From Oscillospiraceae bacterium (GTDB lineage: Bacteria; Bacillota; Clostridia; Oscillospirales; UBA929), in the NCBI GenBank assembly GCA_031271525.1, contig JAISVO010000037.1:1-38215 (forward strand): 38,215 nt of DNA, in the 5' to 3' direction. Below are positions 1 to 38,215 of the stretch, one piece after another (position 1 is the stretch's first letter; every line of letters starts with the position of its first letter). The notes below the pieces were generated by a model, which had not been told where the DNA came from, did not search any database, and worked only from the letters and a program-made list of their open reading frames with translations. Position numbers and translations under genes: made by a program.

Positions 1-344
1 TTATACAGAGTGTCCTGCCCGTACGAACGCGCAACATCTTCGGCGGCTCTGAACAACAACGAAGCGGCGCCCGTTCTGCGGGCGTCTTGTTTCACATACA
101 GCGATTCCAGCCAGATGACCGCATCGTCTTCCGTACGGCAGACGCAGTAGCCGAGAGCCTCGCCATCTTTCCGGCAGGTAAACACCGGATAGCCCTTTCG
201 CAGGTATTCGGCAAGCTCGTCTCTCGCTGACTGGAGGTTCTCCGCTGAGCTGATGTTCTTCAAGGCGTCCAGCTCGACCCGGAACCTTGCGGTCAAGGGC
301 GCGATCTCGCCAATTTCGCAGATGTCAATGCGTTGTATCGTCAT
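1..344 (-). CDS. GNAT-family N-acetyltransferase (partial; C-terminus runs off the left edge)
   Basis: The minus-strand frame is open from ATG (complement of 342-344) to position 1. It is missing from the ORF track only because no stop lies in the window. My translation is MTIQRIDICEIGEIAPLTARFRVELDALKNISSAENLQSARDELAEYLRKGYPVFTCRKDGEALGYCVCRTEDDAVIWLESLYVKQDARRTGAASLLFRAAEDVARSYGQDTLY... The segment LYVKQDARRTGAAS fits the GNAT acetyl-CoA motif A (R-x-x-G-x-A). Confidence 0.6.
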   Translation of the reverse strand, partial: MTIQRIDICEIGEIAPLTARFRVELDALKNISSAENLQSARDELAEYLRKGYPVFTCRKDGEALGYCVCRTEDDAVIWLESLYVKQDARRTGAASLLFRAAEDVARSYGQDTLY

Positions 345-485
345 AGCCGCACCTTCTGTCGCGAGTTGTATCAGGATACTGCCAGTATACCTTAAAGACT
401 TCCCGTTTGCAAGCAGGGGGCGGTTAGGGCATGGTGACGTGGAAACAGTCGAGTCCCATAAAGAGAGGATGCGTGCAATTTCTCC

Positions 486-514
486 TTGGCAAAGCTGCCA
501 AATTATGATATAGT
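486..514 (+). promoter_or_regulatory. sigma-70-like promoter, TTGGCA (486-491) - 17 nt - TATAGT (509-514)
   Basis: The hexamers and 17-nt spacer were read directly from the sequence. The element lies about 35 nt upstream of the ATG at 549, in an AT-richer gap between divergent genes. Confidence 0.35.
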
Positions 515-548
515 GACAGAGACACACGGGAGAGTGGAGGTGACCATC

Positions 549-894
549 ATGCTAACCACCCAAGGTTTTGACCTCTGGGCGGACGGGTACGACAAATCGG
601 TGGAGGAGGCGGACGAGAGCAATGCCTACCCGTTTGCCGGATATAGGAAGCTGATGAACGCCGTATACAACGCCGTCATGGTGCGGCGGCCCTGTCATTA
701 TCGGCGACGTTAGTTTTCCCGACAGGGACTGCTTGGAGCGGTGCAAAGCCTCCTGCGGCAGCGAATGGGACGGAGATGAGTTCTATTTTGTGTTCTCCGA
801 AATAAACGAAGCCCTGCGGGGTGAGTGCCAAATAACCTACCATCCGATATCCCATTGCTCCGGCATATTGGAGATACGCCATTTACAAAACTAA
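549..894 (+). pseudogene. Class I SAM-dependent methyltransferase remnant (internal deletion plus frameshift)
   Basis: A GGAGG RBS precedes the ATG at 549. The N-terminal piece MLTTQGFDLWADGYDKSVEEADESNAYPFAGYRKLMNAVYNAV resembles the start of small Clostridial methyltransferases but stops at 711-713 after VRRPCHYRRR. A second frame, open 658-894 with no start codon, reads ..PVIIGDVSFPDRDCLERCKASCGSEWDGDEFYFVFSEINEALRGECQITYHPISHCSGILEI and resembles the C-terminal end of the same family. The Rossmann/SAM-binding core (GxGxG) between the two pieces is absent. Confidence 0.45.
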
Positions 895-905
895 GGAGGA
901 AACCT

Positions 906-1634
906 ATGCTCACACTGGACAAACTGACGAAACACTTCAAGCAGGTCAAGGCGGTGCAGGAGGTCAGTTTCACCGTCTCCGGCGGCGAGATCTTCGGGCT
1001 GCTGGGCGCGAACGGAGCCGGGAAGACCACGACCCTCCGTCTCCTCGCGACGATGCTCACCCCGACCGGCGGCACGGCGACCATCGAGGGGATTGACCTG
1101 CTCAAACAGCCCGATTTGGTGCGGAGCCGGATCGGACTGCTGTTCGGCGGCGACGCCGGGCTGTATGACCGCCTGACGGCACGGGAAAACATCGTCTACT
1201 TTGCGCGGCTGTGCGGACGGACGGAGGAGGACGCCCACAGGCGGGCGGTCGAGCTCGCCCAAGCGTTCAACTTCAGCGAGTATCTGGATATGCACGCGAA
1301 AAAACTTAGCAAGGGCACCCGCCAAAAGGTAGCGCTGGCGCGCTCCGTCGTCCACGACCCCTCGGTGATGCTGTTCGACGAACCGATGGTGGGGCTGGAT
1401 GTCACCAGCCGGAAGGATGTTGAGGACTTCATGCAGGATTTGAAGACGAGAGGGAAGACAATCATCCTCTCCGACCACAACCTCAACATCACGGAAAGAC
1501 TCTGCGACAGAATCGGCATCCTACATAAGGGCGTGCTGACCGCCGTCGGGACGCTGGAGCAATTGTGCCGGGAACATCAATGCAGTAATTTGGAAGAAGT
1601 CTTCTTCAAACTGGCGGGGAGGTCGGAGGAATGA
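906..1634 (+). CDS. ABC transporter ATP-binding protein (NatA-like, ABC-2 exporter type)
   Basis: Walker A is GANGAGKTT, the signature-like motif is LSKGTRQKV and Walker B is MLFDEP. I prefer the ATG at 906 (MLTLDKLTKHF...) because AAGGAGGA sits 6-7 nt upstream. The track start at 825 lies inside the upstream pseudogene frame. The stop overlaps the next gene (ATGA at 1631-1634). Confidence 0.9.
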   Translation: MLTLDKLTKHFKQVKAVQEVSFTVSGGEIFGLLGANGAGKTTTLRLLATMLTPTGGTATIEGIDLLKQPDLVRSRIGLLFGGDAGLYDRLTARENIVYFARLCGRTEEDAHRRAVELAQAFNFSEYLDMHAKKLSKGTRQKVALARSVVHDPSVMLFDEPMVGLDVTSRKDVEDFMQDLKTRGKTIILSDHNLNITERLCDRIGILHKGVLTAVGTLEQLCREHQCSNLEEVFFKLAGRSEE

Positions 1635-2824
1635 AAAGCTTTACCGGGATCATCTTTAAGAAGGAGCTGCTGGAAATTGTGCGCGACCGGCGGACAATCC
1701 TCACAACCTTCCTGCTGCCGCTGCTGCTCTACCCGGTCATGTTCTGGTTCATCGGCTCGCAGACGGCAGACCAGATCGAAGGGCCTTCCGAAACCGTCCT
1801 CGCGGCGGGAGAAGGGGCCGCCGCCGCGATCGAAACCATCCTGCGCGACCCGGTATTCGCCGACGCGGGGATCCGCGTCGTCACGGCGGCCGACCCGACC
1901 GCCGCCCTGCGGGACGGGGAAGCCGACGCCGCTGTCGTATCGCTGACCCAAGACGGCGGCTTCACCGACCTCCGGCTGATCTATGACCCCAACAAGACGT
2001 CCTCCTCCATGTCGGTCAGCCACATCAGCGGGCTCTTAACGGCCTATAACCAAGTGGCCCAGTCGCAGAAGCTCGCCGAGCTGGGGATTTCGCTCAGCGA
2101 CCTTGCCCCGGTGAGCTTTGAGGCGGTTTCACTGGAGATTGAGTCGGGCGGCGAGGAGAGCGGCGCCGGGATGTTCCTCTCGATGATGCTCCCGATGCTG
2201 ATGATCATGCTGCTCAGTATCGGCGGGATGGCGACCGCCGTCGACCTCTTCGCCGGGGAGAAGGAGCGCCGCACCTTCGAGCCGCTCCTCTGTACGGGCG
2301 CGCGCCGCACCGATATTCTGGCGGGCAAGCTTCTGGCGGTAACCGTAATGTCAATCCTCTCCGCGGTCGCGAGCGTTGTCGGAATGGTCGCCGGATACCT
2401 CGTCAACCCCCGTGCGATGACGCTCGGCTTGGACGACGCGCAGGGGCTTGCGCTGCCACTGCCTACCGTCCTGTTTATCCTGCTGATTGTCGCCGCTACC
2501 GCCGTCTTCTTCTCCGGCCTGCACATCCTGCTGTCCACCTACGCCCGGACGGTAAAGGAAGCTTCGACCTACGGCTCGTTCGTCATGATCGTCAGTTATG
2601 TGCCGATTTTCGCCACCATGCAGATGCTCGGCGGCGACTTCGAGCAGTGGACGGCGTTTGTGCCGGTCATGAACGTCACCGGCTGTTTGAAGATGGTCCT
2701 CGCGGGGATCGAAAACCCGCTGTATATGATGATCACCCTCCTCGTCACCGTGCTGTTCGTCGGCATCGTCCTCGCCGCCGGACGGTATATGTTCCAGAAG
2801 GAGAACATCATGCTCCGGGCGTGA
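1631..2824 (+). CDS. ABC-2 family permease (NatB-like)
   Basis: 397 aa. There is an N-terminal TM segment, a large extracytoplasmic loop, then about five C-terminal TM segments. The N-terminus is the typical IFKKELLEIVRDRRTIL. The gene is translationally coupled to the ATPase. Confidence 0.85.
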   Translation: MKSFTGIIFKKELLEIVRDRRTILTTFLLPLLLYPVMFWFIGSQTADQIEGPSETVLAAGEGAAAAIETILRDPVFADAGIRVVTAADPTAALRDGEADAAVVSLTQDGGFTDLRLIYDPNKTSSSMSVSHISGLLTAYNQVAQSQKLAELGISLSDLAPVSFEAVSLEIESGGEESGAGMFLSMMLPMLMIMLLSIGGMATAVDLFAGEKERRTFEPLLCTGARRTDILAGKLLAVTVMSILSAVASVVGMVAGYLVNPRAMTLGLDDAQGLALPLPTVLFILLIVAATAVFFSGLHILLSTYARTVKEASTYGSFVMIVSYVPIFATMQMLGGDFEQWTAFVPVMNVTGCLKMVLAGIENPLYMMITLLVTVLFVGIVLAAGRYMFQKENIMLRA

Positions 2825-2929
2825 CCGGAGACACGGAGATTTTGCTATGGATGCATATCATTTTCCGCAGTGTATATCGTTCCGATAGGTATGAACGCGC
2901 CCGTGATCTGCAGAACGCCGGGTGACGGC

Positions 2930-3961
2930 TCAACAGCTGTCATATTGCCGTACGCTGTCCCGTATCTGTAAAGACACGTTCAAACGGATGATTTTGGGGT
3001 CGATAACCTCCTTCCGCAGAATGCGCAGCAATTGGGCGACGGCATACGACGCTTTTTTTGAAACCGTCTGACGGACAGTTGTGAGCTTCGGCCTGCATTG
3101 AATGGATAACACGGAGTCGTCGAAGCCGCAAACCGAAATATCGTCGGGTACCCGTACGCCGTGGTCTTGGAAAATGTTTATCGAATCAACCGCATAAAAG
3201 TCCGAGGCAAAGAACAGAGCGGTATGTCCCCGGAACTTTTCTTTGAGTAAGGCGGCTAAGAAGGCATGGCGTTCTGGATTTCTATGACTGATATTGATAT
3301 AGTGGTCGTCGCTGACCGGAAGATGATGATCCCTCAGCGCGGCGAAGAATCCCTCCCTCCGCTCATAGTCAACCCCCATCGGCGGATTCCCGTCCGCGAG
3401 AAAGGCAATCTGCCTGTGTCCCTGATGGATTAAGTGCTGCGTCATCATGTACGCGCCCTTTTTATCGTGCAGGCCAACATTGACATAGTCGTTGCCGTCC
3501 TCATTGAAATAGGAGTCGATAAAAACAAGCGGCGTATCGGTTCCCTCCACATAGCGCGCGCAGTCATACGCGAGCGCGCCGAGGACAATTAACCCCTCCA
3601 CCTTCCATGAAGCCGCGATACGTAAGCCCTCATCAACATTTTTGGCTGTATACAGCATCATATAATAGCCGTTTGAGCGGATCTCCTGCTCCAAAGCGCT
3701 GAAGACTTCCGAGAAAAAAGAGTCTTGGACGGCGTTTAGTTCGTTGCGGCGTTCATAGGTAAGAATGACGCCGATAATCCGCGACCCGCTGTTTCCAAAC
3801 AAACGCCCCGCCATATTGGAAATATAATGGTGTTCCCGAAGTGTCCGCTCCACCTTTTCGCGGGTTTGGGCGGACATTTTCTTTGTGCGCCCATTAATGA
3901 CATGGGACACCGTGCTGGGGCTGACCCCGGCAAACTCGGCGATCTGCTTAATCGTAACCAT
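2930..3961 (-). CDS. LacI-family transcriptional regulator
   Basis: The N-terminal helix-turn-helix is MVTIKQIAEFAGVSPSTVSHVINGRTKKMSAQTREKV, followed by a periplasmic-binding-protein-like sugar-binding core. The RBS is AAGGAGGA (complement of about 3968-3975). The gene is divergent from the glycoside-hydrolase operon. Confidence 0.92.
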   Translation of the reverse strand: MVTIKQIAEFAGVSPSTVSHVINGRTKKMSAQTREKVERTLREHHYISNMAGRLFGNSGSRIIGVILTYERRNELNAVQDSFFSEVFSALEQEIRSNGYYMMLYTAKNVDEGLRIAASWKVEGLIVLGALAYDCARYVEGTDTPLVFIDSYFNEDGNDYVNVGLHDKKGAYMMTQHLIHQGHRQIAFLADGNPPMGVDYERREGFFAALRDHHLPVSDDHYINISHRNPERHAFLAALLKEKFRGHTALFFASDFYAVDSINIFQDHGVRVPDDISVCGFDDSVLSIQCRPKLTTVRQTVSKKASYAVAQLLRILRKEVIDPKIIRLNVSLQIRDSVRQYDSC

Positions 3962-4067
3962 TCTGGTCCTCCTTGTTCAGAGCAACTTCACCGCCCATTA
4001 TAACAGCGAACCGCGCAAACAGTCAAACCCTGAGAGGAAATATTTATAAGGAATCGCGCAATACCTA

Positions 4068-4096
4068 TTGACGAAGCATTGAGTGCGTGCTATACT
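4068..4096 (+). promoter_or_regulatory. sigma-70 promoter of the glycan operon, TTGACG (4068-4073) - 17 nt - TATACT (4091-4096)
   Basis: Near-consensus hexamers with the optimal 17-nt spacer lie about 60 nt upstream of the TTG start at 4158. This is the only strong promoter-like element I see before the 16.5-kb gene run. Confidence 0.5.
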
Positions 4097-4100
4097 CAAT
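4078..4100. promoter_or_regulatory. Inverted repeat ATTGAGT-N9-ACTCAAT overlapping the -10 box (candidate operator)
   Basis: The 7-bp arms are perfect (4078-4084 and 4094-4100) and span the spacer and -10 of the promoter above. The adjacent divergent LacI-family gene makes repressor binding plausible. The 9-bp spacer is not the classic contiguous LacI palindrome. Confidence 0.3.
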
Positions 4101-4157
4101 CTATGGTGACGCGCAACACTGCAAATCCGAACTAAGTATTGGCTAGGAGGAAGGATT

Positions 4158-5816
4158 TTGGATCTATGCAACTGGTGGAAAGAAGCCGTCGTATACCAGA
4201 TATATCCGCGCAGTTTTCAGGATTCCAACGGCGACGGAATCGGCGACATACAGGGGATCATCAGCCGGCTGGATTATCTGAAGGATTTGGGAATCGACAT
4301 TATCTGGCTCAGTCCGGTCTATCAGTCCCCCAATATCGACGGCGGGTATGACATCTCCGATTATCAGGCAGTCTCCTCCGATTTCGGGACAATGGAGGAC
4401 ATGGAGCGGCTCTTGCAGCAAGCTCATCTGCGAGGACTGCGCGTCGTCATGGATTTGGTGGTCAACCACACTTCCGACCAGCACGCTTGGTTTTTAGAAT
4501 CCCGCTCGTCAAAAGACAATCCGAAACGGGATTGGTATATCTGGCGCGACGGTTTTCAGGACGGTGAGGAACCGAACGGGTTACGCAGCGTCTTCTCAGG
4601 TTCGGCGTGGGAGAAGGACGAGCAAACAGGGCAGTACTATATGCATCTGTTCGCGAGGGAACAGCCCGACCTGAACTGGGAGAATGCCGAGGTCCGCGAA
4701 GCGGTATACAGGATGATGCGGTGGTGGCTCGACAAAGGCGTTGACGGCTTCCGGATGGATGTGATCAACATGATCTCAAAACCGCCGGAGGCGCTGGCTG
4801 CGAGCGGCGGGGCTGGCTGCGAATGCGTCAACGGGCCGTATGTGCATACATACCTGCAAGAGATGAACAGAGAGGTCTTAAAACGGTACGATATCATGAC
4901 GGTGGGGGAAACGCCGGGTGTCACCGTTGAGCAAGCCCGGCAATACGGAGCCTCCGATTCGTCGGAATTGTCCATGATATTCCAATTTGAGCTGATGGAC
5001 ATAGACTCCGGGGCTTTAGGCAAGTGGAACCTACGCAGGTACGCGCTGCCGGAATTGAAGCGTATCCTGTCGCGCTGGCAGACGGGATTGGAAGGGTTCG
5101 CGTGGAACAGCCTGTTTTGGTCCAACCACGACCAACCGAGAGCCGTGAGCCGCTTTGGGGACGATTCCAACGACGAGAACCGGGTTTTGAGCGCAAAAAT
5201 GCTCGCCACCTGCCTGCACATGATGCAGGGCACGCCGTATATCTACCAAGGCGAGGAGCTTGGCATGACCAATATGCCATTTTCGGGATTGGAAGACATC
5301 CGGGACATCGAGACAGTCAACGCCTACAACGAGTTGGTCCGCCAAAAGCATATCTACACGCATGACGAGATGATGGCGAGGATCCGCAAATCCGGGCGTG
5401 ATAACGCCCGCACCCCGATGCAGTGGAACGGCGCGCAAAACGGCGGCTTTACCAATGGCACCCCGTGGATCGCGGTGAACCCCAACACCAAAACGATTAA
5501 CGCGGCCAGTCAAGCCGGCGACCCCGACTCGGTCTTCTCCTATTACAAAAAACTGATCCGGCTGCGTAAGCAATACCCGGTCATTGTGTACGGCTCATAT
5601 ACCGAGCCAGATCCCGGCGACGAGCGGGTTTTCGCGTATACCCGCAGATGGGGCGGTTCCGCGCTGTATGTACGGTGCAACTTCACGGCGGAGACGATAG
5701 ACAATATCGAGGTTCCGCGAAACGCGGAACTCCTGATCGGAAACTACCCGGAACCGGTCGAAACGATGCGTCCGTATGAGGCGCGCGTGTATTACGGTGA
5801 GTCGGATGAAGGGTAA
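4158..5816 (+). CDS. GH13 subfamily-31-type alpha-glucosidase, probably oligo-1,6-glucosidase / glucan 1,6-alpha-glucosidase (cytoplasmic)
   Basis: TTG start with AGGAGGAAGGA upstream. Motifs seen are WWKEAVVYQIYPRSFQDSNGDGIGD, DLVVNHTSDQH, GVDGFRMDVINMI (nucleophile Asp followed by Val), MTVGETPG (acid/base Glu) and FWSNHDQPR. No signal peptide. Confidence 0.92.
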   Translation: MDLCNWWKEAVVYQIYPRSFQDSNGDGIGDIQGIISRLDYLKDLGIDIIWLSPVYQSPNIDGGYDISDYQAVSSDFGTMEDMERLLQQAHLRGLRVVMDLVVNHTSDQHAWFLESRSSKDNPKRDWYIWRDGFQDGEEPNGLRSVFSGSAWEKDEQTGQYYMHLFAREQPDLNWENAEVREAVYRMMRWWLDKGVDGFRMDVINMISKPPEALAASGGAGCECVNGPYVHTYLQEMNREVLKRYDIMTVGETPGVTVEQARQYGASDSSELSMIFQFELMDIDSGALGKWNLRRYALPELKRILSRWQTGLEGFAWNSLFWSNHDQPRAVSRFGDDSNDENRVLSAKMLATCLHMMQGTPYIYQGEELGMTNMPFSGLEDIRDIETVNAYNELVRQKHIYTHDEMMARIRKSGRDNARTPMQWNGAQNGGFTNGTPWIAVNPNTKTINAASQAGDPDSVFSYYKKLIRLRKQYPVIVYGSYTEPDPGDERVFAYTRRWGGSALYVRCNFTAETIDNIEVPRNAELLIGNYPEPVETMRPYEARVYYGESDEG

Positions 5817-7638
5817 GATTTTTGCCGCCTGTTTGGTTCTGCTGGCGTCTTCCTGCTCAAAAGCGCCGTCCGCGCCGCCGGCAAGCGAGCCGCCCCCGCC
5901 GCCGCCGACTGCCCCCATAGAACAAATTGAGGAGCTGCGAAGTATGGTTCTGATCCGCGACCTGTACACCGACAAGAGCCGGTACAACCCCGGTGATACG
6001 CCCGTCCTGACTGTGGAGCTCAGTGACGCGGATATTGGGTTGTTTACCGTCGGTGTCAAGGTGCGGCATGTCTTCGCCGAAGTGTTTTCGACGGACGTCG
6101 AGACGACCGCCGCGGAGGGGACGGTGGATATTCCGCTCACCCTTCCGGAGGACGATTTTACCGGCTACAGCGTGGAAGTGACCTGCCGCGCCGGAAAGGA
6201 ACTGCTGGACTATGGCATGACCGCCGTGGACGTATCAAGCGATTGGAATGTTTTTCCACGATATGGTTACCTTACGAAGATGAAGGCGCGCACGGAGGAC
6301 GATAGCAGACGCGTACTGGACCGTCTGCGGAAGCACCATATCACCGGGCTGTTTTACTATGACGTCATCGACGCGCACGACAAGCCGCTGGCGGGAACGG
6401 TTGACAATCCGGCTGAATCATGGAACACGCTGAACCATGCGCCGGCCTCCAGACAAACGGTCATCGACCTGATCCGTATCGGCCATGAGTATAACATGGC
6501 TTCGTTCCTCTATAATTTGATTTTTGGAGCCTATGATGATTACCGGCAGAAGGGCGTCTCAGCCGAATGGGGCCTTTACAAAGACCCAAGGCATGAGAAA
6601 CAGGACAACCACGATTTGTCGTCGCTCGGGTGGGAATCAAAGCGCCTTTGGGTGTTTGACCCCGGAAATACGCAATGGCAGGACTACTACGTCAAAGTCC
6701 ACGCGGATGTTTTGAACGCTTTTGGCTACGACGGCATTCAGGTGGACTCCCTCGGAAACCGGGGTGTTCTGTTTGACTACGACGGGAATCCGGTCAAGTT
6801 AAATGAGCGGTATACTTCCCTTCTGTCACGGCTGAAGGAGGAGCTGAATACCCGCGTCCTGTTCAACGCCGTTTCGGGCTACGGAATGAGCGAACAGCTA
6901 ACCGCAAGCTATCCCGACATCCTATATATGGAGATATGGCCGGGCGACGGTTCCTCCTACACCAAGCTCAAAACCGAAACAGACCGCATTTACAAGGCGA
7001 CGGGCGGAGAGCGGGGAACGGTGTTGGCGGCGTACATGAATTATGGGAAGAACGGTAAAACGTTCAATCGGCCCGGGGTCAACCTGACCAATGCCGTTCT
7101 GCTGGCAGCCGGCGGCAGCCACTTAGAGCTGGGCGACACAGGGATGCTCAGCAGCGAGTATTATCCGGGCGAATCGCTGCTGATACCGGAGACGCTGGCC
7201 GGAGATCTGCGCGGATACTACTCTTTCATGACGGCGTATGAAAACCTGCTGCGCGGGCCCGGGCTGACCGACGGCAAAAACAGCGTCTATATCGGCGGAA
7301 ACCTAGCTTCCGTTATCGCGGACAAAGACCGCGTCTGGAGCTTCTCCAAAGAAAAAGAGGACGGCACCGGAATCTATCATTTGATCAACCTGACTGGGGT
7401 TGAGCATACCGATTGGGCGGACACAGACAGCACCCAAACCGAGCCGTCGCCTCTAAAAAACCAGATTACCCGGATATACGCCGCAAAAACTCCACGGACG
7501 GTGGGGGTGGCTTCCCCCGATTGGCGGAGCGGGCTCTTGACCGAAGTACCCTTCACATGCGGAGCGGACGAGAAAGGCGCGTACATCGAGTTTACGTTAC
7601 CCAGCTTAACGTATTGGACAATGGTCGTAACAAAGTAA
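5806..7638 (+). CDS. GH66-like dextranase-type glycoside hydrolase, probable lipoprotein
   Basis: I prefer the ATG at 5806: MKGKIFAACLVLLASSC, a signal peptide with a lipobox-like Cys followed by a Pro-rich linker. GH66-like segments are DVSSDWNVFPRYGYL, HITGLFYYDVIDAHD, FGYDGIQVDSLGNRG (candidate nucleophile Asp) and ILYMEIWPG (candidate acid/base Glu). The start overlaps the GH13 gene by 11 nt. Confidence 0.75.
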   Translation: MKGKIFAACLVLLASSCSKAPSAPPASEPPPPPPTAPIEQIEELRSMVLIRDLYTDKSRYNPGDTPVLTVELSDADIGLFTVGVKVRHVFAEVFSTDVETTAAEGTVDIPLTLPEDDFTGYSVEVTCRAGKELLDYGMTAVDVSSDWNVFPRYGYLTKMKARTEDDSRRVLDRLRKHHITGLFYYDVIDAHDKPLAGTVDNPAESWNTLNHAPASRQTVIDLIRIGHEYNMASFLYNLIFGAYDDYRQKGVSAEWGLYKDPRHEKQDNHDLSSLGWESKRLWVFDPGNTQWQDYYVKVHADVLNAFGYDGIQVDSLGNRGVLFDYDGNPVKLNERYTSLLSRLKEELNTRVLFNAVSGYGMSEQLTASYPDILYMEIWPGDGSSYTKLKTETDRIYKATGGERGTVLAAYMNYGKNGKTFNRPGVNLTNAVLLAAGGSHLELGDTGMLSSEYYPGESLLIPETLAGDLRGYYSFMTAYENLLRGPGLTDGKNSVYIGGNLASVIADKDRVWSFSKEKEDGTGIYHLINLTGVEHTDWADTDSTQTEPSPLKNQITRIYAAKTPRTVGVASPDWRSGLLTEVPFTCGADEKGAYIEFTLPSLTYWTMVVTK

Positions 7639-7654
7639 GGAAAGGAAGAGACAC

Positions 7655-9181
7655 ATGAAAAAATCCCGACGCATTATGGTCTTGGCGCTCTGTCTGTTGC
7701 TGCTCGCGGCGGCGGCCGCGTGTAACAGTACCTCCGCACCGCCGGATAGCGGCGCGAACCCTCCCGGCAGCAGCCCCGGCGAAAACGACACGCCGGATAC
7801 GCCGGCGGATGACACACCGGCTGACAGTCAGCCTGCCGGGACCGACCGGTACCAGATCGGCGGAAAGGTTGTCGCGGCGACAAACGCCGGGCGTTCAACC
7901 GATCTGCATACGCTGTGGGAAAACTTCAATACATACTATCCAAACATCGAGCTGGAGATTGTCGAATACGAAACCAACACGGCGGAGTTCCTGACAGCGC
8001 AAGCGACGGCGGGCACGATGCCGGACGTGGTCATCGACGACGCCGATCAGATTTACTACTATATTTCCCAAGGTTGGGTGTATCCATTGGATTCGTTCGT
8101 TGAAAACGACGCCGATTTCGGATATGTCCCCGAGATGCTGACCGAAAGCTATACCTTCGGCGACCGGCTGTACGCGCTGCCGATGCAGACGCACTTCAAC
8201 GTCGTCTTTGTCAATATGGACTTGCTGAACGCGCTGAACATGGATCCGCCGGAATTTGACTGGACGCCCGAGGACTATAGGGAGTTTCTGAAAAACGGGA
8301 CAACCGACGAATATTCCGGCACCGAAATTCTTTGGGGGATCGACGAAATCCTCGCCGGCGCGATGAACGCGGAGAATGATTTCTATGGGTTTTCGCTGGC
8401 GGAGCATAAGTTCAATATGTCGGAATCGTGGGTTGACGCCGTCGGTCTGATGCGTGAAATGCGCGAGTATCCGGGGCTAGAGGCGTGGAGTTTACGGAAC
8501 TCGGGGAACGACGGCGAAGAGAACGACTATACCCGGAAATTCGGTTCGAGCAACGTGAGCGATAACCACATGGCCTTGAAGCTTGGCAAGGTGCTGTCCG
8601 ACCCGAGGGGGACGTGGGACGCCAACTGGCTTAAGACAGACTGTGATTTTGCTTGGGAGTTTTTCCCCTTCCCGCAGGGAGCCGACGCACTGGGACACCT
8701 GCCGATGCATGTGGACTGCTCTTGGGTCGTCTCCACGGCGCAAGCTCCGGAAGCCGCCTTTGAGGTCGCCCGCTTCTTCACCTACAGTTTGGAAGGCAAT
8801 CTGGAACGGATGACGATGCACGAAAACGGCGGCACCGACGCTTACACCGTCGACAACGACTTCTATATCCCGACGACAAATCACCCGGACGTGCGAAGCC
8901 GCTTTGAAAACCTCCCCGGCGTCACCGACGGGCTGGTCTACATGTTCGACAACATGAAAAACTCCTTCCGCGCCGATCTCAGCAAACTGGTTCCCGGGTG
9001 GTCGCAAGTGAACGACGAATATCTGAGTCCCTTGGGCAACGAAGTCAGGGACGGCATCACCGAGGCGGCGTCCGTCGCGGCGGAGCTCGACAATACGGCC
9101 ACTGCGGCGATCCAAAATTACTGGACCGACTTCCTCGACAAACTCAGCGCGATCCAAACGGAGTTTGACAGCGCCCCGTAG
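7655..9181 (+). CDS. Extracellular solute-binding lipoprotein (ABC, family 1, large about 500-aa type)
   Basis: Signal peptide and lipobox are MKKSRRIMVLALCLLLLAAAAAC. A Pro/Asp/Thr-rich linker follows, then an SBP-like body with GTMPDVVIDD. Confidence 0.85.
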   Translation: MKKSRRIMVLALCLLLLAAAAACNSTSAPPDSGANPPGSSPGENDTPDTPADDTPADSQPAGTDRYQIGGKVVAATNAGRSTDLHTLWENFNTYYPNIELEIVEYETNTAEFLTAQATAGTMPDVVIDDADQIYYYISQGWVYPLDSFVENDADFGYVPEMLTESYTFGDRLYALPMQTHFNVVFVNMDLLNALNMDPPEFDWTPEDYREFLKNGTTDEYSGTEILWGIDEILAGAMNAENDFYGFSLAEHKFNMSESWVDAVGLMREMREYPGLEAWSLRNSGNDGEENDYTRKFGSSNVSDNHMALKLGKVLSDPRGTWDANWLKTDCDFAWEFFPFPQGADALGHLPMHVDCSWVVSTAQAPEAAFEVARFFTYSLEGNLERMTMHENGGTDAYTVDNDFYIPTTNHPDVRSRFENLPGVTDGLVYMFDNMKNSFRADLSKLVPGWSQVNDEYLSPLGNEVRDGITEAASVAAELDNTATAAIQNYWTDFLDKLSAIQTEFDSAP

Positions 9182-9230
9182 CGCGCCGACAGTCTTTGGA
9201 ATCGAATAAGAACGGCAGGAGGGGCGGTTG

Positions 9231-12023
9231 TTGAAAAGACGAATCATTCTAATTTTCGTTTTGTGCGTTACGCTCGCGTTCGTTGTTCTGCCCCTGTGCT
9301 TTGCCGGGAACTTCGGCGACACGCTGCCCGACGCGGCCGGTCGTCATCTGTCCGTCGCTGCTGAACGCTGGAATGTTTATGAAGTAACGGAGGCATATGA
9401 ACTCGGCGGTCTGTCCATTCCGAAGGGTGAGATGGTCAGCGTCCCGATAACGCTGCCCGAGGCGGGGAATTACCGCGTGGCGCTGACGTATACCTTGCCG
9501 GACCCCGCCGTGCTGGACGCCGTGTTCACGGTGGGGACAGCACAGGGCGAATCGCGGGCGATCCTCCCCGTATTGTGGAGCGATTCCGGCGGACCTTTTC
9601 CGGTTGACCGCTACGGCAACGAGCTAAACCGAGATCAAGCCGCGCTGACACTTCCGGTGACCGCCGCACTGCGGCTCCAAGGCGCGGTGGGCGCGGACGA
9701 CCTGCTGCTCCCGGCGGGCGGCAGCGTATTGACCCTCCGCCCCGACACGCAGGCGATCATACTCGAGCGGCTGCTGCTGCTGCCAGAGCAAAGCGAACCG
9801 GCCACTCCGGCCGCCGGGAAACTGAACGGGGAACTAATCACACTGGAGGCGGAGAACTACACTCTCAAATCCGATTCGTTTATCCGGACCAAAGGCGTCC
9901 GCAATCCGGTACTGTCCCCTTACGACACATATTCGCGCAAGATGAACGCGATCGACGAGAACTCGTGGGATACCGCCGGGCAGAAGATCCTATGGACATT
10001 TGAGGTTCCGGAAGCGGGCCTTTACAACGCCGGGTTCCGTTACAGTCAGGTTTCGCGGCCCGGCAAGCGTTCGTACCGCCGGCTGGAGATCGACGGGCTG
10101 CCTGTCTCCGACGCGTTGATTCCGTTCGCGCCGACCCGGTTGGACGAGTATAAAAACTATACGGCGGACGGTTCGGTATATCTCGAAAAAGGGATCCACA
10201 CGCTGGCCCTGACGTCTGTGCTCGGCCCTGAGGAATCGGTGTATCACGAACTGATGCGGATTATGGGCGACCTTTCGGGTATGGGGATGGACCTGAAGAT
10301 TCTCACGGCAGGCAACACAGACCCAAACCGCACATGGGATATGAATGCCTACTTGCCGGAGATACCGGGGCGTTTGCTGCGCGCGGCGAAAGAACTGGAG
10401 CGGTGCTACGCCGATCTGTCGGCCGGCACCGAGCCTATATATGCCTCCGACCTGCTGTACGCCTCCGAAGTACTCCGCAGATTGTGCGAAGACACACGCA
10501 CGCTGCCAAACAAAGCCGGCCTGATCAGCGAGGGGGACGCCTCGATCAGCGCCTCGGTCAGCAATGTGCTGCAGACACTGCTGGAATCGCCGCTCTCACT
10601 CGACCGCATATACCTGACCTCCGGCGCTCCCCTGCCGGGCGACTCGGTTTCGCCTTTTACGCAGATTGCCGAGAGCATACGTACATTCGCGCATACCTTC
10701 TCGGCAGGAGCGTCCGGCTACGCGGTCGACGGCAGCGGGGACGCAGCCGAACTTCAAGTGTGGGTAGGCATGTCCGTACAGCACACGGAGGTTCTTCAGC
10801 AGTTGATTAATCAAAAGTTCAACGAGACGGGCGGAAAGAATATTCAGCTGTCCATCATGCCGAACCCCCAAAAGCTGGTGCTCGCCAATGCAACCGGAAC
10901 AGGCCCCGATGTCGTGCTGGGGGTTCCGTTTTATCTGCCATATGATTTTGCCATTCGCGGAGCCGCGAAAAACCTGTTGGAATATCAAGATTTTCTGAGT
11001 ATTTACGCGAAACAGTATAATTTGGAGGGTCTTGTTCCATTGAGTTACGACGGCGGGGTCCACGGGGCTGTGGAGAGCGTGAACTTCCAAGTCCTCTACT
11101 ACCGGAACGACATCATGGAAAAGCTTGGGCTCTCTCTGCCCGACACATGGGACGACGTGGTCGGCATGATGCCGGACCTCCTGCGTAACGAGATGAACTT
11201 CAATCTGTCTTTGGCCAACAACATAGGGTTCAAGACTTTCAACACCACAAGCCCCTTCATCTATCAAAACAAAGGTTCTTTCTTCAGCGCCGACGGAGCG
11301 TCTTCCGCTTTCACCGAAGGGGCCGCCGTCAACGGCTTCACGCAGATGACAGACCTGTTTTCGGCGTACTCTTTGAGCGAATACGTCGCCAATTTTTTCA
11401 ACGCCTTCCGGTACGGAGAGGTTCCGATCGGCGTGGGGGGTTACGATATGTATATGCGCCTGTCGGTCGCCGCCCCGGAATTGCAGGGACTTTGGGACAT
11501 CGCGCTTACGCCGGGTCACGCAATAGACGGTGAGGTCCTGCGGTATCAATCAGCCGACAGCACCGCCTGCATGATTTTCTCCGACTCCGACAAAACCGAT
11601 GAGGCTTGGGAGTTTTTGAAGTGGTGGCTGTCCGAGGAGACGCAGGTTCGGTTCTCCTATCAGCTCGAAAACACCTACGGCACGGAATACCGCTGGAACA
11701 CCGCAAACCTCGGCGCTTTTACCCAGCTTCCGTATCCGGAGGAGCACAAAGCGGTTATCCTTGAACAGCTCCGCTGGCAGAAGGAAAACATCCGGCACCC
11801 GGCGGGCTATATGGTGGAGCGCGAAGCGTCCAATGTGTGGAACAACGTCGTGGCAAACCACAAAGAGATTATGGCGTCGATCGACCGCGCGAAGATCGCC
11901 TCCGACCGGGAGATTCTGCGGAAGCTCAGGGAATTCGGCTTTGTCAGCGCTGAGGGCGAGGTCCTGCGCCCCTATCCTATCGATACGATCGGAGGTTTGT
12001 CGGAGGGAGCGGGCGACTCATGA
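9231..12023 (+). CDS. Giant (about 930 aa) secreted protein: CBM-like beta-sandwich modules, a helical linker and a C-terminal family-1 solute-binding domain
   Basis: Two adjacent TTG codons lie at 9228 and 9231. AGGAGGGG at 9217-9224 favours 9231. The N-terminal signal/anchor is [28 protein letters not shown]6/35-style segments are [13 protein letters not shown]...[21 protein letters not shown]...IHTLALT. The SBP-type segment begins near nt 10747 ([24 protein letters not shown]...GTGPDVVLG). Confidence 0.8.
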
Positions 12024-12943
12024 CAAAGAAACTCAGGAGCCACCGCGCGGGAATGGTGACCACCGGGCGAAGTGCCATCGTGATCATGCTGCTTCCCTAC
12101 GGCCTGCTGTTCACCCTGTTTATCATCCTCCCGGTCATCGCGGCCTTCGGATTGTCCTTCACCGATTTCGACACGATACAACCGCCCGCTTTCGCCGGGT
12201 TGAAAAATTATATCACCTTACTTACGGCCGACGAAGTGTTTATGCAGAAGGTTCTGCCGAACACCATCCTCTTCTCGCTGGTTGTTGGCGTAGGTGGATA
12301 CCTCCTGTCCTTCCTGTTGGCGTGGAGCCTTTCGCAGCTCACAAAAATCCCCCGAACCGTCATGGCGATCATCATTTATTTGCCGTCGATGACCGGCGGC
12401 GTCCTTCTCAGCGCGGTATGGGGCGTCATTTTCTCCGGCGAGAAGAGCGGGCCTCTCAACTACGCGCTGTTAAAGCTCGGCCTCATTGAGCAGCCGGTGC
12501 TTTGGCTGCAGTCGGAGTCCGCCCTGCTGATCATTATGATAATCGTCACGCTGTGGTCGAGCATGGGGATTGGGTTTTTAGCCATTTTAGCCGGTATTAT
12601 GAACGTCAATCAAGAGCTGTATGAGGCCGCGTATATCGACGGCGTCAGCAACCGTTTTCAAGAGATCGTCTACATTACGATCCCGAGTACCCGCCCTCAA
12701 ATGCTGTTCGGCGCGGTGATGGCGATCGTCAGTACCTTTTCGCAGAGCGGCGTCGGCGCGGCGCTGTCCGGCGCGAACCCAACCCCGGGGAACGCCGGGC
12801 AGCTGATCGTCCCCCATATTGAGGATTATGGGTTCCTGCGGTATGAGATGGGGTACGCCGCCGCGATCAGCGTCGCGCTGCTGCTGTTGATACGCCTTGC
12901 GTCGGTCGGCGCTAACAAGCTGTTCGGGTCGAAGGGGGAGTAG
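12020..12943 (+). CDS. Sugar ABC transporter permease (CUT1, MalF-like)
   Basis: ATGA overlap with the upstream stop. Six predicted TM segments. The EAA loop is [28 protein letters not shown]. Confidence 0.9.
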
Positions 12944-12945
12944 AT

Positions 12946-13857
12946 ATGGCAAGGAAGCGGAGGCTCATCCAGAATGGTATCAACCCCGCCCGTTTTGCCC
13001 GCGGGCAGATCAAGTTCTATGCCTTCCTCATCCCCCTATGCGCCGTCATGTCGTTACCTATCGTCTTTTTCTTCATAAACGCCTTTAAGCCGATGGAGGA
13101 GCTTTTCGCCTACCCGCCGCGCTTCTTTGTCAACCGCCCCACGCTTGACAACTTCATCCGGCTGTTTTCCATCTCGTCATCCACCACAATTCCGGCGTCC
13201 CGTTATCTGTTCAACAGCGTTCTGTCAACAGTTCTTGTCGTCGCGGCATCTCTCTGTATGTCGGTTTCAGCCGGATATGTCTTGAGCAAGAAGAGGTTTA
13301 GGCTTCGGAGCGCGTTGATGGAGGTCAACAATCTGGCGCTGATGTTTGTCGCGATTGCCGTGATGATCCCCCGGTACTTTATCATCGCCTACACCGGGCT
13401 GCAAAACAACTTCTTCGCCAACGTCGTTCCCCTTTTAGCCATGCCGGTCGGCCTTTTTCTGGTTAAGCAGTTCATAGACCAAATCCCGGATACCCTTGTC
13501 GAGGCGGCGGTCATCGATGGTGCCGGCGATTTCCGTATCCTGTCGAGCGTGGTCATGCCGCTGGTCAAGCCGGCTCTCGCGACGGTGTCGATCCTCTCAT
13601 TCCAGCTGTCGTGGAACAACGCCGAGGCCTCCGCGCTGTATATCAACAACGAAACGCTCAAGACATTCGCGTTCTACATGCAAAACCTCGGCGCGGGCGG
13701 TACCTCGTTCCTGCAAGGCGCGTCGGGAGGAAACAGCACAGCCGGCGCGGGGGTGGCCGCCGCCGCAATGTTGGTTATGTTTTTACCCAACCTGATCCTG
13801 TTTATCGTTTTGCAATCACAGGTTATGAACACAATGACGCACTCGGGGATTAAATAA
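12946..13857 (+). CDS. Carbohydrate ABC transporter permease (CUT1, MalG-like)
   Basis: 2-nt gap from the previous gene and a GGGGGAG RBS. The EAA loop is TLVEAAVIDGAGDFRILSSVVMPLVKP. A Gly/Ala-rich insert lies near the last TM. Confidence 0.9.
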   Translation: MARKRRLIQNGINPARFARGQIKFYAFLIPLCAVMSLPIVFFFINAFKPMEELFAYPPRFFVNRPTLDNFIRLFSISSSTTIPASRYLFNSVLSTVLVVAASLCMSVSAGYVLSKKRFRLRSALMEVNNLALMFVAIAVMIPRYFIIAYTGLQNNFFANVVPLLAMPVGLFLVKQFIDQIPDTLVEAAVIDGAGDFRILSSVVMPLVKPALATVSILSFQLSWNNAEASALYINNETLKTFAFYMQNLGAGGTSFLQGASGGNSTAGAGVAAAAMLVMFLPNLILFIVLQSQVMNTMTHSGIK

Positions 13858-13869
13858 GGAGGGAAAGCC

Positions 13870-15918
13870 ATGCCGCGGCGATGGAAATTTACTTTAACTT
13901 TTTGCCTGTCGGCGTTCCTTCTCTTCCCCTGCGCCTATGCCGGCGAAGGTACGGCGTATACATACACAATCTCGGTGAACGGGGACTGGATCCGCACGCA
14001 GGACGCCTACTTACCCGGCCGGATCCTGTTTCAGGATGGATCGCTCAACAAGCCGTACGACATATGTATCCGTGACGGAGCTATGTACGTCGCCGATTCG
14101 GGCGACGGTTGCGTTGTCCGCTACGATATGGCGACCGGCGAGAGCGTACGGTTCGGGGAGGACATTTTGGAAGGGCCGCGGGGCCTTTTCGTTTCAGCAG
14201 ACGGGCGCTGTTATGTCGCCGATTACGACGCGGAGCGGGTGGTGGTTTTTTCCTCCGACGGTCAGGCGGAGATGATCATAGACCGTCCGGAGAGTTACCT
14301 TTTCTCTGAACAAAGCCGGTACAAACCGACCGGCGTCGCGGTCGCCTCTTCCGGCATTATCTATGTTGTTGGCGAAGGCTCCTACGAAGGGATCATGCAG
14401 TTTTCCAAAAACGGCGGTTTCCAAGGGTATTATGCCGCAAACATGGCTGACATCAGCCTTCTGCAGCGCATACAGGAGCTGATTTTCAGCGAGCAGCAGC
14501 TCGGGCGTCTTCTAAACCGCACGCCACGCGCCATCCACGCGATAGATATTGATGAGTCAGACCTCGTATTCAGCGTCACGCAGGATGCCGCCGTGAGCTT
14601 CGAGTGGCGCGATGCCGTGACTTCGGGGGATGATAACGTCAAACGCCACAACTTTGCCGGGGAGAACATCCTGCGCAAAGAGGGCGGCATGGCGCAGGAG
14701 TGGAATTTTCATGATATTGCCGTAAGCCCCGGCGGCGGGTGCTATGTCCTTACGTCAACAGGATTGATCAACGAATACGACAGCTCGGCAAACCTTCTTT
14801 TTTCCTTTGGGGGGCGGGCTGTCTCAAGTGAGCGGAGCGGTTTGTTTACATCCGCCGCGGCGATTGATACCGACGAAAACGGGATTCTGTACGTACTCGA
14901 CATGGAACGGGGACATGTCCAAACCTTCTACCCGACCGAATTTGCGAACGCCACACACGCGGCGATCTCCGAACTGCTCGCGGGCAATTACGGGCAAAGC
15001 GAGCAGCTCTGGACCGAATTGCTCCGCTTAAACGGGTTGAGCTACCTAGCGCATTATGGATATGCCAAATGCCTCTTCGCGCAGCAGCGGTTTAGCGAAG
15101 CCTTGGAGCAGTACAGGATCGCGCGCGATATAACCGGTTACTCCGAAAGTTTTTGGGAACTCCGCGATGCTTGGCTGAACCGTTGGATCGGCGTCCTGCT
15201 GATGGCCGTTGTCGCGGCGGCTCTTCTCTTGTGGCTGTGGCGGAAGCTTGCGGCTTGTTCCCGCTTGCGGCGAGAACGCAAGCCGCTTACGGGTTGGCAA
15301 AAGGATACACTCTTGCTAAAAGAAATGCTGAGGCATCCGCTCGACAGTTTTTATTACATCAAGCGTGGAGAAAAGGGGAGTGTCGCGTTTGCCTCGGGGC
15401 TGTATGTCGCCGCGCTGGCGGTTTGGTTTTGGGATCGGCTATTCCGGGGTTTTGCCTTTAACCATACGAATATTCGTTATGAGCAGCCCCTCACGGTCGC
15501 GCTTCTCTTCCTCCTCCCTATCGGCTTATGGGTGACCGGGAACTATTTTGTGGCCTCTATCAACGACGGAGAAGGGAAATTCCGGGCGGTGTATGTCGGA
15601 ACCGCATACGCATTGGCCCCGTATATCCTCCTGATGCCAATACCGTTACTGCTCAGCTACGTCCTGACGCTCAACGAATCCTTTATCATACAGTTCTCAA
15701 CGGCATTCCTTCTGGCTTGGAGCGGTGTTCTCATTTTTGCCGGTGTGTCTGAAATCCACAACTACCGCTTCAAAGGCACGGTAAAGAACATTCTTCTCAC
15801 TGTTTTTTTCATGGTGATGGTCGTTGTGATATTCGTTGTCCTGTATTTGATTTGGCAGCAGGTGATTGAGTTTCTCGGCTCGGTCGGAGGGGAGGTTACT
15901 TATCGTGTTACGGCGTAA
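13870..15918 (+). CDS. Membrane protein: signal peptide, NHL-repeat beta-propeller, TPR-like helices and a C-terminal 5-TM Yip1-like domain
   Basis: AAGGAGGG RBS. The signal peptide ends ..FPCAYA/GE. Repeated NHL-type blades include PYDICIRDGAMYVADSGDGCVVRYD, PRGLFVSADGRCYVADYDAERVVVF, PTGVAVASSGIIYVVGEGS, FHDIAVSPGGGCYVLTSTG and AAAIDTDENGILYVLDMERGHVQTF. A helical segment follows (NYGQSEQLWTELLRLNG...RFSEALEQYRIARD), then a TM segment, a basic loop and five further TM helices. The Yip1 label is from memory of similar annotations. Confidence 0.75.
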   Translation: MPRRWKFTLTFCLSAFLLFPCAYAGEGTAYTYTISVNGDWIRTQDAYLPGRILFQDGSLNKPYDICIRDGAMYVADSGDGCVVRYDMATGESVRFGEDILEGPRGLFVSADGRCYVADYDAERVVVFSSDGQAEMIIDRPESYLFSEQSRYKPTGVAVASSGIIYVVGEGSYEGIMQFSKNGGFQGYYAANMADISLLQRIQELIFSEQQLGRLLNRTPRAIHAIDIDESDLVFSVTQDAAVSFEWRDAVTSGDDNVKRHNFAGENILRKEGGMAQEWNFHDIAVSPGGGCYVLTSTGLINEYDSSANLLFSFGGRAVSSERSGLFTSAAAIDTDENGILYVLDMERGHVQTFYPTEFANATHAAISELLAGNYGQSEQLWTELLRLNGLSYLAHYGYAKCLFAQQRFSEALEQYRIARDITGYSESFWELRDAWLNRWIGVLLMAVVAAALLLWLWRKLAACSRLRRERKPLTGWQKDTLLLKEMLRHPLDSFYYIKRGEKGSVAFASGLYVAALAVWFWDRLFRGFAFNHTNIRYEQPLTVALLFLLPIGLWVTGNYFVASINDGEGKFRAVYVGTAYALAPYILLMPIPLLLSYVLTLNESFIIQFSTAFLLAWSGVLIFAGVSEIHNYRFKGTVKNILLTVFFMVMVVVIFVVLYLIWQQVIEFLGSVGGEVTYRVTA

Positions 15919-18169
15919 CAAGAAAGGTCCGGTCTTGCTCGCACTCCTATTGGCTCTCGCGCTGTGTGTCAGCGTCTTTGCCGCCGGCACAGGCAAACAA
16001 AGCGCACCGCCGCCTGTCAGCCAAGCGGCGGACATCGAACTCAACTCTGTACGGTACGCAAAACCCGAGACGGAAACGGAGCGGGTCGTCAGCCCGGTCA
16101 CGCTGGACGGCTACGAGAGGAAGCTGGAAAACGGGACCTTGTCACTCTGGTTCCACGAGGAAACCGCGAGCTTACGTATTACGGACAAACGCAGCGGGTA
16201 TGTTTGGGGCTGCGTCGGCACTGAGCAGCCCAAGGGACTGAATAAATCGTGGTATTCGCTCGCGAGCTCCCTGCTGTCAATAGAGTATTACGACGAAAAG
16301 AACGCCGAAAAACGTGCGGGGATGATGGATGAGGAGACTGATTGCTCCTATGGGTGGACGTCTGAGGAACTGACCGCCCATGTGTCGTTTTCCGAAATCG
16401 GAATCTCATTGACCGTGCGGGTACGGCTGGATAACGAAAGCATCCTTCTTTCGGTTGACCCGGACAGCGTACGGGAATCGGGAGACGCGAAGATAAAATC
16501 TGTCTATTTCCTTCCGTTTTTGGGTGCGGTACGCGAAAACACCCTGTTAGGGTATATGCTGATCCCTGACGGGCCGGGCGCATTGATCCGTTATTCCCCT
16601 TCCGTTGGCTACACTTCGGTGTACAACAAGAGAATCTACGGCCCCGATATGAGCATAGACGCCCTCTCCGTCCCGAGCGGATTACAGGCGAGCCGGGGGG
16701 ACGACTACTTGGTGGCGGAGCCGCAGATCACCCTGCCGGTATTCGGCGTGGTACACGGCGCGTATCAAAACGCTTTTTACGGCGAAGTGACCGGCGGCGC
16801 GGAATACGCGTCGATACAAGCCTACGCTGCGGGTATGATTACCGACTTCAACTGGGTGACAGCGCGGTTTGATTTGCGCCAAAGCTATTTGAAACCCACA
16901 AACGGGGCTGGCGACGGGGTCTATGTCCCGCAGGAGGAGCAAAATAACGCGGCCCCGGCGGTGCGCTATACCTTCCTGACCGGCGATGACGCGGATTACA
17001 GCGGTATGGCCGTGGCTTACAGAACCGAGCTGGAAAAGCGGGGTATACTGGACACGCCCGTTAACGCGGCCGCCGAAACCCCGCTGTCCCTGACCGTCGT
17101 CGGAGCGGAGATACGGGACGGGTTCCTGTGGGACACCGTGGAACCCCTGACCACATTCGGGCAGGCTGCCGAAATGGCGGAGGATTTAAGGGACGCGGGA
17201 ATCAACAACATCACGATGGTGTATAGCGGCTGGCAGCGCGGCGGCCTCAGCAAGGCCAAAATGGGGGAGACAGCCATTCAGAGGAGCTTGGGCAGTCTGC
17301 GGGAATTGCAGGACCTGCGCGACTTTGTTTCACAAGCCGGCTCATTCTATTTGGAGGACAGGATTGTCACGGGGAATGACCCGCAGGTGTCGCGCCGCGG
17401 TCAGACCGCAGTCAACCGCTCTAAGGCATATATCCGTTTCACCCGCAACGACCCCGCGCTGATGTATAAAGACCGCTGGCTGGTCAAGCCCGGAATCGCC
17501 GCGCAGGCGCTTGTTACAGTGAGCCAGAAGATGCCGGGGTTTAGCAGGTTTTTGCCGGAATACGGCCAGTTCCTGTACTCTGACTATACGAGGAACTCCG
17601 AAACAACAAGGAGCGCGAACATGACGCTCCAAACCGAGACGGTATCCGAAGCCGGCACTCGGATCGCGCTGACCAATCCGAATCTTTATATGTGGCCCCA
17701 TACGGATAGGATCTTTGATGTGCCTGTCACAAGCGGACAGTACCTTTACACAACCGATACGGTTCCCTTTCTGCCCATTGTCTTTTCGGGGTACTTTGAG
17801 GCGTACGCGCCGAATATCAACCAAGGTTTTACCGCGCAAAACTCCGTTCTGCGGCTTGTGGAGTACGGCTTGAACCCGGCGTTTATCGTGATGGGGGCGG
17901 ACAATCAGGCTCTGGCCGACACCCCGCTGATCGACCTGTTTTCGATCCACTACCCCGATTGGCGTGAGCGAATCCTGACTGTTTATGATACCGTTTCGGT
18001 CCCGCTCAATAAAATCCGGGGCCGGAGCATCGTCAACCACCGCGTATTGGAGGAAGGTTTGGTACGCGTTCGGTATTCGGGCGGTGTGACGGTGTATGTG
18101 AATTACAACAACACGGATCGCATTGCCGACGGCTTGACCGTCCCCGCGAAAGGAGCGCTGGCGGTATGA
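15905..18169 (+). CDS. Signal-anchored/secreted 754-aa protein, DUF5696-like (function unknown)
   Basis: I prefer the GTG at 15905, with GGAGGGGAGG 7-8 nt upstream. This gives a 14-nt overlap with the NHL-Yip1 gene. The N-terminus is RRNKKGPVLLALLLALALCVSVFAAG. No motif of a named glycoside hydrolase family was recognised. The segment GYMLIPDGPGALIRY and the overall size recall proteins annotated as DUF5696. Confidence 0.7.
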   Translation: MLRRNKKGPVLLALLLALALCVSVFAAGTGKQSAPPPVSQAADIELNSVRYAKPETETERVVSPVTLDGYERKLENGTLSLWFHEETASLRITDKRSGYVWGCVGTEQPKGLNKSWYSLASSLLSIEYYDEKNAEKRAGMMDEETDCSYGWTSEELTAHVSFSEIGISLTVRVRLDNESILLSVDPDSVRESGDAKIKSVYFLPFLGAVRENTLLGYMLIPDGPGALIRYSPSVGYTSVYNKRIYGPDMSIDALSVPSGLQASRGDDYLVAEPQITLPVFGVVHGAYQNAFYGEVTGGAEYASIQAYAAGMITDFNWVTARFDLRQSYLKPTNGAGDGVYVPQEEQNNAAPAVRYTFLTGDDADYSGMAVAYRTELEKRGILDTPVNAAAETPLSLTVVGAEIRDGFLWDTVEPLTTFGQAAEMAEDLRDAGINNITMVYSGWQRGGLSKAKMGETAIQRSLGSLRELQDLRDFVSQAGSFYLEDRIVTGNDPQVSRRGQTAVNRSKAYIRFTRNDPALMYKDRWLVKPGIAAQALVTVSQKMPGFSRFLPEYGQFLYSDYTRNSETTRSANMTLQTETVSEAGTRIALTNPNLYMWPHTDRIFDVPVTSGQYLYTTDTVPFLPIVFSGYFEAYAPNINQGFTAQNSVLRLVEYGLNPAFIVMGADNQALADTPLIDLFSIHYPDWRERILTVYDTVSVPLNKIRGRSIVNHRVLEEGLVRVRYSGGVTVYVNYNNTDRIADGLTVPAKGALAV

Positions 18170-19035
18170 AACGGCGCTTGTTAAGCGTGTCGGCCCGGGA
18201 AGGGTTAGCGGGCTATCTGTTTTTTCTGCCGTGGATACTCGGCTTCGCGGTTTTTACCTTATACCCGGTCTTGTACTCTGTCTACATCAGCCTGAACGAG
18301 ATCCAAATATCGGCCGACGATTCTATACGCGCCGCATGGCAAGGCCTTCGGTATTATTATGAAGCGTTGCAAGTCGATACGAGTTTCTCCGCCGATTTAT
18401 ATGACGCGCTCCTTCATATCGTCTGCGCCACACCGGTGATTGTTGTTGTAGCCCTTGTGATCGCATTGTTTCTGTCCAAGCGGTATCCGCTGAGAACCTT
18501 TTTCCGGAGCGTATTCTTTCTGCCGGTGATCATCATGTCGGGTCCTGTTATTTCCGATCTGCTCGGGCAGTATTCTCTGGGACTGACGGAAGAATCACCG
18601 CTGTTATTCTCGTTTATGTCCGCCTTGCCGCAATTCCTGCAAAGCCCCGTTTTTTTCGTGCTGGACAATTTGGCGCTGATTCTATGGTTTTCCGGAGTGC
18701 AGATCCTGCTGTTCATCGCGGGTCTGAATAAAATCGGCCCCGAGCTGTATGAAGCGGCATCCATTGACGGAGCGTCGGCGTGGGAAAGCTTTTGGAAGAT
18801 CACGATGCCGCATCTGAAGCCCTTCGCGCTGCTTGGCGCCGTTTATTCCATCATGGAGGTGGCGAATTACGCAAACCTTTCCATCAACGAAAAAATCCGC
18901 AGTCACCTATACGAAATCGACCGCCCATACAGCTTTTCGTCCGCCATGAGTTGGATTTATTTCATCGCGGTTCTGCTTGTCTTGGGGCTTACATTCCTTC
19001 TGCTCGGAAATGGGAAAAGGGAGACGGCGAAATGA
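18166..19035 (+). CDS. Sugar ABC transporter permease (second pair, MalF-like)
   Basis: ATGA overlap with the DUF5696-like gene. Multi-TM protein. The EAA loop is ELYEAASIDGASAWESFWKITMPHLKP. Confidence 0.85.
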   Translation: MKRRLLSVSAREGLAGYLFFLPWILGFAVFTLYPVLYSVYISLNEIQISADDSIRAAWQGLRYYYEALQVDTSFSADLYDALLHIVCATPVIVVVALVIALFLSKRYPLRTFFRSVFFLPVIIMSGPVISDLLGQYSLGLTEESPLLFSFMSALPQFLQSPVFFVLDNLALILWFSGVQILLFIAGLNKIGPELYEAASIDGASAWESFWKITMPHLKPFALLGAVYSIMEVANYANLSINEKIRSHLYEIDRPYSFSSAMSWIYFIAVLLVLGLTFLLLGNGKRETAK

Positions 19036-19961
19036 AGACAGGAAAACATGGGCTGAAGATTCTTTTGGGCGGCAGGCGGCGGCCCGGCCTCCTTAGTTCC
19101 GCGTTCTATTTAGTTCTCCTTGGCGGTGTCGGCTTCCTCTTTTTATATCCCGTCCTGTATATGTGCGTTCAAAGTATCATGAGTCCGTCGGATATAACAG
19201 ATCCGGGCGTAGGGTGGATTCCCACCGCACTTTACGGAGGGAATTACGCAAAAGCTTTCACGACGCTGCATTTTCAAGAGGCGTTCTTTAACTCGCTGTA
19301 CTTATCGCTCGGGCCGTCCGTTCTCACCACGGTGGCCTCCTGCTTCATCGGTTATGGCCTAGCCCGTTTCCGTTTCCCGGGGAAAAGGATTTGGCTTGCC
19401 CTCCTTGTCGCGGCGTTTTTTATCCCGTCGCAGGTCATGATGATCCCGCGGTTCATGATGTTCTCTAGTTACCACATCATTAACACACCGCTGACGCAGT
19501 TTTTGCCGGCCGCGTTGGGACAGGGTATCAAAGGTTCGTTGTTCGTCCTCATTTTTATGCAGTTCTTTTCGAGTTACCCCAAGGCGTTGGACGAAGCCGC
19601 CGAAATCGACGGCGCGGGGAGAATGGGCGTATTCCTTCGCGTTGCCGTCCCTATGGCTAAACCCGCGATTGTCATATCCGTTTTATTCTCGTTCGTATGG
19701 TACTGGAACGAGACGACCCAAGCATCCCTGTTTTTTGGGACGCAAATCAAGACTCTGCCCATGAGATTGGGGAGTTTCGCTGAATCCTACAGCACAATAT
19801 ACGGAAGCTCGGCTAACGCCGCCAATGCCGCCGACGCGCTGAACGAGGCGATCAGCATGGCAGGCACCCTCCTGTCGGTACTGCCGCTGCTCCTGTTGTA
19901 TCTTGTCTTGCAGCGGCAGTTCGTGGAGAGCATTGAGAAATCCGGCATCACGGGCGAGTAA
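19032..19961 (+). CDS. Carbohydrate ABC transporter permease (second pair, MalG-like)
   Basis: I prefer the ATG at 19032 (MKTGKHGLKILLGG...), which overlaps the upstream stop as ATGA. The track start at 18780 lies inside the previous permease gene. The EAA loop is ALDEAAEIDGAGRMGVFLRVAVPMAKP. Confidence 0.9.
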   Translation: MKTGKHGLKILLGGRRRPGLLSSAFYLVLLGGVGFLFLYPVLYMCVQSIMSPSDITDPGVGWIPTALYGGNYAKAFTTLHFQEAFFNSLYLSLGPSVLTTVASCFIGYGLARFRFPGKRIWLALLVAAFFIPSQVMMIPRFMMFSSYHIINTPLTQFLPAALGQGIKGSLFVLIFMQFFSSYPKALDEAAEIDGAGRMGVFLRVAVPMAKPAIVISVLFSFVWYWNETTQASLFFGTQIKTLPMRLGSFAESYSTIYGSSANAANAADALNEAISMAGTLLSVLPLLLLYLVLQRQFVESIEKSGITGE

Positions 19962-20032
19962 AGAAGAGTCCGGAAAACCCGTCGCGAAGTAAGCGGAGTA
20001 TCCGTTTGCATATTTAAAAGGAGGAAAATACC

Positions 20033-20638
20033 ATGAAAAAGGCCCTGACACTCATTCTGACAATCGCATTTGCCCTCGGCGTTGCCGCTCCCGCGTTAGC
20101 CGTCTCGGAGGTTTATCTGGAAGGCGAAGATGTCTACGGCGGCAACATCAACAACGGAGCCACTATGGGCGGAACCGAGAACGACAACGCGGCTGATCTG
20201 CAACCGGGTGAAAAGCTCAGCTTTATCCTGCCGGCGGATTTGACCGAAGGTGAGTACACTGTCGAAGTAAGGACCACAGGCAACCGCACCGATTACAACG
20301 TCTATGTCGGCGATACCTTGGCGGCAACGGTGAAGCGTCCGGAAGGCTCGGGATGGGGCTTTGATGTTATGACCACCGACGCGGCGACGGCGAACATCCA
20401 ATTAAAACCCGGAGATACCATAGCGGTTGAAGCGCCGGACAACGGCGAGTACGGCTGGGTCGACTGGGTAAAGCTGACTTTGGTCAATGCCGCGCAACCC
20501 ACCGCCCCTGCGGAACCGGCCGCTCCCGCCAACAACCCCAAAACCGGGGACTTCGGATTCATCTGGCTTGCGATTGCCCTCCTTGGCGCTGCGTCGGTAA
20601 CCTCGGTTTTCCTCGTGAAAGCTAAGAAGAAATCGTAG
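20033..20638 (+). CDS. Cell-wall-anchored CBM-like surface protein (NPKTG sorting signal)
   Basis: AAAGGAGGA RBS. The signal peptide is MKKALTLILTIAFALGVAAPALA. A single beta-sandwich-like module follows (VYLEGEDVYGG...EYGWVDWVKLTL), then the Pro/Ala linker AAQPTAPAEPAAPA. The sorting signal is NPKTG (20534-20548), a hydrophobic stretch and a KAKKKS tail. Confidence 0.8.
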   Translation: MKKALTLILTIAFALGVAAPALAVSEVYLEGEDVYGGNINNGATMGGTENDNAADLQPGEKLSFILPADLTEGEYTVEVRTTGNRTDYNVYVGDTLAATVKRPEGSGWGFDVMTTDAATANIQLKPGDTIAVEAPDNGEYGWVDWVKLTLVNAAQPTAPAEPAAPANNPKTGDFGFIWLAIALLGAASVTSVFLVKAKKKS

Positions 20639-20664
20639 CGTTTCTCACTTACTCAAATTTCTTC
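20626..20664. terminator. Nested inverted repeat straddling two convergent stop codons (weak bidirectional terminator candidate)
   Basis: The outer arms are GAAGAAAT (20626-20633) and ATTTCTTC (20657-20664). The inner hairpin is GAAATCG-TAG-CGTTTC (20629-20644), whose loop is the TAG stop of the CBM gene. Read on the minus strand, the inner hairpin is followed by TTCTT. The stems are short and AT-rich, so strength is doubtful. Confidence 0.3.
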
Positions 20665-21179
20665 GCGGTGGTGGGAAGGGCTTCCACCAACTCCGCGCGC
20701 TGAGCTTCACCCAGCCCGACACATTCGAGATAGGTTAAGCTTGTAAGCCCTTTAACGGGAGTAATGTCGGTCTCGGCAGTCACACTGAAGGTCAAGCTTT
20801 GCAGCTTGGGCAGCTTCGCAAGAACCGAGAGATCCGCGATGTCGTTGTCCCGAATAATCAAGGTCGTTAAGTTCACAAGGTTCTGCAAATCGGTGATGTC
20901 GGTGACGTCATTGCCGCCGATGTCAAGGGTCTGAAGGGTTGTCAAATCCTTGAGGAATCCGAGGCTTGTGAGGTTGTTATCCGCGAGGGCGAGGAACTCA
21001 AGGTTCTTCGCGTTGCGAAGGTTCTTTACGTCGCCATCGGTCAGTCCCCTGTTATGGAGCAGGAGGGTCGGTTCGTCCAAGGAGTACTTGGTTCCCTTGA
21101 CGTTGATGTCGCTCGGGGCGCAGGAGGCGAGTACCGCGGCCAGCAGAAAAAGCGCAAAAATGCAAGTTGCTTTTCTCAT
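20649..21179 (-). CDS. Small leucine-rich-repeat (internalin-like) lipoprotein
   Basis: Canonical lipobox in MRKATCIFALFLLAAVLASC. About five 22-residue LRRs are present (LEFLALADNNLTSLGFLKDLTT, LQTLDIGGNDVTDITDLQNLVN, LTTLIIRDNDIADLSVLAKLPK ...). Confidence 0.85.
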   Translation of the reverse strand: MRKATCIFALFLLAAVLASCAPSDINVKGTKYSLDEPTLLLHNRGLTDGDVKNLRNAKNLEFLALADNNLTSLGFLKDLTTLQTLDIGGNDVTDITDLQNLVNLTTLIIRDNDIADLSVLAKLPKLQSLTFSVTAETDITPVKGLTSLTYLECVGLGEAQRAELVEALPTTAKKFE

Positions 21180-21415
21180 GTGTCGATTCCTCTCTTGTTA
21201 TGAATTCAATTCGCCGAAGGAGATGATCGCCTGTACCCGGGAGTATGTCTGGAGCGGTCCGAAGATGCCGTCCCCCGTCCCCGACATGCTCCCGGCGTGA
21301 AAATCGTCCCCAGCAGGAAGCCGGAAGGGTTGTCAGGACGATCGCTGCTGCGGGCGGCAGGGGCAGGATCTTTCATGGCAATAGTATATCCTCCTGATAG
21401 TTCGGTATGTACCGC

Positions 21416-23230
21416 TCACGGGTAGATCATTCTTCCCTTTTCGTCGGGGATTTCGGTGAGCCGGTAGAAGTAGGTGTTGATCACATCCCGCCACTCCTTG
21501 GCGTTGTCGAGCTGACGCCGGAGCCTCTCCAGCACGGATTGGTATGCGCTGTCTGGCAGCAGGGGTTTCATTGAGATCCATGTCGCGATGTAGTTTTCAA
21601 CATCCTCGACCCCCTCGAAGTGGGTGTCATAGATGTGCTGGAGGATCGTCTTGCCGCTCTTGAGAATATAATCGTACGGCATCCGGTGAAAATACAGAAG
21701 CATCTCCTCCGGGCAAGTCGCGGGGTCGCTGTAGAGCTTGTCGAGGTACGGGTGGTATTGCGCCGTATAGCCGGTGCCCTTCTCGGTGCGGTCGACGCCG
21801 ATCGATGTGCGGCTGGCGCGGTGGTAGGTGCCCCATTTCATAAATTCATAGCCTTCCGGGCTTGGCCCGTAGTGGTGATGGATGTTCACCATCCAGCAAA
21901 CACCCAGCGGCGCGTTGTATTTTTCGTATACATCCCGAGAGGTCAGCAACATGTTCAGCAAAGGCTCCCGAAGCTGCGGCTCGGTGCCGAAGGTCAAGCC
22001 GATCCAGTCGTTTAAGACATCTTTTGCCTTTTCCGCCGGATTCCACGCGAAACGTCCGAAGGCGTAAAGGTTTGCCTGCGCCAGTGTGTGCCCCGTCCAA
22101 TTCTCGTCCCGCCCCGTGTTGGCAACCGCCGTCACCGCAATGATCTCCCGCCCGACCAAGTCACGCGTCTGGCGGGTATCGGAAACCGGTGATGTAAAGA
22201 TTTCCTCCCACTGGGCGGCTAAGGCGTACAGGTCGATCTGCTGCCCGGTGTACTCCTGCGTTATCTGCAGCTCGATCGCCTGCGCCGTGTTCCGCATCGC
22301 GCCGAGGAGGGGGGAATTCGGCTCCCGCACTTGAAAGTCGGAGGGGCCGTACTTAATTTGGAGAATAACGTTGCCGTCAAACGTTCCGTCCAGCGGTTGG
22401 AAGTGGTCATATGCCGCCTTGGGGCGGTCTGTTTGGGCGTCCCGCCAGTCCTGCTCGCAGTTATAGACGAAGCAGCGCCAGTAGGTTTTGCCGCCGTGCG
22501 GCTTGAGAGCGCGGGCGATGACGTTCGCGCCGTCCGCCTGTGTCCGTCCAAGAGCCGCCGGTCCGGCGCGGAACTCGGAGTCGGCTTTCACCAAGAACCC
22601 CGCGAGGTCGGGAATCGCGGCATACACCATATCGGCGGCGGCACGCCACCACACGGCGACGCCTTCGTCCAGAGGGTCGGAGGTTGGTAAGCCGCCCAGC
22701 ATGACCGGACTGTTGAAATCGACCGCGACGATGATCTTGATGTGATACGGACGGAAGATTTCAGCGAGCGCCGCGAGATCGGGCAGAAGTTCGCCGGTGA
22801 TCAGCTTGGCGCTCCGCCCGGTAACATTGACATTGTTGAAGCAGATCCGGTTGATTCCAACCGAAGCCAGCAGTCGGGCGTAAAAGCGGATCCGCTCGGG
22901 GTCGTAGGAAATGTTTCCGTTTTGAAAAAAGAGGGACGCGCCGCTGTAGCCGCGTTCGACGACCCCCGTGATGTTGTCCCAATGGTTGAGGATCCGCTCC
23001 GAAACAGCCGGAGCGCTCGTGACGGAGAAGTCGGTTTCGCCCAATAGTATCTTCTCCCGCAGGGCATACGAGCCGTACAGCTTCCCCGCTTCGTCGGCGC
23101 TTGCGACGGAGTAGACGCCGTTTATACACGACAGACGGTAACCTTCGGGCGGAAGAGCGAGGTCGGTTTCGCATTTGAGCTCATACGGAGCGTCGGTTTG
23201 CAGCCACAGGCGGTCTTCACGATACGGCAC
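21416..23230 (-). CDS. aguA: GH67 alpha-glucuronidase
   Basis: Long collinear similarity to remembered Geobacillus AguA: NHWDN...ERGYSGASLFF, YARLLASVGINRICFNNVNV, FLVKADSEFRAGP, WRCFVYNCEQDWRD, GPSDFQVREP, ITQEYTGQQ, NWTGHTLAQANLYAFGR and KEWRDVINTYFYR. The catalytic Glu/Asp/Glu positions are present. GTG start (complement of 23228-23230). Confidence 0.93.
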   Translation of the reverse strand: MPYREDRLWLQTDAPYELKCETDLALPPEGYRLSCINGVYSVASADEAGKLYGSYALREKILLGETDFSVTSAPAVSERILNHWDNITGVVERGYSGASLFFQNGNISYDPERIRFYARLLASVGINRICFNNVNVTGRSAKLITGELLPDLAALAEIFRPYHIKIIVAVDFNSPVMLGGLPTSDPLDEGVAVWWRAAADMVYAAIPDLAGFLVKADSEFRAGPAALGRTQADGANVIARALKPHGGKTYWRCFVYNCEQDWRDAQTDRPKAAYDHFQPLDGTFDGNVILQIKYGPSDFQVREPNSPLLGAMRNTAQAIELQITQEYTGQQIDLYALAAQWEEIFTSPVSDTRQTRDLVGREIIAVTAVANTGRDENWTGHTLAQANLYAFGRFAWNPAEKAKDVLNDWIGLTFGTEPQLREPLLNMLLTSRDVYEKYNAPLGVCWMVNIHHHYGPSPEGYEFMKWGTYHRASRTSIGVDRTEKGTGYTAQYHPYLDKLYSDPATCPEEMLLYFHRMPYDYILKSGKTILQHIYDTHFEGVEDVENYIATWISMKPLLPDSAYQSVLERLRRQLDNAKEWRDVINTYFYRLTEIPDEKGRMIYP

Positions 23231-23265
23231 AGACGGTAACCCCCTACGATCGGTTCTTCGCCGTC

Positions 23266-23294
23266 ATTATACCATTCTGTGCAAGAGCTGTCAA
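23266..23294 (-). promoter_or_regulatory. Consensus sigma-70 promoter for aguA: TTGACA - 17 nt - TGgTATAAT (minus strand)
   Basis: The -35 is the complement of 23289-23294 and the -10 is the complement of 23266-23271, with a TG extended element. It lies about 35 nt upstream of the GTG start. Confidence 0.55.
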
Positions 23295-23387
23295 TGAGAG
23301 TGTGGCTTGGGGACACGGCTGGCTCCAAAGATCCATACCGTTCGGGCAACCCCCGCCATGTAAAATATATCCCTCTTGCGATTCTGT

Positions 23388-23416
23388 TTGACAACCATGA
23401 AAAAGGATAGTATGAT
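23388..23416 (+). promoter_or_regulatory. sigma-70 promoter TTGACA (23388-23393) - 17 nt - TATGAT (23411-23416)
   Basis: Read directly from the sequence. Its position inside the long track ORF (23376..) argues that the epimerase gene really starts at 23505. Confidence 0.45.
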
Positions 23417-23504
23417 TGAGAACGCAATCAGCGGCGGGAGTATCAACTATCCCGCTGGCTGGTTTTTCACCGGACAAAACATCTGGATTACCGGAGGTAA
23501 TTAT

Positions 23505-24458
23505 ATGCCCATCGCACACGCGGAGCAAGTCATTGTTGAAGGGTTTACGTTTATCCGGCTCTACTGCGCGGACGGCGAAGGCGAGACCGAGGCGTTGATC
23601 TCGCCGGCAATCGGCGCGAACCTCTGCCGGGTGACCCATAACGGACTGAAGGTGATCGACTTCGACCCGGGTCGGCTTTCGCAGCGGGATCACACCGGGT
23701 GTTTCCTGATGTACCCCTTCCCCGGGCGAATGAAGGATAACCGCTACACAGTCAACGGCCAGACCTACAGCCACCCGTACAACATCTCGCCCAAAGCATA
23801 TATGCATGGGGTAGTACGGGATGCGGTGTTCCGCGTCTCGCTGCTGGAAAGCGGGCGAGGGCAGGCGGTTCTAACGTGTTTCGCTGACTTCGCGCATGGC
23901 TCGCGGTTATATGAGCTATTCCCGTTTGAAAACCGCTTTTCAGTCACCTATACCCTGTCGCCGGGACGAATCCGCCTGACCTTCACGGTTGAAGCCAAGG
24001 AACCGACCCCCTTCGGGCTGGCGGCGCACCCGTACTTCACACGGCTGGGCGGCGACGGGGGCGTCTCCGTCCAAGTTCCGGCGGCTACCCGGGTGTTGCT
24101 CGGCCCCGATAAGCTGGCGACCGGCGAGACGGTGCCGGCGGAGGGACCGTACGACCTGCGGCAGGGACGGACCCTTTCGGGACCGCCGTTGGACGAGGTC
24201 TATACGGGGCGCGAACCCGGGAAAAAAGCGGTCCTCCGCTACGCCGGCATCCCGTTCCGCACGGAACTGGACGCCGGACCGTCGTTTAGCCATTTCGTCG
24301 TATTCACGCCGCCGGGAGAAAGCTATTTCTGCGTCGAGAACCAAACCTGCCCTCCCGACGCCTTCAACCTCCACGCGAGGGGACTCCGTGCCCATCTGCT
24401 TGTCGCGGACGGAGTCTTTACCGATTGGATTGAGTACGCGTTTGTCCCCGAAGGGTAA
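23505..24458 (+). CDS. Aldose 1-epimerase (galactose mutarotase-like) family protein
   Basis: ATG at 23505 with GGAGGT 6 nt upstream. Family hallmarks are GLAAHPYFT and, near the C-terminus, YFCVENQTCPPDAFN. Confidence 0.8.
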   Translation: MPIAHAEQVIVEGFTFIRLYCADGEGETEALISPAIGANLCRVTHNGLKVIDFDPGRLSQRDHTGCFLMYPFPGRMKDNRYTVNGQTYSHPYNISPKAYMHGVVRDAVFRVSLLESGRGQAVLTCFADFAHGSRLYELFPFENRFSVTYTLSPGRIRLTFTVEAKEPTPFGLAAHPYFTRLGGDGGVSVQVPAATRVLLGPDKLATGETVPAEGPYDLRQGRTLSGPPLDEVYTGREPGKKAVLRYAGIPFRTELDAGPSFSHFVVFTPPGESYFCVENQTCPPDAFNLHARGLRAHLLVADGVFTDWIEYAFVPEG

Positions 24459-24465
24459 ACCGCTC

Positions 24466-26190
24466 TTAAGGGAATCTCTTCTCCTCCTCGTTTAGGTCGA
24501 ACCCCAGCGTGCCGCCGGGGTTCATGATGTTGTCCGGGTCGAAGTGGCTTTTTAACGAGCGCAAAAGGCTATATTCATTTCGCCCTATGCTCCCCTCCAG
24601 CCACGGGCCGAACGATTTGCCGATGCCGTGGTGGTGGCTCATCGAAGCGCCGCTCTTTTGGATCGCGTCGAGGATACCCGCGTGGAACGCCTTGAACGCC
24701 TCCGGGTCGCTCTCCATTGTGATGAAAATCCAGTACAGGTTCGCGCCCTGCGGGTAGACATGGCTCATATGGGTCATACAGATGGTGTTTTCGCGGCTTT
24801 TTACATAAGCCCGCACCTCTCTGTGCACCTTGCTCATATTGCTCCAGTTTACGCTGCATTCCATCGTGTCCATAACGATGCCGAAATCCTGCATCGTGTC
24901 CCGCAGGTAAGGGTCGGAGAACCGCCCCTTCTCCCACGCCTTGGTGACAATTCCCGTCAGCCCGAACCCTCCGTATTTCTTGGCGACCTGTCGGACATTT
25001 TTGGCGCAGTTTTTGGAAAAGCCCCGTTCGCCGTTTGTAAATCCTAAAAACAGGCACATCTCGTTCTGACGAAAACCCTTTAGGGTAAACAGGCGCCGTA
25101 GCGGGGAATCAATTACGCCGTACATATGCAGCATAATATCGGTTTCCTCTGGGTCGGACAGGCGGAATACCGACGGGTAACCCGCTTCGCTCTGCATGAT
25201 GTCCCGCGCCGCGGCTTGCGCCGTCTCCCAGTCCCGGAACATGAAGGAAAACCGTTTCACCGTCTCCGGCATATGGCGGAAAACCTTCAGGGTGACGTGA
25301 GTGAGGACCCCGAACGCGCCTTCCGACCCCATCATGATCCAGCCGATGTCGGGACCCGTCGCCTTGCGGGGATAACAATCTGTCTTGATAGGCCCTTTGG
25401 GAGTCGCGTATTCTTGCCCTAAAACGATGTCTTGGATACAGCCGTAATAGGTGGAGTTCTGCCCCGCCCCTCGGGTGACGACCCAACCGCCCACCGACGA
25501 ATGCTCAAAGCTCTGGGGGAAGTGCCCGCAGGTATACGCCCGCTTGGCCCTCAATTCCGTCTTGGCGTTGTTCAGGACTTCCTCCAAACGCGGACCGCTC
25601 ATCCCGGCCTGCACTGTGATTGTCTGGTCAGTCTCGTTGAAGGCGATCACTTTATTGAAGCGGAGCCGCATATCCAGCGACACGCCGCCCTTCACGCACT
25701 CCACCCCCCGAGTTACGGATGACCCGCCCCCATAGACATAGACAGGGATTTTTTCCTTGGTACAATATTCCACAATCTGCTCAATCTGTTCCTTGGTGTC
25801 GGGGTAGAGGACAATATCGGGGACATTCTCTACGATCTTGCCCCGGGACCGCAGGAGGTCATACATCGTCTTGCCGTACGCCACGCTAAACCGGGCGTAG
25901 TCGTCGGTACGGGCAAACCCGTCCCCGACGATCCCGCGTAGCGTTCCCATCTGCGTCTTTGTTAGGGAGACGGGGATGTTGAAGCGAACCTCGCCCAGCC
26001 CCAGATCCTCCCGGTAGTCCCGGAAATCGTCGTCGGTCAAGCCGAACCGCTCCTTCATCAGCGTGTACAACGACTCCCTCGGAGCCTTGATCGTGAGGGG
26101 ATCGCCCCACTTGAAGACCGAACGGTAGGAATTTTGAGGGAACTCCCCGGTAAACCATTTCGGTTCGAACCCTTTATACGGATGCGCCAT
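24466..26190 (-). CDS. FAD-binding (PCMH-type) oxidase, alkyl-DHAP-synthase / YgcU-like
   Basis: I prefer the ATG at the complement of 26188-26190 (MAHPYKGFEPKWF...), with GGAGGA 8 nt upstream. The FAD-binding region is IPVYVYGGGSSVTRG...VGGWVVTRGAGQNSTYYG. The C-terminal SHHHGIGK...FDPDNIMNPG carries a triple-His loop at 24628-24636. Confidence 0.85.
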   Translation of the reverse strand: MAHPYKGFEPKWFTGEFPQNSYRSVFKWGDPLTIKAPRESLYTLMKERFGLTDDDFRDYREDLGLGEVRFNIPVSLTKTQMGTLRGIVGDGFARTDDYARFSVAYGKTMYDLLRSRGKIVENVPDIVLYPDTKEQIEQIVEYCTKEKIPVYVYGGGSSVTRGVECVKGGVSLDMRLRFNKVIAFNETDQTITVQAGMSGPRLEEVLNNAKTELRAKRAYTCGHFPQSFEHSSVGGWVVTRGAGQNSTYYGCIQDIVLGQEYATPKGPIKTDCYPRKATGPDIGWIMMGSEGAFGVLTHVTLKVFRHMPETVKRFSFMFRDWETAQAAARDIMQSEAGYPSVFRLSDPEETDIMLHMYGVIDSPLRRLFTLKGFRQNEMCLFLGFTNGERGFSKNCAKNVRQVAKKYGGFGLTGIVTKAWEKGRFSDPYLRDTMQDFGIVMDTMECSVNWSNMSKVHREVRAYVKSRENTICMTHMSHVYPQGANLYWIFITMESDPEAFKAFHAGILDAIQKSGASMSHHHGIGKSFGPWLEGSIGRNEYSLLRSLKSHFDPDNIMNPGGTLGFDLNEEEKRFP

Positions 26191-27745
26191 GACGGGATTC
26201 CTCCGTTCGGTCGGTAATCTCACTGATCTGCCGGTACAGCGGCGACAGCCTGCCGAAGATCTTGGTGAACACTTCGTCGTAGAGACGCCGATATACTTCG
26301 CGCTCGGCTTCCTTGGGGGTAAAGGTGTCCTTGATATGCACCATCCTCGCGACGGCTTCTTCATAGGAGCCGAATACGCCCTTCGCGATAAAGGCGACCA
26401 TCGAGGAGCCGATTCCGCTGACCTCGTGGGTCTGGATACGGTGCACCGGCAGACCGAACATGTTGGCGGTGATCTGGCAGATTTCGTCGCTCTGGCTGCC
26501 GCCCCCCGCGACAAACAGCTTTCGTATATCCATTTTTGCGCGCTTTTCGATTGTCTGCAGCCCGTCCATCAGCCCGAAGTTGATCCCCTCCACAATCGCT
26601 CGGTAGATGTGGATCCGGGTATGTACGTCGGAGAAACCGATGATCGAGCCTCTCGCGTGGGGCATCACCAAGCCCGGGGTGAAGTAGGGTTGGAAGATCA
26701 GCCCGTCACAGCCGGGGGGCACTTCGGCCAGCCGCTCGTTCAAGAGCTTCTCGGGGGGGATGCCGAGAACTGCGGCCTCCCGCACCTCTTTTTCGGCGAA
26801 CTCCCGCTTAAACCACGAGATCAGCCAATACCCCCGATAGATCTCCATCTCGGGGTTGTACCAGCCCGGCACCACGGCGGGAAAGGGCGGGATGAACAGC
26901 ATCGGCTCGACATAGTCCTTTGTTGTTACCTGAACGGTGGCGACCGTACCGAAACTGAGCGCCGCGCTGTCCGGCCCCAAGCACGAAAGCCCCAGCGTCT
27001 CGCAACCCTTGTCGCTCCCGGTCGCGATCAGCGGAAGCCCCTCCGGCACGCCGGTTTGGGAAGCCGCCGCGGCTGTGATTTTCCCCAGAGTCTCCCCCGG
27101 TTCCACAAGCGGATACTGCATCCCCTCGTCGATTTCAAAGACACCCCGGCGGCGGTCGGTTTTTTTCATCCAGTTCCGGATCTTCGAGTCGAACGGAACA
27201 TGCCCGATGGTGCTCGCCGTGGAGTCGGTCAGGCTGCCGCACAGTTTAAGCGTCAGCCACGCCGAAATGAGGACGAAGAACCGCGTTTTTGCCCAAACCT
27301 CCGGCTCATTTTTCGCGATCCAGTTGCACGCGCTCACCTTCCGCTGGAGGCGCACCGTATCCCCCACCCGGGCGATCTCGAACATCAGGCTGGAAACCGG
27401 CGGAAGAACCCCTAAGTTCTTCGCCTCCCGTTTATCGAGCCACAGGATGACGTTGCGGAGGGGAGCGCCGTTTTCGTCGAGACAAAGACAGGTGTCCCGG
27501 ATGGTGGTGCAGGTAACCGCGATGATATCCTTCCACAGACCGCCCGCTTTCGCCTTCAGCGCGTTCCCCACCTCGCAGACCGCCCGCCAGTAAAACTCGG
27601 GGTCCTGCTCCGCCCACCCCGGGTTCGGCGAAAGGTAGGGTGTCTCATAGCGCTTCTGCGCGAGGGCTGCGACGTTCCCCTCCGGGTCCACCAACATCGC
27701 CCGCGCGCTTTGGGTCCCCATGTCAAAGGTCAGTACCAACGGCAT
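26174..27745 (-). CDS. FGGY-family carbohydrate/polyol kinase
   Basis: Motifs seen are LTFDMGTQSARAMLVD, WAEQDPEFYW and FVAGGGSQSDEICQITANMFGLPV. At 523 aa it is longer than canonical GlpK. The 3' end overlaps the oxidase start by 17 nt. Confidence 0.9.
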   Translation of the reverse strand: MPLVLTFDMGTQSARAMLVDPEGNVAALAQKRYETPYLSPNPGWAEQDPEFYWRAVCEVGNALKAKAGGLWKDIIAVTCTTIRDTCLCLDENGAPLRNVILWLDKREAKNLGVLPPVSSLMFEIARVGDTVRLQRKVSACNWIAKNEPEVWAKTRFFVLISAWLTLKLCGSLTDSTASTIGHVPFDSKIRNWMKKTDRRRGVFEIDEGMQYPLVEPGETLGKITAAAASQTGVPEGLPLIATGSDKGCETLGLSCLGPDSAALSFGTVATVQVTTKDYVEPMLFIPPFPAVVPGWYNPEMEIYRGYWLISWFKREFAEKEVREAAVLGIPPEKLLNERLAEVPPGCDGLIFQPYFTPGLVMPHARGSIIGFSDVHTRIHIYRAIVEGINFGLMDGLQTIEKRAKMDIRKLFVAGGGSQSDEICQITANMFGLPVHRIQTHEVSGIGSSMVAFIAKGVFGSYEEAVARMVHIKDTFTPKEAEREVYRRLYDEVFTKIFGRLSPLYRQISEITDRTEESRHGASV

Positions 27746-27748
27746 GAC

Positions 27749-28111
27749 TTATTCCGCCTCCCTTAAGATGTCACTCGTCGCGATCACGGAAATCCCCGTT
27801 CCGGCGAGGTTGTCAAGGATCACGCCACCGCACCCCGTGCGGGTATCGACCACGATGTCCGCAAGCTCCCGGAGCGCCGCGGGGATCAAACCCTTCGGTA
27901 TCTCCCCCGCGCTCCGCACCGGCAGCGCCGGGGCGTCCGGGAACACCGTCCGGACGGTTGTTTGGAGGGTTCGCATCGGGTTTTGCAGTTCGGCGGCCCC
28001 AAACGCCTCGCCCTTTTGGCAGAGATTTCCTGTCACCGTGACGGCGCCGCCTTCTTGGACCGCCGTGAGACGGCATCCGACGGGGCAGACGATGCAGAGC
28101 ATCTTTGTCAT
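27749..28111 (-). CDS. DUF1667-domain protein (small Cys-rich subunit of GlpA/GlpB-type dehydrogenases in Firmicutes and Thermotogae)
   Basis: 120 aa beginning MTKMLCIVCPVGCRLT...GNLCQKG. ATGA overlap with the upstream gene and a 3-nt gap to the kinase gene. Confidence 0.8.
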   Translation of the reverse strand: MTKMLCIVCPVGCRLTAVQEGGAVTVTGNLCQKGEAFGAAELQNPMRTLQTTVRTVFPDAPALPVRSAGEIPKGLIPAALRELADIVVDTRTGCGGVILDNLAGTGISVIATSDILREAE

Positions 28112-29364
28112 ACGGCATCCTCCATCCGCAAGGTCAATTTGCTTGACGCGGTCAGCGCCAGCTGACCGGCCGGCAGCGAGAAGCGCTCCATTTCGGGCGG
28201 TCGCAGCTGGGAATACCGCTTTTCAAGGATCACTTTGCCGTCCAGCTCCGCCCGAACCGTCGTCCTGCCCTTCTCGGTGGCGCTCCGGAAGAAAAAGACC
28301 GGGTCGTCGGTCAGCCTCGATCCGTCAATCGCTTGCGGCGAGACAATCTGGAAGCGCTCGTCCGGCTGAAGGAATACGAGCGTCCGTTTACCGGGCCGAT
28401 AGGAAGCCGCCCGCGCTCCCGCAAGCGCCGCGCTTTCGGAGACATAGTCCGCCAAATCGCTCACATGGAGCGCGTTGCCGCAGCTGAACACACCGTCCGC
28501 AAGGGTCATGCAGTTGTGGTCGCTCACCGGGCCGCCGCCCGCGCCGAGGGGAACCCCCAGCTTTTCAGCAAGCTCATTCTCCGGGATCAGGCCCACCGAG
28601 AGGAGGAGGCAATCGCACTCAACCACCGTTTCGGTCCCCGGAACCGGGCGCATCGCGGCATCGACCGCGCTGACCTCAACTGCTTCCAGCCGGTTTCGCC
28701 CGAACACCCGAGTGACCGTACTGCTGGTATACAAAGGGATATCGTAGTCGTCGAGGCATTGGGCGACGTTCCGGGTCAGACCGCCGGGCGTGGGCTTCGC
28801 CTCATAGACGCCCAGCACGGAAGCGCCTTCCAGCGTGAGCCGGCGCGCCATGATCAAGCCGATGTCGCCGCTGCCCAGCACCAAGCAACGCTTACCCGGA
28901 AGCTTCCCCAAAATGTTCACATAGTACTGCGCGGTCCCCGCCGTAAGGATGCCCGCCGGGCGGGTGCCGTGGATACCGATTTGCTTCGCCGTGCGTTCCC
29001 GGCATCCCGTCGCGAGCACCACGCTTTTTGCGGTCACCGCGCGAAGCCCGTCCCGGCTCACCAAGGCGGCGGTAAACGCGCCGCCGTCTTGGCCGATACG
29101 GGTGACAAAGCTGCCCGTTGCGACAGTGATGTCGGTGTTCCGCACTAGTGTTTCGTAGCGATAAGCGTATTCGGGGCCGGTGAGGCGTTCCCCGAAGCGG
29201 AGCAAACCGAAGCCGTCGTGGACGCACTGCTTGAGCACCCCGCCGAGCCTCGCCTCCCGCTCGATAAGGATTACCTTGCTCCCGGCTTCGCGGGCGGCCA
29301 GCGCGGCGGCCATCCCCGCCGGTCCCCCCCCGATGACCGCGACGTCATAATGGGACGAAATCAC
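28108..29364 (-). CDS. NAD(P)/FAD-dependent oxidoreductase (pyridine-nucleotide-disulfide family, GlpB-like subunit)
   Basis: I prefer the GTG at the complement of 29362-29364 (VISSHYDVAVIGGGPAGMAAALAAREAG), with GAAGGAGGTG upstream and a GTGA overlap with the upstream stop. A second dinucleotide fold is RCLVLGSGDIGLIMARRL. The track's 497-aa version adds an Arg/Gly-rich extension inside the upstream gene. Confidence 0.85.
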   Translation of the reverse strand: MISSHYDVAVIGGGPAGMAAALAAREAGSKVILIEREARLGGVLKQCVHDGFGLLRFGERLTGPEYAYRYETLVRNTDITVATGSFVTRIGQDGGAFTAALVSRDGLRAVTAKSVVLATGCRERTAKQIGIHGTRPAGILTAGTAQYYVNILGKLPGKRCLVLGSGDIGLIMARRLTLEGASVLGVYEAKPTPGGLTRNVAQCLDDYDIPLYTSSTVTRVFGRNRLEAVEVSAVDAAMRPVPGTETVVECDCLLLSVGLIPENELAEKLGVPLGAGGGPVSDHNCMTLADGVFSCGNALHVSDLADYVSESAALAGARAASYRPGKRTLVFLQPDERFQIVSPQAIDGSRLTDDPVFFFRSATEKGRTTVRAELDGKVILEKRYSQLRPPEMERFSLPAGQLALTASSKLTLRMEDAV

Positions 29365-31091
29365 GGCAGCACCTCCTTCACCCCGCCGACGACGACAGCG
29401 CTCCCTTCGGCGCTCTTCATCACACTCTCCAGCGGAAGACCCGTTTCGGACGCGATGATCCGCGCCACCAGCGGGGAGCAGAACCCTCCCTGACACCGCC
29501 CCATCCCGGGGCGGACCCGGCGTTTTACGCCGTCTGCCGTGGCGCAGGGCACCGGGCGGCGGAGCGCGTCCCTGACCTCTCCGGCGCTCACCTCTTCGCA
29601 CCGGCAGACGATCACGCCGTAGTCCGGGTTCTTCTGAATCAGCCCCTCCCGCTCATGGTCGGGGAGGTGTGCCGTCTTGACGATGGGCTTACGGACCGGG
29701 TTGAACGACTCGTTTGCCGGAACAGCCGCCCCAGATTGTTCGCGGAGGTACGAAGTGACAAGACGTGCGATCTCCTTCGCAATGGCGGGGGCTGCCGTTA
29801 GCCCGGGGGATTGGATCCCCGCCGCGTGGACGATGTTCCGTGTGGAAATCCCTGTCTGTATAATGAAGTCCTCTTCATAAGTGGGAGCGCGCACGCCGGT
29901 GAAATAGGTAATGACCGCCCTCTCGGAGAGAGCCGGTACGGTGCGGCGGTGTTTTGCGAAGACATTCTCGATACTGATCCGGGTTGTTGAAAAATCTTCT
30001 TTTTCGGGTGTCTCCACGGCGTCCGGCCCCACAAGGATATTCCCCTCGGCGGTGCGTACGATGCCCCCGCCTTTTGAGTGGGTCGTCTTGGTCTCGCTCA
30101 TCCCGTAAGAGGCGACGATGGAGTTTGTCAGGCTGTCGCTTACCTTGCTGTCCAGAAGAGCGTTGGTGCCCCTTCGCGGATGGATCGAGAAGAATTGGTC
30201 ATTCGCGTAAGCCGCGACCTCGTCGCTGTACACTCCCGCCGCGTTGACGACAACCTTGGGACGGAGCGTGCCCCGGTTGGTGGCGACACTTTGAATAACG
30301 CCGCCTGAAACCTCCATCCCCTCGACAACCGTGTTCAGGGAAATCTTCGCGCCGTTTTCCGCGGCGTTCTCGGCAAGGGCGATCGTCATGCCGTAGGGGC
30401 AGACGCTCCCGGCGCTGGGGAAGAAGAGCGCCGACGTGAGTTTTGGGTCCAAAGCCGGTTCCGCTTGCCTGAGCGCCTTTTTCCGGAGGACTTTTACGCC
30501 GCGTAGTCCCTGCCAAGCCCAATAGACAAGCGAGCCGTACAGCGCCGGCAGCCACCGCCGGCCCGGAAAGCACAGGTACTGTCCGCAGCGGTTGAATGGA
30601 ACGCCCAGCTCCCGGCATAGATCGTCATACATCCGGTTTCCCAGATGATTGTAGGTATGCTTCAGGCTTCCCCGCCGCAGGTCAATCCCGGGGTGGACCA
30701 TACCGTCGTTGCGCGAGGACGCGTGGAGCGCGACGTCATACTCCTTCTCCGCCAGCAGAATGTCCAGCTTATAGCGGCTCAGCTCCCGCGCGATGGCGCA
30801 ACCGACGACCCCGCCGCCGATGATCAGCACGTCGGGGCGGGTGTTGTCCAGCACGAGATCCCGTACGGCTGGCTCTTGCGGTTTGGGCGCCGGAAGCTCC
30901 TCACACACGATGGCGTTGACCACCGACTTGCGCTTCTTCAAGGCTTTCGCGGCGATCGACCCCGCGCGGACGACGTCCTCCCATACGCGAAGGGATCCCT
31001 CAAGGCGCACATAGTGCCCGTGGTCCCGGAGGGCCACCCGGTCGCCGAACGCGGCTTTGAGCCGCTTTACGCTCTCTTTCACACGGTCCAC
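29361..31091 (-). CDS. FAD-dependent oxidoreductase (glycerol-3-phosphate-dehydrogenase / GlpA-like) with C-terminal BFD-like [2Fe-2S] domain and about 95-aa N-terminal extension
   Basis: GTG start with GGGGAGGA upstream. The dinucleotide fold DVLIIGGGVVGCAIARELS begins near residue 96. HASSRNDGMVHPG is present. The BFD-like Cys cluster is VCRCEEVSAGEV...GMGRCQGGFC. Confidence 0.85.
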   Translation of the reverse strand: MDRVKESVKRLKAAFGDRVALRDHGHYVRLEGSLRVWEDVVRAGSIAAKALKKRKSVVNAIVCEELPAPKPQEPAVRDLVLDNTRPDVLIIGGGVVGCAIARELSRYKLDILLAEKEYDVALHASSRNDGMVHPGIDLRRGSLKHTYNHLGNRMYDDLCRELGVPFNRCGQYLCFPGRRWLPALYGSLVYWAWQGLRGVKVLRKKALRQAEPALDPKLTSALFFPSAGSVCPYGMTIALAENAAENGAKISLNTVVEGMEVSGGVIQSVATNRGTLRPKVVVNAAGVYSDEVAAYANDQFFSIHPRRGTNALLDSKVSDSLTNSIVASYGMSETKTTHSKGGGIVRTAEGNILVGPDAVETPEKEDFSTTRISIENVFAKHRRTVPALSERAVITYFTGVRAPTYEEDFIIQTGISTRNIVHAAGIQSPGLTAAPAIAKEIARLVTSYLREQSGAAVPANESFNPVRKPIVKTAHLPDHEREGLIQKNPDYGVIVCRCEEVSAGEVRDALRRPVPCATADGVKRRVRPGMGRCQGGFCSPLVARIIASETGLPLESVMKSAEGSAVVVGGVKEVLP

Positions 31092-31123
31092 GGCGAATCC
31101 TCCCCGACAGACTCCTTACCAAG

Positions 31124-31152
31124 AGTATACCATAGTCTTTCGGGGGTTTCAA
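31124..31152 (-). promoter_or_regulatory. sigma-70 promoter for the five-gene flavoenzyme/kinase operon: TTGAAA - 17 nt - TGgTATACT (minus strand)
   Basis: The -35 is the complement of 31147-31152 and the -10 is the complement of 31124-31129, with an extended TG. It lies about 30 nt upstream of the GTG start at 31091. Confidence 0.5.
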
Positions 31153-31176
31153 CCTATTCGAGCGTTTAAGCGCGCG

Positions 31177-31222
31177 GCGGAAATGAACGATATACATTTT
31201 GTATTGTACGGCTCATTTCCGC
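31177..31222. promoter_or_regulatory. 46-bp imperfect palindrome between divergent promoters (candidate operator)
   Basis: The outer arms GCGGAAATGA (31177-31186) and TCATTTCCGC (31213-31222) are a perfect 10-bp inverted repeat. The inner pair ATACA-TTT-TGTAT lies at 31192-31204. Confidence 0.5.
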
Positions 31223-31224
31223 TC

Positions 31225-31253
31225 TTGCAAAAATAACGAGCATACTATATACT
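31225..31253 (+). promoter_or_regulatory. sigma-70-like promoter TTGCAA (31225-31230) - 17 nt - TATACT (31248-31253)
   Basis: Read directly from the sequence. It abuts the palindrome and lies about 45 nt upstream of the ATG at 31298. Confidence 0.4.
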
Positions 31254-31297
31254 GGAAGTCATGGTTTTGATCACCGATTGAAGGAGGGGGAGACTGT

Positions 31298-31852
31298 ATG
31301 CGGATTCAATTTTTAGGAACGGTGCCCGGCGCGGCGCGGGAGCGGCACGACGTCCGCGCCCTGCAGATCGACACAAGCCTTCTCGTCGGTCTGTCTGAGG
31401 CACCTGTTGCCGCCGGGCCGGAGTTCACCGTTTTGAATACCCTCGGCCTGCGTCCCTTCCAAACGAACGCCGTAAGCGGCTATACCATAACCCCGCTGCC
31501 GGCCCGAAACAGCGCCGGCGGATTGATCTATGTCATTGAGCGGGAAGGAAAGACCTTTTTGTGCGGAAACAACTCGGGGTACTTCCCCGAGGAGACGTGG
31601 GACGCCCTTGCCGGACGGGTAATCCACGCGGTCAGTTTGGACTGCGTGACGGTGAATATTACCCCGAACCACCAAACTGAGGAGGATATACTCACAACTC
31701 GCCGCAGGCTCTACCAGCTGGGCTGCGTGAAACAGGCAGTCTGGTTCTACGTGGTGAGCGCCGACGGCGGAACGGAACGGAGCGAGCTGATTGAGCGGAT
31801 GCATACGCGCGGCGTTTCCGTCGTCTACGAGGGCATGACGGCGGAAGTGTAG
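31298..31852 (+). CDS. Hypothetical protein, degenerate metallo-beta-lactamase-fold-like (lacks HxHxDH)
   Basis: GAAGGAGGGGGAG RBS. The N-terminus MRIQFLGT and the middle GYTITPLPARNSAGGLIYVIEREGKTFLCGNNSGY resemble small MBL-fold hydrolases. The metal-binding HxHxDH block and later His/Asp ligands are not present, and at 184 aa the protein is short for the fold. Confidence 0.45.
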   Translation: MRIQFLGTVPGAARERHDVRALQIDTSLLVGLSEAPVAAGPEFTVLNTLGLRPFQTNAVSGYTITPLPARNSAGGLIYVIEREGKTFLCGNNSGYFPEETWDALAGRVIHAVSLDCVTVNITPNHQTEEDILTTRRRLYQLGCVKQAVWFYVVSADGGTERSELIERMHTRGVSVVYEGMTAEV

Positions 31853-31948
31853 AGGCGGATCCTGTTCGCCTGCCGCGCGGGGCCGCCCCCATCTTGACAT
31901 ATTATGATATAATGTTCATACATTCTTAAAATCTGTTTTGGACAAGCA

Positions 31949-31957
31949 TGGTATAAT
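31949..31957 (+). promoter_or_regulatory. Extended -10 element TGgTATAAT
   Basis: It lies about 36 nt upstream of the ATG at 31993. No good -35 is present at 17 nt. Confidence 0.3.
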
Positions 31958-31992
31958 CAGCGGCGGAACGCTTTTACAGAGAGGGGTATCAA

Positions 31993-32955
31993 ATGATTGA
32001 GGTAAAGAGCCTCACAAAGACCTACGGCAAGAACCGGGGGATCAAGGGCATCTCTTTCTCCATCCCCGAGGGGCAGATCGTAGGCTTTTTGGGTCCGAAC
32101 GGCGCGGGAAAGACGACTACGATGAATATCATCACCGGATATTTGTCGGCCGACATCGGGACGGTCACCGTCGCGGGCTTCGACATCCTCGAGAAGCCCC
32201 GGGAGGCAAAACGTCACATCGGGTACCTGCCCGAGCAGCCTCCCCTCCATTTGGGGATGACGGTGGAGGAATACTTGGATTTTGTCTACGAGCTGAAAGG
32301 GGTTCGTTCCCCCAGCCAGAAGGACCACATCGGTTCGGTCTGCGAGATGGCGGGGCTGACCGATGTCTATTTCCGCTTGATCGGGCACCTCTCAAAAGGG
32401 TTTAAGCAGCGGGTCGGGCTGGCGCAGGCGATGATCGGCGACCCCGACGTGCTGATTTTGGACGAGCCCACCGTCGGACTGGATCCGCGCCAGATCGTGG
32501 AGATCCGGAACGTCATCAAGGATATGGGCAAAAGCCGTACCATCATCCTCAGCACCCACATCCTGCCCGAGGTATCGGCGGTCTGCGAACGGGTGCTCGT
32601 CATCTCGCAGGGCTTGATCGTCGCGGACGACAAGCCGGAGAACCTCGCCGGTTCGATCGGCGGCGAACGGACCCTGCTGGCCCGTATCGCCGGCCCGAAG
32701 AGTCAGGTGCTGGCGCTGCTGCGGGATCAGGACGGGATCCAGAATGTCTCCGAGCTTGGCGAAATGGAGAGCGGGAGCCACGACTTCGTGCTGGAGAGCC
32801 GCCCCAATGTGGATATTCGCAAGCCGATGTTCTCGGCGCTCGCGAAGGCCGGTTACCCTCTGCTGATGCTCCGTCCGCAGGACGCCTCGCTGGAGGAGAT
32901 CTTCCTCAAGCTGACTGAGACGGGGCACGAAAAAACAGAGTCTGAGGAGGGGTGA
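31993..32955 (+). CDS. ABC transporter ATP-binding protein (GldA-like, ABC-2 type)
   Basis: Walker A is GPNGAGKTT, the signature-like motif is LSKGFKQRVGLA and Walker B is LILDEPTVGLD. A C-terminal extension domain is present. Confidence 0.9.
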   Translation: MIEVKSLTKTYGKNRGIKGISFSIPEGQIVGFLGPNGAGKTTTMNIITGYLSADIGTVTVAGFDILEKPREAKRHIGYLPEQPPLHLGMTVEEYLDFVYELKGVRSPSQKDHIGSVCEMAGLTDVYFRLIGHLSKGFKQRVGLAQAMIGDPDVLILDEPTVGLDPRQIVEIRNVIKDMGKSRTIILSTHILPEVSAVCERVLVISQGLIVADDKPENLAGSIGGERTLLARIAGPKSQVLALLRDQDGIQNVSELGEMESGSHDFVLESRPNVDIRKPMFSALAKAGYPLLMLRPQDASLEEIFLKLTETGHEKTESEEG

Positions 32956-32958
32956 ACG

Positions 32959-33681
32959 ATGCTGGCAATCTTCAAGCGGGACTTCAGGGCGTACTTCACG
33001 ACACCCATCGGGTTTGTCTATCTGGGCGGGTACATTCTCGTCCTCAATCTGTATTTCTACCTCTACAACATCGCGAATGTCAGCACCCGCTCAAATTCCC
33101 TCGCGGGGATCTTCAGCTTTATGCTGATGGTGATGATGTTCTTAACCCCCATCCTCACGATGCGGATTTTCTCCGAGGAATACCGGCAGAAAACCGACCA
33201 GCTCCTTTTCACCTCCCCGGTCAAGCTTTCGGGGCTTGTGATGGGGAAGTTCCTCGCGTCCCTATCCATCTTCTTCTGCCTGCTGCTGCTGAGCCTGCTC
33301 TGGCCTTCCGCCATCGCGCTGATCGGGCAGAACAATATGGCGGAGGTATTGGGCAACTACCTTGGGATCATCACGATCGGCGCGGCGTATATCGCAATGG
33401 GCATCTTTATCTCCTCGCTGACCGAGAACCAAGTGATTGCCGCTGTCGGGTCCCTCGGGCTCTTTGTCGGGCTGTATCTGTTGGAGATGCTGACCGCGAA
33501 TCTTGCGACGGCTCTGCCGGGCTGGGCGGTCACCGCCCTGCGGTTTGTCTCGATCTTCGGGCGGTACAGCGACATCTCGATGGGGCTCCTCGCGCTGGAT
33601 GACTTTGTGTATTTTCTTTCAATCTGCGCGGTATTTTTATTCCTGACGGTTCGAGTCCTTGAGAAGCGGAGGTGGTCATAA
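32959..33681 (+). CDS. ABC-2 permease (GldF-like)
   Basis: 240 aa with six TM segments. The N-terminus is MLAIFKRDFRAYFTTPIGFVYLGGY. GAGGAGGGG RBS. Confidence 0.85.
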   Translation: MLAIFKRDFRAYFTTPIGFVYLGGYILVLNLYFYLYNIANVSTRSNSLAGIFSFMLMVMMFLTPILTMRIFSEEYRQKTDQLLFTSPVKLSGLVMGKFLASLSIFFCLLLLSLLWPSAIALIGQNNMAEVLGNYLGIITIGAAYIAMGIFISSLTENQVIAAVGSLGLFVGLYLLEMLTANLATALPGWAVTALRFVSIFGRYSDISMGLLALDDFVYFLSICAVFLFLTVRVLEKRRWS

Positions 33682-35111
33682 TGGGGAAGAAGCTGAAATA
33701 CGGCGGTTTCTCGCTGCTGATCACCGCGATCTTCCTCGCGGCTATCGTGCTGTTCAATATCTTCGCGGGAATCCTGACGTCCCGGTTCTACCTCAAGGCG
33801 GATCTCACCGCGATGAAGCTCTTCTCCCTCTCTTCCGAAGCGGAGGAGGTCTTGAGAAACCTCCGGGAGGATATTGAGGTTGTTGTGCTGACCCCAACCG
33901 AAGACGACCTGATGACAAACATCCTCCAGCAGTATAACGCGGCGGCGGGAGGACGGATCAGCTTCCGATACCTCGACCCGAACCTCAACCCCAATCTGTC
34001 GGAGGAATATCCGGGCATTTCGGCGTTTACCGAGGGCGATGTCATCGTCAAAAGCGGCCGCCGTTCCAAATCGTTTAACATGAGAGCGATGATCACCCAG
34101 ACCTATGACGCCAACATGGAGGTCGTTCAAGCGTTCAACGCCGATCAGGAGCTGATCTACGCCATCCAATACGTCCTAAACGAAGAGGTCGCCCACGCGG
34201 TCTTCATCGGCGGGCATGAAGAGGCGGAGAACGCCGCCCTGCGGACGATGCTGGAGCGCTACGGATATGAATGCTCCGACGTCAACCTTGTGATGGAGGA
34301 GATCCCCGAGGATACCGACCTTGTGATCATCAACGCCCCGACCCGGGATTTTAACGATTTTGAGATCGAGAAGCTGGATGTCTATATGGGTTCGGGCGGC
34401 AATACCATCGTCGGCTACGACTTCCAAACAACCGGGCTGACCGCCTTCGACCAGTACCTCGCCGAGTGGGGCGTCGAGGTTCAGAATCAGCTTATTTTAG
34501 ACTACACCTATAATTTTAACTATCCGTATTTCCTTGGCGCCAGAGTTGTCGGAGACGCCAATACCCCGGCTTCGATGAGCCTATACGGCGAGCAGCAGGT
34601 GGCAGTCGGGCTTCTGTACGGACGCCCGATCCGCTCGGTCTGGCCGACCGGCGAACAGGGCACCCGGGTATTCAGCCCAATCCTGACAACCTTTGAAACC
34701 TCCTACGCGAAGGATGGCGGCAACCAAGTGGCGCCCGACGCGCTGGAGCAGGCGGAGGGAGACGTTCAAGGGCCCTTCACGGTGGGCGCCTCGGTGCGGC
34801 AGAGCCAGTACGACGACGCGGACAACCAGTTCGACTCCTATATGATTGTCCTCAACTCGGGGTTGATCGTGAATGAAATCCTTGAGCTTTCCACCCAATT
34901 TAACAACTATATGGTACCGGCGGGCCTTCTCACCGACCTGAACCCTTACAGCGGCGGAGACGTTTATATCCCCGCGAAGCCGGCGGTCAGCGCCTATCTG
35001 GAAGTCACCCCCGGGCAGGTTACCTCGGTGCTGGTGATCCTCGTCATCCTTGTCCCCCTCGCGATCATTATTGCCGGGATCCTGACATGGAGGCGGAGGA
35101 AGAACCTATGA
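33681..35111 (+). CDS. GldG-like auxiliary component of the ABC-2 system (bitopic at both ends, large extracytoplasmic domain)
   Basis: The ATG at 33681 overlaps the upstream TAA by 1 nt, with GGAGGTG upstream. There is an N-terminal TM (FSLLITAIFLAAIVLFNIFAGIL) and a C-terminal TM followed by RRRKNL. Confidence 0.75.
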   Translation: MGKKLKYGGFSLLITAIFLAAIVLFNIFAGILTSRFYLKADLTAMKLFSLSSEAEEVLRNLREDIEVVVLTPTEDDLMTNILQQYNAAAGGRISFRYLDPNLNPNLSEEYPGISAFTEGDVIVKSGRRSKSFNMRAMITQTYDANMEVVQAFNADQELIYAIQYVLNEEVAHAVFIGGHEEAENAALRTMLERYGYECSDVNLVMEEIPEDTDLVIINAPTRDFNDFEIEKLDVYMGSGGNTIVGYDFQTTGLTAFDQYLAEWGVEVQNQLILDYTYNFNYPYFLGARVVGDANTPASMSLYGEQQVAVGLLYGRPIRSVWPTGEQGTRVFSPILTTFETSYAKDGGNQVAPDALEQAEGDVQGPFTVGASVRQSQYDDADNQFDSYMIVLNSGLIVNEILELSTQFNNYMVPAGLLTDLNPYSGGDVYIPAKPAVSAYLEVTPGQVTSVLVILVILVPLAIIIAGILTWRRRKNL

Positions 35112-36553
35112 AAACCGCGTTGATTGCCGGTCTCGCAGTCCTCCTTGTCCTCTCCGCCGGAATCGTCCTCCTCCTGACCCTCGCGCCCGAAGCGGCGGAG
35201 CCGGAACCCTCCCCCACCCCCGCCGAGACGGTTGAGTTGATCCGCGAGTCGGCGGACAATGTGACGGGCGTAACCTTTACCCCAAAGAGCGGCAGGCAGT
35301 TTGGCATCCAGTACGCCGACAGCGCCTACACCCTCTCCTTCCCCGGTGCGCTCTTTCCCGGGAACGTGACCCTGCTGCGGGCGGCTTTTAACCATGCGAT
35401 CAACCTCCCCGGCGTGACGGTGGTTACCGAGAACGCGGACGACGACCAGCTCGCCCTGTTTGGGCTGACAAGCCCCGAGACCCGGTGGCGCTTGCAATAC
35501 GCAGACGGGACGAGCGCGGAGTTTCTGATAGGGGTACGGAGCGCGACGGGGACCGGGCGGTACGCCTGCCGGAGCGGGGAGCGGACCGTCTTCCTGCTGA
35601 CCTCGGCGCAGTCGGAGAGTTTGACCCAGTCCGCCGAGGACTATTACGACCTGACCTTTTTGAAAGTCCCCGGGGTAACCGAGGAGTCCCCGGCTTGGTC
35701 GCAGATCACAGCCTTTGTGCTGGAGAAGTCGGGCGAGACCTATGAAGTCATGCGCAGGACCGACCTTGAGATCGAGGGGATGCCCATTGAGACGTCGCGG
35801 TATCATCTGACAAGTCCCCGGGAAGCGGAATGCAACGACTACAATATCGAGAATATCCTGATGACCCCCGCGGCGGATATTGCGCCGAGCGGGATTGTCG
35901 AGGAAAACCCCGCCGACCTGTCTGTCTACGGGCTGGACGAACCGGCGAGGCTGACCCTCACCGGCGCGGACGGCTGGACGGGGACGATCCTAATCGGGGA
36001 TTTCGACAGCGAACGAGCCGGACGGTATGTTATGATGGAGGGGATTCCCTGCGTTCTGCTGGATACCGCCGGGAGCTACGCCTTCCTCGACGCTGGCTAT
36101 GCGGACCTCCGGACCTCGCAGATATGGATCTACGATATCACCGAGGTCAGCGGGGTGACCTTCGAGCTGGACGGAACGACCCGGGAACTGACCTTTGAGC
36201 ACCACGAGGACGCGACATTACGGGGCTTCCTCGACGGGACCGAGATGACCGGCGCGGACGAGACGGGCGAAACCAACGCCCGCCGGCTCTATGTGGCGGC
36301 GCTCCGGGTGATGCACGACGGCGGCACCGACGCCGAGATCCCTTCGGGTGAACCCGAATACCGGCTGACGATGAGCTTTGTTGACGGTCGGGACAAGGAT
36401 GTCGTCGAGCTGTATCCCCTCGGCGCTCGGCAATACCTGATTGTACGAAACGGGGAGAATTTGGGCCTGTATATCACATGGACCTCCCTCCGGGAAAAGC
36501 TGCTGAACCGGTTTGCGCTGCTGGACGAGGGGAAGGACCTTCCGCGCCTGTAA
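35108..36553 (+). CDS. DUF4340-like membrane-anchored protein (usual partner of GldG-like genes)
   Basis: The ATG at 35108 overlaps the upstream stop as ATGA, with GGAGGAAG upstream. There is a single N-terminal TM (ALIAGLAVLLVLSAGIVLLL), a Pro/Glu linker and a repeated beta-rich body. The family label is from memory. Confidence 0.65.
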   Translation: MKTALIAGLAVLLVLSAGIVLLLTLAPEAAEPEPSPTPAETVELIRESADNVTGVTFTPKSGRQFGIQYADSAYTLSFPGALFPGNVTLLRAAFNHAINLPGVTVVTENADDDQLALFGLTSPETRWRLQYADGTSAEFLIGVRSATGTGRYACRSGERTVFLLTSAQSESLTQSAEDYYDLTFLKVPGVTEESPAWSQITAFVLEKSGETYEVMRRTDLEIEGMPIETSRYHLTSPREAECNDYNIENILMTPAADIAPSGIVEENPADLSVYGLDEPARLTLTGADGWTGTILIGDFDSERAGRYVMMEGIPCVLLDTAGSYAFLDAGYADLRTSQIWIYDITEVSGVTFELDGTTRELTFEHHEDATLRGFLDGTEMTGADETGETNARRLYVAALRVMHDGGTDAEIPSGEPEYRLTMSFVDGRDKDVVELYPLGARQYLIVRNGENLGLYITWTSLREKLLNRFALLDEGKDLPRL

Positions 36554-36580
36554 AGGGATATTGATAAGGGGGAACGCGCT

Positions 36581-37936
36581 ATGATGGAAACGATTGCCGC
36601 GCTGGCGACACCGCCGCTCTCCGGCGCAATCGGGATAATCCGCCTCAGCGGCCCCCGGTCTTTTTCACTGCTGAAAGCCGTCTTTGCCGAGAATCGGGGG
36701 CTTCCGCCGGAACGCTGGAAGCCTCGGGTAATGATGCTCGGCAAGGTGATCGTAGACGGCGAACTGCTGGACGCCGGGATGGCTGTCCGGATGATCGCGC
36801 CGTACTCCTACACCGGCGAGGATATGGCCGAGCTGCATATGCACGGCAGCATCCCGGCCCTTCGCGCCGTTCTGGAGGCCCTGTACCTAGCGGGCGCGGC
36901 GCCCGCCAAGCCCGGGGAATTTACCAGCCGCGCCTTCCTGCACGGGAAGATGTCGCTCTCCCAAGCGGAAGCTGTCTGCGATCTGGTGACCGCCGAGACG
37001 CGCGACGCCGCCCGGAACGCCGCCGGTCAGCTGGACGGCAAGATCGGGCGGGTGTTCTCCGATATGTATGACCGCCTGTCGGGCTTGATCGCGCAGTTCT
37101 ATGCCGCCGCCGATTACCCCGAGGAGTACATCGAGACGGGTCCCCCCGCCGAGGTTTTGCAATCGGTTTTGGAAACTCTGGAAACCCTGTTGACGACCTT
37201 GGGGAAGGGGCTTCTCCTTCGGGAAGGGCTGCGCTGTTCGATTTTGGGCAAGCCCAATGTCGGAAAGAGTTCGCTCCTCAACGCCTTCGCGGGCTACGAG
37301 CGCGCCATCGTTTCCCCCCGGCCCGGCACCACGCGGGACACGCTGGAGGAGGTTGTTACGATCGGCGGTATGAAGCTCCGCCTGACCGACGGCGCGGGAA
37401 TCCGCGACACCCGGGACGACATCGAGGAGGCGGGGGTGAAGCGCGCCCGGAGCGCCGCCGAGAGCGCCGAGCTCCTTTTCGTGACGCTGGACGGTTCGGA
37501 GGACCTGACCCAAGAGGACCGCGCCGTGCTGGACCTTGCGCGGGACCGGCAGAGCCTAGTCCTGATCAATAAGTCCGACCTGCCCCAAAAGCTGGAGCGG
37601 GAACAGCTTGAAGCGGCGTTTTTGCACGTGATCCCGGTGTCCGCGTTAACCGGGGAGGGGCTGGACGCCGTGGACAGCACGCTGCGGCGTTTGTTCGACG
37701 GCGGGGCGACTTTGTACGACGGCTCGGTGCTGACCAACGAGCGCCAAGCGGCGGCAATCCGCCGCACGATGGACGCCGTCCGCAACGCTTTGACGGCGCT
37801 CCGGGAGGGCGTGACGCAGGATGCCGTCCTCGCCGAGCTGGAACGCGCCCTCGCGGCGGTTGGCGAGCTGACCGGGCGCCGGGTGCGGGAGGAGATCATC
37901 GACGAGATCTTCGCGCGCTTTTGCATTGGAAAATGA
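36581..37936 (+). CDS. mnmE: tRNA modification GTPase MnmE (TrmE)
   Basis: The N-terminus is TIAALATPPLSGAIGIIRLSG. The G-domain motifs are GKPNVGKSSLLN, TTRD, DGAGIRDT and NKSD. The diagnostic C-terminus is FCIGK-stop. Confidence 0.93.
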   Translation: MMETIAALATPPLSGAIGIIRLSGPRSFSLLKAVFAENRGLPPERWKPRVMMLGKVIVDGELLDAGMAVRMIAPYSYTGEDMAELHMHGSIPALRAVLEALYLAGAAPAKPGEFTSRAFLHGKMSLSQAEAVCDLVTAETRDAARNAAGQLDGKIGRVFSDMYDRLSGLIAQFYAAADYPEEYIETGPPAEVLQSVLETLETLLTTLGKGLLLREGLRCSILGKPNVGKSSLLNAFAGYERAIVSPRPGTTRDTLEEVVTIGGMKLRLTDGAGIRDTRDDIEEAGVKRARSAAESAELLFVTLDGSEDLTQEDRAVLDLARDRQSLVLINKSDLPQKLEREQLEAAFLHVIPVSALTGEGLDAVDSTLRRLFDGGATLYDGSVLTNERQAAAIRRTMDAVRNALTALREGVTQDAVLAELERALAAVGELTGRRVREEIIDEIFARFCIGK

Positions 37937-38001
37937 AAGCATTCGTACGGTATGGCATACATGCGGGAACAGGGACCCGATGACAAAGCCGGAGGTACGG
38001 C

Positions 38002-38215
38002 ATGAAAACTGCGCTCGCTGATTGGTGCGGGGCTTTCTCCTCGGCAGTGATTGTCACCGATGAGGGGCAGAGAGTGCTTGCCGAGGCGATGGATCTGCCC
38101 AACTGCCGGATCATCCCCTTTGGCGATGACTGCTTGAGAACCCTGCAAGAATTGCGTCCGGATGACTTGGCGGTCCTTTTGCTCTCGCTTGACACGTTTA
38201 CCCGGAGCGGGGCGA
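38002..38215 (+). CDS. Hypothetical protein (5' part only; continues past the right edge)
   Basis: ATG at 38002 with GGAGGT 5 nt upstream. The frame is open to the end of the window and reads MKTALADWCGAFSSAVIVTDEGQRVLAEAMDLPNCRIIPFGDDCLRTLQELRPDDLAVLLLSLDTFTRSG.. It is not mnmG-like, because there is no N-terminal FAD GxGxxG motif. Confidence 0.45.
   Translation, partial: MKTALADWCGAFSSAVIVTDEGQRVLAEAMDLPNCRIIPFGDDCLRTLQELRPDDLAVLLLSLDTFTRSGA

Follow-up and report, generated by a model that had tools for sequence, protein, structure and literature searches.

Five consecutive genes at positions 9,231 to 18,169 of the window, the 38,215-nucleotide stretch of Oscillospiraceae DNA analyzed here, form the core of a conserved cassette of eight genes, which encodes two solute-binding proteins (SBPs), two ABC permease pairs, an NHL-TPR-Yip1 protein, and a DUF5696 protein. 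A preliminary description had treated the five genes as a module embedded in an alpha-glucan operon, but the cassette also takes in the small SBP gene and the permease pair further downstream. On balance, we lean towards reading it as a membrane-embedded glycan-uptake cassette, which different bacteria have attached to different glycan-degrading gene sets. In the literature searched, no paper was found that describes the cassette or mentions DUF5696, which agrees with the earlier suggestion of a conserved but undescribed system.

Gene content and packing in the window

The genes of the locus are as follows.

2930..3961, minus strand: LacI-family regulator (ORF), divergent from the operon
4158..5816, plus strand: GH13 oligo-1,6-glucosidase, cytoplasmic (Pfam Alpha-amylase, E 1.4e-167)
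5776..7638, plus strand: GH66 endo-dextranase, probable lipoprotein (Pfam Glyco_hydro_66, E 1.7e-155)
7655..9181, plus strand: small SBP, lipoprotein, 508 aa (SBP_bac_1/8; lipobox LAAAAAC)
9231..12023 (start 9228/9231), plus strand: giant SBP, membrane-anchored, ~930 aa (Pfam SBP_bac_1)
12020..12943, plus strand: ABC permease 1, CUT1 type, MalF/UgpA-like (BPD_transp_1; NCBIfam GlcT/UgpA-like)
12946..13857, plus strand: ABC permease 2, CUT1 type, MalG/UgpE-like (BPD_transp_1; NCBIfam UgpE/MalG-like)
13870..15918, plus strand: NHL-TPR-Yip1 protein, 682 aa (Pfam Yip1, NHL, TPR_16)
15905..18169, plus strand: DUF5696 protein, N-terminal membrane anchor (PF18952, E 5.6e-156)
18166..19035, plus strand: ABC permease 3 (BPD_transp_1)
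19032..19961, plus strand: ABC permease 4 (BPD_transp_1, E 3e-15)
20033..20638, plus strand: sortase-anchored CBM-like surface protein (translation and hydropathy)

The open reading frames and tight junctions first reported for the five genes were all recovered. The giant SBP and permease 1 genes share an ATGA overlap (12020-12023), gaps of 2 nt and 12 nt precede the genes for permease 2 and the NHL-TPR-Yip1 protein, respectively, and the DUF5696 gene, which starts with GTG at 15905, about 8 nt downstream of GGAGGGGAGG, overlaps the stop of the NHL-TPR-Yip1 gene by 14 nt. Its own stop overlaps the ATG of permease 3 (ATGA, 18166-18169), and the stop of permease 3 overlaps the ATG of permease 4 at 19032 in the same way. 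Promoter-like sites face both directions (3997-4026, minus strand; 4068-4096, plus strand). As a promoter and terminator scan of the window scored no better than shuffles, we infer transcription as a single operon from gene packing only.

The GH13 protein has oligo-1,6-glucosidases as its best PDB matches (9u7v, E 1e-214; 1uok, E 8e-206), and its translation shows no hydrophobic segment at the N-terminus. The GH66 protein, whose likely start is the ATG at 5806, begins with MKGKIFAACLVLLASSC followed by a Pro-rich linker; it matches dextranase 5axg (E 1.9e-134) and scores 445 bits against the NCBIfam endo-dextranase model, under that model's cut-off. The wall-anchored CBM protein that was noted next to the end of the block is real, with a signal peptide, a beta/CBM-like domain, a Pro/Ala linker, NPKTG, a TM segment, and KAKKKS in that order, but its gene comes after permease 4 rather than after the DUF5696 gene. 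The closest relative, L081, carries a 198-aa gene in the corresponding place. By hydropathy, each cassette product other than the permeases has a signal peptide, a lipobox, or a TM anchor. No ATPase gene lies within the cassette.

Conservation of the cassette and its changing neighbors

The order giant SBP, permeases 1 and 2, NHL-TPR-Yip1, DUF5696, permeases 3 and 4 was found in 61 of the 64 species-level genome loci that had sufficient flanking sequence, and the other three look like artefacts of ORF calling. The small SBP gene is placed before or after these seven genes: in 41 loci it immediately precedes the giant SBP, and in 7 it comes right behind permease 4. Searching in the reciprocal direction, DUF5696 lay next to the Yip1 gene in 67 of 68 metagenome loci found via the Yip1 protein, the lone exception being split by a Mu-like transposase insertion. 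The order also holds around DUF5696 relatives that are only 22-26% identical. In 58 of 76 loci the Yip1 gene ends only after the DUF5696 gene has begun, so that stop and start overlap, and permease 3 follows directly 3' of DUF5696 in 75 loci, 34 of which have the ATGA-type 4-nt overlap seen in the window. Since order and tight junctions are repeated in dozens of unrelated genomes, this is not a chance pattern, and the recurrence that the preliminary description had suggested is strongly borne out. The cassette is carried by four phyla, namely Bacillota, Thermotogota, Chloroflexota (Anaerolineae), and wall-less Mycoplasmatota/Haloplasma, and, contrary to the earlier proposal, has no tie to a Gram-positive wall. 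Carriers include Metabacillus idriensis, Sutcliffiella horikoshii, and Paenibacillus lactis.

The genes surrounding the cassette are reshuffled between loci, while the block itself stays intact. In the window the flanks are dextran genes (GH66 and oligo-1,6-glucosidase), and gut Clostridia carry GH66/GH13/GH31. Flanks in Bacillales, Anaerolineae, and Mycoplasmatota contain GH144, GH94 SOGP, GH35-like, and GH3 genes, which in Bacillales are beta-1,2-glucan genes; those in Erysipelotrichaceae contain GH16/GH30/GH3 (beta-1,3/1,6-glucan), and those in other lineages GH51/GH43 (arabinan). LacI homologues adjoin the cassette in 23 other loci. With these catabolic enzymes, glycan import is the evident context, as had been suggested, but because they differ by lineage, the cassette is not the alpha-glucan system first envisaged and is better read as a substrate-swappable uptake platform. 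Secreted or lipoprotein endo-glycanases occur in several loci (GH66 in the window; lipoprotein GH144, GH16, and GH30 elsewhere). There are Bacillales operons, L030, L038, and L046 among them, where no recognizable glycosidase (GH144, GH35-like, GH3, GH94) has a signal peptide, so that DUF5696 is the sole extracellular enzyme-like protein there. The survey reached 10 kb into the flanks, and secreted enzymes could sit further out.

Structure and variability of the cassette proteins

Pfam agreed with the initial domain calls for the five proteins (SBP_bac_1, BPD_transp_1 twice, Yip1/NHL/TPR_16, and DUF5696). In the giant SBP, SBP_bac_1 spans aa 518-806 of 931 (E 1e-16), and the AlphaFold model (pLDDT 87.5, pTM 0.84) consists, from N to C, of a TM helix, two CBM35-like beta-sandwiches, a helical bundle, and a MalE-type SBP fold. 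The CBM-like segments and helical linker described earlier are thus present in the model, and CBM_35 was found in 17 of 40 orthologues. Foldseek matches are oligosaccharide SBPs, including 5ysf (sophoro-oligosaccharide) and 9xf5 (cycloisomaltooligosaccharide-binding), and the best PDB sequence match is Lin1841 (E 7e-12). The small SBP, which probably partners permeases 3 and 4, is the most variable component (orthologues 23-34% identical or undetectable), and the CBM-like N-part of the giant SBP is among the most variable parts (24-33%). Permeases 1 and 2 retain 58-65% and 54-60% identity across phyla, respectively, a distribution that we count in favor of a swappable cassette.

The 682-aa protein combines a signal peptide, an NHL-repeat ectodomain, TPR, one TM segment, and a Yip1 membrane domain (Pfam Yip1 E 4e-11, 43.4 bits against a cut-off of 28.6; NHL 9e-10; TPR_16 7e-7), and its sequence matches NHL propellers in the PDB (Pizza designs and the PknD sensor 1rwi). 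Hydropathy gives six hydrophobic segments behind the signal peptide, one more than the five TM segments initially counted. The NHL, TPR, and Yip1 segments are all kept in every locus. Contrary to the earlier statement, a role has been described for a bacterial Yip1 protein: the Yip1 membrane protein YknW of Bacillus subtilis is encoded with the ABC transporter YknXYZ, modulates its assembly, and is needed for it (PMC4887032).

When clustered at 50% identity, the DUF5696 family falls into at least 4,042 groups. Its placement as DUF5696-like stands, and a Pfam scan up to E 10 returned no other family, but a more remote relationship could be added. The model of the window's protein (pLDDT 90.7, pTM 0.90) shows a three-domain GH129/GH101-like ectodomain, with Foldseek matches to ZgGH129 (E 2e-31, TM 0.71), NagBb (3e-25), GH101 (1e-21), and GH36 (1e-16), and the family profile matches GH129 sequences (E 5e-9 and 1e-5). 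Profile and predicted fold make DUF5696 a remote homologue of GH129, with GH101 as a more distant relative. NagBb is an alpha-N-acetylgalactosaminidase and ZgGH129 a 3,6-anhydro-D-galactosidase. The families share the arrangement of N beta-sandwich, barrel, and C beta-domain, and there are common motifs (the N-domain start, DYxxMAxxY, and a GW that closes beta2), at only 12-13% identity. In contrast to GH129/GH101, which occur in a mucin or carrageenan context, DUF5696 has an N-terminal membrane anchor and accompanies ABC uptake of glucans or arabinan.

Among 80 members, the most conserved residues are D222 (80/80), N639 (79/80), D/E653 (79/80), and D/E618 (78/80); these, along with Y595 and R569, are conserved regardless of genomic context. 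Unlike in GH129/GH101, the positions of the canonical nucleophile and acid/base tolerate substitutions, and no canonical catalytic pair could be fixed. The candidate nucleophile D560 is D/E in 59/80, and roughly a quarter of members have Y, N, or H instead; the candidate acid/base D605 is D/E in 53/80, and roughly a third have N, Q, or G, with Q in the closest homologue (70% identical). D618/E653 form an alternative candidate pair.

Proposed function and related systems

In the window, the cassette would be wired for dextran and isomalto-oligosaccharides. Dextran would be cut outside the cell by the GH66 lipoprotein and kept at the surface by the giant SBP, through its CBM35-like modules, together with the sortase-anchored CBM protein. 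Oligosaccharides would then enter via two CUT1 ABC translocators, one made up of the giant SBP and permeases 1/2 and the other of the small lipoprotein SBP and permeases 3/4. A shared MsmX-type ATPase encoded elsewhere would presumably power both. The oligosaccharides would finally be broken down by the cytoplasmic oligo-1,6-glucosidase, with the operon under predicted LacI control. The NHL-TPR-Yip1 protein most likely acts as a scaffold in the membrane and would join both translocators, the giant SBP, and DUF5696 in a physical complex, as YknW does for YknXYZ. This analogy is loose, as YknW accompanies a MacB-type exporter and its membrane fusion protein rather than a type I importer, and YknW lacks the NHL/TPR ectodomain. 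The DUF5696 ectodomain could serve as a glycan-binding or glycan-trimming subunit, with a ligand or chemistry independent of the locus-specific glycan; such a constant role is argued only from residue conservation, and specificity could sit in other residues. This would fit the surface capture, processing, and import machine suggested at the outset.

Alternatively, DUF5696 may be a new family of membrane-anchored extracellular glycoside hydrolases or transglycosylases that makes the first cut on the glycan of each locus, its specificity diverging between loci and the Yip1 protein merely positioning it beside ordinary ABC importers. The confidently modeled GH129/GH101/GH36-type fold, the profile homology to GH129, the acidic residues at both candidate catalytic positions in the window, and the Bacillales operons with no other extracellular enzyme-like protein speak for this reading. 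We nonetheless find it unlikely, as the best-conserved residues are identical in alpha-glucan, beta-1,2-glucan, beta-1,3-glucan, and arabinan contexts, the structural neighbors are all alpha-retaining enzymes while most contexts concern beta-linked glycans, D560 and D605 are often replaced, and the window already has a secreted endo-dextranase.

A dedicated importer of long or cyclic glycan chains, formed by the giant SBP, permeases 1 and 2, Yip1, and DUF5696, is quite improbable in our estimation. Chains would enter largely uncut for depolymerization in the cytoplasm, with the small SBP and permeases 3/4 importing short products. Such a scheme would suit the many Bacillales loci where cytoplasmic homologues of GH144 endo-beta-1,2-glucanase directly follow permease 4 with no secreted glycanase in the operon, as well as the polymer-compatible CBM35-like modules, the unusual conservation of permeases 1 and 2, and the resemblance of the SBP domain to proteins that bind long or cyclic oligosaccharides (sophoropentaose for 5ysf and cycloisomaltooctaose for 9xf5; also 7bvt). 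Against it stand the endo-glycanases outside the cell in several loci, the window included, and the 10-kb limit of the survey, which could have hidden others. That two independent sugar importers and two unrelated membrane proteins are functionally uncoupled neighbors, kept together by drift or horizontal transfer of the block, is disfavored and most improbable. Transfer of the whole block could preserve order for a while, but order persists at protein identities as low as 22-30% and across the four phyla, the Yip1-DUF5696 and DUF5696-permease 3 junctions retain their start/stop overlaps, co-occurrence holds in both directions (73/74 and 67/68), and the block remains intact amid reshuffled flanks.

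As for precedents, the ABC importer of the alginate "pit" system of Sphingomonas sp. A1 (AlgQ1/Q2-AlgM1M2SS) reportedly takes up very large glycans with accessory surface proteins; that system is Gram-negative and lacks a Yip1 or GH129-like component, and polymer import by the cassette would be a hypothetical parallel only. With Bacteroidota Sus-like systems, the cassette shares a logic in which a single locus combines capture at the surface, a surface enzyme, a transporter, and a regulator, and in which the uptake core is constant and the enzymes are swappable. Pfam detected no SusC (TonB-dependent transporter) or SusD homologues in the window, and transport would proceed by ABC translocation across a single membrane, unlike in Sus. 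The CUT1 importers of Gram-positive polysaccharide utilization loci, such as MalEFG/MsmEFGK and the sophoro-oligosaccharide system Lin1841-1843 of Listeria innocua, likewise combine SBPs of family 1 with permease pairs of the MalF/MalG type, and their genes lie together with those of a LacI regulator and cytoplasmic exo-enzymes or phosphorylases. Unlike these, the cassette holds two SBPs and two permease pairs in one fixed block, one SBP that reaches ~930-1000 aa and contains two CBM-like sandwiches and a helical bundle besides its TM anchor, and two obligatory extra genes (NHL-TPR-Yip1 and DUF5696) between the permease pairs.

Conserved gene order in the window and across genomes

The ORF map and junction sequences of the window bore out the tight packing of five genes put forward in the preliminary description, and Pfam returned every domain that it had assigned to them (SBP_bac_1, BPD_transp_1, Yip1 with NHL and TPR, and DUF5696). 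The wall-anchored CBM protein at the end of the block was likewise found, with an NPKTG anchor.

Genes of the cassette and the adjoining wall-anchor gene
7655-9181, + strand: small solute-binding protein (SBP), cassette member
9228/9231-12023, + strand: giant SBP; ATGA overlap with permease 1
12020-12943, + strand: permease 1; starts inside the giant SBP stop (ATGA)
12946-13857, + strand: permease 2; 2 nt after permease 1
13870-15918, + strand: NHL-TPR-Yip1 protein, 682 aa; 12 nt after permease 2
GTG at 15905, + strand: start of the DUF5696 gene, with a GGAGG-type site ahead; 14-nt overlap with the Yip1 stop
ATG at 18166, + strand: start of permease 3, overlapped by the DUF5696 stop
18166-19961, + strand: permeases 3 and 4, cassette members
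20033-20638, + strand: sortase-type CBM-like protein with NPKTG anchor

A promoter and terminator scan gave site counts equal to those in shuffled sequence, and was therefore set aside as evidence.

A DUF5696 alignment (A1) was used to scan 185,579 species, each represented by one genome, which yielded at least 591 loci with DUF5696 relatives. ORFs were called in the best 80 of these and matched to the window proteins by phmmer, and gene order was scored on the 64 loci among them that had at least 7.5 kb of upstream and at least 2.2 kb of downstream sequence. The order giant SBP, permease 1, permease 2, NHL-TPR-Yip1, DUF5696, permease 3, permease 4 was present in 61 of the 64. The other three look like ORF-calling or threshold artefacts; at one of them (L053), a Yip1 ORF is there, overlapping an over-extended DUF5696 ORF. 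Within the same best 80, the Yip1 gene lay immediately 5' of DUF5696 in 73/74 loci, and an SBP of 450-540 aa was found either immediately upstream of the set (41 loci) or immediately 3' of permease 4 (7 loci). The neighbourhood was kept even around DUF5696 relatives of only 22-26% identity. For a reciprocal test, metagenome contigs were scanned with a 13-sequence NHL-Yip1 alignment, a 39-sequence version being too divergent. Of the 68 loci that offered 1 kb or more of downstream sequence, 67 had DUF5696 next to the Yip1 gene, so that the recurrence of the gene set, suggested in the preliminary description, was found from both sides. In the sole exception (L135), a block encoding a Mu-type transposase and a MuB-like ATPase is inserted in the Yip1 gene.

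Tightness of the junctions is conserved as well. When the in-frame start nearest to the upstream stop is taken, a choice that favours small gaps, 58/76 loci have a DUF5696 start overlapping the Yip1 stop (by 8, 14 or 11 nt), DUF5696 and permease 3 share a 4-nt overlap in 34/75, and the giant SBP gene overlaps permease 1 in 45/66.

Carriers within the Bacillota include Oscillospiraceae, Lachnospiraceae, Acutalibacteraceae, many Bacillales and Erysipelotrichaceae. Outside these, the cassette was found in Thermotogota (Fervidobacterium, Kosmotogaceae), one Anaerolineae MAG, and the wall-less Mycoplasmatota/Izemoplasmatales and Haloplasma. The block of five genes had originally been described as embedded in an alpha-glucan operon. 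The genes and their packing stand, while the separate alpha-glucan transporter around them does not: because the order is conserved across loci, the cassette itself includes permeases 3 and 4 as well as the small SBP (7655-9181). We also considered an insertion of the five genes into an older SBP-permease operon in the lineage of the window; this was rejected, as the arrangement is shared by different phyla and ancestral.

Individual loci showed further variation. The insertion in L135 (8326-13963) has a low GC content, carries an HTH repressor-like gene besides the Mu-type transposase and MuB/TniB-like ATPase genes, and cuts Yip1 at residue 461. In a distant Oscillospiraceae cassette (L082), a gene for a GDSL-type lipase/esterase (5470-6885) lies between the genes at the permease 1 and 2 positions, and the regulator is of the AraC type in place of LacI. 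Three MAGs carried two cassettes each on separate contigs (L005/L011, L017/L020 and L006/L015); the downstream flanks of L017/L020, for example, are unlike each other, which suggests paralogous cassettes for different glycans in one genome.

Transport components and the Yip1 protein

Pfam recognized the SBPs and permeases of a CUT1 importer: both SBPs matched SBP_bac_1/8, and each of the four permeases matched BPD_transp_1, the nearest NCBIfam models being UgpA/E, MalG, and GlcT/U. A role in export or secretion was rejected, as the transmembrane domains of the four permeases are all of the type I importer kind and the flanking genes are catabolic. No gene for an MsmX/MalK-type or other ATPase was seen inside the cassette, either in the window or in the other loci examined; in Bacillota, shared ATPases encoded elsewhere are usual. 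Elsewhere in the window, an ORF at 31993-32955, well outside the operon, matched the Pfam ABC_tran ATPase family, and two genes further on, the ORF at 33672-35111 belongs to the ABC_transp_aux family. In translation, the ORF at 825-1634 resembles an ABC ATPase and that at 1631-2824 a multi-span permease. None of these ORFs is assigned to the sugar importers as their ATPase.

The giant SBP (931 aa) has an SBP_bac_1 match at aa 518-806 and, by hydropathy, an N-terminal anchor helix. Its AlphaFold model (pLDDT 87.5) shows a transmembrane helix, two beta-sandwiches (54-185 and 201-330), a helical bundle (334-451), a disordered linker, and a MalE-type SBP fold (508-930). A CBM_35 match turned up in 17 of 40 orthologues (E 6e-7 at best), and the nearest structures are oligosaccharide binders, including a Listeria sophoro-oligosaccharide SBP and a cycloisomaltooligosaccharide-binding protein. 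The small SBP has a lipobox, and its best match among solved structures, at E 7e-20, was to the entries 22hh-22hl ("Extracellular solute-binding protein family 1"). In Erysipelotrichaceae, a 537-aa lipoprotein without Pfam matches takes its place; across five loci from Erysipelotrichaceae and Roseburia (L060, L065, L066, L069, L070), the lipoproteins at this position measure 535-578 aa, have no Pfam match, and may be very divergent SBPs.

The cassette proteins differ in how strongly they are conserved.

Identity of the window proteins to orthologues (medians per context group)
Permease 1: 58-65%
Permease 2: 54-60%
Giant SBP, SBP domain: 40-52%
Permeases 3/4: 33-50%
Yip1 domain: 33-43%
DUF5696: 27-37%
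Giant SBP, CBM-like N-terminal part: 24-33%
Small SBP: 23-34%, or undetectable

Permeases 1 and 2 (12020-13857 in the window) thus stay 54-65% identical across Bacillota, Thermotogota and Mycoplasmatota, above the 33-50% of permeases 3 and 4.

The Yip1 protein has a predicted signal peptide and, by hydropathy, six membrane segments, five of them in the C-terminal third. Its Yip1 match (PF04893, 43.4 bits against a cut-off of 28.6) covers aa 485-655 and contains four of these five, the other (aa 439-457) following the TPR region. The nearest sequences to the NHL part are those of six-bladed NHL propellers, the PknD sensor domain among them, and the motifs LRHPIDS, NYLVSxINDGEG and KEIHxY of the Yip1 domain are strongly conserved across 73 orthologues. 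Among bacterial Yip1 proteins, the one for which a role is described is YknW, which modulates assembly of the ABC transporter YknXYZ (PMC4887032). The YknWXYZ system has a MacB-type permease/ATPase and a membrane fusion protein, however, whereas the transport components of the cassette are only BPD_transp_1 permeases and SBPs.

DUF5696 as a remote relative of GH129

The DUF5696 protein scored 521 bits with its Pfam family (PF18952; cut-off 25.6, E 5.6e-156), in a match that runs from position 8 to position 611 of the 612 in the model. Hydropathy shows an N-terminal anchor helix. An AlphaFold model built from 58 homologues (pLDDT 90.7, pTM 0.90) has a transmembrane helix at 8-28, after which come a beta-sandwich at roughly 70-360, a (beta/alpha)8-like barrel at roughly 394-680 and, at the C-terminus, a beta domain. 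This architecture is shared with GH129, and in a Foldseek search against the PDB the closest structures were the GH129 enzymes ZgGH129 (5opq/8rzk; E 2e-31, TM 0.71 on the target) and NagBb (5wzn; E 3.5e-25), ahead of GH101 (E 1e-21), GH36 (E 1e-16), and, more weakly, GH31 and GH97.

Sequence comparison gave a fainter signal. The single sequence had no match in the PDB at E ≤ 1, and a family profile reached ZgGH129 (E 4.8e-9) and NagBb (E 1.2e-5) over short segments only. Motifs that DUF5696 recognizably shares with GH129 lie in the first N-domain strands and in DYxxMAxxY, and a GW motif after beta2 aligns with NagBb. With a barrel-only profile (A3), only the beta2-beta3 stretch of NagBb aligned among the PDB sequences, which did not map the catalytic residues, and a 44-aa ZgGH129 fragment from the HMMER alignment retrieved no candidate from the protein database. 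Pfam searches at E ≤ 10 with the halves of DUF5696, the NHL part, and the N-terminal part of the giant SBP gave no further families, DUF5696 returning DUF5696 only. Since identity to GH129 is only 12-13% and Pfam returns DUF5696 alone, we regard the protein, on sequence and predicted fold, as a remote relative of GH129 rather than a member.

Residue conservation was scored over 80 sequences.

Best-conserved DUF5696 residues
D222 (PDGxGAL): 80/80
N639: 79/80
D/E653: 79/80
D/E618: 78/80
Y595: 76/80
R569: 74/80
D248: 73/80
R325: 72/80

Spacing from the NagBb anchor points to D560 (LYSDY) as a candidate nucleophile and D605 as a candidate acid/base; these positions hold D/E in 59/80 and 53/80 sequences, respectively, and D605 is replaced by Q in the closest homologue (70% identity). 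D618 and E653, 35 residues apart, are better conserved and could form an alternative catalytic pair. Long variants of DUF5696 (790-892 aa) carried no extra recognizable domain and no informative fusion.

Glycan context and a proposed uptake platform

A polysaccharide utilization locus (PUL) of Gram-positive bacteria is defined by the co-location of an enzyme that degrades the glycan, a transporter for carbohydrates, and a regulator; in the window, all of these lie within 2930-19961 (GH66 and GH13 enzymes, ABC components, LacI). A Sus-like locus, by contrast, needs a SusC/SusD pair, of which there was none among the window ORFs scanned. Upstream of the cassette lie a divergent LacI gene and genes for two enzymes. 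One is an oligo-1,6-glucosidase of the cytoplasm, with matches in the PDB at E 1e-214; the other is a GH66 dextranase, a probable lipoprotein that matches 5axg at E 1.9e-134; the locus of the closest relative has additional GH66-CBM35 and GH31-CBM genes. Clustering the flanking ORFs of all loci and annotating cluster representatives gave different enzymes in different groups.

Flanking enzymes and implied glycans
Gut Clostridia: GH31, GH13, GH66; alpha-glucan/dextran
Bacillales, Anaerolineae MAG, Mycoplasmatota: GH144, GH94 1,2-beta-oligoglucan phosphorylase, GH35-like, GH3; beta-1,2-glucan
Erysipelotrichaceae: GH16, GH30, GH3; beta-1,3/1,6-glucan
Other loci: GH51, GH43-ricin, GH2, or a sensor kinase; arabinan and others

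The best-supported reading is that the cassette is an uptake platform whose substrate can be swapped. Specificity would be set by the variable parts (the small SBP, the CBM-like modules, and the flanking enzymes), while both permease pairs, Yip1, DUF5696, and the SBP domain would form the constant machine. Within it, the Yip1 protein may scaffold the complex, and the small SBP would serve permeases 3 and 4, a pairing supported by its alternative position directly 3' of permease 4. As the best-conserved residues of DUF5696 are unchanged across contexts, this protein may bind or trim glycan regardless of which glycan the locus handles.

That the genes are mere neighbours without functional coupling is strongly disfavoured; the flanking enzymes do change from group to group, while the order of the core recurs in nearly all scorable loci. 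One rival makes DUF5696 an ordinary new glycoside hydrolase family that performs the first extracellular cut. The GH129-like fold fits such an enzyme; against it, both candidate residues placed by the NagBb anchor vary among homologues. Another has the core import long or cyclic chains whole. In the Bacillales loci L030, L038 and L046, every recognizable glycosidase, including the endo-beta-1,2-glucanase homologue, lacks a signal peptide, and a cytoplasmic endo-glucanase implies import of long oligosaccharides; against this reading, the window itself encodes a probable lipoprotein dextranase. Taken furthest, the constant core (giant CBM-SBP, permeases 1/2, NHL-TPR-Yip1 and DUF5696) would be an unrecognized multi-subunit machine with which bacteria with a single membrane capture long or cyclic glycans of any linkage and import them largely intact, Yip1 organizing it and DUF5696 acting in a non-classical, possibly non-hydrolytic way, as a monoderm counterpart of SusCD. 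We think this extended version rather unlikely.

The customary picture of ABC-based glycan uptake by Gram-positive bacteria of gut and soil has one SBP and two permeases. The platform differs from this picture in being fixed and very widespread (at least 591 loci; DUF5696 alone forms at least 4,042 clusters at 50% identity with a cut-off of E ≤ 1e-30, and 6,927 with one of E ≤ 1e-3), in having a second translocator and two added obligatory proteins of unknown function, and in its reuse for chemically unrelated glycans. Its components are of known kinds (a CUT1 importer, a Gram-positive PUL, a GH129-like fold, Yip1), while the fixed eight-gene combination with its two obligatory unknowns is undescribed in the literature searched. 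That literature, 8.3 million papers with few subscription journals among them, so that a description may exist unseen, contained no paper naming DUF5696 and nothing relevant on Yip1 in glycan utilization, and the papers on beta-1,2-glucanases and cycloisomaltooligosaccharide SBPs did not mention the cassette. If the cassette works as one complex, it would give a function to bacterial Yip1 proteins and DUF5696 and a modular uptake core to monoderm PULs, help to predict glycan use by gut Oscillospiraceae and Lachnospiraceae, and perhaps account for growth on beta-1,2-glucans by bacteria whose endo-glucanases are all cytoplasmic. Cultivable Bacillales are among the carriers.

The GH144 homologues of several loci (among them L030:14038-15249, L038:14470-15678 and L046:13924-15144) lie immediately 3' of permease 4 and have no signal peptide. 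Six other loci (L040, L052, L053, L063, L067, L073) have a lipoprotein copy of GH144, in some cases together with a cytoplasmic one. In the divergent promoter region between the LacI and GH13 genes of the window (4007-4120), a search of 3950-4170 for an inverted repeat that could serve as LacI operator found none. Three direct copies of CGCGCAA (at about 4013, 4055 and 4110) may be operator half-sites; they surround promoter-like sites at 3997-4026 (- strand) and 4068-4096 (+ strand), of a kind that the scan counted as often in shuffled sequence. Further downstream, the - strand of 20649-31091 encodes an LRR protein, a GH67 alpha-glucuronidase, an FAD-linked oxidase, an FGGY sugar kinase and two FAD oxidoreductases, with an aldose 1-epimerase on the + strand (23376-24458); this gene set, of carbohydrate or glycerol type, seems to have no relation to the dextran operon.

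Follow-up and report, generated by a model that had tools for sequence, protein, structure and literature searches.

An NHL propeller-Yip1 membrane protein encoded in a conserved ABC glycan importer cassette, a candidate membrane scaffold

An ABC sugar importer is commonly portrayed as a set of one solute-binding protein (SBP), one permease pair and one ATPase, and the canonical CUT1 system (MalEFGK2) has one SBP, one permease pair and no accessory membrane subunit. In the SusCD utilisome of Bacteroidota, surface glycan-binding proteins and a glycosidase are held on the transporter, a TonB-dependent outer-membrane barrel, such that a constant chassis is combined with exchangeable specificity. 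The PknD sensor of Mycobacterium tuberculosis carries a six-bladed NHL propeller outside the bacterial membrane on one transmembrane (TM) helix, which joins it to a cytoplasmic Ser/Thr kinase; the Pizza propellers, which are designed proteins, derive from PknD. The eukaryotic YIPF proteins (Yip1p/Yif1p, YIPF1-7) act in Golgi and ER trafficking, bind Rab/Ypt GTPases through a cytosolic N-terminal domain, and form alpha/beta oligomers. In Bacillus subtilis, the Yip1-family membrane protein YknW is reported to modulate assembly of the ABC transporter YknXYZ (PMC4887032, PMC4338810); YknW is small, has no ectodomain, and works with a MacB-type exporter that contains a membrane-fusion protein and protects against the SDP toxin.

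The protein described here, referred to as Y, was found in a stretch of 38,215 nucleotides from an Oscillospiraceae bacterium (GCA_031271525.1 JAISVO010000037.1:1-38215), hereafter the window. Like YknW, it is an integral membrane protein of the bacterial Yip1 family whose gene shares an operon with those of ABC transporter subunits; unlike YknW, it has a propeller-TPR ectodomain of ~430 residues on its own TM helix, and its gene lies in a type I sugar-importer cassette that also encodes SBPs and a GH129-like protein. The original prediction held that the role of Yip1 proteins in bacteria is unknown, a statement that leaves out YknW as a Yip1-family accessory of an ABC transporter. With the YIPF proteins, Y shares the Pfam Yip1 domain and a predicted five-helix core whose N-terminal side is cytoplasmic and whose C-terminus is exoplasmic; in contrast to them, it has no trafficking machinery, its large domain is predicted to lie outside, and its likely partners are transporter components. 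Rab/Ypt binding, Yip1-Yif1 pairing and Golgi/ER localisation have no application in bacteria. The propeller has its closest PDB sequence relatives in PknD (1rwi) and Pizza (E = 1e-16 to 3e-9); as in PknD, it is predicted to be held outside on one TM helix, which in Y leads into the Yip1 core.

The cassette resembles canonical CUT1 systems in its EAA-loop BPD_transp_1 permeases, SBP_bac_1-type SBPs and, in some loci, a MalK/MsmK-type ATPase, and departs from the usual description in always having two permease pairs, the NHL-Yip1 protein, a GH129-like protein and an SBP of ~950 residues, one half of which is CBM35-like. In contrast to the utilisome, it is built from cytoplasmic-membrane ABC permeases, and formation of a complex is hypothetical. 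A description of the cassette was not found in literature searches with DUF5696, PF18952, Yip1 combined with NHL or permeases, and GH129 combined with ABC transporter. The report on the Tepidibacillus cycloisomalto-oligosaccharide CUT1 system (PMC13084667), which targets alpha-1,6-glucan as the window locus probably does, gives no sign of this cassette, as neither permeases nor uncharacterised genes are mentioned for its cluster, and the terms accessory, NHL, beta-propeller and four permease are absent from a 2026 review of bacterial glycoside transporters. The cassette places both DUF5696 and the Yip1 proteins of prokaryotes in a concrete context that can be tested.

Architecture and topology of the NHL-TPR-Yip1 protein

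The Y gene (13870..15918, + strand) was defined from its open reading frame, ribosome-binding site, Pfam matches and an AlphaFold2 model. It starts with the ATG at 13870, 7 nt downstream of an AGGAGG sequence, and encodes 682 residues. Residues 1–24 (13870..13941) form a predicted signal peptide consisting of a basic start (MPRRWK), a hydrophobic core (residues 7–25 by hydropathy) and a cleavage site AYA|GE that follows the -3/-1 Ala rule; Ala24 is conserved in at least 90% of the homologues. Lipoprotein status was considered and ruled out, as the sequence LFPC is not a lipobox and AYA|G suits signal peptidase I.

Residues 26–356 (13945..14937) correspond to a six-bladed NHL beta-propeller that is predicted to be extracellular and that begins with an invariant motif, YTxT..W[IT]RTQDAY (residues 30–47). 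The NHL family (PF01436) scored 38.5 bits against a cut-off of 20, and sequence matches in the PDB include Pizza6, PknD and TRIM-NHL proteins. The AlphaFold2 model of Y has a mean pLDDT of 82 and displays beta-strands over residues 31–355. A Foldseek search with this model returned the six-bladed NHL propellers of TRIM71, Thin, TRIM2/3 and Pizza6 as top matches, with target-normalised TM scores of 0.75–0.79 and E values down to 4e-14.

The propeller is followed by two TPR-like hairpins (residues 357–420; 14938..15129), modelled as four helices (residues 357–371, 374–387, 392–404 and 408–417). TPR_16 matched residues 365–422 with 30.0 bits, under its cut-off of 32.7 (E = 7e-7), and TPR_19, TPR_2 and TPR_14 were likewise under their cut-offs. 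PF13432 is present in the precomputed annotation of many homologues, and TPR-like is the safe term for the hairpins of Y itself. A helical stalk (residues 421–457; 15130..15240), assigned from hydropathy and the model and counted with the ectodomain module, leads into TM1 (residues 439–457); in the model, one long helix (residues 421–467) enters TM1. The cytoplasmic loop after it (residues 458–502; 15241..15375) is basic, with 13 Lys and Arg residues, and contains a conserved HPxDxxY motif (residues 489–495).

The remainder of the protein (15376..15915) is the Yip1 core, with five TM helices between residues 503 and 659 and a C-terminal tail that is predicted to be extracellular. The Yip1 family (PF04893) scored 43.4 bits against a cut-off of 28.6, over residues 485–655 and model positions 2–171 of 173, and residues 475–681 form a helical bundle in the AlphaFold2 model. 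Invariant polar residues are found in the loops of the core (I..G.G and T.NE). The Yip1 domain is annotated in nearly all homologues of Y in precomputed data. More than 200 full-length homologues of ~680 residues share the architecture of Y, and 290 relatives are present in a species-representative genome set.

The domain order of the original prediction (signal peptide, NHL, TPR-like region, TM1, basic loop and five further TM helices) is borne out by Pfam, hydropathy and AlphaFold2; its estimate of at least five NHL blades becomes six from the Foldseek matches. Its placement of the propeller outside the cell is supported by the positive-inside rule, since the predicted inside loops are rich in Lys and Arg (18, versus 4 on the outside). 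By hydropathy and the same rule, the N-terminal side of the Yip1 core is cytoplasmic and its C-terminus exoplasmic. The six predicted TM helices also hold, and the 6-TM body that had been proposed divides into two modules. In two distant cassettes (L089 and L091), a pair of adjacent genes takes the place of the single one, the first for the propeller-TPR-TM1 part and the second for the Yip1 core; the break corresponds to the cytoplasmic loop, such that the first protein ends past the TM1 helix and the second is a separate Yip1 protein of 226–235 residues. As these natural variants separate the two parts, the membrane portion of Y is best read from sequence as two modules, TM1 with the propeller and TPR-like hairpins, and the five-helix Yip1 core.

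The seven-gene cassette

In the window, all genes of the cassette are on the + strand. The first encodes a big SBP of 931 residues (9228..12023), in which a variable N-terminal half with a CBM35-like module is joined by a helical linker to the conserved SBP fold (residues 518–809). It is followed by permeases A (12020..12943) and B (12946..13857), Y, the DUF5696 protein (15905..18169; 754 residues from a GTG start), and permeases C (18166..19035) and E (19032..19961). Permease C overlaps the DUF5696 stop by 4 nt, and permease E, with its ATG at 19032, overlaps the stop of permease C by 4 nt. The four permeases match BPD_transp_1 and all have an EAA-type coupling loop (at residue 202 in A, 186 in B and 196 in C), and two proteins match SBP_bac_1/8, features that are those of CUT1-type systems. 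With a strict EAA regular expression, the number of cassettes with a match ranged among the permeases from 32 to all 60; from their sequences, both permease pairs look competent.

The 88 loci examined were collected through their similarity to Y, so that Y may seem more conserved among them than it is. The order of big SBP, permeases A and B, Y, DUF5696, and permeases C and E (S-A-B-Y-D-C-E) was found in all 74 complete loci, the remaining 14 being cut by contig ends. Y is therefore always placed between the two permease pairs (74 of 74), and Y and DUF5696 were both detected in 84 of the 88. The pairing with the DUF5696 gene that the original prediction had emphasized is thus conserved in other genomes, although it is not just a pair, as Y belongs to a seven-gene ABC cassette. 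The predicted 14-nt overlap of the two genes was also confirmed: in the window, the GTG of DUF5696 at 15905, which is preceded by GGAGG, lies upstream of the Y stop codon (TAA, 15916–15918). With longest-ORF starts, the overlap is most often 14 nt (34 loci), followed by 8 nt (17 loci). These overlapping genes suggest translational coupling of Y with DUF5696.

DUF5696 directly follows Y in all lineages but one, in which a GH31-like gene is inserted between them. Loci L029 and L030 were examined as exceptions to the pairing and rejected; the inserted gene of this lineage encodes 1,649 residues, and DUF5696 is found further downstream in L027 and L031. By eye, the inserted protein resembles a secreted enzyme of the GH31 type that ends in a dockerin. 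Viewed from the DUF5696 side, a Yip1 module adjoins DUF5696 in 7 of 7 contexts with 23–37% DUF5696 identity, including those of a Fervidobacterium-like genome, Lederbergia, Paenibacillus and C. thermarum.

The cassette is widespread and would encode a specialised CUT1-type ABC glycan importer. Its carriers comprise Bacillota, a Fervidobacterium-like genome and an Anaerolineaceae MAG, with gut Oscillospiraceae, Lachnospiraceae and Acutalibacteraceae as well as soil Bacillaceae and Paenibacillus among the hosts; the cultivable carriers Fictibacillus, Neobacillus, Lederbergia and Paenibacillus make genetics and biochemistry feasible. The flanking genes vary and include GH31, GH66, GH65, GH35/42-like, GH3, GH16, GH30, GH78, GH36, GH125, GH13, PF10091 and esterases. 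An extra lipoprotein SBP is a frequent but optional member. In the window, it is a small protein of 508 residues (7655..9181, + strand) and the most variable component.

A MalK-type ATPase is the first cassette gene in two relatives (L007 and L090). No MalK/MsmK-type ATPase gene was found in the window, where the two ABC_tran genes belong to ABC-2 exporters. MsmK-type ATPases of Bacillota serve importers in trans, and the ATPase for the window cassette is likely supplied in the same way.

Upstream of the cassette, the window contains two locus-specific enzymes on the + strand, a cytoplasmic GH13 (4158–5816) and a GH66 dextranase-type lipoprotein (5776/5806–7638), and a divergent LacI-family regulator (2930..3961, - strand) that probably controls the operon. 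The combination of GH13 and GH66 points to alpha-1,6-glucan as the substrate at this locus, and dextran or isomalto-oligosaccharides are most probably what the window cassette takes up. The surface GH66 lipoprotein would cut the glucan outside the cell, and GH13 would then finish its breakdown in the cytoplasm.

The GH129-like DUF5696 partner

The gene downstream of Y matches DUF5696 (PF18952) with 521 bits. Its plain sequence gave zero matches in the PDB, and only profile and fold searches succeeded. The DUF5696 profile matches GH129 (8rzk) with E = 3.4e-8. By Foldseek, the DUF5696 model is similar to GH129/GH101 enzymes (ZgGH129, 5opq/8rzk; NagBb, 5wzn), with TM scores of 0.63–0.72 and E values of 1e-31 to 1e-25; the match to 5opq has E = 1e-31 and TM scores of 0.63 (query-normalised) and 0.72 (target-normalised). 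DUF5696 thus has the three-domain fold of these enzymes at ~13% sequence identity. Unlike them, it has an N-terminal membrane anchor (anchor or signal in the window protein) and is always found in the cassette. Among 60 cassette sequences, the candidate catalytic residue E653 is D/E throughout, and D618, another candidate, is D in all but one. The candidate nucleophile D560 is D/E in 53 and a non-carboxylate in 7 of the 60, and is replaced by Tyr in a distant subfamily.

Conservation, co-variation and the proposed role of Y

The components of the cassette differ in their median identity to the window, which is 65% for permease A, 60% for B, 52% for the C-terminal domain of the big SBP, 50% for E, 49% for the TPR-like region, 48% for the propeller and for permease C, 42% for the Yip1 core, 38% for DUF5696, 34% for the N-terminal half of the big SBP and 33% for the small SBP. 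The same order is observed between paralogous cassettes of one genome, each of which keeps its own Y and DUF5696. The propeller is thus ~48% identical across cassettes with unrelated glycoside hydrolases, whereas identity is down to 33–34% in the small SBP and in the half of the big SBP that is CBM35-like. In mirror-tree comparisons, propeller divergence tracks that of DUF5696 best (r = 0.91; partial r = 0.55 with the DUF5696 N-domain) and the divergence of the Yip1 core follows that of permeases A, B and E (r ~0.84), a signal that is weak evidence and could reflect shared constraints on extracellular versus membrane proteins. Conserved gene order, likewise, is evidence of functional linkage and not of contact.

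We propose, with even chances of being right, that Y is an obligate accessory subunit that works as the membrane scaffold of this fixed-cassette ABC glycan importer. Within the membrane, the five-helix Yip1 core would lie alongside the domains of the ABC permeases, in the manner of YknW with YknXYZ. The TPR-like hairpins and propeller, held outside on their own TM helix, would bind a constant protein partner instead of the variable glycan. This partner would most probably be the co-translated, membrane-anchored GH129-like DUF5696 protein, possibly also the big SBP, and the outcome would be a glycan-capturing and -processing module above the two translocators. The scaffold role and all of these physical contacts are ones that we infer. 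Since the propeller is constant and the SBP parts vary, a constant protein partner fits better than a polysaccharide. Docking of a polysaccharide is the less likely of the two options offered in the original prediction. Propellers and TPR repeats typically mediate contacts between proteins; NHL/SGL-type propellers can also bind small ligands or be enzymes, and a glycan feature common to all substrates is a conceivable ligand.

A more far-reaching form of the scaffold proposal, which we consider tentative and rather doubtful, is that the products of all seven genes assemble into one stable cytoplasmic-membrane supercomplex, in which Y would clamp the two ABC translocators together and dock above them the GH129-like enzyme or pseudo-enzyme and the CBM35-bearing receptor. 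Long oligosaccharides might then be captured, trimmed and imported without release. Such a supercomplex would be the ABC-importing counterpart of the Bacteroidota utilisome. It would also define a first molecular role for the Yip1 domain, that of a membrane organiser of transporter complexes, which could carry over to the eukaryotic YIPF family. If the cassette works as one machine, the modelling of glycan foraging and the annotation of such loci in microbiome data would change.

Several other explanations were considered. The propeller might be a glycan-capture lectin that binds the substrate and passes it on to the SBPs and permeases, in which case the Yip1 core would be no more than a membrane anchor. 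Some beta-propellers are lectins, the propeller of Y is predicted to be extracellular in a glycan-utilisation operon, and weak sub-threshold SGL matches on Y and a Tachylectin match in one homologue are consistent with this function. We regard it as unlikely, as the propeller is far more constant than the small SBP and the CBM35-like half. The cassette already contains two SBPs and a CBM35-like module, and the conserved five helices of the core, with their invariant loop motifs, would be superfluous in a mere anchor.

Alternatively, Y and DUF5696 may form an autonomous membrane glycosidase complex that is co-regulated with the ABC transporters without being part of them, Y being the anchor, activator or chaperone of the GH129-like hydrolase. 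The adjacency and 14-nt overlap of the two genes, the GH129/GH101 fold and profile-level GH129 homology of DUF5696, and the co-variation of the propeller with DUF5696 all fit this arrangement. It is nevertheless improbable, given that the two genes do not occur apart from the four permeases and lie between the two permease pairs in all 74 complete loci, that the Yip1 core follows permeases A, B and E in its divergence, and that the candidate nucleophile D560 of DUF5696 is replaced by a non-carboxylate residue in a minority of sequences, including the Tyr of the distant subfamily.

A third explanation, to which we attach only a slim chance, is that the propeller senses an extracellular ligand, as has been proposed for the PknD sensor domain, and modulates the transporter through the Yip1 core and the HPxDxxY loop. 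The closest natural bacterial match to the propeller in the PDB is the PknD sensor domain (1rwi, E = 3e-9), the motif of the cytoplasmic loop is conserved, and a review of the YIPF family speculates that Yip1 proteins may be receptors (PMC6682643). Against this, Y has no kinase or other output domain, and regulators are encoded apart from the cassette and differ by locus (LacI, AraC and two-component systems). In addition, the overlapping genes suggest co-production with structural genes, which would be unusual for a regulator.

Finally, it is very unlikely that the Yip1 core is itself the translocation pathway, a channel or transporter for a solute or glycan chain to which the propeller guides substrate: the same review sees hydrophilic TM residues as a hint of such activity (PMC6682643) and the loops of the core contain the invariant polar residues I..G.G and T.NE, but two pathways already exist in the four canonical EAA-loop ABC permeases, five helices in one copy would make a poor pore, and Yip1 proteins are not known to transport anything (PMC4338810, PMC6682643). 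A PknD-like receptor kinase was rejected, as the cytoplasmic part of Y is a loop of 45 residues without a kinase domain.

Domain architecture and predicted topology of NHL-Yip1

The NHL-Yip1 gene (13870–15918, forward strand) has an ATG start with AGGAGG 7 nt to its 5′ side and encodes 682 residues. Pfam searches place the protein both in the Yip1 family (residues 485–655, 43.4 bits against a cut-off of 28.6) and among the NHL propellers (38.5 bits against a cut-off of 20). A TPR_16 match at residues 365–422 (30.0 bits) lies slightly below its cut-off of 32.7; these hairpins are best described as "TPR-like". Kyte-Doolittle hydropathy delineates a signal peptide (residues 7–25, ending AYA/GE, with Ala24 at position −1 conserved in at least 90% of 40 homologues), a 413-residue hydrophilic stretch, TM1 (residues 439–457), a 45-residue loop containing 13 lysines and arginines, and five more helices. 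The predicted loops carry 18 such residues on the cytoplasmic side versus four outside, which places the propeller, by predicted topology, outside the cell, as had been proposed. An AlphaFold2 model, built from the 40-homologue alignment, is confident (mean pLDDT 82) and consists of β-strands (residues 31–355), four helices (residues 357–417), a single long helix running into TM1 (residues 421–467) and a helical bundle up to residue 681. Foldseek matched it to six-bladed NHL propellers (TRIM71, Thin, TRIM2/3 and Pizza6) with target-normalised TM-scores of 0.75–0.79 and E-values down to 4e-14. Pfam, hydropathy and the model thus agree with the original prediction on the order of elements (signal peptide, NHL blades, TPR-like hairpins, TM1, basic loop and five TM helices); its "at least five" blades are six, and its two or so hairpins correspond to the four modeled helices.

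Two independent cassettes encode this protein in two adjacent genes, with the break within the basic cytoplasmic loop. In the homologous locus L089 (7695–9988), a 518-residue protein aligns to window residues 56–449 (propeller, TPR and TM1; E = 8e-26) and a 235-residue protein to residues 486–679 (Yip1 core; E = 2e-19); in locus L091 (2093–4262), a 504-residue NHL protein is followed by a 226-residue Yip1 protein. Therefore, the predicted "6-TM body", correct in its six helices, is not one unit but two modules, an ectodomain anchored by a helix of its own and a five-helix Yip1 core, the latter matching the five helices predicted for the Yip1 family (PMC6682643). Evidently the two halves function jointly. 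In L091, the permease encoded immediately upstream of the NHL gene (459–2072) has 537 residues, nearly twice the usual length, and may be fused or extended.

A seven-gene importer cassette

In the window, NHL-Yip1 belongs to an operon on the forward strand, divergent from a LacI regulator (2930–3961, reverse strand). The operon comprises a cytoplasmic GH13 (4158–5816), a GH66 with a lipoprotein signal (5776/5806–7638), a 508-residue lipoprotein solute-binding protein (SBP; 7655–9181), a 931-residue big SBP (S; 9228–12023), permeases A (12020–12943) and B (12946–13857), NHL-Yip1 (Y), a DUF5696 gene (D; 15905–18169), and permeases C (18166–19035) and E (19032–19961). Genes overlap by 4 nt at S/A, D/C and C/E, and the remaining cassette junctions are gaps of 2 and 12 nt, except at Y/D, where the anticipated 14-nt overlap was found: DUF5696 starts with a GTG at 15905, behind GGAGG, and the NHL-Yip1 TAA occupies 15916–15918. 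All four permeases contain EAA-type coupling loops. The window holds no CUT1-type ATPase, both of its ABC_tran genes belonging to ABC-2 exporters. The GH66 outside and GH13 inside the cell indicate that the locus probably serves dextran or isomalto-oligosaccharide use. In the big SBP, the SBP fold is limited to residues 518–809 and is preceded by a helical segment (about residues 410–490); the variable N-terminal half includes a CBM35-like module (about residues 245–370). Evidence for this module comes from a big-SBP profile, which matched the cycloisomalto-oligosaccharide glucanotransferase CBM35 (E = 6e-6), and from Pfam CBM_35 matches below threshold in 15 of 35 members.

Over 200 full-length homologues of about 680 residues (45–77% identical) have the same architecture, most of them in Oscillospiraceae, Ruminococcaceae, Acutalibacteraceae and Lachnospiraceae. 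When one genome per species was scanned, 290 relatives were returned; in addition to Clostridia, the carriers include Fictibacillus, Neobacillus, Sutcliffiella, Perspicuibacillus, a Bacillus species, and Defluviitaleaceae and Anaerolineaceae MAGs. With residues 357–682 alone as the query, an exhaustive HMMER search recovered 1,632 representative clusters at E ≤ 1e-3, of which 205 reach E ≤ 1e-30; among the best 150 matches, about 122 are 630–760 residues long, align at roughly residues 345–680 and represent the same fusion.

For 88 fetched loci, ORFs were called and labeled by phmmer with the window's proteins. The order S-A-B-Y-D-C-E is found in all 74 complete loci, with a small SBP just upstream in 60 of them, and the 14 loci cut by contig ends agree as far as visible. 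Both Y and D were detected in 84 of the 88, most commonly overlapping by 14 nt (34 loci) or 8 nt (17 loci), based on longest-ORF starts. Every cassette has two permease heterodimers, sometimes with just one SBP gene adjacent. The sole deviating lineage carries a 1,649-residue secreted protein between Y and D (12002–16951 in L027 and L031; truncated copies in L029 and L030), which by eye resembles a GH31-type enzyme that carries repeats of the F5/8 and laminin-G-like types and a dockerin at its C-terminus. In locus L092, a GDSL esterase (5470–6885) lies between permeases A and B. The cassette tolerates such inserted specificity enzymes.

Sampling through DUF5696 recovered the module in seven of seven contexts, down to 23–33% DUF5696 identity, including C. 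thermarum, Lederbergia ruris, a Paenibacillus and a contig with a protein named for Fervidobacterium gondwanense. A MalK/MsmK-type ATPase (ABC_tran plus OB_MalK) is the first cassette gene in the Lederbergia (L007, 303–1421) and Paenibacillus (L090, 1868–2986) loci; this gene is missing from the window and most Clostridia loci. The whole cassette also occurs outside Bacillota, in a Fervidobacterium-like locus (L006; Thermotogota) and the Anaerolineaceae MAG (L077; Chloroflexota), which points to horizontal transfer of the entire seven-gene unit. The original interpretation of NHL-Yip1 is partly supported and now much extended.

DUF5696, a remote GH129/GH101 homologue

The gene downstream of NHL-Yip1 matches DUF5696 with 521 bits (Pfam). 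Its very good model (pLDDT 89, pTM 0.89) shows an N-terminal anchor helix, a β-sandwich, a β/α barrel and a C-terminal β-sandwich. The closest folds found by Foldseek are GH129, namely Zobellia 3,6-anhydro-D-galactosidase (ZgGH129; E = 1e-31, TM 0.63/0.72) and Bifidobacterium NagBb, followed by GH101 and then GH36, GH31 and GH97. A search with the single sequence did not detect GH129; a 41-sequence profile finds ZgGH129 with E = 3.4e-8. DUF5696 is therefore a remote GH129/GH101 homologue with an N-terminal membrane anchor. In the barrel, position 653 (Glu) is always Asp or Glu, and Asp618 is Asp in 59 of 60 sequences. Asp560 ("LYSDY"), the best candidate nucleophile, is Asp or Glu in only 53 of 60, being replaced by His, Asn or Tyr in a minority (Tyr in a distant subfamily). 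Depending on the cassette, DUF5696 may act as an enzyme or as a binding pseudo-enzyme.

A constant core with changing specificity

Genes flanking the cassette vary widely (GH66/GH13, GH31, GH65, GH35/42-like, GH3, GH16, GH30, GH5, GH78, GH36, GH125, PF10091 and CE2/GDSL esterases), GH31 accounting for 20 of 101 sampled neighbors. Median identity to the window's proteins over 74 cassettes is highest for permeases A (65%) and B (60%), followed by the SBP-fold C-terminal domain of the big SBP (52%, unusually conserved across cassettes with differing substrates), permease E (50%), TPR (49%), propeller and permease C (both 48%), Yip1 core (42%), DUF5696 (38%), the big-SBP N-terminal half (34%) and the small SBP (33%). 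Several genomes have two cassettes (L012/L030, L014/L035, L036/L046, L037/L053, L048/L058, L068/L072 and L070/L071), in one instance on a single contig, and the six pairs with both copies complete give the same ranking. By these rankings the propeller behaves like the constant core, unlike the substrate-facing parts; that it is a glycan-binding lectin is accordingly improbable. Both members of each such pair carry a separate Y and D (propeller identity 43–53%, 74% in one recent duplicate), suggesting that these are cognate, non-interchangeable subunits of their cassette.

Pairwise-distance matrices from 60 cassettes, weak evidence for co-evolution, correlate the propeller best with DUF5696 (r = 0.91); with mean permease distance regressed out, partial r is 0.55 for the DUF5696 N-domain, 0.49 for the big-SBP N-half and 0.45 for the DUF5696 barrel. 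For the Yip1 core, the strongest correlations are those with permeases A, B and E (about 0.84), and there is no residual link to extracellular parts in these matrices. The correlations fit two modules, one extracellular and one in the membrane, and could equally be explained by shared constraints on two kinds of protein.

NHL-Yip1 is very probably an obligate subunit of the importer cassette. Propellers and TPR repeats are classic protein-binding modules. Domains, the order and overlaps of the genes, the split variants and the conservation ranks were observed and the topology predicted; a scaffold mechanism, which we give an even chance, adds contacts that we infer. The Yip1 core would pack against the ABC membrane domains, and the TPR-like hairpins and propeller would hold a constant partner outside the cell. 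The likeliest partner is the co-translated GH129-like DUF5696, and the big SBP may be another. Such an arrangement would physically couple capture by the CBM35-like module and the SBPs with possible trimming by DUF5696 and import through the two translocators. An autonomous glycosidase complex of NHL-Yip1 and DUF5696 would draw on the GH129-like fold and the Y/D overlap; given the permeases on both sides of the pair in every complete locus, it is as doubtful as the lectin. The nearest solved structures to the propeller by sequence are Pizza designs and the extracellular sensor domain of M. tuberculosis PknD; NHL-Yip1 has no kinase domain, ruling out a PknD-type kinase, and a PknD-like sensor or gate is distinctly unlikely. 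Least likely of all is a channel formed by the five-helix Yip1 core.

By gene context, NHL-Yip1 resembles YknW, the Yip1-family protein of the B. subtilis ABC transporter YknXYZ, as an ABC-transporter accessory; it differs in ectodomain, transporter type and transport direction, and functionally it is probably not a YIPF of the eukaryotic type. The cassette amounts to a CUT1-type ABC importer with additional components, a fixed set of accessory subunits without precedent. The literature searched, with most subscription journals outside its coverage, yielded no relevant description of these additions or of DUF5696, and a review of bacterial glycoside transporters from September 2026 lacks the terms "accessory", "NHL", "beta-propeller" and "four permease". 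The cassette is widespread, strictly conserved and undescribed, and through it the functions of DUF5696 and of prokaryotic Yip1 proteins could be approached.

Directly after the window cassette, a 201-residue protein (20033–20638) with a signal peptide, C-terminal NPKTG (sortase-like), TM helix, KAKKKS tail and weak DUF4469 (Ig-like) match may be a wall-anchored surface protein. Unrelated neighbors (21416–23230 and 24466–31091, reverse strand; 31993–36553, forward strand) are a GH67 α-glucuronidase, a block of genes for glycerol catabolism (FGGY kinase, GlpA-like DAO+BFD, pyridine-nucleotide oxidoreductase and FAD-linked oxidase), and an ABC-2 exporter accompanied by DUF4340 and a GldG-like auxiliary protein (ABC_transp_aux).
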